Positions 1 to 64,000 of a stretch of DNA of 64,000 nucleotides are shown here, in pieces (within the stretch, counting starts at the first letter, position 1; every line of letters begins with the position of its first letter). The stretch covers positions 163,432,001 through 163,496,000 of the forward strand of contig NC_091981.1 in NCBI RefSeq assembly GCF_044704955.1, read 5' to 3'. The stretch is from Pristiophorus japonicus. Lineage: Eukaryota. The notes under the pieces were generated by a model, which did no database searches, was not told the DNA's origin, and worked only from the letters and a program-made list of their open reading frames with translations. The position numbers were made by a program, and so were the translations under genes.

Positions 1-65
1 GAATCCTCCCAGTGACGCAGCAAGTCCAGATTCCAATCCCAAGGATCTTCACTTTGGGATCAGCC

Positions 66-501
66 TCAGGCCTGGGCTGATGAGTTTGAGGATGATTCTC
101 CTTTTTCAGCACGGTTTGCTGGGCTGTAACCAGATTTCTTCTCTCCTCTCTTCTTCGACATAACGCCACCAATGACTATAGCAATCAGGGCGACGGCAGC
201 AATCACAATTCCAACAATCAAACCGATATTTGTTCCCTTTGGAGATCCTGGAGTCACTCGGAACGTCCCGTCCCAGTCTCGGTTCTTCACTCCTGTGTTG
301 TCACTCCAATCATACTGACAGGAATAGTTGGCTCCATCCGCGGACTCGATCTCAGCCCATCTCGTCAGCTGGTAGGCTCCATCGTGGTGGGGCAGGATGC
401 CAGTGGATCCCATGTCCGATCGGCTCGCGATTTGTCAGGAGGGTGACTTCGATATCACAAGGGTAAAAGCCCGTGATGAGGCAGGAGAGTTGGGTCGGTT
501 T
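66..501 (-). pseudogene. UAA: MHC class I heavy chain, UAA-like: alpha3 + connecting peptide + TM + cytoplasmic tail, intronless and frameshifted (processed pseudogene)
   Basis: Minus strand reads PTQLSCLITGFYPCDIEVTLLTNREPI, frameshifts near 413-420, then GSTGILPHHDGAYQLTRWAEI..YSCQY..W (C1-set Ig with class I LPxHDGxYQ), hydrophobic TM IGLIVGIVIAAVALIAIVIGGV, KKRG stop-transfer and tail GYSPANRAEKGESSSNSSAQA*. The tail resembles shark classical class I as I recall it. No introns between these domains. Confidence 0.85.
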
Positions 502-770
502 AATATTTAGCCACTCGGCCTGGGGCCTGGGGGCGAGGAGCTACTGCGCATGCACTTACACTCCAACGCGTATGTGCAGATGCCCCGGCACTGTTTTCAG
601 CGCAGGACGCTGGCTCCGCCCCCGACTCGACTGGCCACGCTGCGCAAAGACCCGGGAGAGGCCGGACAGCTGCCAATGTCGGGACTTTTTTTTGTCGCGC
701 TTGGAAACGTAGAAAAGCTGCGCAACTCGGGTGAGTGCGCCAAAAATCAGCATGGACCAATTTTGAGCCC
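502..770. mobile_element. Right end of a Harbinger-type non-autonomous DNA element/MITE (left end missing)
   Basis: Ends CCAATTTTGAGCCC|ATA (rc GGGCTCAAAATTGG), matching the GGGGCCAAAATTGG TIR at 24346. GC-rich body with TGCGCATGC. Confidence 0.6.
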
Positions 771-774
771 ATAG

Positions 775-917
775 CCACCAATTTTTAATTCCAGATTCTT
801 TTTATTTACTGAAATTTAAATTTGCTAGTTTCTCTAGTCAGATTTGAACTCATGTTTCTGGATCATTGGTCTAGGACTGCTGGATTATTAGTCCAGTAAC
901 ATAACCACTATGCTACT
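775..917 (-). mobile_element. tRNA-derived SINE head fragment
   Basis: rc reads GTAGCATAGTGGTTATGTTACTGGACTA...ATGAGTTCAAATC (A- and B-box-like). Confidence 0.6.
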
Positions 918-2199
918 CATTACTGAGGGAAGTAAAGGTAAAAATTGTGGCAGCTCTGGTCACAATCTTCCAATCCTCCTTAGATATGGGGGATGGTCCC
1001 AGAGGACTAGAGGATTGCAAGTGTTACATGTCTTTTTGAAAAAGGGGAGCGGGATAAACCCGGCAGTTACAGGCCAGTCCGCCTAACGTCAGTGATTGGG
1101 AAACTTTTAGAGACAATAATCAGGAACAAAATTAATCGGCATTTAGAAAAGTATGGATTAATAAATAAATGTCAGCAAGAATTTGTTAAATTCAAATTGT
1201 GGTTAACTAACTTGATTGAGCTTTTTTATAAAATAAGGGGGAGGGTTGATGAGGGTAGTGCAGTTGATGTTGTGTATATGGACTTTCAAAAGGCATTTCA
1301 CAAAGTGCCACATAATAGACCTGTTAGCAAAATGAAAACCCATGGGATTAAAGGGACAGTGGTAGCGTGGATACAAAATTGGCTAAGGGAGAGTAGTGAT
1401 GAACAGTTGTTTTTCAGATTGGAAGGAGATATACAGTGGTGGATCGCAGGGGTTGCTATGAGGACCACTTCTCTTTTTGATATATAATAATAACCTGGAC
1501 TTGAGTATACAGGGCATAATTTCAAAGTTTACAGTGACACAAAGCTCAGAAATATAATAAAGTGGAGGATAGTAACAGATTTCAGGAGGACCTAGACAGA
1601 CTGGTGAAATGGACAGACACATGGGAGATGAAATTTAACACAAAGAAGTGCAAAGTGATACAGTTATGTCTTGGATAAGGAGTCAGACTAGATACTGCAA
1701 GCTCAAAGTAAGTGTGACCGTAGTCCTTTATTACAGACCTCAGAGTGTCTCCAGCCTCCTTATATATAGGTGCTCCCAAGGGATTGTGGGTTAGACATGG
1801 TCATTACAGGTTTACATACGTAACAACACTGGCTCCCCCCCCCGCCCCACCCCAAGTCAATAGTGTAACTATTTACAACGTGAGTCAATCTGGGGCCTTC
1901 CTTTCCCTGGTTGATCATCTCGGTGCAAATGCTGGTATTGGTGAGTCATTTGTTGGGCCTTCGCTGGGCTGCTGCACAGCTGACCTTGTTGGACTGTTGA
2001 GGGTGGTGAGTCTTGCTGGGCTGCTGCGGGTGATGGGTTCTGCTTCGTGGTCAACCGCTGAGTCAGTTGCCACTTGTGTGTGTGTTGGAGGGTCGAAAAA
2101 GGTAGAGTCTATTGTGGGTTGTTCTGGATAGTCCGTAAATCTGAGTTTGGTTTCGTCCTAGTGTTTTCTGCAGGTGAGTCCATTTGCGAGTTTGACCAC

Positions 2200-5100
2200 T
2201 AATATGTCCTTACTATACAGTACAAATGCACACGAGGCCCATACTAGAGAGAAGGTCACTGTGACCAGTAAACTTTATTAGCCAGCACTGAAGAGGAGAA
2301 GATGGGTGGAGCTTCCCCTTTTATACCTGAAAGTCCAGGTTAGAAGTGTCTCCCACAAGTTCACCACCTAGTGTTCTCACGGTGTATAACTTAGGTCAGT
2401 TTATACATGGATTACAATGACAGTTGAATACATGACATCACATCCCCCCCAAAGTCTTATTGGGATCACAGGTTAAGTCTCTCTGGTGGTTTACGCTCCC
2501 TTGTAGAGCGCCTGAGTTGGGGCTCTGGTTGTTGGGCGCTGGCCTGAGTGTCTGCTATTTGTGGTGCTTCAGGCCTGTCCGGACTGCCCACAGTGACTGG
2601 GCTCTCCTCCACTTGGTTCCGGTGTTCGGTCATCTGTTGTGGAGCGAACTCTACATCGTGTTCTTCCTCTGCTTCTTCTATGGGGTTGCTGAACCTCCTT
2701 TTTGTTTGATCCACGTGTTTGCGGCAGATTTGTCCATTGGTAAGTTTAACTACCAGAATCCTATTCCCCTCTTTGGCAATCACAGTGCCTGCGAGCCATT
2801 TGGGCCCTGCAGCGTAGTTGAGGACAAAGACAGGGTCATTGACATCAATATATCGTGCCCTCGCATTCCTGTCATGGTAGTCACATTGTGACCGGCGCCT
2901 GCTCTCAACAATTTATTTCATGGTGGGGTGTATTAGGGATAACCTGGTTTTGAGCGTCCTTTTCATTAGCAGCTCAACGGGTGGAACCCCTGTGAGCGAG
3001 TGTGGTCGGGATCTATTGGCCAACAGGAGGCATTATAAGCGGCTTTGTCGGGAACCCCCTTGGATTCTGAGCATCCCCTGTTTGATTATCTGCACTGCTC
3101 GTTCCGCCTGGCCGTTTGAGGCCAGCTTGAACGGTGCCGTTCTGACATGGTTGATATCATTTCCTGCCATGAAGTCCTGGAATTCGATGCTTGTAAAGCA
3201 CGGGCCATTGTCGCTGACCAAGACGTCCAATAGACCATGGGCAGTGAACATTGCCCATAGACTTTCTACCGTGGCAGAGGATGTGCTTGAATTTAAAAAT
3301 GTCACACTCGATCCATTTGGAGTAGGCGTCTACTACAACCAAAAACATTTTTCCCATGAAAGGACCTGCGTAGTCCACATGGATGCATGACCATGGCTTG
3401 GCGGGCCAGGACCAGGGGCTAAGGGGGGCTTCCCTGGGCACATTGCCCAGCTGGGCACACGTGTTGCACCTGCGAACACAAAGTTCCAGGTCTGCATCTA
3501 TCCCTGGCCACCAAACGTGTGACCTGGCAATTGCCTTCATCATGACAATGCCCAGGTGCTCATTGTGGAGTTCTCATATGAACGCCTCTCTGCCCATCTG
3601 GGGCATGACTACTCGGTTTCCCCATAGTAGGCAATCGGCCTGAATCGAGAGTTCATCCTTGCACCTGTGAAATGGTTTAAATTCCTCAGGGCGTGCTCCG
3701 TACGTGACTGCCCAGTCCCTATTCAGGACACATTTCTTGATTAAAGACAGTAGCGGGTCTCTATTTGTCCAGACTTTAATCTGACGGGCTGTCATGGGTG
3801 AGCCTTCGCTTTCGAAAGCTTCAACAGCCATGATCATCTCAGTAGCATGCTCGGTTGCGCCCTAAGTGGTGGCTGGTGGGAGGCTGCTGAGCCTGGGAGT
3901 TTTCAGCGCCCGGTCTGTGCCGAATTGTGTAGACATAGGCGGCTAACGTGAGTGCCCACCTCTGTATATGCGAGCCGATGCATTTGCATTTATAGCCTTG
4001 TTGTCGGCTAAAAGGGACGTTAGGGGTTTGTGATCTGTCTCCTGCTCAAATTTCCTACCAAACAGGTAATGGTGCATTTTATTTACTGCATATACACATG
4101 CTAGCGCTTCCTTTTCTACTATCCCGTAGCCCCTTTCTGCCTGGGACAGACTTCTGGAGGCATAGGCTACCGGCTGTAACTGACCCTTGGCATTAATATG
4201 CTGCAACACACACCCGATCCCATAGGATGACGCATCGCACGTTAAAACAAGTTTCTTACATGGGTCATATAGCATTAACAGATTGTTGGAGCATAACAAA
4301 TTGCGTGCTCTATCAAAAGCCCTTTCCTGGCTGTCCCCCCAGACCCATTCACGACCTTTGCATAGGAGCACATGTGGCGGCTCTAACAGTGTGTTCAATT
4401 TGGGAAGAAAGTTACCAAAATAGTTCAGGAGCCCCAGGAACGAACGCAGCTCCGTCGTGTTACGGGGTCTAGGTGCTCTCTGGATCACTTCCGTTTTGGA
4501 CGGAGTAGGTCTGATCCCGTCTGCTGCTACCCTCATCCCCAGGAATTCTACCTCTAGAGCTAAGAAGACGCACTTCACCTTTTTCAGTCGCAGCCCTACC
4601 CGGTCCAGTCTGCGTAGCACCTCCTCCAGGTCATAGAGGTGTTCTTCAGTATCGCAACCCATGATGAGGATGTCGTCTTGAAAAATCATCGTCCTTGGAA
4701 TCGACTTGAGGAGACTTTCCATGTTTTGTTGAAAGCTCGCTTTTGCCGAGCGAATCCCGAACCGACATCTGTTATCCTCAAACAACCCCTTGTGTGTCGT
4801 GATGGTGGTCAGCTTCTTCGACTCACTCATCAGCTCCTGGGCCATATAAGCTGAGGTCAGGTCCAATTTTGAAAAAAGTTTGCAACCGGATAGCGTCACA
4901 AAGAGGTCCTCCGCTCTCGGTAGCGGGTACTGGTCTTGGAGTGACACCCGATTGATGGTGACTTTATAATCACCACATATCCTGACCGACCCATCCGCCT
5001 TGAGCACTGGTACAATCGGGCTCGCCTAGTCGTTGAATTCGACTGGCGAGATGATGCCTTCCCTCAGCAGGCGGTCCAATTCGCCTTCTATCCTTTCCCG

Positions 5101-6935
5101 CATCACGTAAGGCACCGCCCTGGCCTTGTGGTGTACTGACCTGGCGTCCGGGTTTATGTGAATCACTACCTTGGCCCCCATCAAAGTGCCAATGCCGGGT
5201 TGAAATAATGAGTCAAATTTGTCCACGACCTGTGAGCATGATATTCGCTCCACAGAAGAAATTGCATTGATAACGCCCTATTTCCAGTTCATGACAGCAA
5301 GCCAACACCTCCCCGGCAGTGCGGGACCGTCCCCCGGGACAATCCAAAGTGGCAACCTGGTCTCCGAATCTTTGTGAGTCATGACTACCGTGGCGTTGCC
5401 TAGCACCGGAATGATCTGCTTTGTGCATGTCCGTAGCTGTGCGTCAATCGGCAATAATTTTGGCCTCCTGGCCTTGGATGCCCACAACTTGTCGAACCGT
5501 TTGATACTTATCAGGGACTGGCTGGCCCCTGTGTCTAGCTCCATTGATACTGGGATGCCATTGAGGAGCACTTTCATCATTATCGGTGGCGTCCTGGTGT
5601 ATGAACTGTAAATGTGCTCCACATGAACTCGCTGAACTTCAGCTTCCAGCGATTTCCCCCAGTGTCCATTTGGCCTCGTAGGGCTTACATCGGGCCCGTC
5701 CTCCTCGTACATCAACCTGACTGCAGGCTTCCTGCACATACGCGCCAAGTGACCGCTGACGTTGCAATTTCTGCAGGTATATTGCTGATACCTGCAAGCT
5801 CTGGCTGTGTGTTTGCCTCCACACCTCCAACATGAGCCGTTGTTGGAAATAAAAGGTCCATTATCAGTCAATCGTCTCTGACTGTCTCTGTAACTGTCCT
5901 TAAACGCACCATTGATATGTGTTGATGGCCCCATTACTGGCCGCACTGTCCCTTGCGATGGCATGAATTGCCATTCAGCTAGCCATTGTCTCTATTGAAT
6001 TCCCCCTTTGCATTTGACTACTTGCTCGGGCATGTCCGATTGCCCCTGTCTGCCTGGTGAACTGTGTGCCGTGTTAACAATGTTGACTCTGTCCGTTTGC
6101 TGCATTTAAACCAAGATTTTTGTCAAACATCATTCTGGTCTCTTCCTCCCCTGAGATAAATATCTGGGCCATCAAAGCCGCCGTTTCCAGGGTCAAGTCT
6201 TTGGTCTCAATCAGTTTCCTGAAAACCCCAGCGTGCCCAATGCCCTCAATAAAAAAGTCTCGCAGCATCTCTGCTCTCATGCATCTGGGAACTTATATAG
6301 GCTCGCCAGTCAGCGGAGGTCTGCCACCAAGTCTGGAACGCTTTGCCCTTCTCGCCGCCGGTGCGTGTAAAACCGGTGTCTCGCCATGTGCATGCTGCTC
6401 GTCGGTTTAAAGTGTTCCCCGATCAACTTACTGATCTCTTCAAAAGTCTTACCCGCCGGCTTCTCTGGCGCTAGAAGGTCCTTCATCAGGGAGTACGTCC
6501 TGGATCCCCAAACCGTCAGGAGATGAGCCCTGCGTTTGTCGGCCGAATCCTGTCCCAGCTATTCCTTAGTGTCGAAACTTTGCTGTAGTCTCTCAATAAA
6601 ATTGTCCCAATCATGACCAACACAGTACCTCTCATCTGTGCTGCTAGTGGTCATGCTCGCGTAGTTTAAATCCCAGTTTCTCGTCGCCAATAATATGTCC
6701 TTACTATACAGTACAAATGGACACGAGGTCCATACTAGAGAGAAGGTCACTCTGACCAGTAACTTTTATTAGCCAGCACTGAAGTGGAGAAGATGGGTGG
6801 AGCTTCCCCTTTTATACCTGAAAGTCCAGTTTAGGAGTGTCTCCCACAAGTTCACCACCTAGTGGTCAGTGTTCTCACAGTGTACAACTTAGGTCAGTTT
6901 ATACATGGATTACAATGACTGTTGAATACATGACA
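2200..6935 (-). mobile_element. Gypsy (Mag-like) LTR retrotransposon B, full length, inserted in the integrase of A
   Basis: LTRs 2200-2437 and 6691-6935. TSD ACCAC at 2195-2199 and 6936-6940. PBS TGGCGACGAG at 6680-6689, PPT 2438-2450. Confidence 0.95.
2466..6655 (-). pseudogene. gag-pol of Gypsy B (stops/frameshifts)
   Basis: Two zinc knuckles CWRCGGKHTARAC / CRNCNVSGHLARMC, PR MELDTGAS, RT IFQDDIL, RNase H LTCDASSYG, IN IHVDYAGP..VSDNG..SNGQAER. Confidence 0.9.
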
Positions 6936-9900
6936 ACCACAAACACCCTTCTCCCCTCTTTGGCCAAAACAGTGTCAACAATCCACTTGGGACCTTTTCC
7001 ATAGTTCAACACAAATATAGGATCATTTACTTTAATTTCGCGTGACACATTTGCATGATCCTGATATGTATTCTGTTGAAGCTGCCTGCTCACCACCTGT
7101 TCGTGTAGATCAGGGTGGACTAACAAGAGCCTTGTCTTAAGTGCCCTTTTCATGAGCAGTTCAGCGAGAGGGACCCCAGTGAGCGAGTGGGGTCTTGCGC
7201 GATAACTAAGCAGGACTTGGGATAAGCGTGTCTGCACTGAGACTTCAGTTACCCTTTTCAAACTCTGCTTTATTATTTGAACTGCACGTTCTGCCTGACC
7301 GTTGGATGTTGGCTTAAATGGGGCAAATGTGACATGTTTGACTCATTGAGGGTCAAGAATTCCTTGAATTCGGCACTGGTAAAGCACGGCCCATTATCAC
7401 TTACAAGGACACCAGGCAGTCCGTGCGTGGCAAACATGGCCTGTAGGCTTTCAATAGTGGCACCGGATGTGCTTGCCGACATTATCACACATTCAATTGA
7501 CTTGGAGTATGCATCTACAACACTAAAAACATTTTTCCCAAGAATAGGCCTGCACAGTCGACATGAACCCTAGACCACGGTTTGGAGAGCGATGACCATA
7601 AACTTAGTGGCGCCTCCCTGGGTGCATTGCTTAACTGGGAACATGTATTACATTTGTGCTCGCAGGACTCTAAGTCTGCATCGATACCGGGCCACCACAA
7701 ATGGGATCTGGTTATCGCTTTCATCATTACAATGCCTGGGTGGGTACTGTGGAGATCACTAATGAAAGTGTCCCTGCCCTTTTTTGGCACAACTACCCGA
7801 TTATCCCACAGGAGGCAGTCTGTCTGTATAGACATTTCATCTTTGCGCAGCTGGTACGGCTTTATTTCTTCCTGCATCTTCTACGGGACACTAGACCAAC
7901 CCCCTTGGAGCACACAGTTTTTTACTAAGGACAGTAAGGGTTTCTGGCTTGTCCAGGTTCTAATCTGTCGGGCGGTAACAGGTGATCGCTCACTCTCGAA
8001 TGCTTCCATTACCATAACTAAATCTGCGGGCTGTGCCATCTCCACCCCGGTGGTGGGCAATGGTAGCCTACTGAGAGCATCGGCACAGTTCTGGATGTGG
8101 CTGATGCATTCATATTTATCCACTTATTTTCAGAAAAGAGGGATATAAGCGGCTTATGGTCGGTTTCCAATTCAAATTTGAGTCCGAACAGATATTGATG
8201 CATTTTATTTACCCTGTAAACACACGTTAACGCTTCTTTTTCAATCATACTGTAGGCCCTCTAGGCCTTTGACAGACTTCTGGATGCATAAGCAACTGGT
8301 TGCAATTTCCCAATGTTGCAATACACACCTGACCCCATACGACGACGCATCACATGCTAGTACCAAACGTTTACATGGATCGTACAACACAAGCAATTTG
8401 TTTGAACATAACAGCTTCCTAGCTTTCTCAAAGGCATTTTCTTGGCTTTTACCCTATACCCATTCATCTCCTTTATGCAGTAAAGAGTGCAGGGGTTCTA
8501 ACAATGTGCTCAGACCTGATAAGAAGTTACCAAAATAGTTCAGGAGTTCTAGAAACGACCACAGCTCTGTCACATTCTGTGGTCTTGGTGCGTTTTTGAT
8601 TGCCTCCATCTTCGAATCGGTGGGCCTGATGCCGTCCGCCGTGATTCCTCTCCCCAGGAACTCCACTTCAGATGCTAGGAAAATGCACTTCTAGTGTTTT
8701 AGTCTGAGCCTCACACGATTAAGCTGACTAAGAACCTCCTCCAGGTTTTGCAGGTGCTCGACGGTGTCCCGACGTGTAACCAAGATGTCGTCCTGGAAGA
8801 CCACGGTGCGTGGGACCAACTTCAGCAAGCTTTCCATGTTCCTCTGGAATATCACTGCGGCTGATCGAATCCCAAATGGGCATCTGTTGTAAATGAAAAG
8901 ACCTTTGTGCGTGTTGATGCAGGTGAGGCCTTTCAAAGATTCCTCCAGTTCCTGCGTCATGCAGGCCGAGGTCAAGTCCAGCTTCGTGAATGTTTTCCCT
9001 TCCACCAGCGTTGCAAATAGGTCATCTGCCTTTGGTAGCGGATATTGATCCTGCAGTGAGAAAAGATTGATAGTTACTTTATAATCACTACAGATTCTGA
9101 CAGTGCCGCCTCCCTTGAGGACTGGAACAATCAGACTGGCCAACTCGTTGAATTCGATCAGGAAAATGCCCTCTCGTTGCAACCTGTCCAGCTCGATCTT
9201 CACCCTCTCTCTCATCATGTAAGGTACCGCTCTCGCCTTGTGATGGATGGGTCACGCCCCCGGAATCAAATGGATCTGCACTTTTATTCCTTGGAACTTC
9301 CTGATGCCTGGTTCGAACAGTGAGGGGAACTTGCTTAGGACCTGGGCACATGACGTGTCGTTGATGGACGAAAGCGCTTGGACGTCGTCCCAGTTCCAGC
9401 GTATCTTTCCCAGCTAGCTCCGGTCGAACAGCGTGGGGCCATCGCCTGGTGCCACCCAGAGTGATAAATCGTGCATCACTCCATCATAGGAGACCTTTAC
9501 AGTGGCACTGCCAATGATGGGAATCACTTCCTTTGTGTACCTTCTGAGTTTGTTATGAATGGGAGTCAGGACTGGCCTTGAAGCCTTGTTGCACCAAAAC
9601 TTATCAAAAGTCTTTTTACTCATTGTGGACTGGCTTGCGCCCGTGGCCAGCTCCATGGACACCGGGAGTCCATTTAATTCAACCTTCAGCATTATCGGGG
9701 GACACTTTGTGGTAAATGTGTGCACCCCATATACCTCTGCCTCCTCAGTCTGAGGCTCTGGTTCGTCATGATCCACCGTGGATCTGTTCTCCTCTGCAAC
9801 ATGGTGGTTTGCAGGATTAGCAGTGTTTGCAGCTCGCCTGCACATACGTTGGAGGTGTCCCATTGTTCCACAGTCCTTTCAAACATATCCTTTGAATGAA

Positions 9901-11362
9901 ATGGATGATCGCCCCCGCAACGCCAACAAGGTGTTAATTGCCTTGTATTCATCACCCTTGATGATGGACTCCGAGTCATCTGCGAACGTTCAGCTACTGG
10001 CGTGTAAGTCCTGCCCTGTACATTTCGATTCAAAAACAACTTTACTTTGTTCACAGTACTTGCAACAGCACTAGTGTGCTGGGAAATTTGTTTGGTATTG
10101 TCTCTGGTGGAGGTAAGCGCCTGGGCTATCGCTATGGCTTTACTCAAGGTTGGGGTCTCTACAGTCAAAAGTTTGCGAAGTATTACTTCATGGCCAATGC
10201 CAAGTACAAAGAAGTCCCTGAGCATATACTCCAAGTGTCCTTCAAATTCGCAATGTCCTGCAAGGCGCCTTAGCTCGGCGACGTAGCTCGCCACTTCCTG
10301 GCCTTCAGACCTCTTGTACGTGTAGAACCGATACCACGCCATCAGAACGCTTTCCTTCGGGTTTAGATGCTCCCGGACCAGTGTGCACAACTCATCGTAC
10401 GATTTGTCTGTGGGTTTTGCTGGAGCGAGCAGGTTTTTCATGAGGCCATACGTTGGTGCCCTGCAAACGGTGAGTAGGATCGCCCTTCATTTGGCAGCAT
10501 TCCCTTCTCCTTCCAGCTCGTTGACCACGAAGTATTGGTCAAGTCACTCCATGAAGGTTTACCAATCATCTCCCTCCAAAAATTTCTCCAGGGTGCCCAC
10601 AGTTCTCTGCATTGTTGCACTGGGGTTGGTTATCTGTATCTCTTTGCCAGTTGTTATGTCTTGGATAAGGAGTCAGATTAGAAACTGCAAGCTCAAACTA
10701 AGTGTGACCGTAGTCCTTTATTACAGATCTCAGAGTGCCTCTCCAGCCTGTGAGGCCTCCTTATATACAGGTGCTCCCAAGGGATTGTGGGATCCCTTGG
10801 GACTCTAGGGGATAAGCCATCTGGTGGTTAGACATGGTAATTACAGGTTTACATACATAACAGATACATTTTGGTCGGAAGAATGAGGAGAGGCAATATA
10901 AACTAAATGGTACAATTTTAAAGGGTGTGCAGGAACAGATTTGAACTCATATCTCTGGATCATTAGTATGTATGCTGTGAGATGTATGTACACAAATCTT
11001 TGAAGATGGTAGGATAAGTTGAGAAGGCTTTTAAAAAACATATGGGATCTTTGGTTTCATTAATAGAGGCATAGAGTACACAAGCAAAGAAGTTGTGCTA
11101 ATCCTTTATAAAACACTGGTTATAAAAAGCTGGAGTATTGCATTCAATCCTGGGCACACTTTGGGAAGGATGCCAAGGACTTAGAGGAGGTGCAGAAAGG
11201 ATTTACGGGAATGGGACCAGAGATGAGGATCTTCAGTTATGTAGAGAGACTGGCTACTTTGGGGTTGTTCTCCTTAGAGCAGTGAAGGTTGAGGAAATTT
11301 GATAGAGCTGTTCAAAATCCTGAACAGTTTTGATCAAGTAAATAAAGAGAAACTAATTCCAA

Positions 11363-11610
11363 TTGGATTCCGTGATCAGGCCTGAGTTAAAAAGACAGAC
11401 GGTTTCAATGATGTAATCAGGCCGCAACAAGTATATGTAAAGAAAGACCCTGTTGGCTCCAGGTGCGTATACTTGCTGCCTGCTCAGGAGAGCAGGTTAA
11501 AATTGCAGATGTTGCAATCATGGTGCCTTTCAGATAGGTAAGAGCCAGGGCAATTTTAGCTGCCCACTCACTAGGTTTCTGCTGCGCAAGTAGGGTTAAA
11601 ATTGCCCCTA
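11363..11610. mobile_element. MITE-like fragment inside the old CR1, with terminal hairpin
   Basis: AGGGCAATTTTAGC (11547) is inverted to GGTTAAAATTGCCCCT (to 11609). CR1 homology stops and resumes either side. Confidence 0.5.
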
Positions 11611-11740
11611 ATTTTCTGTGGCAGAAGAGTCGGTAGCCAGGACATACAGATTTAAGGTGATTGGCAAAAGAACCAAAGGAAACATGAGGAAATATTCTTT
11701 TTACAGTTTGTTGAGATTGTGAATGTACTGCCTGAAAGGG

Positions 11741-14700
11741 TAGAAACATAGAAACATAGAAAATAGGTGCAGGAGTAGGCCATTCGGCCCTTCGAGCCTG
11801 CACCGCCACTCAATGAGTTCATGGCTGAACATGCAACTTCAGTACCCCATTCCTGCTTTCTCGCCATACCCCTTGATCCCCCTAGTAGTGAGGACTACAT
11901 CTAACTCCTTTTTGAATATATTTAGTGAATTGGCCTCAACAACTTTCTGTGGTAGAGAATTCCATAGGTTCACCACTCTCTGGGTGAAGAAGTTTCTCCT
12001 CATCTCGGTCCTAAATGGCTTACCCCTTATCCTTAGACTGTGTCCCCTGGTTCTGGACTTCCCCAACATTGGGAACATTCTTCCTGCATCTAACCTGTCT
12101 AAACCCGTCAGAATTGTAAACGCTTCTATGAGATCCCCTCTCATTCTTCTGAACTCCAGTGAATACAAGCCCAGTTGATCCAGTCTTTCTTGATATGTCA
12201 GTCCCGCCATCCCGGGAATCAGTATAGTGAACCTTTGCTGCACTCCCTCAATAGCAAGAATGTCCTTCCTCAAGTTAGGAGATCAAAACTGTACACAATA
12301 CTCCAAGTGTGGCCTCACCAAGGCTCTGTACAACTGTAGTAACACCTCCCTACCCCTGTACTCAAATCCCCTCGCTATGAAGGCCAACATGCCATTTGCT
12401 TTCTTAACCGCCTGCTGTACCTGCATGCCAAGCTTCAATGACTGATTTACCATGACACCCAGGTCTCATTGCACCTCCCCTGTTCCTAATCTGTCACCAT
12501 TCAAATAATAGTCTGTCTCTCTGTTTTTACCACCAAAGTGGATAACCTCACATTTATCCACATTATACTTCATCTGCCATGCATTTGCCCACTCACCTAA
12601 CCTATCCAAGTCACTCTGCAGCCTCATAGCATCCGCCTCGCAGCTCACACTGCCACCCAACTTAGTGTCATCCGCAAATTTGGAGATAATACATTTAATC
12701 CCCTCGTCTAAATCATTAATGTACATTGTAAACAGCTGGGGCCCCAGCACAGAACCTTGCGGTACCCCACTAGTCACTGCCTGCCATTCTGAAAAGTCCC
12801 CATTTACTCCTACTCTTTGCTTCCTGTCTGCCAACCAGTTCTCAATCCACGTCAGCACACTTACCCCAATCCCATGTGCTTTAACTTTGCACATTAATCT
12901 CTTGTGTGGGACCTTGTCGAAAGCCTTCTGAAAGTCCAAATACACCACATCAACTGGTTCTCCCTTGTCCACTCTACTGGAAACATTCTCAAAAAATTCC
13001 AGAAGATTTGTCAAGCATGATTTCCCTTTCACAAATCCATGCTGACTTGGACTTATCATGTCACCTCTTTCCAAATGCGCTGCTATGATATCCTTAATAA
13101 TTGATTCCATCATTTTACCCACTACCGATGTTAGGCTGACCGGTCTATAATTCCCTGTTTTCTCTCTCCCTCCTTTTTTAAAAAGTGGGGTTCCATTGGC
13201 TACCCTCCACTCCATATGGAATGTTGGAAAATGACTGTCAATGCATCTGCTATTTCCAAGGCCACCTCCTTAAGTACTCTGGGATGCAGACCATCAGGCC
13301 CTGGGGATTTATCAGCCTTCAATCCCATCAACTTCCCCAACACAATTTCCCGACTAATAAGGATTTCCCTCAGTTCCTCCTTCTTACTAGACCCTCTGAC
13401 CCCTTTTATATCCGGAAGGTTGTTTGTGTCCTCCTTAGTGAATACCGAACCAAAGTACTTGTTCAATTGGTCTGCCATTTCTTTGTTCCCCGTTATGACT
13501 TCCCCTGATTCTGACTGCAGGGGACCTACGTTTGTCTTTACTAACCTTTTTCTCTTTACATATCTGTCGAAGCTTTTGCAGTCCGTCTTAATGTTCCCTG
13601 CAAGCTTCTTCTCGTACTCCATTTTCCCTTCCCTAATCAAACCCTTTGTCCTCCTCTGCTGAGTTTTAAATTTCTCCCAGTCCCTGGGTTCACTGCTATT
13701 TCTGGCCAATTTGTATGCCACTTCCTTGGCTTTAATACTATCCCTGATTTCCCTTGATAGCCACGGTTGAGCCACCTTCCCTTTTTTATTTTTACGCCGG
13801 ACAGGGATGTACAATTGTTGTAGTTCATCCATGCAGTCTCTAAATGTCTGCCATTGCCCATCCACAGTCAACCCCTTAAGTATCATTCGCCAATCTATCC
13901 TAGCCAATTCATGCCTCATACCTTCAAAGTTACCCTTCTTTAAGTTCTGGACCATGGTCTCTGAATTAACTGTTTCATTCTCCATCCTAATGTAGAATTC
14001 CACCATATTATGGTCACTCTTCCCCAAGAGGCCTCACACAACGAGATTGCTAATTAATCCTCTCTCATTACACAACACCCAGTCTAAGATGGCCTCCCTC
14101 CTAGTTGGTTCCTCGACATATTGGTCTAGAAAACCATCCCTTATGCACTCCAGGAAATCCTTCTCCATCGTATTGCTTCCAGTTTGGTTAGCCCAATCTA
14201 TATGCATATTGAAGTCACCCATGATAACTGCTGCACCTTTATTGCATGCACCCCTAATTTCCTGTTTGATGCCCTCCCCAACATCACTACTACTGTTTGG
14301 AGGTCTGTACACAACTCCCACTAATGTTTTTTGCCCTTTGGTGTTCTGCAGCTCTACCCATATAGATACCACATCATCCAAGCTAATATCCTTTCTAACT
14401 ATTGCATTAATCTCCTCTTTTACCAGCAATGCTACCCCACCTCCTTTTCCTTTTATTCTATCCTTCCTGAATGTTGAATACCCTTGGATGTTGAGTTCCC
14501 AGCCCTGATCATCCTGGAGCCACGTCTCTGTAATCCCAATCACATCATATCTGTTAACATCTATTTGCACAGTTAATTCATCCAACTTATTACGGATACT
14601 CCTTGCATTAAGACACAAAGCCTTCAGGCTTGTTATTTTAACACCCTTTGTCCTTTTAGAATTATGATGTCGTGTGGCCCTTTTTGTTTCTTGCCTTTGT

Positions 14701-14812
14701 TTACTCGGCCTTCCACTATTGCTTTTTACCTTTCTACCGTCTGTTTCTGACTCCATATTACTTCGCCCTGTCTCGCTGCATAGGTTCCCATCCCCCTGCC
14801 ATATTAGTTTAA
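11741..14812 (-). mobile_element. CR1 LINE, 5'-truncated at the end of ORF1; ORF2 (APE + RT) with a few disruptions
   Basis: APE CLNARS..GITETWL..GDFN..SDHN, RT GVPQGSVLGP..KFADD, (TTTCTATG)n tail at 11741-11762. Confidence 0.95.
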
Positions 14813-15119
14813 GTGATGGACATTGATTCAGCACTAACATTCAAAAGAGAATTGGATAAATACTTGAAGGGAAAAATGAATTACAGGGCGATGGGGTAAT
14901 AGCAGGGGATTGGGATTAATTGGATAGCTGAACCAAAGAGCCAGAATGGGCACGATGGGCCAAGTGGCTTCCTTCTGTTATGTATCATTCTATGATTCTA
15001 TGAATCTATGATCTAAAATTCTTAAACTGGTGATGCTGTAATGTCCCCAATCCATTGTAATAAATAGGTACTGTTTTCAAATTGGCTGTTATATTTGCTT
15101 ACTTAACAATAATAATGTC

Positions 15120-15203
15120 AAAAGTACTTAATTGGCCATGAAGTACTTTGCGATATTCTGAGGACGTGAAAGATGCTATTTAAGTTCAAGTCTCTCTTTC
15201 TTC
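15120..15203 (+). mobile_element. L2-type 3' tail (L2 or L2-dependent SINE)
   Basis: TGAAGTACTTTGCGATATTCTGAGGACGTGAAAGATGCTATTTAAGTTCAAG resembles the L2 tail at 24290-24345. Confidence 0.5.
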
Positions 15204-15924
15204 AACACTGTGATAATAACTGTAACGGCAATGCCTGTAAATATTAGTTTATCCACACGAGGGCACTGTCCTTGGTTGGAGTGGGGCATCTCACAGCATA
15301 CATACCATGTTAGATTAGTCCTCACCCATCAGCTCAAAAATATTTTGAACTGCAAATTGCTGGAAGTGTAAGCTGATAATGGCGTGGCGAGAACAAGGGG
15401 GCATTTAGGACCTTGCAGAATGGGACCAACAGTCTATCTCCTTAACCAATGAGATTTAAGGATTGAGAAAGTAATTGAGGAATGACGGAAAAGTAAATAG
15501 GGTCAATTAAAGTTCAATCAGGTACAGAAAAGGGAAATAATGAGAGGAAAAGAAAAGATTTGATTAAATGAGTGAGGAAAAAGAGTTGGAGTAGTAACTT
15601 CTCTAAACCTGCTACGACACATACAGGTAAAGGATGTACCATGCCCTATGTGTAACTGTGAACAAGGCCATTGAAAATTCACTAGGAATATATTAAAAGC
15701 CTTGAGTTGGTCATATTTTTTTATTGAAATCATTATTTGAAATCATTGGTAACACTGTAATGATAACACCTGTTAGTCTTACTTACACCAAAGGTGGCAC
15801 TATAAAAACTTATAAATAAACAATGACAAGAAAGCCTAGATGCTTACCCGCTCCGGTTAACAATGTGTAGAGAGCCACTGGTGATTCACTAGTATGTCCG
15901 TATGTTTGTCTATCCATACAGCCA

Positions 15925-16160
15925 ATCATACAAACATATGAAAACGTGAGACGGAAAAGGCTGTCCGGTCCATCTAGCTTATCCAATACAGTTATGATGT
16001 CTTATGCATCAGGTCAAAAGACTCCTCACCCAGTAGGTGTCATGCAGTCTCCTTGGAGAGGCAAAATCTCAGATCAAAAACCCAAGGCCAATTAGAAAAA
16101 ATAAATTGGAAAATTCTTCTCCGATCCTTCTAAGCGATCAAAACTAGTCCAGGAGACCAG
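15925..16160 (-). mobile_element. Old CR1-type 3' UTR fragment
   Basis: rc TGGTCTCCTGGACTAGTTTTGATCGC..TCGGAGAAGAATTTTCC followed by a CR1-like terminal stem and tail. Confidence 0.45.
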
Positions 16161-17034
16161 GACGTATAGTAATCGACAGAGTGACATCTCTCCACATCAG
16201 CTCCTCTTCGTACTTACACTAGAAAACCTGGAAGGTCCACTGTGCTGGTGGAAGAGTGGTGGAATGGACCCTAAGTATGATTGAGAGGACAGGCCCAGAC
16301 CCCATCCCAAATAATAGGGTCATTAGCATACGTGAAGCAGGCACTTTGTGCTGATAAGGGTGCATCAGCGGCACCTATCTTAATGACAGTGGGGCTGTTA
16401 GGAAAATTGGAAAGGCATGACACCACACCAAGGACTGAGGAGAAGGCTGAGGAGGACCTAACGGTACTCAAGGTATGTGACTATTCGGTGAAAGAGCGCA
16501 ACTGGAAAATCTGCTCCCACTGCAAAATGGGAGAACAGCAAACACAAGGCAGAATCCCAGCAAAGCCGCGTCCCGCTCCATTTCCCAGTCCACCTGTGGG
16601 TTGATCCACACTTGTTTTGCCTAGGGCCCAATGGGAATTTCGATTCCATCATCTCATCACATTAATTGAAAAGGTGCTTCCAATTGTAGAAAATCTTTCC
16701 CCCTTGTCCTTACTACAATTTTTTGCAGCACATACGCAGTTTTACTAAAGTTATCTTTCAAATGCCGTTCAGCTTAGATGAATCAGTGCTACCAAAGTTT
16801 ATTTTAATGGTTTGGTGGTAAATATTGTGTGGTAACATTTTCAAACAAGGATTTAAGATATATGAAAATAACTCACAGGCATCCAACATTACTTTCATAA
16901 TGCTCCAAATTATCTGTGCTTATCAACTCTGCAATATTGCTGGGCCTGAATGCCTCAAAAGTGCTTAACTGAAACTGAGAAAAATTGCCTTAATTTGGGG
17001 GATCTGGGTAAACTGTTTGAGTAAAACCTGGAGA

Positions 17035-17220
17035 ACTGGGATTTCCACGGGGAGTTTCCCAATCTACCACTCTAACTTCACCAGAAGATTGGGAGAATCC
17101 CCAAAGAAATGGCGTAAATGGCTAAAAATGGTTAAAATCAGACGTTTCCACCATTGGCTTCCACCAATCTTCCACTGAAGTTATAGGAGGTCAGGAAAAG
17201 CTCATGGAAACTCTCCCCCA
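17035..17220. mobile_element. Palindromic MITE
   Basis: TAACTTCACCAGAAGATTGG (~17073) is inverted to CCAATCTTCCACTGAAGTTA (~17164). A related half copy lies near 21438-21490. Confidence 0.55.
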
Positions 17221-17947
17221 GAACATTTAGCCATTTTTTATGACCTGTAAGAAATGAGTCACAATATTCTGAAGTTGGCATTACCATTACTCTTTATCAA
17301 AAGGTCTGTGTTTTTTTTCTTTTTGACCCTCAAACTCCTGCCATATTGAGGGTAATTCCTGTTTCCATGGCTTATTGGTTTTGTTTGTTTTCTGCTCATG
17401 CATGCAACATTGAAATTAATATTACAAACCTATTGAAACATCAAAATAGCTTTATTACTGCAATATTAACCTTAATTTACTAGAACAAACACTATGGGCT
17501 AAACTTTCCATCATTGTGCAGATCACCCAAAAATGGGCGTTATTTCCAGCGTTGCCATTTATTATGGGTTTTGAGATCATCAGATTATCGCCTGTTTCCA
17601 AAACCCCAGTTTCCATTTTATAAAATGGACGTTAGCGGGAGCGATGTGAAATGGGCGTTAGCAGTAATTTATTTTTCTTCTGCTGTAAAATGTCGGCATC
17701 CATAGCAACACCATAGCAATGGTCTTTTCCCGCATTTCAGGAGATCAGAGGTTATCAATACATGCGCAGAAGAGGAGAGAGAGAGAGCAGAGAGGAACAG
17801 AAAGCATGTGTGGGTTTCTTGTCTGGTTCTTTGTCATTTGTTAGGCTGTTGTGGGAGGTAGTAATGATTTTTGTGAGGAGTAAGAAGAAATTAGAGCACT
17901 ATTTAGTTCGGTGACACAGAAATATTGGCAACAAAAAAAATAATAAC

Positions 17948-20385
17948 ATGGAAGGTATGGAGGAGGCGAGACAGCACGATGTGGAGGGGGAGGAGGCTGG
18001 TGAGAGCAGTGAAGTTGGAGAGGAAGTGGAGTTGGGAGGATGAAGACGAGCTAGGAGATTCTCCGATGAGGCAAATGCTGCACTCCTGCAGGATGTGGAG
18101 TTACGTTGGGGTCAGTTGACCCGGGGTGGGCATGGGTAGCCCAGCCCAAAGGTTTACCAGAAATTTTGGACCGACATAGCTGAGGTGGTCTCGTCGGCGA
18201 CGCACGAGGTGCGTGAGAGCAACCAATGCCGCTAGTGCTATAACAACCTTGTCGGCTCCGGCAGTGTAAATATTACATTTATTTATATATTTATATAATT
18301 AGAATTGTAAGTGTAATGAGTGAATAAATTCAGATCTGATGTATTGCAGTTAGACCGGGAATATTTTACTCAACGCCTACGTTTATGGTGTACGTCTTTA
18401 GGTTTATAATGATAATAATAATCATCATAATAAATGTAACATCTGTCGGTTATGTGTAGTATCAGTATCTGTGACAGTACCTAGCAATGACCTTATGCAA
18501 TGATCTTATGCCATGTCGTGTTGTTGTTACCTTTTGCAGAGTGTAGGGTGTTTGTTTTTTCACTCTACTCTGATTCTTAGGCCTCGGAACTTATAGTGGG
18601 AAAGGACAACATGTGGCACAAAATTTTAGGTTTAACCCAGTGTTCGTTTTATTACACAACAAAAACCAACAAAAAACTACAGGACTAGACTGCCGAGAGA
18701 AATTGACTTTAGACATACAATCACCATTCCTGGCTGTAGCTATTGTAGGTTCGTGGTCATTGGTGTCATGATCGGTTGGTTCTTCAGTCCGTTCTCTGCA
18801 GCTTCTTGCTGTTTCTTTTCCTTCTGTGTCTGCTTGCTGTTTCTTCTTATGTACTTCTTCCTGATTCTGCTTTCTTCCTGTGTTCTCTGCTCTTCTTGCT
18901 TGTCTGTGTCCGTATATTTATATCCTGGTTTTGAATAAGTTTCCCACTGTGACAAAATTTGATTATTAGTCCGTTTAATTGTTTGGTGATGAGGTTAAAT
19001 TGTTCCTGATTTGTATACGGAGTTGACAATGCAAAAGATATTTCCATATGCTGAAATGCTGTTAGCCCAAAAATTTGCACCTTGGGCGGGGTCCTTTGTT
19101 ATTACAGACTTGATGTCTCCAAATGGCTATTTCGCCTCCCTGGTCAATCAAGTTTGGGGCTTCGTGTAACATTCCATTGTTGTTATGCATGAAGTTATGC
19201 ATGAAGTCCATTTTTTTGGTTCCTGACCACCAGTTTAATTCCAAATGTCCAGTTTAATTCCAAAGCTTGTATCAATCAATTTTTAGTTCATGGTCTGTGT
19301 TTGTTCTGAAGATTAGTAACCTTACAAGAAGAAGCTTTCGAAGAATAGGGCCAAGCAGCGGTGCTAGGGTGGCGGCCCACTAGTGATGTGCGAGCTGACT
19401 GACCTTGAGGAGCGGGTGCTGACACTAGTGGGTATCCACCACCGGTCGGTCACACATGCCGCAGTAAAACCAGATGTGATGCCACGTAAGTAAAGTATAC
19501 ACCATTGCGTGGTGTAAAGTCAATAGATGCCACACCCACTCATATCTGAACAATATATGATAGATGATTGATGAAAGTGTTATCTAATTAATGATGGGCT
19601 CATGAAAATCATTGTAATGCAGAATTTGGTTATGTTCATTAAATATGATGTCTGTGATTATTTTGAAAGTGGTATTGCAATTCTTGTGCATATGCTGTGT
19701 GTAGCGTTTGAATCACCCTGTGACCCTAGTACCCCCTTCTTCTCTATTAACCTCATTTATGTTTTGTAACTCAGCCAAGAGCGCAGTCACAGGCAACACC
19801 ACCGAGGCATGGCGCAGATCCGACGTCGACATCAGCAGGGCGGGCCCAAGCACTTTGCCGCAGGGCACCCCAAGTGTCTCCATGCAGGCGCCGACCCCAT
19901 GGAGGTTGGTTTGACGCAGCAGAACTGCTCCACGAGTGGCAGATCTAAGTGGGGACATGGTTCATTTGTCCAGGAGTGTTGACATAGGTCAGCAGATCCT
20001 CCAGACAATGGGGGGCATATCCCAACAGCTGACCACCATATCCACGACCATGACAGAGTAGGTGCCACGGATAGCAGTGGCCCTGGAGGTGATAGCCAGG
20101 AACACTGGTGCCACAGGGCTACCAGTGTTCCCGGAATGCGGCACTGTACCCCAAGGTGCCGCACCCCCATTGCCAATGACACATGCGAGCCAGGAGGAAG
20201 ATCTTGCTTCTGGCTCGGAGGAAGTTTTCTCCTCGGGACCGTCCTCTCCAGCATCCGGCCAACCAACGGATCTGCCGACATCCCCCCCAATGAAGCAGCG
20301 CCTGAGGAGCAGTGCGGCAAGGCGGCTTGGAGTCGGGAGGGGAAGGGATAGAGCTGGGGAGAAGCGGGGGGGAAAAGGAAAGTGA
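17948..20385 (+). pseudogene. Harbinger Myb/SANT-like DNA-binding protein of H1 (spliced, several stops)
   Basis: Exon 1 RRARRFSDEANAALLQDVELRW..FWTDIAEVVSS..RESNQCR*CYNNL, donor near 18265. Exon 2 KKLSKNRAKQRC*GGGP..LTDLEERVLTLVG (interrupted by solo LTR), donor GTAAGT 19486. Last exon ends GRGRDRAGEKRGGKGK*. Confidence 0.8.
18542..19326 (-). mobile_element. Solo LTR (785 bp), family unassigned
   Basis: TGTAGGGT...ACCTTACA termini, 4-bp TSD AGAG/AGAA. On minus, TATAAAT near 18915 and AATAAA near 18650. Splits Myb exon 2. Confidence 0.8.
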
Positions 20386-20676
20386 GGTGCATGGCCGCAG
20401 GAGTTGTAGTTGTGAGAGTATTGATGTTGTTGTTGTTGCTATTGAATAAATGTTGGGAGCTTTGGGGAAAGGGGAGAGGGGGGTACCTTGTATTTTTGCA
20501 CTTGTGTTCTCTGTGTTTGAAGTCTTGTTGGAAATGTTAAAATGTAATAGATGATATAAATGTTCTAAATTTGTTGTGGGGTGGGGTGGGGTGTTTTGTA
20601 CAGTTATCAGTATGATTTTATGCACATATTATCATTACATTTATTTGATTTAACATAACATTGTTGCGCATTTTCT

Positions 20677-20847
20677 CAGGTAAGACCGCTTCTCCCGATA
20701 AGTGCGTCAGGTGTAAGTTCTCGTCCTCCTCCTCAGTCTGTCACCCCTTTGACTGGGCACATAATGCTCTTCAATATACCTTCTGCCATCTTTAGTCTTC
20801 AGCATGTGCGTAGTCATCAAGACAGGCTGAGAAATTACAGGCCCCAT
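20677..20847 (-). pseudogene. N-terminal stub of HARBI1-like transposase (H1)
   Basis: MGPVISQPVLMTTHMLKTKDGRRYIEEHYVPSQRGDRLRRRTRTYT*RTYREKRSYL, then homology stops. Confidence 0.65.
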
Positions 20848-21904
20848 TACAATAACTATCAGTATTATACCGATTGTTCACAAACAATAAATTTACCTGC
20901 TAAAACAAATAAAATAAATGCAGATCGTCCACAGCATGATAAGATGTTTGTTCAGATGTTCAAATCACCTTAAAATAACTCTAGATTACATCAAAACTCC
21001 CCAGAAGTTGAAGCAGCCTTTTATATGAAAAGTCCTCTGATTTACAACATGGCGTTCATACCGCTGGGTTTAGTTCAGGTGAGAGCAACTTTTTCTCAGC
21101 GTTTGTTTCAGCGAGCGATGTTTTCGGCGATATGTGGGCGAGAAGCCGAAAGTAACGCGTGGCGATATTATGGGCGTTAGTTTCCATTTTTCTGATTTTT
21201 ATGGCAGAAAAAAATGGGCGGGCAGTATTATTAATTCTCGGCGTTAACTAAATGCCGAAAGTAACGCTGGGCGATAAGTGAGCGATAAATGGGCGTAAGT
21301 TTCCATTTTTTTCCTAAATGGGCAATATCTGGGCGTTAAACTCATCTCAGCGTTAAAATGGACGTTATGTGGGCGGTAGCGATGCAAAACTTATGGAAAG
21401 TCTAGCCCATTGTAACTAAAAGTAAAAAGACCCACTCTGGGATAGAATTTCCCCGGAGTTCTCCCAATCATTCTCTGTAACTCCAGAACTTAGGGCCTCC
21501 AACAAAATAATAGCATCTGTTTACTCATCCCCAATTTCCACTTCCTCTTTATTTTACAATTCTCTAACTGTCCTGGTGCTTTTTTAAACTTCAATTTTAC
21601 TTCTGTCAACCTAATGCAAGCTATTCTATCATTTATATTTCTTTTCCCCTAAAATGTTAAATTTAAAATCTTTACATAGAGTTATATTCAACCCAACTGG
21701 TTGGTGCTGGTGTTTATGTTCCATATGCCCTACTCCCACCCTACTTAATCTAACCCTATCAGCATATACTTGCCTGTTTCTTCCTTGTGTTCCCAACGTT
21801 GGGTGTTGAAAGCAAGTTTTGAAAATTTTCCTTGGCTGAAAACTGCCTTCAAATTCTGCTAACTGTCTTCAGGCAGAGGATTGAGGTGGAGTGATACAAC
21901 TAAT

Positions 21905-22820
21905 CGTGGCATGGGATCTTTTATATCCATCTGAGTAGGCAGATAAAAAAGGGGAGGTGCAACAAGACCTGGGTGTCATGGTACATCAGTCATTAAAAGT
22001 TGACATACAGGTACAGCAGGCGGTGAAGAAGGCAAATGGCATGTTGGCCTTCATAGCAAGAGGTTTTGAGTACAGGAGTACTACAGTTGTACAGGGCCTT
22101 AGTGAGGCCACACCTTGAATATTGTGTACAGTTTTAGTCTCCTAATCTGAGGAAGGACATTCTTGCTTGAGGGAGTGCAGTGAAGGTTCACCAGACTGAT
22201 GCCTGGGATGACAGGACTGACATATGAAGAAAGACTGGATCGACTATATTCAATGGAATTTAGAAGAATGAGAGGGGATCTCATAGAAACATATAAATTC
22301 TGACGGGATTGGACAGCTTAGATGCAGGAAGAATGTTCCCGATGTTGGGGAAGTCCAGAACCAGGGGTCACAGTCTAAGGATAAGGGGTAAGCCATTTAG
22401 GACCAAGATGAGGAGAAACTTCTTCACTCAGAGAGTTGTGAACCTGTGGAATTCTCTACCACAGAAAGTTGAGGCCAGTTCGTTAGATATATTCAAAAGG
22501 GAGTTAGATGTGGCCCTTACGGCTAAAGGGATCAAGGGGTATGGAGAGAAAGCAGGAATGGGGTACTGAAGTACATGGTCAGCCATGATCATATTGAATG
22601 ATGGTGCAGGCTCGAAAGGCCGAATGGCCTACTCCTGCATCTATTTTCTATGTTTCTATGTTTCATCTGATAGATAGGACCTCTACAGTACAGCACCTCC
22701 TCAGTATTACATTGAAGCGTCAGCTTAGATAATATGCTCAAGTCTCTGGAGTGGGACTGAAACCCACAACCAGCTGACTCCAAGATAAGGATGTCACCAC
22801 TGAGCCAGGGCTGGCACCTC
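21905..22820 (-). mobile_element. tRNA-derived Deu-domain-like SINE interrupted by a CR1 fragment
   Basis: Head rc GGCTCAGTGGTGAC..GGTTGTGGGTTTCAGTCCCACTCCAGAGACTTGAGCA at 22735-22810. Body resumes at 21905-21944. Confidence 0.6.
21945..22661 (+). mobile_element. CR1 3' fragment
   Basis: GEVQQDLGVMVH..RPHLEYCVQF..GIKGYGEKAGMGY* and (TTTCTATG)n tail. Same family as 11741 and 44501. Confidence 0.92.
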
Positions 22821-22913
22821 GGAGAACGTCACAGACGAGCTTGTCCTGTTCTCAGATCCCGACTGCTGTCCCGCCAGAGATCAGCTAACTCAGCATGCGG
22901 TATTAAAGACTCA

Positions 22914-23572
22914 GGTCCCGATATTGGTGGCCTTACCACCCACTGCTGCCCACTGCCGCCGACTGCCGCTGAGCTTTGCTGCCATTTTCTTCCCTTCGCC
23001 ATTTTCCACTTGGGCTGGAGCTGGTGGGAGCAGAGTACCGCAAGGAACGGCCCGCTGACATCCTCTGGCGGCCAAGTAGCGTAAGTGGCCTTCCGCCCGC
23101 CATGCTGCTAGATTGGTGTGGTTGGGAGTCGGCGGGAGTCGGCGCCAGCAGGGGGAAGGACCGCTGCGAGGAGGCTGTTCTAACCTCGACGGTAGTTTTG
23201 AAGAAGGGAAAAATAAATTAGTGAAAATATTTTAAAACATTTTTTTACAGCGACATATCTGGATGGGGTCCCCTGAAGGTGTTCCGGTGTTTTTTGTTTC
23301 CTGTGATTTTTATTTGCAGGTCTTCTACCCTCCCTAGGCCCGACTCCATCCTCGGCGGCACTTAGGCAGCAAAAGCTTTTGCCACCGAGATTGAGAGCTC
23401 CCGCAGGCTGCCACCCAGATTGACGGCGTAAGCCATTGTTTGGCCGCTGGGTGGTACTGCCACCTCTTTCAGAGGAATCTTCCTGGCAAAGTACCACCCG
23501 GTCTCTCGGCAGCCATCGGCGGTCCTTTGGGCAGCACTTGGGCGGGTCTTGACCTTCATCAATTCCGGCCCC
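22914..23572. mobile_element. Harbinger-type MITE (~660 bp), copy 1
   Basis: Imperfect TIRs GGTCCCGATATTGG / TCAATTCCGGCCCC, 3-bp flanks TCA/TTA. Colinear with 43844-44496. Confidence 0.8.
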
Positions 23573-23667
23573 TTAGAAAAACAGCTGTGCAGCACAGTAC
23601 AATTCAAATACTGTACAATGGAATGGTTAGGCATACGTTTGTGCCTGTGAGTTTCAACTCTAGGATC

Positions 23668-23862
23668 ACTCATCACTCACTCACTCATAGGCAGTCACTC
23701 GAAATGAGGATGACTTGCTTTTACGCCAAAAAAGGATGAGTTCACAGGTGTTTCTATGAAGGACCTGAACTACATACTGAAGAGTGGAAGATGCCTGTGC
23801 GTGGATTTATTTAACGTGTGGTGGCCGTTGCACACCAGCCACATGGGCTTGACAGAGCTAGG
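23668..23862 (-). mobile_element. Short bipartite RTE derivative (RTE 5' UTR fused to RTE 3' tail)
   Basis: rc matches RTE 5' UTR 35450-35550, then via a short linker RTE 3' end AAGCAAGTCATCCTCATTTCGAGTGACTGCCTATGA (cf. 41745-41788). Confidence 0.75.
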
Positions 23863-23866
23863 TGTT

Positions 23867-24078
23867 TGTTATGTATGGAGCAAGAGTCAGACTGAACACT
23901 GTGAGCTCAAAGTAAAGTGTGACCTTAGTCTTTTATTGCAGGTCTCCAGAGTGCCTCTCCAACCTGTGAAGTCTCCTTTAATACCTGTGCTCACAAGGGA
24001 TTATGGGATCCCTTGGGACTCCAGGGGATGAGCTCTCTGGTGGCTGTACAGAGTAAATAAAAGTTTACATATATAACA
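23867..24078 (-). mobile_element. Orphan 3' LTR of the A/G Gypsy group with PPT; internal region lost
   Basis: TGTTA...TAACA, homologous to LTRs at 10652 and 51173. PPT (rc of ACATTCCCCC) at 24079. Confidence 0.88.
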
Positions 24079-24098
24079 ACATTCCCCCCACCCCCCCC

Positions 24099-24345
24099 AT
24101 CCCTGATTTTAATCACTGCACCATTGATAGCCATGCCTTCAACCGCAAAGGCCCTAACCTCTGGAATTCCCTCACTAAACCTCTCCACCGCTCTACCTCT
24201 CTTTCCTCCTTTAAGACACTCCTTAAAACCTACCTCTCTGCCCTCATTTCTCCTTATTGGACTCGGTGTCATATTTTGTTTGATTATGCTCATGTGGAGT
24301 GCTTTGGGACATTTTACTACATTAAAGGTATTATATAAATACAAG
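24099..24345 (+). mobile_element. L2 LINE 3' end
   Basis: GPNLWNSL..FKTLLKTYL, then L2 tail ..TATATAAATACAAG, continuing GTGTTG after the Harbinger H2 insertion. Confidence 0.8.
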
Positions 24346-24692
24346 GGGGCCAAAATTGGTTGACATACCACCCGCTACTGCCTGCATACTGTTGACATAC
24401 TGCCTAAAATGCGATTTTGGTCAAAAATCACCTACATACCGCCGACATACCGCTCGGCGGTATATTCATCATTGACATACCGCTGAGCAGTATGCACATC
24501 ATCCAGCATGCAGGACCGCCTGCATACCACCCAAAAGGTCCGATTTTCATCGCATACCACCGACATACCACCGGAGCAGCATACCGTCCTGGAAAAGGTG
24601 GTTTTACGCGATGGTAAGTGGGCGGGAATGGGTGGTGTGCACGGAGCCGCCATTTTGGAAATTGGGAACTGTCAGCGAAAGCAGCACCTCTG

Positions 24693-27089
24693 TATCATCT
24701 GGACAAAGTGGGACTCAGACTGAAATGCCCGAAGTGCGTCTTCATGGCACCGGAAGTCGAATTCCTGGGAAGGAAAATTGCTGCTGATGGTATCAGGCCT
24801 ACGGACATGAAAACCAAGGCCATCAACAATGCACCCAAGCCTCAGAATGAAACAGAGCTGCATTCGTTCCTTGGCCTACTCAACTATCTCGGTAATTTCT
24901 TACCTAGATTGAGCACCTTATTAGAGCTACTATACATGCTGCTAAGAAAAGGCGACAACTGGGTTTGGGGTGCGTCTCAAGATAGAGCTTTTGAGAAAGC
25001 TACTAATCTGCTTTGCTCTAACAAGCTGCTGGTACATTATGATCCGTGTAAGCGCCTAGTATTGGCCTGTGATGCTTCGTCATATGGAGTTGGTTGCGTG
25101 CTCCAACAAGCTAATGAGTCGGGCAAATTACAACCTGTTGCATATGCTTCAAAAAGTTTGTCAAAGGCGGAAAGAGCCTACAGCATGGTAGAGAAGGAAG
25201 CACTAGCCTGTGTGTATGGGATTAAAAAGATGCATCAGTACCTGTTTGGTCTTCTGTTTGAACTAAAAAAGATCACAAGCCACTCATTTCATTGTTTATG
25301 GAAAACAAAGGTATCAATACAAATGCATCATCCCGCATCCAGAGGTGGGCGCTGACATTATCTGCCTATGATTATGTCATTCGCCATAGACCTGGCACTG
25401 AGAATTGTGCCGATGCATTGAGCCGTCTGCCTTTGCCAGAACCACCACAACCGACAGACCTACTGTTAGTCATGGATGCTTTTGAAAGTGAAGAAACCCC
25501 TGTCACGGCCCAACAAGTTAAGACCTGGATCAGCCAGGACCCGATATTATCGGTTGTGAATTGTTGTATCATTAGTGGTGATTGGTCTGCCATACCCCAG
25601 CAAATGTGTGAGGAGAACAAACCTTACATCCGTCGCAAAGACGAACTATCCATTCAATCAGGTTGTATACTGTGGAGTAATCATGTTGTTATGCCCAAGA
25701 AAGGCAGAGAGAAATTTGTGCATGATCTACATAGTATGCATCCCGGTATTGTCATGATGAAAGCCATTACTAGGTCTCATGTATGGTGGCCTGGAATTGA
25801 CTCTGATCTGGAATCATGTGTGGATCAGTGCAACACTTGCATGTAGCTTAGTAAAGCATCAGCGGAATCGCCGCTGAGTCTATGGTCGTGGCCATCTAAA
25901 CCATGGTCCAGGATCCACGTCGACTTTGCAGGTCCCTTCCTGGGAAAGATGTTCTTAGTTGTGGTGGATGCTTATTCCAAGTGGATAAAGTGTACAATCA
26001 TGTCATCCAGCACATCCACAGCTACAATTGAGAGACTTAGTGTCATGTTTGCTATGCATGGTCTGCCTGACATAATTGTAAGCGACAACGGAACTTGCTT
26101 CACCAGTATGGAGTTTCAAGAGTTCACGAAACTCAATGGTATCAAACATGTGAGGTCAACACCATTCAAACCCGCATCCAATGGACAAGCAGAGTGTGCG
26201 GTCCAAACCATCAAGAAGAGTATGAAACGTGTAACTCAAGGTTCACTGCAACCTCGCTTGTCACGCATATTGCTTAGTTACAGGACAAGACCCCATACGC
26301 TTAACGGGGTCTCCCCTGCTGAACTATTGATGAAGAGAGGTCTCAAGACCAGGCTCTGTCTTGTCCACCCTGACTTGAATAATCGTGTCGAATACAGACG
26401 TCAAAGTCAGCAAGGCTATCATGATCGTGCTACTGTGTCACGCGACATTTCTATCAATGATCCTGTGTAGATACTGAATTATGGTCAAGGTCCCAAATGG
26501 ATTGTCGGTACTGTTACAGCCAAGGAGGGTAACAGAGTGTTTATCGACAAGCTCAAGAATGGGCAAACATGCAGGAAACATGTCGATCAGATAAAGCTGC
26601 GGCACACAGATGAACTGGAACAGTCTGAGGAAGACACAATCAGTGACCAACCAACCTACCCTCAGTCATCAGAGGACTCCGCTGTCATCAATGAATCTGG
26701 ACTTTCAATCCCTGACGTGGTCATTGCCACTCCCATCAGATCGGCTACCCAGTCCCTAGTCATAACAGACTCAGAACACTCGCCCAAGGCTGGAGTTGAA
26801 CTGAAACGTTCAACTCGGGAGTGGAAAGCCCCGGACTGTATCAATTTGTAAAAAGACCTTTATTAATATCTTAAAGGGGGATATTGTCATGTATGTATGC
26901 TTGGGTTTACTAGCCACCAGGTGGTGCCACTGTCAGAGGTCATTAGGCTGTGCGCACGTGTGTGCAGCTCAGGTATAAAAGGCCAGCCATCTTGTAATGT
27001 GATCAATTTGGGCCCTAATAAAGCAGAGCCAGGTTTGTACCTGTGTTAGATTACAGTATTCAGTCTATCGAGTTATTACATACATAACA
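24693..27089 (+). mobile_element. Gypsy fragment C: 3' half of pol (RT end, RNase H, integrase) + PPT + 3' LTR
   Basis: LACDASSYG, HPGIVMMK..CNTC, IHVDFAGP, VSDNG. PPT AAAGGGGGATAT. LTR 26885-27089 closely matches the LTR at 48518. Confidence 0.92.
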
Positions 27090-27225
27090 GCTGACAACCT
27101 GTCTAATGGATTAAGCAGATGTGAGGAAGTTTATTTAGCGGAGTTATAAGGGTAATGGAAGAGGTCGCAGAATGATGAAGAGAAGGAGGAGACCTTACCC
27201 GCAAAGGATCTTCAGGGAAAAGTTT
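27090..27225 (+). pseudogene. N-terminal stub of HARBI1-like transposase (H2)
   Basis: LTTCLMD*ADVRKFI*RSYKGNGRGRRMMKRRRRPYPQRIFREKF, then AT-rich 3' region with AATAAA. Confidence 0.65.
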
Positions 27226-27419
27226 CACACTGTACAAGAGTGCTTAAATTCAATTCAAACGTTTATGTAAAAATGTAAAAAATATATAATTTTAAAACTT
27301 TTTAAAACTTATAACTATAAAACAACTGTAGCAACTTTAATAACAACTTTAACAAAACTTTAAAAACTTTAATAAATGTTTACAAATAAAACTTCAAGTA
27401 CAACAAAAAGACCCTTCAC

Positions 27420-29286
27420 TTTCCCCGCTCACGCCCTTTGCCCCTTCCACGCCCACGTGATACACCACCCTTAGGACTACTCCCCCCTTTCTTACTCCCG
27501 CCCTCTGTTTCCCAGTGCCCGTGGGCATGGACCTCCCCTATTGATACCAAGTCGGCATGCAGTATCGTACCCCAAGTGCCATTGCTGTTATTGTGGGGGG
27601 CGGGAGATCAGACATTGCAGGCGCAATAACTGAGGCCTCAGGAGAAGCTCGCAATGTGGAAGGCGAGGCTTCAGGGTTGGGTGATGATGTCAGCTCCTCA
27701 CCCTCAGGTGCTGTTGACCTCACTACAACGGCATGGGGGGGGTTCTGCGCCCTGTCCCAATCCCGTCAATTGCCGCATGGCTTAGACGGCGTCGGTGGTT
27801 TGATCCATCGCGGCGATCCTCCGACTGCCGCTCTAATAGAACCGTGATGTTTGTGGCTATTGCAGTCATGGCTTTGAACAGCTCTCGACCTATGTCGATG
27901 CTGGCCTGTGACAGACGACCCATGTCCTAGTACACGCCTACAACAACCGACCTTTCCTGCACCAACCTCCGTCGTTGTGGCAAAGGCTGGGGGTGCCTTG
28001 CTGCGCACGGCTTGGTCCGGCAGAATCAGAGGATGTATGGGGACATCCCCTGGATACAGACTCCATGGTGGAGGATGTTCCAACTGTTCCACATGGAGCT
28101 GATGCATCCTCCTCCGTCTTCACCCCAGCTCCACCTCCACTCGTTGCCGGATCAACGGCTATTCCTGTTCCTCTTCCCCTTCATCTTCCTCGTCAAGAGA
28201 GGGCTGAGTGATGCCAGAGGTAGAGGCAGTGGGTCTGTTGTCTGTATCGTCTGGTCTGAATTATCTGAGTCTGGAAGTACAAAACAATATTTAAAAAAGC
28301 TTGGCACCAGGAAAGGGGTCAGGGTTATATTAGTACATAGCACAGTGACTTATTGTAGTCTTACTTAAATGTCCACCACAGCTGCTGTACAGCATTACAT
28401 AGCACAGACTGAATACATATATGCATTGCATTACATGCTCCCAACATTCCAGCACATCACATGAGGCCACCATTACAGTGCAATAAACTTACATTACGTT
28501 ACATCAGGCCAACATTACAGTACAATAAACTTACATTACATTACATCAGGCCAACATTACAGTTACAGTTACATTACATGATATGAGAGGACCACAATGC
28601 AGAATGCATTTTATTCAATTTACCATCTTCTTGTGTGAGTGGGTCAGCTCCAATGCCGGTGGCACGGTTGCTATCCTCAACCAGGGACAGCGCACGGATC
28701 TCAATATCAGTAAGAGGCTCTTGGGTTGTGGGTCGTCCCCCGTGCAATGCTGATCGGCTGCTATTGCAGATGTCCTCTTCTGCAGAAAGTAAAGTAAATC
28801 AAAGTAAAAATCTTCAATCCAATTAACATCACATACACACACACACATAAAAAAGCACTGCGTTGATCCTCTTGTCATTGCCTGAAAAGCACGAATACAT
28901 CGCCATAACCTTAAGATAAATAACATCATCCGTGTGACACTGAACCTACATTTACATGATACATGGTACATGGGAGTGTATAAATAAATATTATTACTTA
29001 CTCTTGCTACCCTCACCAGGTCGTTCCACCTCTTACGGCATCTTTCCCCGGTGCGTACTATTGTACTTTTAGAGGACACAGCTTCCACGATCTCATCCCA
29101 TATTTGGTTTTTACTTCTTTGTGGTGGGGGGGGGGCTTTCCACGACCACCCTTGGTTAGCTCAGAGTACCTCTCTGTTATGTGCTCCAGAAGGACAGGTA
29201 ATTCCATCTCATCGAAGGCAGGCCTCCCCTCCCCTCCCCTCCTGCTTGATGTTCCTGCACTTTGATGTCTTTTTTAACATTGCCAT
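27420..29286 (-). pseudogene. Harbinger Myb/SANT-like protein of H2 (3 exons, frameshifts)
   Basis: Exon 1 (29286-29002) PAFDEMELPVLLEHITERY..QIWDEIVEAVSSKSTIVRTGERCRKRWNDLVRVAR|GTAAGT. Exon 2 (~28781-28623) KRTSAIAADQHCTG..LTDIEIRALSLV. Exon 3 from ~28271 to a Gly/Arg-rich end. Confidence 0.82.
28471..28562. repeat. 42-bp tandem repeat, about 2.2 copies, in a Myb intron
   Basis: CATTACAGTRCAATAAACTTACATTACRTTACATCAGGCCAA starts at 28471, 28513, 28555. Confidence 0.85.
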
Positions 29287-29457
29287 AACCTTTTTACAAG
29301 TATGAATTTTGGTTTGTTAAGTATCTCTTCTTGTCTTCAAAGTGAAGAATTATTAGTTGTTAGCAATATATTTCCACTGTGCTGTGTATTTTTAAACTCA
29401 CTGCCCGTCGACTACCTTGCTGCTCCTTCTCACTCTCTCTCTTTCCTCCTCAATTCA

Positions 29458-29498
29458 CTGCGCATGCGCGGGTGACCCCTGACCCCTGAAATCGCGGG
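29458..29498 (-). promoter_or_regulatory. Putative promoter block of the Harbinger Myb gene with NRF1-type palindrome
   Basis: TGCGCATGCGCG plus GGGGTCAGGGGTCA, ~170 bp upstream of the ATG. Homologous to 17729-17770 in H1. Confidence 0.5.
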
Positions 29499-31449
29499 TA
29501 AAATGCTTGTGTAAAAAAAAGGGGGAAAAAAATTTGCGCATGTGCAGTTCCGTGCCACACCGCCCATCAAACAGAAAGTCGATCTGGATCGACTACTAAG
29601 ATACATACCACCCGATGTAGACCATTGACATACCGCCGAAAAAATTATGACCAATTTTGTCCTCATCGGTCTTGGTGGTGTGAAATGACATATCACAGAG
29701 AAATGGGCGGACCTTACGTATCAATCAATTTCGGGCCCAAGGTGTTGTGCTTTAATGCCTGTAAGGCTTGTTTTACCTTGCTTTGTCTGGCATTAACGGC
29801 CTCACAATGAAGTTGGTAGCCTTACTGCTCTGTTAACCTCAACAATGGGACTGACAACAATGGATGCCCAAAGTGCTTACTTGTTTCAGGCAGTAGGTAC
29901 CTTTTAATAAATCGGGGGTCACAGGAACACGATTGCCATTTTAGGTTGGATCTGGTCAGAGCATGTCCAACCAGTTCCATGGGTGATAGAGCCGATAGGT
30001 CAGCAAAGGTAAGTTTGGAATTATTCTTGTGGGAGGACCTTCCCCCTCTGCGATCGTGACCCCCATCCACCTCCTGTTTACTATGTTGGTGACCAGGGTG
30101 GCCAAATATTGACCACATTTAATCCGGCACCTGTTTGGAATGCCACAGTTAGGCAGCCTGATGTAAGTAAAGCCTGGGCCTCAAGATCGCAGCCTCTTCT
30201 TCGCTGTGACATGTTCTACTGTTTGGTCAAAATCCACCCCTGTGTTATTGGACCATAAAAGTTCATAGGAAATATTACAGGAATTTGGCCAAGCATTTGT
30301 TTCATTAATCACCCACAGAGCACTGTTTAAGTAAACTGATGCTCTGATATAGCATAAAAAAATCACAGAGCTCGAGAATTCAGTTCATAGTTTTTTGCAT
30401 TTGCATAATTTTTTTTAACTAGCTCTTTACCCTCATGATGCACTTTACATTTTGTGTTATTCTGCATCTAGGCACTTTCGCTTTTTTCATCTATTTTTTG
30501 TTTCGCTTCTTCCTGAAATGCTTTGATAGAGTGTTGACATTGCTAACCTTTGACTTGCCTTACCTCAAAAGCCTCTTTTACATTACTGCACAAAAAAAAA
30601 TTCTTTTATCATTTCTTTTCAACGTTTTAATTAGCTTCAATTTGGTATGGAATAATGGGTATCCAGAATGAATTACAGATGTGTGTGTAGTCCTGAGTTG
30701 GTTTGTGGCCAATACGTGCTGTGCATACAAATACAGTTCCAACATACTCCTGTCACATCTCCCATCACCATTCATTATTCTGTACAACGTATATTCAGCT
30801 TCATTGCTTATTCAGTTTCTTTTTCTTAAATGGCTGGTATCATGTTGGACAGTCTGCTACCACCCACTGTGAAGATTCCTTGGGTAAAGTATCAGAAGTA
30901 ACCATTACCCATGGAGTTGGTACTCCATAAAGGAAGTTAATGTATTCAGGAGGCAGTGAAAGGAAAGAAAATTGGAGGAGGAAAATTAGAGCAAAAAAGA
31001 GCTCTTTTGATAGTTTTGTGACATGACTGCAATGGTGTCCTGCCACATGCCATGAAGTTGATAGCTATAGTGGATCCACGAATCAGAGGAGCAGATTCAT
31101 TAATCAGAGGAGCAACCAGGTATAAAGAGTTGTGCGATAACAAAGGCAGTTCAGGGGTTTGAAGTGTGGAGAGAGGGGGCATAGATTTGGGGAGAATTTT
31201 GCCTTTAGTCCCCCCCCCCTCCCCAATCTCTGTAGTTATTCCTATGTAATGTAACAAATTAGTTGAGCATTAGTGTTGTGATTTGTGATATCTAATACAC
31301 CTAGTACACTTCAGAACAACAGCAACAGCAGATTTATAAAGCATATGTACTTACCTATTGTATTTTAAAAATCTTGCATCTAGCACACACCCCTCACATT
31401 TTATGGTGTCACAATTTGTTACAAATGTTAAATAATCTTTTTTTAAAAA

Positions 31450-33216
31450 GAGAATGAATTTGACCTGGGAAATAGTGAAGAATGGCACATCATGGGAGAG
31501 CGCGGGCTCCAAGGTTTTCCGACGCTGTACTGGAGGCCTTCATGGAGGAGGTGGAATGGAGGGTTCAAGCTGCACGGACCTGGATGCAGTGCAGTAAGAA
31601 GTTCAATGATCTCACATGAGTGGTCAAGGTCAGTGAATGCATCTTCAAATGCCATATTCTACTGAATGCACCACTAGCCTCAGCCACTGTTAAATGCACC
31701 ACTCTCCCATCACTCACCTACCAACAATCTCTATCAATCAGGACTCATACCTAACCTCATAGCTTCACCTCACCCTCACACACTTAGCACTGCTGCAAGC
31801 CTCACACCCACTTCTCACAGATCACACACACTACCAGCTATTCAACCATGACAGCCACATCGCCCAATCAGATTGCATGATGCTCACTGACACACTTCCC
31901 TCTATCTTGCAGGAAAAGAGAACGCACAACTGGAGGCAGCAGGAATAACCGGCATGGGACTGCTGTGCCTGCATGTCCTAATCCCCATGTTGAAATGCTG
32001 AGGCCATGGATAGCGGCAAGGTTGAAGCCATCGAAGATGATGGTAACCTCACACCTAATCCTCCTTCTCACATCCTACTTCCCCCTCATCCCACAATCTC
32101 TTCTGATTTACAAGCTGCAGATGGTGTAAGCATGCACCTCTTACTTTCCCCCCACCACAACCTTACCCATGCCTTTCTCTTTTCAAATAAGAACTGCAAC
32201 CCGACCAGGCAGTGGTGGAAGAGCAAGAAAACAGTCACGATGAAGACACAACATCACTCGAGTTAACACTCACAGCCACCAGCTCAAATACTGACACTAC
32301 ATGTAATTTAGAGGATAGTATAGAGGCAGAATCTGTACATGTTGAGGCATCAGGTATGAGTGGCCTGCAGCCAGATGTTAACGTTATGGTTTTCTGGCCA
32401 ATTAACCCTTTCACTCCTAAGTTCCAAAAGATTAGACTTGACCCGTATTGATGACAGTGATTACATTTTATTCAGTCTAAGTGAGACTTGATACATTACA
32501 GCATCTGAGCAGTAGTGATACAAGGTGCAATCAAGATCTATATTACCCATTATGACCTGGGTATAATGTCTCACGCATTGTTACTCCCTGAGGTTCAGGT
32601 AGGAGAATTGCTCCCTGAACACCCTGGGTGGATAGGGCCTCCTGCTGAGAGCTCTTCTCCCCCTCCTCCTCCTCCACCTTCCAGCAACAAGGCCTGCTTT
32701 GCGTGACTTCTGCTCATTCTCCAAGTCATACTGTATTCCAAGGGGAATTCCTGCTAGTGCATCCATGTCTGGCAGAAAGTGTTTTGTGCAGAACCATTGA
32801 AGTCAGGAAAAAGTCCTTCAGCACCTGCCACACCACTCCCTGTAGATGTTTGCAACTTGAAGCAGCTATAGAAAGCACCAAACACTTGTAGAATCATACC
32901 AACAGGCAGAATAAATCAACCAGCAACTAACCTGTAAGTAATTGATGATCCCTTTAAATAGCATGGTGGGGATTCCTTCCTTCTCTCTGCGAGCATAAGG
33001 GAGGGCATTAGCTGGAGCGTTGAGCTCCGAAATGGCGCTGGTGTCAAATCAGCGTACACGTCATGATCTGCCTACTCTTCATACTTCCAGCGGGCATTCA
33101 CTATGCGCATGCCAACGCCCTCACCAGTATGCGTGCACATCTCGGATGCCATTTTGGACCTCTAAGGGCACTTGTAGCACCCAAAAAACAGGTGCTACAG
33201 ATCCGAATTTTGCACC
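31450..33216. mobile_element. PIF/Harbinger derivative H3 (left end missing, central deletion)
   Basis: Myb exons on + (RARAPRFSDAVLEAFMEEVE..RTWMQCSKKFNDLT; ELQP..DEDTTSLELT, cut at ~32374). Transposase stub on - (32581-32790, RRPYPPRVFREQFSYLNLRE). TIR-like CCGAATTTTGCACC at 33203-33216. Confidence 0.75.
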
Positions 33217-33599
33217 AACACTATATATAGTTTTCAGGAATTCAGTAGCTCTGTACTTGTGTGTTATGTTTGTAGGAAAGTAGATCAACATCACCTGAAA
33301 TGGCTGGGAGACATTAAATGCAATTGTTGGGAGCATTGCTCTTTGAGTCCTGCATGTGCCTGTGATGCTCTCTGCTGACCTTGCACCACATGCACCATTT
33401 CAAATGATGCTTTATTTTGCACATGTGGAGATGACTATTGCTTAGTGCATGATGTGTTGGGAGTGCTACGGATTTAGGGTGGGCTATCTGGTACCAACAA
33501 TACTTAAAGAGCTGCTGATGACCCTTAGATCTGTCCTGCAACTGAAGGGAAAAAATGGGGAAGGAGACAAAGGGGGAAACTACACCATGCAGTTGCACT

Positions 33600-34482
33600 G
33601 CTTTGGAGGCCCAGTAAAGAAGAGTAACTCTTTTCGAAGGTCACCTCCTAGCCAGGACAACTGGTTCTGGCTGCAGGGAGTGAATGCTGTCTCATTGCAA
33701 CCAGACCAGTTGAAAAAGAAATGTTGTGAAGCGCACAACACAAGTGAGAAGGAACAATTGCAGGTGAAACTGCAAAAAGCACTACCTGCTGACAGCTTGA
33801 GATGTCCTTCAGGTGCTGAGCCAAGAGATTCAAATCTCATAGGATTTGCATACAAACATAGTTTGGTAACTCACTATCAGTCCTCCATGGAGTCATTTGA
33901 GAGTGTGCCAAACAATCTTACAGTTTGGGGGCATCACCTGACATCAGATTACTTGAGGGAGCTCCAGAATAGCATGGAGAATGGAGCCATCTCCATAATG
34001 GCTCTCTGCAGTCCTTGGAAGAGGACTTAAACACATTTGTTTCCATCATGAAAGCTTTGACTGGGACTCTTGAGAGCTTGGGCTTTAATCCATAGCAGTC
34101 TGCCTTGTCTGGATTCGCCATATTGGAGAACCAGATAACGCAGAGCTACAACAACTTCATTGCTGCCTGAGCTCTGTTCCTAACCAGATCTTTGGAAAGG
34201 ATAATCTCTCAGTGCATTTCCACATTTATAGCATCTAGTCACCATGCTAAAATGACACCAAATGTGCTAAATATCATGTAGGTCGCAGAAGGCACCATAG
34301 CAATACCCATGGTACCTACACATCCAGTGCCATATCTTAACCCAACACAAGAAGGTACTGGATGACCTCCATATTTAAAGACAGACAGTGATATCCAGCA
34401 GCCATTAACTTCACTTCCTCTTTCCATTTGAGAACCAGTTAGAAGTTTCACTAAGGGCAAGCATTAGGGAAAAGCACACTGA
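33600..34482 (+). pseudogene. 3' exon of an old Harbinger Myb-like gene (H4)
   Basis: DSNLIGFAYKHSLVTHYQSSMESFESVPNNL, coiled-coil then Pro-rich segment, basic end KGKH*GKAH*. Convergent with the fossil transposase. Similarity is weak. Confidence 0.45.
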
Positions 34483-37400
34483 ATAATCTACACTACACAC
34501 TGTATGGGTTAAAAGAAGCTGAGCTCATAGTAGAATCTGTCTTGATAATTCTTTTGGTCTGAGGCAGATTAGGGTTTTTGGGGAGAAATTATGTGGTATC
34601 CATGTCTCACCATTGCAAATGATGCTTTATTTTGCACATGTGGAGATGACTATTGTGCATTGGAGATATAATGCACTTAATTAAAAGTTTGGTTGATTAG
34701 ACCTTGTCTAATGAATCCAATTTATTGAGCTGTTTGTTGTGTGGGCAAATCTGTTATCTTGTGGTTAGGCTTGTCTTCTTTCTCTGGTTGCTGCTGACTT
34801 TCTTTTCCTGCCTGTTTCATGTCCATGCCCCTCTATAGAGCAAAATTGTGCTGGAAGAAGCAGGCTATAATAATCTTTGAGGTGTTGTCTGAGCTTTACT
34901 GTAGAACTCCCTGATCTGACATTTGAATAATTGCACAGGAATGTTGATGGCATTCTAATGATGTGCTGATCTAAGGCCCTCGTGGATGAATGTTCCACAT
35001 TGTACATCTCCTTAAGTCTTGTCCTTGGATTCTGCAATGGAGTCAGACCCATGGCTGCAGTGAAGATCCTTGCCCCCACCCTCCCTCCACCCCCGTCCTC
35101 CTCAGAGACTTTGTGGCTCTTCAAATAATGCTGATAGAGTTGACTGCTGCAGAATGTAGGAATCATGGGAGCTGTTAGGTTAATGGACATACACATGCAC
35201 AATTCTGTTCCCAAAAACCAACTACACTTTCATGGAGTAGTAACTCTTTCTGTTCATGAATGGAGTAGCATTGAAGTAGGGCCATGAATGCAATCAATAA
35301 TGTGCTCACAATGGAAAATGATGAATGCACTGGCTCTGGCAAACAATGCGCTGGTGATCTACGTGATACAATCGTATCCCGCCGTAGGCAACTAGGCTCA
35401 TACAGCAGTGCCTGGTCTCCAGTCATCTTGGACCCCCTGCCACTGGACCTTGCTCTGCTAAGCTGGTTATGGTAGCCGGTGTGCAACGGCCACCCCATAT
35501 TAAAAAAACTCACGCACAGGCATCTTCCACCCTTCACAATGAAGTTCAGGACCTGGAACATCAGGACCCTCATGGCCAACTCCAACAGCGACAGACCGGA
35601 ATGTTGCACCATCATCGTTGCCCAGGAACTTAAATGGTTCGATGTCAACACCGCCACCCTAAGCAAGACCCGGCGGGCAGGGGAAGGCCAGCTCAAAGAA
35701 CAAGGTGGCGGTTACACCTTCTTCTGGAAAGACAAACCTGAAGAAGAACGCCGCCTCCACGGAGTCAGTTTCGCCATCAAGAACGAGCTGGTCGACTGCC
35801 TCAGAGACTCCCCCTGCGGGATTAACGAACGTCTCATGACTCTCCGGATCACCCTATCCCGGAACCAGTGCTCCACAGTTATCAGTGCGTACGCCCCAAC
35901 ATTCGACGCAACAGATGAGGCCAAACAGATATTCTACTCCAGCATTAAACAATCCCTGTCCCACGTCTCTACTCACGACAAACTGATCCTCCTCGGCGAC
36001 TTCAACACCAAAGTCGGTCAGGCCACAGACCTCTGGGGAGGCGTGATCGGCAGAGGGGGCATAGGGAAAACCAACTCCAGCAGTACCCTGCTCCTGACAA
36101 AATGACTAGGACACGACCTTGTCAACACCAACACCTTATTCCGCCAGAGCGACAAATACAAGGCATCGTGGCAACACCCTCGCTCCTAGCACTGCTTGAC
36201 TACGTCATTGTTCGAGCAAGGGATCGCAAGGACGTGCGCATCACCCATGCCATGACAGGAGCCGACTGCTGGACGGACCACCACCTAATCCGTTCTGTCA
36301 TCAACATTAATATAGCCTCAAATTGACGACGGCAACAGAAGCAATGCCGCAGAAAAATCAACGCCGGGGCACTCAAAGACCCAGCTAAGAGAGCCCGATA
36401 CAACCAATGCCTCACTGCTAACCAGGCAACCCTCGATGACCCTGAGTCGCAGAGTGCCCACAGTGCTTGGTCTGCTCTCCAGGCCACCATAATCTGTGCA
36501 TTCGAAGAGACACTCGGTCACTCAACCAGGAAACACCAGGACTGGTTTGATGAGAATGACCAGGAGATCCAAGAGCTAATAAACCGCAAGCGCAGGGCAT
36601 TTCTGAACTTAAAGTAACAACGCAAGTCGGGAGCAGCAAAGCAGCTTTACAGACGGCTGAAGGCCAAGGTCCAACAAAAAACCCGCGATCTAAAGAATAG
36701 ATGGTGGATGGAGAAAGCACAGGAGATTCATCAGCTGGCCGACAGCCATGATGTGCGAGGATTCTTCACCGCAGTCAAGTCCACCTATGGCCCAAGCACC
36801 CAAGGCCCCATCCCACTGCTAGCCAAGAATGGGGAGACACTCATCAAGGACACCGAGGCAATCAGGACCCGCTGGAAGGAGCATTTCAAAGATCTCCTTA
36901 ATTGAGACTCTGCCTTTGACACGAATGTCCTTGACTCCATCCCGTAGCATGCTGCCCGCCACCATCCCAGCAAAACCTCAGCCCTGCATGAGGTAGAAAA
37001 GGCCATCCATCAGCTCAAGAACAACAAGGCATCTGGAGCAGATTAAATCTCCGCTGAGGCACGAAAGTATGGCGGAGAGGCACTATTGGCATGAATGCAT
37101 GACCTCATCTCTCTCATCTGGAAGGAGGAGTGCATGCCTGGAAATCTCAGAGATGCCGTAATCGTGACCATCTTTAAAAAAGTGGACAAGTCCAACTGCG
37201 GCAACTACAGAGGAATCTCCCTGTTGTCGGCCACTGGGAAAGTCATCGCTAGAATCCTCCTCAACTGTCTTTTCCCTGTGGCTGAGGAGCTCCTCCCTGA
37301 GTCACAGTGTGGATTCCGTCCGCTAGGGGGTACAACGGACATGATCTTAATCGTGCGACAACTGCAACAGAAATGCAGGGAACAGCAGCAACCCTTGGAC

Positions 37401-37584
37401 ATGGTCTTCTTTGACCTCACAAAGCCTTTGACCCTCCTCTCGATCTTCCTCACTGCAATGCTCCATCTCACACTCAACAAGCACCCCGCTGGAGTGCAAC
37501 TAAACGATAGAACCAGTGAGAACCTGTTCAACCTTCGTCACCTCTATGCTAGATCCAAGACCACCCCAACCTCTGTCGTCGAAC

Positions 37585-40167
37585 ATTAGCTTGGGATGAT
37601 GTGGAATCTGTATGGGTGGAGCTGCGGAATACCAAAGGGCAGAAAACGCTAGTGCGAGTTGTGTACAGACCACCAAACAGTATTAGTGAGGTTGGGGACA
37701 GCATAAAACAAGAAATTAGGGATGCGTGCAACAAAGGTACAGCAGTTATCATGGGCGACTTTAATCTACATATATATTGGGCTAACCAAACTGGTAGCAA
37801 TACGGTGGAGGAGGACTTCCTGGAGCGTATTAGGGATGGTTTTCGAGACCAATATGTCGAGGAACCAACTAGAGGGCTGGCCATCCTAGACTGGGTGATG
37901 TGTAATGAGAAAGGATTAATTAGCAATTTTGTTGTGCGAGGCCCCTTGGGGAAGAGTGACCATAATATGATAGAATTCTTTATTAAGATGGAGAGTGACA
38001 TAGTTAATTCAGAGACTAAGGAAAGGTAACTTCGATGGTATGAGACGTGAATTGGCTAAAATAGACTGGCAAATGATACTTAAAGAGTTGACGGCGGATA
38101 GGCAATGGCAAACATTTAAAGATCACATGGATGAACTTCAACAATTGCACAGTGTTAAATCCAAGGAAGAGGCATATACATTGGCCAGAAAAAGCAGCAA
38201 ACCTGAGGACTGGGAGAAATTTAGAATTCAGCAGAAGAGGACAAAGGGTTTAATTAGGAGGGGGAAAATAGAGTATGAGAGGAAGCTTGCTGGGAACATA
38301 AAAACTGACTGCAAAAGCTTCTATAGATATGTGAAAAGAAAAAAAATTAGTGAAGACAAACATAGGTCCCTTGCAGTCAGATTCAGGTGAATTTGTCATG
38401 AGGAACAAAGAAATGGCAGACCAATTGAACAAATACTTTGGTTCTGTCTTCACAAAGGAAGACACAAATAACTTTCCGGAAATACTAGGGGACTGAGGGT
38501 CCAGTGAGAAGGAGGAATTGAAGGAAATCCTTATTAGGTGGGAAATTGTGAGGGGAATTGATGGAATTGAAGGCCGATAAATCCCCGGGGCCATATAGTT
38601 GGCATCCCAGAGTTATTAAGGAAGTGGCCCTCGAAATAGTGGATGCATTGGTGATCATTTTCCAACAGTCTATCGACTCTGGATCAATTCCTATGGACTG
38701 GAGGGTAGCTAATGTAACACCACTTTTTAAAAAAGGAGGAAGAGAGAAACGGGTAATTATAGACCGGTTAGCCTGACATCAGTAGTGGGGAAAATGTTGG
38801 AATCAATTATTAAAAATGAAATAGCAACGCATTTGGAAAGCAGTGACAGGATCAGTCCAAGTCAGCATGGATTTATGAAGGGAAAATCATGCTTGACAAA
38901 TCTTCTGGAATTTTTTGAGGATGTAACTAATAGAGTGGACAAGGGAGAACCAGTGGATGTGGTGTATTTGGACTTTCAAAAGGCTTTTGACAAGGTCCCA
39001 CACAAGAGATTGATGTGCAAAATTAAAGCACATGGTATTGGGGGTAATGTACTGACGTGGATAGAGAACTGGTTGGCACACAGGAAGCAGAGAGTCGGGA
39101 TAAACGGGTCCTTTTCAGAATGGCAGGCAGTGACTAGTGGAGTGCTGCAGGGCTCAGTGCTGGGACCCCAGCTATTTACAATAAACATCAATGATTTAGT
39201 TAAGGAATTGAGAGTAATATCTCCAAGTTTGCAGATGGCACTAAGCTGGGTGGCGGTGTGAGCTGTGAGGATGACGCTAAGAGGCTGCATGTTGATTTGG
39301 ACAGGTTATGTGAGTGGGCAAATGCATGGCAGATGCATTATAATGTGGATAAGTGTGATGTTATCCACTTTGGGGGCAAAAACACGAAGGCAGAATATTA
39401 TCTGATTGATGGCAGATTAGGAAAAGGGGAGGTGCAACGAGACCTGGGTGTCATGGTACATCAGTCATTGAAAGTTGGCATGCAGGTACAGCAGGTAGTG
39501 AAGAAGGCAAATGGTATGTTGGCCTTCATAGCTAAGGGATTTTGAGTATAGGAGCAGGGAGGTCTTACTGCAGTTGTACAGAGTCTTGATAAGGCCTCAC
39601 CTGGAATATTGTGTTCAGTTTAGTCTCCTAATCTGAGGAAGGATGTTCTTGCTATTGAGGGAGTGCAGCGAAGGTTCACCAGACTGATCCCCAGGATGGC
39701 AGGACTGACATATGAGGAGAGACTGGATCGACTGGGCCTGTATTCACTGGAGTTTAGAAGGATGAGAAGGGATCTCATAGAAACATATAAAATTCTGACG
39801 GGACTGGACAGGTTAGATGCAGGAAGAATATTCCCGATGTTGGGGAAGTCCAGAATCAGGGGACACAGTCTAAGGATAAGGGGTAAGCCATTTAGGACTG
39901 AGATGAGGAGAAATTTCTTCACCCAGAGAGTTGTTAACCTGTGGAATTCCCTACTGCAGAGAGTTGTTGATACCAGTTCGTTGGATTATATTCAAGAGGG
40001 AATTTAGATATGGCCCTTGCAGCTAAAGGAATCAAGGGGTATGGAGAGAAAGCAGGAAAGGGGTACTGAGGTGAATGATCAGCCATGATCTTATTGAATG
40101 GTGGTGCAGGCTTGAAGGGCCGAATGGCCTACTCCTGCACCTATTTTCTATGTTTCTATGTTTCTAT
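37585..40167 (+). mobile_element. CR1 LINE, 5'-truncated within APE, inserted in the RTE
   Basis: YRPP..GDFN..SDHN, RT motifs, (TTTCTATG)n tail. TSD GAAC at 37581-37584 and 40168-40171. Confidence 0.94.
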
Positions 40168-41212
40168 GAACTACAGTACGCGGACGACGCTTGCGTCTGT
40201 GCACATTCAGAGGCTGAACTCCAAGCCATTGTCAGCATCTTCACCGAGGTGTACGAAAGCATGGGCCTTACACTAAACATCAGTAGACAAAGGTCCTCCA
40301 CCAGCACTGCCACACAGCACTGCCCCCCAGTCATCAAAATCCACAGCACGGCCTTAGACAATGTGGACCACTTTCCATACCTCGTGGGCCTATTATCAGC
40401 AAGGGCAGACATCAATGACGAGGTCCAAACCTGCCTGCAGTGCGCCAGCGCAAACTTCGGTCGCCTGAGGAAGAGAATGTTCGAAGATCAGGCCCTCAAA
40501 TCTGGCACCAAGCTTATGGTCTACAGGGCTGTAGCGATACCCACCCTCCTGTATGGCTCAGAGATGTAGAATATATACAATAGGAACTTCAAATCGCTGG
40601 AGAAATATCACCAACGATATCTGCGCAGTATCCTGCAAATCCCCTGGGAGGATAGACGCACCAACGTCAGTGTTCTTGATCAGGCCAATATCCCCAGCAT
40701 TGAAGCACTGACCACACTCGACCAGCTCCGTTGGGCGGGCCACATTGTCTGCATGCCCAACACAGGACTGCCAAATCAAGTGCTCTACTCAGAACTCCTA
40801 GACGGCAGGCGATCCTCAGGTGGGCAGAGGAAATGTTTCAAGGACACCCTCGAAGCCTCCTTGATAAAGTGCAACATCCTTACCGACACCTCGGAGTCCC
40901 TGGCCAAAGACCACTAAGTGGAGGAAGAGCATCCAGGATGGCGTTGAGCACCTCGGGTCGCGTCGTCGAGAGCATGCAGAAACCAAGCGCAGGCAGCGGA
41001 AGGAGCGTGCGGCAAACCAGACCCCCCCACCCATCCTTTCCTTCAATGACCTAGTTGCATAAAAGGTCAATATAGCTAAAACCTTCACAGCCACTGACAG
41101 AGCATTCCCTGCCTGAGAAGTGGTTCCCAATAGCTCTTTGGGAATCTTAGGCTCAGCATGCAGTTGTCTTTAGGCATATCCAGACTGGAGAGCCTAGCAC
41201 TGTAAGCATGGG

Positions 41213-41660
41213 CAAAGGTTGAGTAGGTTGGGCCTCTACTCATTGGAATTCAGAAGAATGAGAGGTGATCTTATCGAAATGTATAAGATTATGAGGGGGC
41301 TTGACAAGGTGGATGCAGAGAGGATGTTTCCACTGATGGGGGACACTGGAACTAGAGGGCATGATCTTAGAATAAGGGGCCGCCCATTTAAAACAGAAAT
41401 GAGGAGAAATTTCTTCTCTCAGAGGGTTGTAAATCTGTGGAATTCACTGCCTCAGAGAGCTGTGGAAGCTGGGACATTTAATAGAATAGAATTGCTGGGA
41501 CAGAAAGAGACAGTTTCTTAAACGATAAGGGGATAAGGGGTTATGGGGAGCGGGCAGGGAAGTGGAACTGAGTCCATGATCAGATCAGCCGTGATATTGA
41601 ATGGCAGAGCAGGCTCGAGGGGCCATATGGCCTACTCCTGTTCCTATTTCTTATGTTCTT
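41213..41660 (+). mobile_element. CR1 3' fragment ((TTCTTATG)n subfamily) preceded by a copied piece of flanking DNA
   Basis: RLGLYSLEFRRMRGDLIE..RVVNLWNSLP. ATGAC flanks the whole insert (41046-41050, 41661-41665). Confidence 0.9.
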
Positions 41661-43429
41661 ATGACTGTCTGTCCCGTCTGTGACAGAGACTGTAATTATC
41701 ATATTGGACTGTACAGTCACCTGAGAACTAACTTTTAGAGTGGAAGCAAGTCTTCCCCGATTTCGAGGGACTGCTTATGATGATGATGACAATCGCAATG
41801 AGATGTGATAGGGATCTCCTGCAGATGCTTGGAATGACCTAGTTGCAAAAAAAGGTCAGAGCATTTCCTGCCTGAGAAGTGGTTCCCAATAGCTCTGTTA
41901 TGGAGCAATTTGGGAATATTAGGCTCAGCATGCAGTTGTCTTTGGGCATATCCAGACTGGAGAACCTAGCACTGTAAGCATGGGTGACAGTAAAGGGTGA
42001 GTCCTATCATCTGGGGCATCTAAGGCACAAATTCATCTGGATTGCCTTTTCTGATCTTTCTCTTTCCCAATCTGCAAAGAGAGGGATATACCCACAGTGA
42101 TGCCCATAGCACCTTGCACATCAGCATACCAACAGTATTTATTAGGCAAACAAGTCTAGTACAAACTGTCAGGAAGGTTCCAATACGTTTAATAAGCTTA
42201 TTTAGTCCAACAATGGCAATATAGCCAAGAAAGAGTGCCTTGTGAACAGATATATAAAAAAAAGATAGCTTTAAGAACAAGGCCCCAACTGATGTGAAGA
42301 GGCCATCCTTGTTGCTCCCATGTTCAGGCATTCCACTCACATTATGGGAACTTCTCCTCATTTGTATTAAAATTGGACCTTTAATAAGCCTACTGCATGA
42401 CCGGTGTGCAGGCCTTAGCTCCTGAAATGCTTTCCAGTCACACTATCAAGTACTCTGAGCATCAGGTGTTCCATATGTCTCAAAGCACTAATACGTGGGG
42501 CAATGGTACCCAATGTACAGCGGTGCTAAGGGCGCGAAGATCACATTATTGGCATTTAGAAGTCAACCAAGCTCAGTACAGGTACTTCATGATGAGCTTT
42601 CACTTTACATCTTTCACATGAAAGAAGTTCATCTGGAGTTGGATTAAGATGCGGCAGAGGCCAGGAAATACAAAGAGAGGGACAGTAAAATCCAAAAATG
42701 TATTAAAAAGGCAAACACTGCTGAGAAGGAAGATAGGCAGCTTTCAACAGTGAGGAGGCCCTGGTGAAAGTTTCCAGATCCTGTTGTGTTGTGCAATACT
42801 CCTTAAATGACAGTATAGGAGTGAGCATACAGCCAAGAAAAAAAGAGTACACATCAAGGAAAACATCCATGTCTGGTGGAAAAAAGATACAAGCAATGGA
42901 AAAGATCAAGCCAGTGAAATAGGAGTACACAGATGGAAAAGGAATACTATACCCACTGCAGAGATTGCATTTTGCTACGGCTTAAACCTATCCCCAGCAC
43001 TTTACATTCAAAAACAGTGGTCTATATTTTTTTACAATATATTTTAAAAATATAATTTGTATCAGTGCAAAGGGATTCATTGACACTTTACAACATCATC
43101 AAACTCATTGTTCTGATTAACTTTTTTAAATGTCTCAAGACTCTGAGACTAGTGACACATTAGTTAAGTGTGCATTGGGAAACACAGAGATATAAATTTG
43201 TCTTGGGCCGTCGTGCAAAAAGAGTGGTCATGAATCAGCAGCCCATTTTACACTCCGCGGAGCACAGAACAATCCATTTCACTATCGGCCATTTTGTGCT
43301 CTTGCCCAAGACCAATTTATACCTCATTTTCATTGCTGCTCATTTCATTGCTGTTGCTGAGGATAACAGCAATCTCATGTAGCAGGGCACATAAAACAAC
43401 AAATTATATTAATAGTTGAATATGTAAAT

Positions 43430-43760
43430 CATGGCTCAGCAGGTAAATGCACCATTAACTATGGTACCGATCCATATATATTGGAAAGGTCACAGATTGA
43501 ATCCTGTTCTGTGCTGAGTGAGCCAATATTAGCTGAGGTGGCAATAGGACACTGCAATTGGCATCTGTATTCCCAAGCTGGACAAAAGAAAAATTGAACA
43601 AGGCTCTTGTTATTGATTCAGTGACCCCTACTGAAATCATTGTATCAACATAAGGTGAGGATAGGTTTGGGCTTAGTTGTGATGCACACCAAAGCCAAAT
43701 AATCTGAAAACGTTAATTATCTAGACTTACTCGTAAAGAATGGAATCACGTGAAGTACTT
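43430..43760 (+). mobile_element. Old tRNA-derived SINE
   Basis: TGGCTCAGCAGGTAAA (A box) and CAGATTGAATCC (B box-like). 3' limit approximate. Confidence 0.5.
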
Positions 43761-43843
43761 GAGGGTGGATGGAACTTTAGCCCAGCATAAATCAGTGCCT
43801 TCCAAAAAGGAGATTGGTCACATAAATGTGGGGAAAACATATA

Positions 43844-44496
43844 GGCCCCGATATTAGTGGCCTTACCGCCCACTGCCGCCGACTGCCGCCAACTTTTGCC
43901 ACCGGTCTCCCCAATGTGCCAGTTTCCACTCGTGCTGCAGCGGGCAGGAGGGGAGTACCGCCGGGAACCGCCCACTGACGGCTGCTGGCGGCCAAGTAGC
44001 GCAAGTGTCCTCCCGCCCGCCAAGCTGCCAGATCGGTGCAGGCAGGAGTCAGTGCAGTCGGCGACAGGAGGGGGAAGGACCGTTGCATGGAGACAGGTCT
44101 AACCCCGATGGTGTGTAAAACGACCTGCAAAAAAAGGTGAGCGAACATCTTTAAAAACATTTTTTTACAGCGTCTTACCTGGATGGGGTCCCCTGAAGGT
44201 GTTCCAGTGTTTATTTTTTTTTGGTAATGGTTTCTATTTCCAGCTCCTCCAACCTCCCTGGGCCCGACTCCATCCTCGGCGGCACTTGGGCAGCGAGCGC
44301 ATTTGCCGCCGAGATTGAGAGCTCCCGCCTGCTGCTGCCCAGATTGACGACGTAAGCCGTTATTTTGCTGCCGGGCGGTACTGCCACTTCTTTTAGAGGG
44401 ATCTTCCTGGCAAAGTACCACCCGGTCTCTTGCCAACTATCGGCGGTCCTTTGGGCGGCCCTTGGGCGGGCTTTGGCGTTGACCAAGTTCGGGCCC
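43844..44496. mobile_element. Harbinger-type MITE, copy 2
   Basis: TIRs GGCCCCGATATTAG / CCAAGTTCGGGCCC, perfect TSD ATA. Colinear with 22914-23572. Confidence 0.85.
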
Positions 44497-44500
44497 ATAC

Positions 44501-46728
44501 TAGAAACATAGAAACATAGAAAATAGGTGCAGGAGTAGGCCATTCGGCCCTTCTAGCCTGCACCGCCATTCAATGAGTTCATGGCTGAACATTCAACTTC
44601 AGTACCCCATTCCTGCTTTCTCGCCATACCCCTTGATCCCCCTAGCAGTAAGGACCTCATCTAACTCCTTTTTGAATATATTTAGTGAATTGGCCTCAAC
44701 AACTTTCTGTGGTAGAGAATTCCACAGGTTCACCACTCTCTGGGTGAAGAAGTTCCTCCGCATCTCGGTCCTAAATGGCTTACCCCTTATCCTTAGACTG
44801 TGACCCCTGGTTCTGGACTTCCCCAACATTGGGAACATTCTTCCTGCATCTAACCTGTCTAACCCCGTCAGAATTTTATATGTTTCTATGAGGTCCCCTC
44901 TCATTCTTCTGAACTCCAGTGAATACAAGCCCAGTTGATCCAGTCTTTCTTGATAGGTCAGTCCCGCCATCCCGGGAATCAGTCTGGTGAACCTTCGCTG
45001 CGCTCCCTCAATAGCAAGAATGTCCTTCCTCAGGTTAGGAGACCAAAACTGTACACAATACTCCAGGTGTGGCCTCACCAATGCCCTGTACAACTGTAGC
45101 AACACCTCCCTGCCCCTGTACTCAAATCCCCTTGCTATGAAGGCCAACATGCCATTTGCTTTCTTAACCGCCTGCTGCACCTGCATGCCAACCTTCAATG
45201 ACTGATGTACCATGACACCCAGGTCTCTTTGCACCTCCCCTTTTCCTAATCTGTCACCATTCAGATAATAGTCTGTCTCTCTGTTTTTACCACCAAAGTG
45301 GATAACCTCACATTTATCCACATTATACTTCATCTGCCATGCATTTGCCCACTCACCTAACCTATCCAAGTCGCTCTGCAGCCTCACAGCATCCTCCTCG
45401 CAGCTCACACTGCCACCCAACTTAGTGTCATCCGCAAATTTGGAGATACTACATTTAATCCCCTCATCTAAATCATTAATGTACAGTGTAAACAGCTGGG
45501 GCCCCAGCACAGAACCTTGCGGTACCCCACTAGTCACTGCCTGCCATTCTGAAAAGTACCCATTTACTCCTACTCTTTGCTTCCTGTCTGACAACCAGTT
45601 CTCAATCCATGTCAGTACACTACCCCCAATCCCATGTGCTCTAACTTTGCACATCAATCTCTTGTGTGGGACCTTGTCGAACGCCTTCTGAAAGTCCAAA
45701 TATACCACATCAACTGGTTCTCCCTTATCCACTCTACTGGAAACATCCTCAAAAAATTCCAGAAGATTTGTCAAGCATGATTTCCCTTTCACAAATCCAT
45801 GCTGACTTGGACCTATCATGTCACCTCTTTCCAAATGCACTGCTATGGCATCCTTAATAATTGATTCCATCATTTTACCCACTACCGATGTCAGGCTGAC
45901 CGGTCTATAATTCCCTGTTTTCTCTCTCCCTCCTTTTTTAAAAAGTGGGGTTACATTGGCTACCCTCCACTCCATAGGAACTGATCCAGAGTCAATGGAA
46001 TGTTGGAAAATGACTGTCAACGCATCCACTATTTCCAAGGCCACCTCCTTAAGTACTCTGGGATGCAGTCCATCAGGCCCTGGGGATTTATCGGCCTTCA
46101 ATCCCATCAATTTCCCCAACACAATTTCCCGGCTAATAAGGATTTCCCTCAGTTCCTCCTCCTTACTAGACCCCCCGACCCCTTTTATAACCGGAAGGTT
46201 GTTCGTGTCCTCCTTCGTGAATACCGAACCAAAGTACTTGTTCAATTGGTCCGCCATTTCTTTGTTCCCCGTTATGACTTCCCCTGATTCTGACTGCAGG
46301 GGACCTACGTTTGTCTTTACTAACCTTTTTCTCTTTACATATCTATAGAAACTTTTGCAATCCGTCTTAATGTTCCCTGCAAGCTTCTTCTCATACTCCA
46401 TTTTCCCTGCCCTAATCAAACCCTTTGTCCTCCTCTGCTGAGTTCTAAATTTCTCCCAGTCCCCAGGTTCGCTGCTATTTCTGGCCAATTTGTATGCCAC
46501 TTCCTTGGCTTTAATACTATCCCTGATTTCCCTTGATAGCCACGGTTGAGCCACCTTCCCTTTTTTATTTCTATGCCAGACAGGAATGTACAATTGTTGT
46601 AGTTCATCCATGCGGTCTCTAAATGTCTGCCATTGCCCATCCACAGTCAACCCCTTAAGTATCATTCGCCAATCCATCTCAGCCAATTCACGCCTCATAC
46701 CTTCAAAGTTAGCCTTCTTTAAGTTCTG
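44501..46728 (-). mobile_element. Young CR1 LINE, 5'-truncated
   Basis: Nearly identical to the 11741 copy. (TTTCTATG)n tail at 44501-44522. Confidence 0.95.
44599..46727 (-). CDS. CR1 ORF2 C-terminal ~700 aa (RT), uninterrupted but lacking the endonuclease and native start
   Basis: Open frame from QNLKKANFEG to GMGY*, with YLDFQKAFD, GVPQGSVLGP, KFADD. Confidence 0.8.
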
Positions 46729-46734
46729 TTTACA

Positions 46735-47975
46735 TACCTGTCTGATATCCATGAGACCCACTTCCTGCTCTCTCAACCCTAGTCCCTCTAAACTGCTGAC
46801 CACCCAACTTCCTTTTCTGGCTCCCATGTAAGCTGATATTTTTAACAGTTTTCTCTCCTCAGGTGCTGTCTGCCTCTCCTTCAATTCTGCCGTCATCACC
46901 CCTCTCCTCAAAAAAACTACTCTTGACCCCGCCGCCCTTGCAAACTACTGCCCCACCTCCAACCTCCCTTTCCTCTTGAACATGTTACCACCTCCCAAAT
47001 CCATGCTCATCTTTCTTGGGACTCCATGTTTGAATCCCTCCAATCAGGTTTCCGCCCCTGCCATTGTACCGAAATGGGTCTTATCAAAGTCATAAATTAT
47101 ATCCTATATGATTGGGTCAAAGGTAAACTATCGCTCCTCATCTTTCTCGATCAGTCTACAGCCTTTGACACGTTTGACCACTCTATCCTCCTGCAACGCC
47201 TCTCCACCATCGTCCAGCTGGATGGGACGGCACTCGCCTGGTTCCATTATTATCTATCTTAAACGTAGCCAGAGAAGCAATGGCTTCTCCTCACGCCCCT
47301 GCATCATTAACTCCAGTGTCCCCCAAAGGATCTATTCTTGACCCCCTCCTATTTCTCATCCACATGCTGCTCCTCGGCGACATCATCTGAAAACACAGCA
47401 TCAATTTCCACATGTATGCTGATGACACCCAGCTCTACCTCACTGCCACGCCTCTCGACACCCCCACAGTCTGCAAATTGTCAGATTGCTTGTCCGACAT
47501 TCAGCACTGAATGAGCAGAAGTTTCCTCCGGAAGGCTTGTTTCTGCCCCTGCCTCTGCTCATCTGCTGCTGAAACCCTCATCCATGCCTTTATTACCTCT
47601 AGACTTGACTATTCCAACACACTCCTGGCTGGTCTCTCACGTTATACCCTACGCAAACTTGAGTTCATCCAAAACTATGTTACCCATGTCCTAATTCGCA
47701 CCAGGTCCTGGTCACCTGTCACCCCTGTGCTTGCTGACCTACAATGAATCCCGGTTAAGCAACACCTCAATTAAAAATTCTCACCTTTATTTTCAAATCC
47801 CTCTCTGGTCTCGCCCCTCCCTATCTCTGTAATCTCCTCCAGCCCTACATCCCCACCCCGAGATATGTGCGCTCCTCTAATTCTACCCTCTTGAGCATTC
47901 CTGATTTGAATCGCTCAAGCATTGGTGGCTGTGCCTTCAGCTGCCTAGGCCCTAAGCTCAGCAATCCCCTCCCTA
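46735..47975 (+). mobile_element. L2 LINE RT/3' fragment, decayed
   Basis: QSGFRPCHCTE, AFDTFDHSILL, PQ..LDPLLF, MYADDTQLY, HAFITSRLDYSN. Confidence 0.88.
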
Positions 47976-47980
47976 ATCAA

Positions 47981-48115
47981 CATCATCATAGGCAGTCCCT
48001 CGGAATTGAGGAAGACTTGCTTCCACTCTAAAAATGAGTCTTTAGGTTGCTGAACAGTCTAATACGAGAGCCACAGTCCCTGTCACAGGTGGGACAGATA
48101 GTCGTTGAGGGAAAG
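47981..48115 (-). mobile_element. RTE 3' end fragment
   Basis: rc ..TGTCCCACCTGTGACAG..GAGTGGAAGCAAGTCTTCCTCAATTCCGAGGGACTGCCTATGATGATG. Confidence 0.82.
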
Positions 48116-48120
48116 AAAAT

Positions 48121-48517
48121 CACATAAGAACTTAAGAAATAGGAGCAGGAGTAGGCCATACGGCCCCTCGAGCCTGCTCCACCATTTTATACGATCATGG
48201 CTGATCCAATCATGGACTCAAGTCCACTTCCCTGCACACTTCCCATAACCCCTTATTCCCTTATCGTTTAAGAAACTGACTATTTCTGTATTAAATTTAT
48301 TTAATGTCCCAGCTTCCACAGCTCTCTGAGGCAGTGAATTCCACAGATTCAACACTCTCTGAGAGAAGAAATTTCTCCTCATCTCAGTTTTAAATGGGGG
48401 GGCGGGCCCTTATTCTAAGATTATACCCTCTAGTTCTAGTCTCCCCTATCAGTAGAAACATCCTCTCTGCATCCACCTTGTCAAGCCCCCTCATAATCTT
48501 ATACGTTTCGATAAGAT
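48121..48517 (-). mobile_element. CR1 3' fragment, interrupted by Gypsy D
   Basis: Same subfamily as 41213. Homology stops at AAGAT|TGTCATG. Confidence 0.88.
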
Positions 48518-50146
48518 TGTCATGTATGTATTCTTGGGTTTACTAGCCACCAGGTGACGCCACTGTCGGAGGTCATTGGGCTGTGCGCACGTGTGTGGGC
48601 CCAGGTATAAAAGGTCAGCCATCTTGTAATGTTATCACTTTGGGCCCAAATAAAGTAGTGCCAGGTTTGTACCTGTTCGGAGTTTACAGTATTCAGTCTA
48701 TTGAGTTATTGCATACACAACATTTGGCGACGAGATAACAAGAACCTTCGCATGCAAAAATGAGCACAATTGGAATTCTGGAGCAATTCATGGAGGGAGA
48801 AGATTGGGCAAACTTTGCAGCCTGCTTGAACCAGTACTTCGTGGTCAACAAAATGGAGAAAGAGGCAGACGCAGTCCGGTGCTGGGCAGTTCTCCTCACG
48901 GTTTGCGATATGAAAATCTATAGACTCATAAAGAATTTCCTTTCGCCCTTAAGTCCAATGGACAAGGACTATGAAACCTTGTGTGCTGTGGTACATGACC
49001 ATCTCAAACCAAATAAAGGCATCATCATCTCAAGATATCAATTCTATACACACGTTCGTTCTAAGGGCCAGGATGTATTGGAATTCGTTGCCGACCTAAG
49101 ACTAGCTGGACAGTGTAAGTTCGAAACTGCATTGGCAGACATGCTGCTGGACTTCTTTGTAATCGCATCAACCACAAGGTGATCCTGCGTAAACTATTAG
49201 CGGCGGAGACGCTGGATTTGAGCAAGGCCATCATGATTGCCCAAACGTGCATGATGATGGACAAAAGCTTAAAGCAGATATCATTGAAAAATCGGAACTC
49301 GGCAAGTACTGTAAACAAGATAGTATTGTCTTTTAGCAGAGCTGCATATGGCAGGGCCTACCCGACTGCATATGCGAACCCTGTGGCTGCTCAAAGTCTG
49401 CCAACGGGAATGAATCCGATATCACCGTGTTGGTGTTGTGGGGGAAATCATCGGCATCATCAGTGTCGGTTTAAACAGTATATTGATAAAATGTTCGAGA
49501 CTGGGGCATCTCCAGCGCATGTGTCCACAACTTAGCAAGCGTGCTGCGACACACCAAGTGGAGGATGATAACCAGTCTAGTGCAGATCTGGATATGCAAT
49601 CCGAGATACCAGAGGAGGAAGTGTATGGACTGTATTCATTCCTAACAAAGAGCCAACCGATAATGATTAATGTAAAATTTAATGGTGTGTCGGTATCGAT
49701 GGAATTGGACACAGGTGCGAGTCAATCAATAATGAGCCAGAGGACATTTGACAGGCTGTGGGATACTAAGGCTGTGAGGCCTAAGCTGAGTCCAGTTGCG
49801 TACGTACACTAAAGAACTCATAACGGTGATTGGCAGTGTAGTAATCAAGGTGTCTTATGATGGTGCGGTTCACGATTTACCGTTATGGATTGTTCCAGGC
49901 AATGGTCCAACGCTGTTCGGCAGGAACTGGTTAGAAAAAATCAAATGGAACTGGAATGAGATCAAAGCATTGTCGTCGTCGGATACTCCATGTGCTCAAG
50001 TGCTGAGCAAGTACCCTTTGCTGTTTGAACCAGGCATCGGCAATTTCACGGGAGACAACGTGCAGATCCACGTGGACTCGGATGCAAGACCCGTCCATCA
50101 TAAAGCTCGGGCAGTTCTGTACATGATGAGGGAGAAGGTTGAAATC
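48518..50146 (+). mobile_element. Gypsy D: 5' LTR, gag, protease; interrupted by Gypsy E, remainder not in window
   Basis: LTR 48518-48722, PBS TGGCGACGAG, gag MSTIGILEQF.., MELDTGAS. Ends at REKVEI. Confidence 0.9.
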
Positions 50147-51172
50147 TTTCATGTATGTACATGCTGCTTGTAGCCACTAAAAGGTGTCATTGTTGGAGGC
50201 CAATGAGCAGCATGCACATGGTGCCACTCTGCTATAAAAGGCCAGCCATTTTGTGAGTCAGGCACTTTGGGCCAAAATAAAGCAGAAGCAAGGTTGTACC
50301 TTGTTTAGTTAAACAGTACTCAGTTTGAACCTTTATTACATACGTAACATTTGGCGACGAGAATACAGAACCTTTGTTTGCAAAATGAGCATGATTGGAT
50401 TTTTAGAGCGATTCGTGGAGGGAGAAGATTGGACAGACTTTGTGAGTCGTTTGAACCAGTACTTCGTGGCCAACAAAATGAAGGGGGTCGACGATGCAGA
50501 TCGGTGCTGGATCGTGTTCCTCACTGTGTGCGGTTCAAAGATCTACAGTCTGATAAAGAATCTACTCATGCCTAGTGACCCAACAGAGAAAATGTACGAG
50601 GAGTTGTGTACATTGGTACGGGAGCACCTCAAGCCAGACGACGACATCATCATCTCGAGATATAGGTTTTATTCACACGTTCGATCAGAGGGCCAGAGTG
50701 CGGCGGAATTTGTTGCCGACCTGAGACATCTAGCGGGGCCATTCAAGTTCGGGATGGTGTTGGCAGACATGCTACGGGACTTCTTTGTTATCGGTATCAA
50801 CCACGAGATGATCCTGAGCAAAATTCTGGCGGTGGAGGAGTTGGATTTAAAAAGGGCCATCCAGATCGCTCAATCATGTATGACGACGGACAGGAGTTTA
50901 AAGCAAAAATCGGTGAAGAACCGAACCTCGGCAAGTACTGTAAATGTGATTGATTCGGCATTCGGCAGAGCAACACATGGCAGGGACTATCCGGCTGCAT
51001 TCGCAAATGATTCGCCGTTTGGCACAGCGGCACATGACAGGGCCTATCCGGCTACATTCTCGAAAGCTGTGGCTACCCAAAGTCTGCCAGCGGGAATGTA
51101 TCGACTTCTCCGTGTTGGCGTTGTGGGGGAAATCATCTGCACCAGCAGTGCCGATTTAAGCAATATAGCTGC

Positions 51173-54100
51173 TGTTATATATGTGCAAACCTGTATACAC
51201 CTTGTGTAGCCACCACAAGGCTCATCCCCTGGAGTCCCAAGGGATCCCACAATACCTTGACAGCACGGGTACTTAAGGAGGCCTCACAGGCTGGAGAGGC
51301 ACTCTGGAGACCTACAATAAAAGACTAATGTCACACTTTACTTTGAGCTCACAGTATTTAGTCAGACTCTTTATTCGTACTTAACAACTGGCGACAAGAT
51401 ACAGATGACGAACCCAACAATGCAGAGAACAGTGGGCATCCTGGAGAAAATTTCAGAGGGAGATGATTGGGAAACCTTCGTGGAGTGACTCGACCAATAC
51501 TTTGTGGCCAATGAGCTGGAAGGAGAAGTGAACACTGCCAAACGAAGGGCGATTCTCCTCACCGTTTGCAGGGCGCCAACGTATGGCCTCATCAAAAATC
51601 TGCTTGCTCCAGCGAAACCCACAGAGAAATTGTACGATAATTTGTGCACACTGGTCCGGGAGCATCTGAACCTGAAGGAAAACGTTCTGATGGCATGGTA
51701 CCGGTTCTACACCTACAAAAGGACTGAAAGCCAGGAAGTGGCAACTTATGTTGTCGAGCTAAGACACCTTGCAGGACATTGCGAATTTGAAGGACATTTG
51801 GAGCACATGCTCAGAGACTTTTTCATACTTGGCATTGGCCATGAAGTGATACTTCGCAAACTTTTGATTGTAGAGACCGTAACCTTGAGTAAAGCCATAG
51901 CGAAAGCCCAGGTGTTCATTGCCACCAATGACAATACTAAGCAAATCTCTCAGCACACGAGTGCTGCTACAAGTACTGTGAACAAAGTGATGTTGTTTTC
52001 AAATCACAACGTACAGGGCAGACCACCCATACCTGCAGCTGCACGTCCGCAGATGTCTCAGAGACCACCATCAATGGTGATGAATGCAAGGCCATTAACA
52101 TCTTGTTGGTGCTACGGGGATGATCATTGTTTCCATTCATGCTGCTTCAAAGGGTATGTTTGCAAGGGCTGTGGGACAATGGGATGTATATGCAGGCGAG
52201 CTGCAAACCCTGTTAATCCTGCAAACCACCATGTTGCAGAGGAGGACAGATCCATGGCGGATCACAATGAACCAGATTCTCAGACCGAGGAGGCAGAGGT
52301 ATATGGGGTACACACATTTACCAAAAAGTGTCCCCCGATAATGCTGAAGGTTGAAGTAAATGGATTCCCGGTGTCAATGGAGCTGGACACGGGTGCGAGC
52401 CAGTCCATTATGAGCAGAAAGATTTGTGATAAATTGTGGTGCAGCAAGGCCTCAAGGCCAGTCTTAACTTCCATTCGTATGAAACTAAGAGCTTACACAA
52501 AGGAACTGATTCCTATGCAGTGCTACTGTAAAGGTCTCCTACGATGGAATGTTGCACAAGCTACCACGCTGAGTGATACCGGGCGATAGTCCCATGGTGC
52601 TTGGCAGGAGCTGGCTGGGAAAGATACGCTGGAACTGGGATGACGTCTGAGCGCTCTCATCTGCTGACGACACTTTGTGTACCCAGGCCTTAAACAAGTT
52701 CTCTTCGCTGCTCGAACCAGGCATTGGGAAGTTCCAAGGAGCAAAAGTGCAGATCCACCTAATTCCGGGGATGCAACCCATCCATCACAAGGCGAGAGCA
52801 GTACCGTACATGATGAGAGAAAGGGTAGAGATCGAGCGAGACCGGCTGCAACGAGAGGGCATCATTTCCCCGATCAAATTCAATGAGTGGGCCATTTCCG
52901 ATTGTTCCAGTCTTCAAGGGAGACGGCACCGTCAGAATCTGTGGTGATTACAAAGTAACTATCAATCATTTCTCCCTGCAGGATCAATACCCACTACCAA
53001 AGGCTGACGACCTTTTTGCTATGCTGGCAGGAGGAAAGACTTTCACGAAGCTGGACTTGATCTCGGCCTATATGACGCAGGAGCTGAAGGAATCATCGGA
53101 GGGCCTCGCCTGCATCAACACGCACAAAGGTCTTTTCACTTATAACAGATGCCCGTTTGGGATTCGATCAGCCGCGGTGATATTCCAGAGAAACATGGAA
53201 AGCTTACTGACGTCGGTCCCGTGCACGGTTGTCTTCCAGGACGACATCTTGGTTACAGGCCGGGACACAGTCGAGCATCTGCAGAACCTGGAGGAGGTTC
53301 TTAGTCTACTCAACTGCATGGGGCTCAGGTTAAAACGCTCAAAGTGCCTTTTCCTAGCACCTGAATTGGAGTTCCTGGGGAGAAGAATCACGGCGGACGG
53401 CATCAGGCCCACCCATTCGAAGACGGAGGCAATCAAGAACACACCGAGGCCACAGAATGTAATGGAGCTGCAGTCGTTTCTAGGACTCCTGAACTACTTG
53501 GTAACTTCTTACTGGGTTTCAGCACACTGTTAGAACCACTGCACGCCTTACTGCGTAAAGGAGACGAATGGGTATGGGACAAAAGCCAAGAAAATGCCTT
53601 TGTAAAAGCGAGAAAATTGTTATGCTCAAACAAATTGCTTGTGTTGTATGATCCATGTAAGCGTTTGGTACTAGCATGTGATGCGTCGTTGTATGGCGTC
53701 GGGTGTGTATTGCAACAAGCTAATGAACCTGGGAAATTGCAACCAATTGTTTATTTATCCAGAAGTTTGTCTAAGGCTGAGAGAGCCTACAGCATGGTTG
53801 AAAAAGAAGCATTAGCGTGTGTTTATGGGGTAAAAAAAATACATCAATATCTGTTTGGGCTCAAATTTGAATTGGAAACTGAGCATAAGCCACTGATATC
53901 CCTTTTTTCTGCAAGTAAGGGGATAAATACGAATGCATCGGCCCGCATCCAGAGATGGGCGCTCACGTTGTCCGCATACAACTACGCCATCCGCCACAGA
54001 CCAGGCACAGAAAACTGTGCCGATGCTCTCAGTAGGCTGCCATTGCCCACCATGATTTAGTCATGGTTATGGAAACATTCGAGAGTGAGCAATCACCCGT

Positions 54101-55713
54101 CACAGCCTGACAGATTAGAACCTGGATGAGCCAGAATCCCTTACTGTCCCTAGTAAAAAATTGTGTGCTTCACTGGAGCTGGTCCACTGTCCCAGTGGAA
54201 ACACAGGAAGAGATAAAGCCGTACCAGCGGTGCAAAGATGAAATTTCTATACAGGCAGACTGCCTTCTGTGGGGTAATCGGGTAGTGGTCCCCAAGAAGG
54301 GCAGGGACACGTTCATCAGTGATCTCCACAGTACTCACCTTGACATTGTAATGATGAAAGCGATAGTCAGATCCCACGTGTGGTGGCCCAGTATTGATGC
54401 AGACTTAGAGTCCTGCGTGTATAAATGTAACACATGCTCACAGTTAAGCAATGCACCCAGGGAGGTGCCACTAAGTTTATGGTCTTGGCCCTCCAAACCG
54501 TGGTCCAGGGTCCACGTCGACTATGCAGACCTGTTTTTGGGTAAAATGTTCCTAGTGGTTACAGATGCATACTCCAAATGGATTGAATGTGAGATAATGT
54601 CGGCAAGCACGTCCGCTGCCACCACTGAAAGCCTGCAGGCCATGTTTGCCACGCACGGCTTGCCTGATGTCCTTGTGAGCGACAATGGGCCATGTTTCAC
54701 CAGTGTCGAGTTCAAAGAGTTCATGACCAGTAATGGTATCAAACATGTTGCATCTGCCCCATTCAAACCAGCATCCAATGGTCAGGCAGAGAGAGCAGTG
54801 CAAACCATCAAGCAGAGCTTGAAGAGGGTAACTGAAGGCTCACTGCAGACTCGCCTATCCCGAGTCCTGCTTAGCTACTGCACGAGACTCCATTCGCTCA
54901 CTGGGGTTCCAATCGCTGAACTGCTCATGAAAAGGGCACTTAAGACAAGGCTCTCGTTAATCCACCCTGATCTACATGAACAGGTAGAGAGCAGGCGGCT
55001 TCAACAAAGTACATATCTTGATAGCACAAATGTGTCACACGAAATTGAAATCAATGATCCTGTATTTGTGTTGAACAATGGTCAAGGTCCCAAGTGGCTT
55101 CCCAGCACTGTTGTGGCCAAAGAGGGGAGTAGGATGTTTCACATCAAACTTTCAAATGGACTCACCCACCGGAAACACTTGGACCAAATCAAACACAGAT
55201 TTGCGGACTATCCAGAGCAACTCACGTTGAACTCAACCTTCTTTGACCCCCCAACATACACACCAATGGCAACCGACACCACGGTTGACCACGGAGAAGA
55301 ACCCATCACTCGCAGCAGCCCAGTAGGACTCACCACACCATGCAGCCCAGCAAGGCCAGCTGCATAGCAGCCCAGCGAGGGCCCACCAAACGATTCACCA
55401 AAACCAGCATTTGCACCGAGACGATCAACCAGGGAAAGAAAGGCCCCAGATCAACTCACCTTGTAAATATTTACACTGTTAACTTTCGGGAGGGAGTGTT
55501 GTTTTATACGTGTAAACCTGTATATACCTTATGTAGCCACCAGAGGGCTCATCCCCTGGAGTCCCAAGGGATCCCACAATCCCTTGGGAGCACGGATACT
55601 TAAGGAGGCCTCATAGGTTGGAGAGGCATTCTGGAGACCTGCAATAAAAGACTAAGGTCACACTTTACTTTGAGCTCACAGTATCTAGTCAGATTCTTTA
55701 TTCATACTTAACA
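51173..55713 (+). mobile_element. Gypsy G, full length (4541 bp), related to A
   Basis: LTRs 51173-51386 and 55500-55713, TSD GCTGC/GTTGC, PBS TGGCGACAAG, PPT GGGAGGGAG. gag-pol 51420-55466 with long ORFs 51504-52589 and 54126-55367. Confidence 0.94.
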
Positions 55714-57101
55714 GTTGCAAAGGCTGTCTGAGAGTGGGGCACCTCCAGCGCAAGTGTCTGCAGATGAGCAAGCGAGCTGCGACACACCACGTGGAGGATG
55801 AGAGTCAGACTAGCATGGATCCGGATACGCAATCGAGATGCCAGAGAAGGAAGTGTCAAGACTGTACTCTTTCATAACCAAGAGTAAACCAATTTTGATT
55901 AAGGTGAAGTTTAACGGGATACCGGTATCGATGGAACTGGACACAAGGGCGAGTCATTCGATCATGAATGACAGGGCATTTAATAAACTGTGGGATACTA
56001 AGACTTTGAGGCCCAGGCTGAGCCCTGTTAATGCCAAGCTGCGCATGTACACCAAAGAACTAATAAAGATGATTGGCAGTGCACAAATTAATGTGTCGTA
56101 TAATGGTGCGGTTCACGAGTTACCGCTGTGGATTGTTCCAGGCAATGGCCCAATGCTGCTCGGCAGGAGCTGGTTGGAGAAAATCAGATGCAACTGGAAC
56201 AGCATAAAGACATTGTCGTCGGAGGAAGATACATGTGCCCAAGTATTGAGCAAGTTCCCCTCGCTGTTCGAACCGGGTATCGGCTTCTTCATGGGAGCCA
56301 AGATGCAGATCCACGTGGACTCAGATGCAAGATCCGTCCACCATAAAGCTCGGGCAGTATATGATGAGGGAGAAGGTTGAAATTGAACTGGACAGACTTC
56401 AGCATGAAGGGATCATATCACCGGTCAAATTTAATGAATGGGCCAGCCCCATTGTTCCTGTGCTGAAAAGTGCTGGCACAGTCAGAATCTGTGGAGACTA
56501 CATCAACAAGGTTTTGAAACACGATCAGTACCCGTTACCGAAGGCTGATAACTTGTTTGCGACGCTAGCCGGAGGGAAGTCGTTCACAAAACTGGACTTG
56601 ATGTCGGCCTATATGACGCAGGAGTTAGTCAAGATGTCAAAGAGGCTTACGTGCATTAACATGGACAAAGGATTGTTTATTTACCACAGGTGCCCGTTTG
56701 GAATTCGCTCGGCTGTAGCAATATTCCAGAGGAATATGGAAAGTTTACTGAAGTCCGTTCCCAGAACCGTCGTCTTTCAAGATGACATCTACCGGTCGTG
56801 ACTCCAAGGAACATCTGAACAACCTGGAAGAGGTTCTACTGCGTTGGACAGAGTGGGGCTCAGACTTAAACGCTCGAAGTGAGTCTTCATGGCACCAGAG
56901 GTCGCAATCCTCGGGCGGAAAATCGCCGCTGATGGCAGCAGACCTACTGACGTGAAAACCAAAGCCATCAAGAATCCACCCAAGCTGCAGAACATGACGG
57001 AGCAGCGTTTGTTCCTGGGTCTACACAACTACTTTGGTAACTTCTTACCTAAATTGAACACCTTACTTGAACCACTGCACATGCTATTGAGAAAAGGCAA
57101 C

Positions 57102-60100
57102 TGTAAAGTCCTTACACAATACCACAAATCCACACGAGGCACATTCTATGGACAAGGTCACTCTGTGACCTGCACCTTTATTCACAGGACCAAGAAGTGA
57201 AGACCCTGTGTGGGACCTCCCTTTATATACCTGGATGACCAGGTGAAGAGTGTCTCCCACAAATTCACCCCCTGTGGTCAATGTGTGCATTTCTCAAGTA
57301 TATACAGTATTGTAGTGTTGTTACATAAAGGTTACATACATGACATCATCTCTCCCCCCAACGTCTTATTGGGATCATAGGTTAAGTCTTTCGGGTGGTC
57401 TGCGCTCCCTTGTGGAGCGCCACAGTTGGAGCTCTGGCTGTTGAGCTTTGGCCTGCATGTCTGTCCCCTGTGGTGATTCCGGCCTGTCTGGGCTGACCGC
57501 AGGGACTGTGCATGCTGCTGAATGTTCTTGTTGCTCGTTCACTGGCAGTGGTGTGAATACCATCTCATGATCTTCCTCAGGTTCCTCAGAGTCCATGCTG
57601 AACCTTTTTTTTTACTTGGTCCAGATGCTTGCGGCATATCTGCCCATTGTTAAGTTTAACCACGATGACCCTATTCCCCTCTTTGTCTATTACAGTACCT
57701 TCAAGCCATTTGGCCCCCAAAGCGCAATTGAGAACAAATATGGGGTCACCAATTTCTATACATCTCCCCCTTGAATTATGGTCATGGTACTCATTTTGGG
57801 TCTGGCGCTTGCCTTCAACAATGTCGGACAAGACAAGATGAATGAGGGACAGCCGAGTTTTGAGTGTATGTTTCATAAGGAGCTCCGCAGGCGGGACCCC
57901 CGTGAGCGAGTGCAGTCGGGACCTATAGGCCAGCAGGAGGCGCGATAGGCGGCATTGAAGGGAGGGTCCTTGAATCCTGAGCATGCCTTGTTTTATGATT
58001 TGGATCGCACGTTCCGCCTGGCCATTGGAGGCCGGCTTGAACGGTGCTGTCCTGACATGGTTGATGCCATTACCCGACATGAACTCCCGGAATTCGTAGC
58101 TAGTGAAACATGGGCCATTATCGCTAACAGGGATGTCCGGCAAACCGTGGGTCGCAAAGACCGCACGTAGATTCTCCACAGTGGTAGATGTCGTGCACAA
58201 ATTCAAAATGATGCACTCGATCCATTTCGAGTACGCATCAACCACGATGAGAAATATTTTACCCATGAACGGACCCGCGTAGTCTACGTGAATGCGTGAC
58301 CAAAGCCTGGTGAACCAGGGCCACGGGCTGAGCGGGGCCTCTCTGGGGGAATTTCCCAGCTGAGCACACGTCATGCACCTGCGAACACAGTGTTCCAGGT
58401 CTGAATCAATTCCCAGCCACCAAACGTGTGACCGGGCAATGGCCTTCATCAGCACAATGACTGGGTGCTTGCTGTAGAGTTCCCTGATGAATGCTTCCCT
58501 GCCCCTGTGGGGCATGACTACCCGGCTGCCCCATAGTAGGCAGTCGGCTTGGATGGAGAGCTCATCCATCTGCCTATGAAACGGTCTGACCTCCTCAGGG
58601 CATGCTCCGTGTGCGGGCGCCCAGTCCCTAGTCAGGACACATTTCTTAATCAAAGATAGGAGGGGATCTCTGTTGGTCCAGATTTTGATCTGGCGGACTG
58701 TGATGGGGGAGCCTGCGCTGTCAAAGGCATCGACAGCCATGACCATCTCAGCGCTTTGCTCTGCTGCCCCCTCAGTGGTGGCCAGTGGAAGCCTGCTGAG
58801 CGCATCAGCGCAATTTTCAGTGCCAGGCCGGTGCCGGATGGTGTAGTCATACGCAGCGAACGTGAGAGCCCAACGCTGTATGCGAGCTGACGCATTGGCA
58901 TTGACAGCCTTGCTGTCTGACAACAGAGATGTTAACGGCTTGTGGTCCGTTTCTAATTCGAACCTCCTGCCAAAAAGGTACTGGTGCATCTTTTTCACCC
59001 CATAGACACATGCGAGTACTTCCTTCTCAACCATCCCATATCCACGTTCTGCTTGATAGAGCGATCTGGAGGCATAAGCCACAGGTTGGAGTTGCCCCTC
59101 AGCATTGTACTGCTGCAACACGCACCCAACCCCATAGGACGATGCATCACATGTCAGAACCAATTTCTTACAAGGGTTGTACAGGGTCAACAACTTATTT
59201 GAATAGAGTAGGTTACGCGCCCGATTGAAAGCCTGTTCCTGACAGTCCCCCCAAAACCAATCGCAACCCTTACACAGGAGCACGTGTAGCAGCTCCAACA
59301 ATGTGCTTAAGTTCGGCAGAAAGTTCCCGAAATAGTTCAAGAGTCCCTGAAATGACCGCAACTCCGATGTGTTGCAGGGCCTGGGTGCTCGTCGAATCGC
59401 CTCTGTTTTGGATTCGGTGGGCCGAATCCCATCTGCAGCAACCCTCCTGCCCAGAAACTCGACTTCGGGAGCCAAAAACACACACCTAGGTTTCTTGAGT
59501 CGCAGGCCTACCCGGTCCAGTCGGCGTAGCACCTCTTCCAGGTTGTGAAGGTGTTCCTCGGTGTCCCGACCTGTGATGAGGATATCGTCCTGGAATACGA
59601 TCGTTCAGGAATGGATTTGAGCAGGCTTTCCATGTTTCTTTGAAAGATCGCAGCCGCTGATCGAATGCCAAACGGGCACCTGTTGTAAACAAACAGTCTC
59701 TTGTACGTGGTGATTGTGGTCAGTAGTTTAGATTCGTCGGCCAGTTCTTGGGTCATGTAGGCTGAAGTGAGGTTCAACTTGGTGAACAGCTTGCCGCCTG
59801 CCAGCATAGCAAAATGATCGTCCGCTCTCAGAAGCGGGTATTGGTCTTGTAGGGACACCCGGTTGATAGTGGCCTTGTAGTCGCCACAGATCCTGACCGA
59901 GCCATCCGCTTTTAGATAGGGAACAATGGGGCTAGCCCAGTCATTGAATTCAACGGGCGAGATGATGCCCTCTCTCAGCAAATGGTCCAATTCGTTTTCA
60001 ATTTTCTCCCGCATCACATACAGCACCACTCTGGCTTTGTGGTACACTGGTCTGGCATCCGGGGTGATGCGAATCACTACTTTGGTACCTTTGAACATCC

Positions 60101-63100
60101 CAACACCAGGCTGGAATAGCGACTCAAATTGCTGTAGGACCTATGAGCATGAACTTCGCTCTGCAGATGACACTGCGTGCACATCCCCCCATTTCCAGTT
60201 CATCTCAGCTAACCAGCTCCTCCCCAACAGTGTGGGACCATTGCCCAGGACAATCCTGAGCAGCAGCCGGTTCACTGATCCATTATGTGTAACAGCTAAC
60301 ATTGCACTGCCTAGTACTGGAATGATTTCTTTGGTGTACGTCCATAATTGAGTCTCAATGTGTTCTAGTTTGGGTCTGCTGGCTTTGAGTGGCCATAGCT
60401 TTTTGAATTGTTGAACGCTCATGAGTGACTGGCTGACCCCTGTGTCCAGCTCCATGCATACTTGGATGCCGTTAAATAGGACCTTCATCATCATAGGTGG
60501 AGTATTGGTATATGAGCTGTGAATGTTTGCCACATGAACCCGCTGAACTTCAGCATCCATTGATTTGCCCCAAGCATCATCCTGCCTCGCAGACCCCTCT
60601 TCTGGTCCATCCGCCTCATAAATTAGCCTGGTTGCAGGCTTCCTGCACATTCTGGCTAAATGGCCAGTGAGGTTACAATTTCTGCAGACGAACTGTTGAA
60701 GCCTGCAAGTCCTAGCAGCATGTCTGCCCCCACACCTCCAGCATGAACTGAGATTCCCATTGTTGTGAACAAAAGAGCTGTTACCATGCATTCTTCGCTG
60801 ATTGCCCCTTTGACTGCTCTTGAGCACCCTGTTCGTGGGTGTGTAAGGGGTGGTTTGCAGGGGGTCAGCTTTCCCTTCTGACCTTATATGAGTGGTTCCG
60901 AATCGCTCCCACACCCTTGGTTCTAGACACTGGAATTATGAAGGGACTGTGACAGACTTGGACAGACAATCGGTTTCAAGGTAGGAAGCAGGTATGGCTT
61001 TATTGTGTTTAAAAAGAAGTAAAAAGGTACACCTTTAGTAACACACACAGACCAATACACACTGAAGGGTACAACACATTGAATAAATTGTCCAATTACA
61101 GTCTGTGGGGAAAAGAATACAGCTTAAACTCTAAATGGGGTAAAGAGGCGAATGCAGATACATTTACAAAGTTATCCCAGCCTCCACCCCCCTCCCAATT
61201 CCCCTAACTAACTAAGTTATAGCTCTCAGGGTTCAGGGGCCATGCTCACCAATCCCCTTTAAGACAGTTGCCAGTGAATCGCGGTTTTGGGGTTCACTGC
61301 ACTTGGCCTTCTAGGCGAGCCGTACCCCGGTCGGAGGAGAGGACTTCGGACTGCGTGGTCTTCGGTTGGGGTGTGTCCGTTGATGCGGTAAGTTGCGTTT
61401 TGGATGTATGGGGTAAGTACCCACTTTCTTTGGTTAGGAATAGTTTAGTTAGTCCCTTTTGGTAATTTCTCACCCGTTGGTCATTCCGAAGTTGATTGTA
61501 GAGTGGAAATAAATGTCGATTCTTCGGTTTTTGCTGAGTTGGTTTTGGTTGGTCGTTTCACTGGTTGTGGTGGCCCGGGTTGTCAATTTGGTTGCTGACA
61601 ACCTTCCATTTCATGGGCCTCGTGCTCGGTCGGTCCTTGATGATTTCTTATAGTTTCCTTCACTACTCCATTTCTTCACTCCCCACCTCCGGCTGCTTGT
61701 GTCTGTCTGTGTTTGAGTCTGTGTTCTGCTCCTTGCTGGTCTTTCCTTGTAAAAACTGGGGGATAGATATATTCCAAAAAAAAGGCTCCGTTATCTCCCA
61801 TCAGATCTCTTGGGCTCTGTTTGAACTGTTCTGTTCACTGATTTTCAAATGTCTCCTTTGTCAGCAGTAACTCGATTAGGGTGTGAGAATGTGCTATCAG
61901 TGGTTTTGCATTGTTTTAGAATTGTCCAGTTTCTTGACCATGATTTCTATTGTGCTTGATTAGGTAATTCGATTATCTCTTAGAGAGTGAATAGTTCCCC
62001 CAGACAGTCTGGGGTCTTTAATACACGAATTTGGCCCCACCTCCTGTATTTGGTAACTTTTTTTTTTGCAGCCAAAATGTTGTAGAATCTTAAAATTGAT
62101 ATGCTCCTTCCCATAGATGTTTAGGGGATCTCAAACTTCTGTAATTTAGGTCCATTTTGAATTCCCTTTCCTATGAGTCCAAACACTGGAGGGGGGAGGG
62201 TGGTCTCCATGAATGCATCCCCTTTTATCCCCCGTAGACTTTGTCTACCCCTTTAAAACTCATTTTAAAAGCCCAGAAAGGGATTCTTCTCCTCTGTAGG
62301 GGAAAGGTACCTGGAATCTTTGCGAGATATTGGTAAATTCTACAGGTGTCAATGGCCCCATCCCAGAACGCATTGTCTACTGGGATGGCGTAAATGTCCG
62401 TTGAGCCTGCCATTGTCTGTGTTGAAAATCTGTTCTGGGGTCTGTTGCTGCCTGGGGTGCGTCGAACTGCCCTTGCCTGCCTGCTGGGCTCTGAGTTGCG
62501 TTTATGATATTGACCCCCTGAACCATCACCACGTTGGAGTCAGGGTTGCGTGCGTATGTTATCTTGGTTTCCTCCTCCCCCGCCATAAAAGCCTGAGCCA
62601 GCAACGCCGTCGCTTCCAAGGTCAAATCCTTGGTCTCCATTAACTTTGTGAAAATCCCAGCATGACCGATGCCCTCAATAAAGAAATCCCTTAGCATCTC
62701 CCCTTTGCAGACATCTGTGAACTTACAGAGGCTGGCCAAGCACCGGAGGTCTGCAACGAAGTCCGGTATGCTCTGTCCTTCCCGACGTTGGTGGGTATAA
62801 AATCTGTGTCGGGCCATGTGTATGCTGCTCGCTGGTTTGAGCTGCTCACTGATTAGCTTGCTGAGCTCTTCAAAGGTTTTGTCCGCTGGCTTCTCAGGTG
62901 CTAGCAGGTCTTTCATGAGCGCGTAAGTCTTAAGTCCACAGCTGGTCAGTAGATGAGCCCTTTGCTTGTCGGCCGCTGCGTCTCCCAGCCAGTCCTTCGT
63001 GCCAAAGCTCTGTTGAAGCCTCTCAATGAAATCGTCCCAGTCCTCACCAGCACAGTACTGTTCCTCTGTGCTACCAGTGGCCATTCTAGTGGGTCATTGA

Positions 63101-63363
63101 TTCCCGTTTCTCGTCGCCACTCTAAAGTCCTTACACAATACCACAAATCCACACGAGGCACATCTATGGACAAGGTCACTCTGTGACCTGCACCTTTATT
63201 CACAGGACCAAGAAGTGATGACCCTGCGTGGGACCTCCCTTTATATACCTGGATGACCAGGTAAGGAGTGTCTCCCACAAGTTCAGCCCCTGTGGTCAAT
63301 GTGTACATTTCTCAAGTATATACAGTATTGCAGTGTTGTTACATGAAGGTTACATACATGACA
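57102..63363 (-). mobile_element. Gypsy F, full length, related to B; contains a solo LTR in gag
   Basis: LTRs 57102-57345 and 63121-63363, TSD GCAAC, PBS TGGCGACGAG. gag 63084-62345 and 60841 onward, 648-aa RT/RH/IN ORF 57586-59532. Confidence 0.95.
60842..62344 (-). mobile_element. Long solo LTR (1503 bp), possibly endogenous retrovirus
   Basis: TGTAAG...TCTACA termini, perfect 4-bp TSD GGTG (60838-60841, 62345-62348). AATAAA on minus near 61000. No recognisable coding content. Confidence 0.82.
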
Positions 63364-63814
63364 GCAACAACTGGGTGTGGGGCGCATTGCAAGACAGAGC
63401 TTTCGAGAAAGCCACCAATCTGCTTTGCTCGAACAAGCTGCTGGTACATTATGACCCATGTAAACGTTTAGTTTGTAACCTGTGACGCATCATCATATGG
63501 AATTGGTTGCATGTTAGAACAAGCCAATGAGTCGGGAAACTTCAACCTGTTGCGTATGCATCCAAAAGTTTGTCTAAAGCAGAAAGAACCTACAGTATGG
63601 CAGAAAAAGAAGCTTTAGCATGTGTTTATGGTGTTAAAAAGATGCATCAATACCTGTTCAGTCTGAGGTTCGAATTAGAGACCGATCACAAGCCGCTCAT
63701 TTCGTTGTTTTCCGAGAACAAAGGTATCAATACCAACGTTTCATCCGCATCCAAAGGTGGGCGTTGACATTATCTGCCTACAGCAATGGAGTGGAAACAG
63801 CACCTCATTACATA

Positions 63815-64000
63815 CCTAGGTCTCCAGTCGTCCTGGTTAACCCTTGCCACTGGACCAAGACCTAGCTCTGTCAAGCCCGTATGGTGGCTGGTGTGCAATG
63901 GCCACCACATGTTAAACAAATCCACGCCCAGGCACCTTCCACCCTTCAACATGTAGTTCAGGACCTGGAATATCGGGTCATTCATTGAAACACCTGTGAA
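63815..64000 (+). mobile_element. Second copy of the bipartite RTE derivative (runs off window)
   Basis: Matches RTE 5' UTR 35410-35560, then switches to TTCATTGAAACACCTGTGAA, the linker also seen (rc) at 23741-23760. Confidence 0.75.

Follow-up and report, generated by a model that had tools for sequence, protein, structure and literature searches.

Three Harbinger derivatives in one window

The window, a 64-kb stretch of Pristiophorus japonicus DNA, contains three elements, H1 (17496-21408), H2 (24346-29738) and H3 (31450-33216), which are Harbinger derivatives and in each of which Myb exons and a transposase stub lie in facing orientation. H1 and H2, neither of which is assigned a strand, are internally deleted and, as the first-pass annotation had claimed, hold both TIRs (15/17 and 14/17 nt respectively). 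H2 is bordered by a 3-bp TSD (AAG/AAG) and H1 by TAT/ATT, that is, by no clean 3-bp TSD. The stubs of H2 and H3 align to P0009 (PF13359 DDE_Tnp_4, E = 5.5e-16), a near-full-length relative, XP_067840046.1, the putative nuclease HARBI1 of the shark Heptranchias perlo, and the transposase part of P0008 aligns with the stubs of H1, H2 and H3. Beyond each break transposase similarity is absent (122, 71 and 189 of 200 shuffles score as well), and none of the three elements contains an intact DDE transposase.

The Myb/SANT gene of H1 (17948..20385, plus strand) has three exons (17948-~18260, ~19323-19485 and 19775-20385) and carries six stops and one frameshift, with ~60 codons lost from exon 3. Its exon 1 matches Pfam Myb_DNA-bind_5 (PF13873) at an E-value of 0.0013, under the curated cut-off, and its exon 3 is 59-75% identical to P0012-P0014. 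The claim that H1 and H2 keep the whole Myb span stands only in part, since exon 3 of H1 has 22 codons against 84 residues in P0013, plus the frameshift. An AT-rich spacer without strand (20386..20676), with one AATAAA per strand (20445 on plus, 20645 on minus), is followed by the stub (20677..20847, minus strand; 57 codons, TGA at codon 47), and the polyA signal on the stub strand lies 30 nt past the break. Codon 47 reads CGA in 7395 of 8503.6 depth units of the H1 family (81 contigs). The stop is specific to the H1 copy, and the family stub is open at that codon, as full-length copies would be too; this CGA majority stands against the reading we prefer below.

In H2, a 5′-truncated Gypsy retrotransposon (24696..27089, plus strand) with one LTR (26883-27089) sits in the start of the transposase, and the stub follows at 27091..27225 on the plus strand. 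The three exons of the H2 Myb/SANT gene (27427..29280, minus strand; ~29280-29002, 28779-28624 and 28270-27427) are frameshifted, and exon 1 matches PF13873 with an E-value of 6.8e-08. One contig of run X5 skips 28249-28657 around Myb intron 2 (28271-28623), and in runs X5-X7, whose type is unrecorded, relative depth is higher over the Myb exons, a hint only. What H1 and H2 have each lost coincides almost exactly with the transposase body, and both retain polyA signals on either strand, an observation that also runs against the preferred reading.

The Myb remnant of H3 (31482..32374, plus strand) has an exon 1 without ~30 residues of the Myb domain, in which no Pfam Myb match was obtained, and an exon 3 cut at 32374, which agrees with the reported loss of the Myb 3′ part. 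A single TIR (33201..33216, minus strand) emerged from TIR comparison; on the left, in a search of 27000-31500, the best candidate reaches 10/16 nt, and 100/100 shuffles reach 10 or more. A foreign piece of 194 bp at the break (32375..32568, minus strand), probably the 3′ half of an LTR, ends in TAACA with AATAAA 98 nt before its end, an arrangement like that of the LTRs in the window, without sequence match to them. The stub (32569..32766, minus strand) has 66 codons with a TAA at codon 62. Among the eight listed pieces of run X2 are five contigs over this stub: alignment breaks off at 32568, 32594 and 32655 in three of them, which run on with 216, 253 and 127 unaligned letters, the other two come to a physical end, and 32375-32567 is reached by none. 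The contig that loses alignment at 32594 does so two letters beyond the codon where H1 breaks, a proximity that likewise counts against the reading preferred here.

The families of H1, H2 and H3 are each highly repeated. Relative to single-copy flank, the summed depth of contigs from run X2 is ~2,300-5,300x for H1, 370-1,240x for the H2 Myb gene and 450-2,800x for H3, values that serve as an indicator and not a copy count. The contigs average ~80 nt. The listed contig joints and loose ends over 17400-33300 are taken up by CR1, and none of them falls at 20676 or 27225; a further 13,509 loose ends and 1,726 joints lie outside that list, and this evidence is neutral. The individual copies are decayed: stops and frameshifts occur in each, the Myb genes, already noted as disrupted, also show internal deletions, and the stubs have one stop in H1, two plus the Gypsy insertion in H2 and one in H3.

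Subterminal motif arrays, scored without a shuffle control, lie within ~300 nt of the ends of H1 and H2, with none clear in H3. We rejected the idea that the stub is kept for these motifs, which stop 160-500 nt short of the breaks, as well as a common distance from TIR to break (732, 486 and 648 nt) and host domestication of the elements. The 15 loci retrieved with a stub pattern were all chance matches. No relatives of the elements were confirmed among 2 pattern matches in viral contigs and 296 in metagenome contigs, and no stub-sized protein was among the 3 matches of a profile search of 1.84 billion representatives. Protein search returned no longer relatives of the stubs, which is weak evidence because one such search missed P0010. 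No solved structure was found, and the structure Atlas returned nothing for the stub.

Clustering of the transposase breaks

Why do three transposases end so close together? Homology ends at P0009 residue 51 in H2, 54 in H1 and 63-64 in H3. It had been proposed that all three stop near one motif; the quoted stub-end motifs are present in the sequence and the ends do lie near each other, but the end quoted for H3, LNLRE|, is the premature TAA, and homology continues as XQCVR down to 32569. The proposal of a common point is further weakened by three fragments in the window that had gone uncounted and that all break elsewhere, each with a score against P0009 matched by 0/40 shuffles: H4 (34760..35300, minus strand), an old C-terminal Harbinger transposase fragment; H5 (41029..41212, minus strand), which reaches P0009 residue 116; and H6 (41799..41984, minus strand), an 86% duplicate of H5 reaching residue 122. 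H5 and H6 make a weak control, since they represent one duplicated, very old fragment with starts near the same motif.

Under a chance model with the break uniform over codons 50-360, three breaks within 12 codons have a p of 0.005 (3 of 3), 0.018 (3 of 4) or 0.042 (3 of 5), and two breaks within 3 codons, as in the H1/H2 pair, a p of 0.023 (2 of 2), 0.13 (among 4) or 0.21 (among 5). The breakpoints do cluster, but modestly. With H5 and H6 counted, p is still 0.018-0.042 for three breaks in 12-13 codons, and this too sits against the preferred reading. Coincidence, together with selective counting, likely explains most of the similarity between the cut points.

Origin of the shortened elements

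We favour, with a probability of roughly 0.6, the reading that H1 and H2 are decayed copies from which the transposase body is gone, likely by separate internal deletions, but which kept both ends and the Myb gene, and that H3 is likely a one-off wreck. The deletions look independent: the H2 stub is nearer to P0008 (25/34 identical residues) than to H1 (17/43), the H3 stub is closest to P0009 (32/63) and the post-break DNAs are unrelated among the elements (129, 91 and 127 of 200 shuffles score as well). In H1 and H2 they probably arose when the gaps left by excision were repaired with ordinary errors; for Medicago PIF/Harbinger derivatives, PMC2213677 gives abortive gap repair as its model. 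As long as its Myb gene was intact, such an element would have relied for movement on transposase from autonomous relatives, whether or not its own Myb protein took part. Myb-retaining, transposase-less Harbingers using a transposase in trans are a plausible reading of H1 and H2. The semi-autonomous Myb-only class suggested earlier would accommodate these two but not H3, which has a single TIR and a Myb domain with a deletion, and whose break lies at an LTR-like piece unshared by the three listed family contigs. H3 in its present form was likely never mobile: Myb exon 3 probably received the LTR piece first, and the Myb end was probably lost later, in one deletion with the transposase body. 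The closeness of the cut points likely stems from small numbers and recognition bias, a stub being noticed only when it has the RRPY motif and fragments cut elsewhere being left out, and the stub itself is likely without function.

It seems improbable to us that selection instead caps the length of the stub, such that one of more than ~65 codons would make the N-terminal Myb-binding part, titrate Myb and keep the element from spreading. Titration by long stubs would leave successful subfamilies cut at or before the first folded region, and the stub would be tolerated, not useful. According to PMC9392472 (citing Sinzelle 2008), the transposase is imported by Myb-like proteins, which bind it at the N-terminal end, and the Atlas matches between P0009 residues 30-165 and HARBI1-like models start at residues 30-52, although the single-sequence model is too poor (pLDDT 38) to fix the domain boundary. 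With breaks restricted to codons 50-70, p is 0.64 for three of them within 12 codons; this range, however, was picked after the data were seen, and H3 probably never moved in its present form.

We also doubt that a semi-autonomous Myb-only class retains a 55-65 residue Arg-rich peptide, or its promoter, by selection. The clustering of breaks, the H1 family majority without the stop at codon 47, the polyA signal just after the H1 break and the X5 contig joint bracketing H2 Myb intron 2 (run type unrecorded) are all consistent with it. Against this, 3/3 stubs and 3/3 Myb genes are broken in these copies, and H3 departs from such a class in its junction as well as in TIR and Myb domain. No result here supports the selection suggested for the stub. 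The window's two 660-bp MITEs give no transposase match. PMC2836001 describes the transposase of Harbinger3_DR as having no NLS, and both it and PMC9392472 attribute nuclear import to the Myb protein and not to an NLS of the transposase.

A deletion hot spot set by sequence at the Ser-Tyr-Leu codons is very unlikely. Read along the Myb strand, those codons are CAG|GTAAGA in H1 and CAG|GTAGGA in H3; such a sequence could serve for splicing of Myb read-through RNA, with cDNA-templated loss to follow, or could be a hot spot of repair. The H1 break falls on the first of these sites and one H3-family contig stops aligning at the corresponding one, but H2 breaks three codons earlier without such a motif, H3 nine or more codons later, both Myb introns are still present in H1, and none of the hairpins at the three junctions is unusual (z of -0.45, 0.25 and -1.25). 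Descent of H1 and H2 from one ancient deletion is hardly credible: their stubs form one clade with breaks 3 codons apart, but H2 has a nearer relative in P0008, which runs on past the point where the H2 stub breaks, the DNA beyond the breaks is unrelated, and the Myb domains are only 37% alike.

Relation to known Harbinger systems

The favoured reading, decay of H1 and H2 by separate deletions, in itself matters little: it extends an already published kind of derivative with decayed examples from a shark. The families of the window do show abundant Harbingers in a cartilaginous-fish lineage; in the elephant shark no Harbingers were found and more species were asked for (PMC9179366). Myb-only Harbingers being already published, novelty would lie only in a recurrent cut site, which remains a candidate; no report of a shared N-terminal breakpoint came up in literature searches outside subscription papers and Repbase. 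We see an outside chance that shark Harbingers repeatedly and independently spawn mobile Myb-only subfamilies cut at one boundary, immediately past the basic RRPY-SYL motif and ahead of the folded Myb-binding region. Possible causes would be a splice-like hot spot, a use for the short basic peptide, or selection that removes dominant-negative fragments. Were the cut site to recur in many subfamilies, selection or mechanism would be shaping non-autonomous elements, the site would offer a natural map of the transposase-Myb interface, and cutting at one boundary would be a rule for how two-gene transposons split.

Autonomous elements of the Harbinger3_DR type have two genes, TIRs, a 3-bp TSD and subterminal repeats, whereas H1-H3 are without the whole DDE body. 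NAIF1 and MSANTD1-4 resemble the window elements as Harbinger Myb genes without a transposase, but are conserved host genes according to the accessible part of PMC9392472, whereas the window copies are repeated, TIR-flanked and broken. The solo-ORF variants of Harbinger-Snek in sea kraits, 452 of them intact in Laticauda colubrina, are likewise vertebrate, multi-copy variants with the DNA-binding protein only, ascribed to large deletions; they differ in belonging to one recent family, whose breakpoints the available text of PMC8437027 leaves undescribed. The counterpart in Caenorhabditis inopinata, Harbinger-1M_cIno/-2M_cIno, comprises 19 MADF loci, of which 14/19 are intact and several expressed, with one fresh insertion. 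Its loci are mostly intact, unlike the decayed copies of the window, and the accessible text of PMC13668399 mentions no retained N-terminal stub; like H1 and H2, these elements are TIR-flanked, keep the Myb/MADF gene and are without the DDE transposase, and supply in trans is proposed there.

Structure of the three Harbinger derivatives

The window is DNA of the vertebrate repeat type in which CR1 and Gypsy elements abound, and the proteins nearest to it belong to two sharks, Heptranchias perlo and Pristiophorus japonicus, which suggests a shark host. The elements H1, H2 and H3 are genuine deletion derivatives of Harbinger, and their kind is already known. H1 (17496-21408) has TIRs matching at 15/17 nt, flanked by TAT and ATT, which is not a clean duplication; its three-exon Myb gene, on the plus strand, is separated from a transposase start (stub) of 57 codons on the minus strand by an AT-rich spacer of 291 nt with one AATAAA per strand. 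H2 (24346-29738), with TIRs matching at 14/17 nt and an AAG/AAG duplication, carries its Myb gene on the minus strand, a spacer of 201 nt, a truncated Gypsy inserted in the transposase start, and a stub that contains two stops. H3 has a single TIR, at 33216, and no left TIR above shuffle level was found; a foreign piece of 194 nt, whose end and polyA spacing resemble those of the window's LTRs and which matches none of the four LTRs compared, separates its Myb exon 3 from the stub.

The first-pass annotation described the Myb copies as disrupted, and this is correct: H1 has six stops (exon 1 contains three, exon 2 one and exon 3 two) and a frameshift, H2 a frameshift, and H3 exon 1 lacks about 30 domain residues. 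It also had H1 and H2 keeping both TIRs and the whole Myb span. The TIRs are there, but the H1 Myb gene has 22 codons where the Myb relative P0013 has 84 residues, a segment also found in the relatives P0012 and P0014. One contig of X5, a run without recorded type, omits 28249-28657 around H2 intron 2.

Other features of the window include a CR1 reverse transcriptase frame of 781 codons (44599-46944, minus strand), a young copy matching 11741-13949 at 94%, and a stop-free frame of 194 codons (33446-34030, plus strand) outside the mapped repeats and with no Pfam hit. A 122-codon open frame (66-434, minus strand), also with no Pfam hit, resembles the last part of an MHC class I alpha-3 domain followed, without a change of frame, by a transmembrane segment and a cytoplasmic tail.

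Break points of the transposases

A profile built from the stubs of H1-H3 and searched against 1.84 billion representative proteins matched three: P0009 (putative nuclease HARBI1, Heptranchias perlo, XP_067840046.1), a DDE_Tnp_4 protein of 360 residues; P0008, a gene model containing a transposase piece; and P0010. In P0009 numbering, similarity ends at residue 51 in H2, 54 in H1 and 63-64 in H3, the H3 end annotated earlier being a premature stop five codons before the true break. No transposase-like sequence was found beyond any of these breaks; in both H1 and H2 the deletion therefore takes the gene body and leaves the spacer. The deletions were probably separate, since P0008, which runs on beyond the break, resembles the H2 stub more (25/34) than H1 does (17/43), the H3 stub is nearest to P0009 (32/63), and no similarity was found among the post-break DNAs.

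P0008 and P0010 are Pristiophorus japonicus gene models joining Harbinger transposase pieces to other exons; in one the piece follows enoyl-CoA hydratase sequence, and the other begins with an H1-family N-terminus. These fusions are possibly exonisation or an annotation artefact. At the H1 break (20667-20683, plus strand) the transposase Ser-Tyr-Leu codons, on the Myb strand, form the splice-consensus string CAG/GTAAGA.

Are the cut points nearly identical, as was claimed? If break position is uniform over codons 50-360, where the lower bound is a recognition limit (a stub without the basic RRPY motif would go unnoticed), three of three breaks within 12 codons have p = 0.005. Three further transposase fragments, each scoring above all 40 shuffles against P0009, have to be counted: H4 (34760-35300), an old C-terminal half, and the old fragments H5 (41029-41212) and H6 (41799-41984), which reach P0009 residues 116 and 122, all on the minus strand. 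With them, the p of the three-break clustering is 0.018-0.042. H3 looks like another kind of event than H1 and H2, and the H1/H2 pair alone gives p = 0.13-0.21 among four or five fragments. H5 and H6, a local duplicate pair 86% alike with a CR1 piece between, are a weak control, because they are old, represent one event and themselves start near the RRPY motif. The breaks do lie close together, but with every fragment included their clustering is modest. That shark Harbingers repeatedly yield Myb-only subfamilies cut at one boundary after the RRPY-SYL motif is given a probability of about 0.15. The best rival to the gap-repair history set out below has selection against a longer Myb-binding fragment setting an upper limit on stub length; the clustering would then be no surprise (p = 0.64), but this rival was framed after the data had been seen, and we regard it as doubtful.

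Abundance of the families and their junctions

Contigs from four public runs were aligned to 17400-33300, and relative contig depth was taken as an indicator of abundance, not as copy number. In run X2, depth at the single-copy flank was 14.6-16.8; relative to it, depth was about 2,300-5,300x in H1 bins, 370-1,240x in H2 Myb bins, about 2,800x in the H3 Myb bin and about 450-510x on the H3 stub side. All three families are clearly abundant. Within 31737-33300, depth over the H3 Myb part is ~6x that over the stub and right end. This may mean that H3 is a two-element chimera, or that its Myb part is common to more subfamilies.

At position 20709 the letter that turns the H1 stub stop into an Arg codon accounts for 7395 depth units out of 8503.6 (81 contigs), so this stop is copy-specific; full-length copies would give the same reading, and the position is therefore uninformative on post-deletion selection. 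Among the X2 pieces listed, five of eight cover the H3 stub; three continue unaligned from 32568, 32594 and 32655, two simply stop, and none of the five enters the LTR-like piece. Minus-strand record coordinates were here taken in the record's own direction, since X5 record 10 ends at the H1 TIR. The H3 junction therefore looks private to this copy. The end at 32594, two letters past the H1-break codon, may be due to trimming of the alignment or mark another deletion at the H1-break site. Among the rows listed, most of them taken up by CR1, none lies at the H1 or H2 junction; a further 13,509 loose ends, 1,726 joints and 265,677 pieces fall beyond that listing. The earlier picture of three Myb-retaining, transposase-less Harbingers holds as regards real deletion derivatives, and loses H3 as an example (one TIR, ~30 Myb residues lost, private-looking junction).

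A likely history and known Myb-only Harbingers

Harbinger transposition is reported to require both proteins, the Myb protein binding the ends and carrying the transposase into the nucleus via the transposase N-terminal end (PMC2836001, PMC9392472, the latter role after Sinzelle 2008). A derivative with both ends can be moved in trans, whether its own Myb gene works or not. The most likely history would begin with an internal deletion in gap repair, a model stated in PMC2213677, possibly followed by spread in trans; decay is evident in the copies themselves.

A function of the stub, which had been proposed to be under selection, is unnecessary to explain H1-H3, because a Harbinger-type MITE pair of ~660 bp (22913-23579 and 43843-44506, 78% alike, TIRs like those of H2) has no transposase match, the subterminal repeats end well before the breaks, and no hairpin marks the junctions. 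An additional TIR-like end lies at 770.

Harbingers are described as missing from elephant shark in a study calling for more cartilaginous fish (PMC9179366). The literature searched, mostly at listing level, yielded no account of elements sharing an N-terminal breakpoint; the supplements of PMC13668399 and PMC8437027 may contain the breakpoints of their Myb-only elements. As deletion derivatives of a known kind, H1 and H2 resemble the Myb/MADF-only Harbingers described in Caenorhabditis inopinata (PMC13668399) and the solo-ORF Harbinger variants described in sea kraits (PMC8437027).
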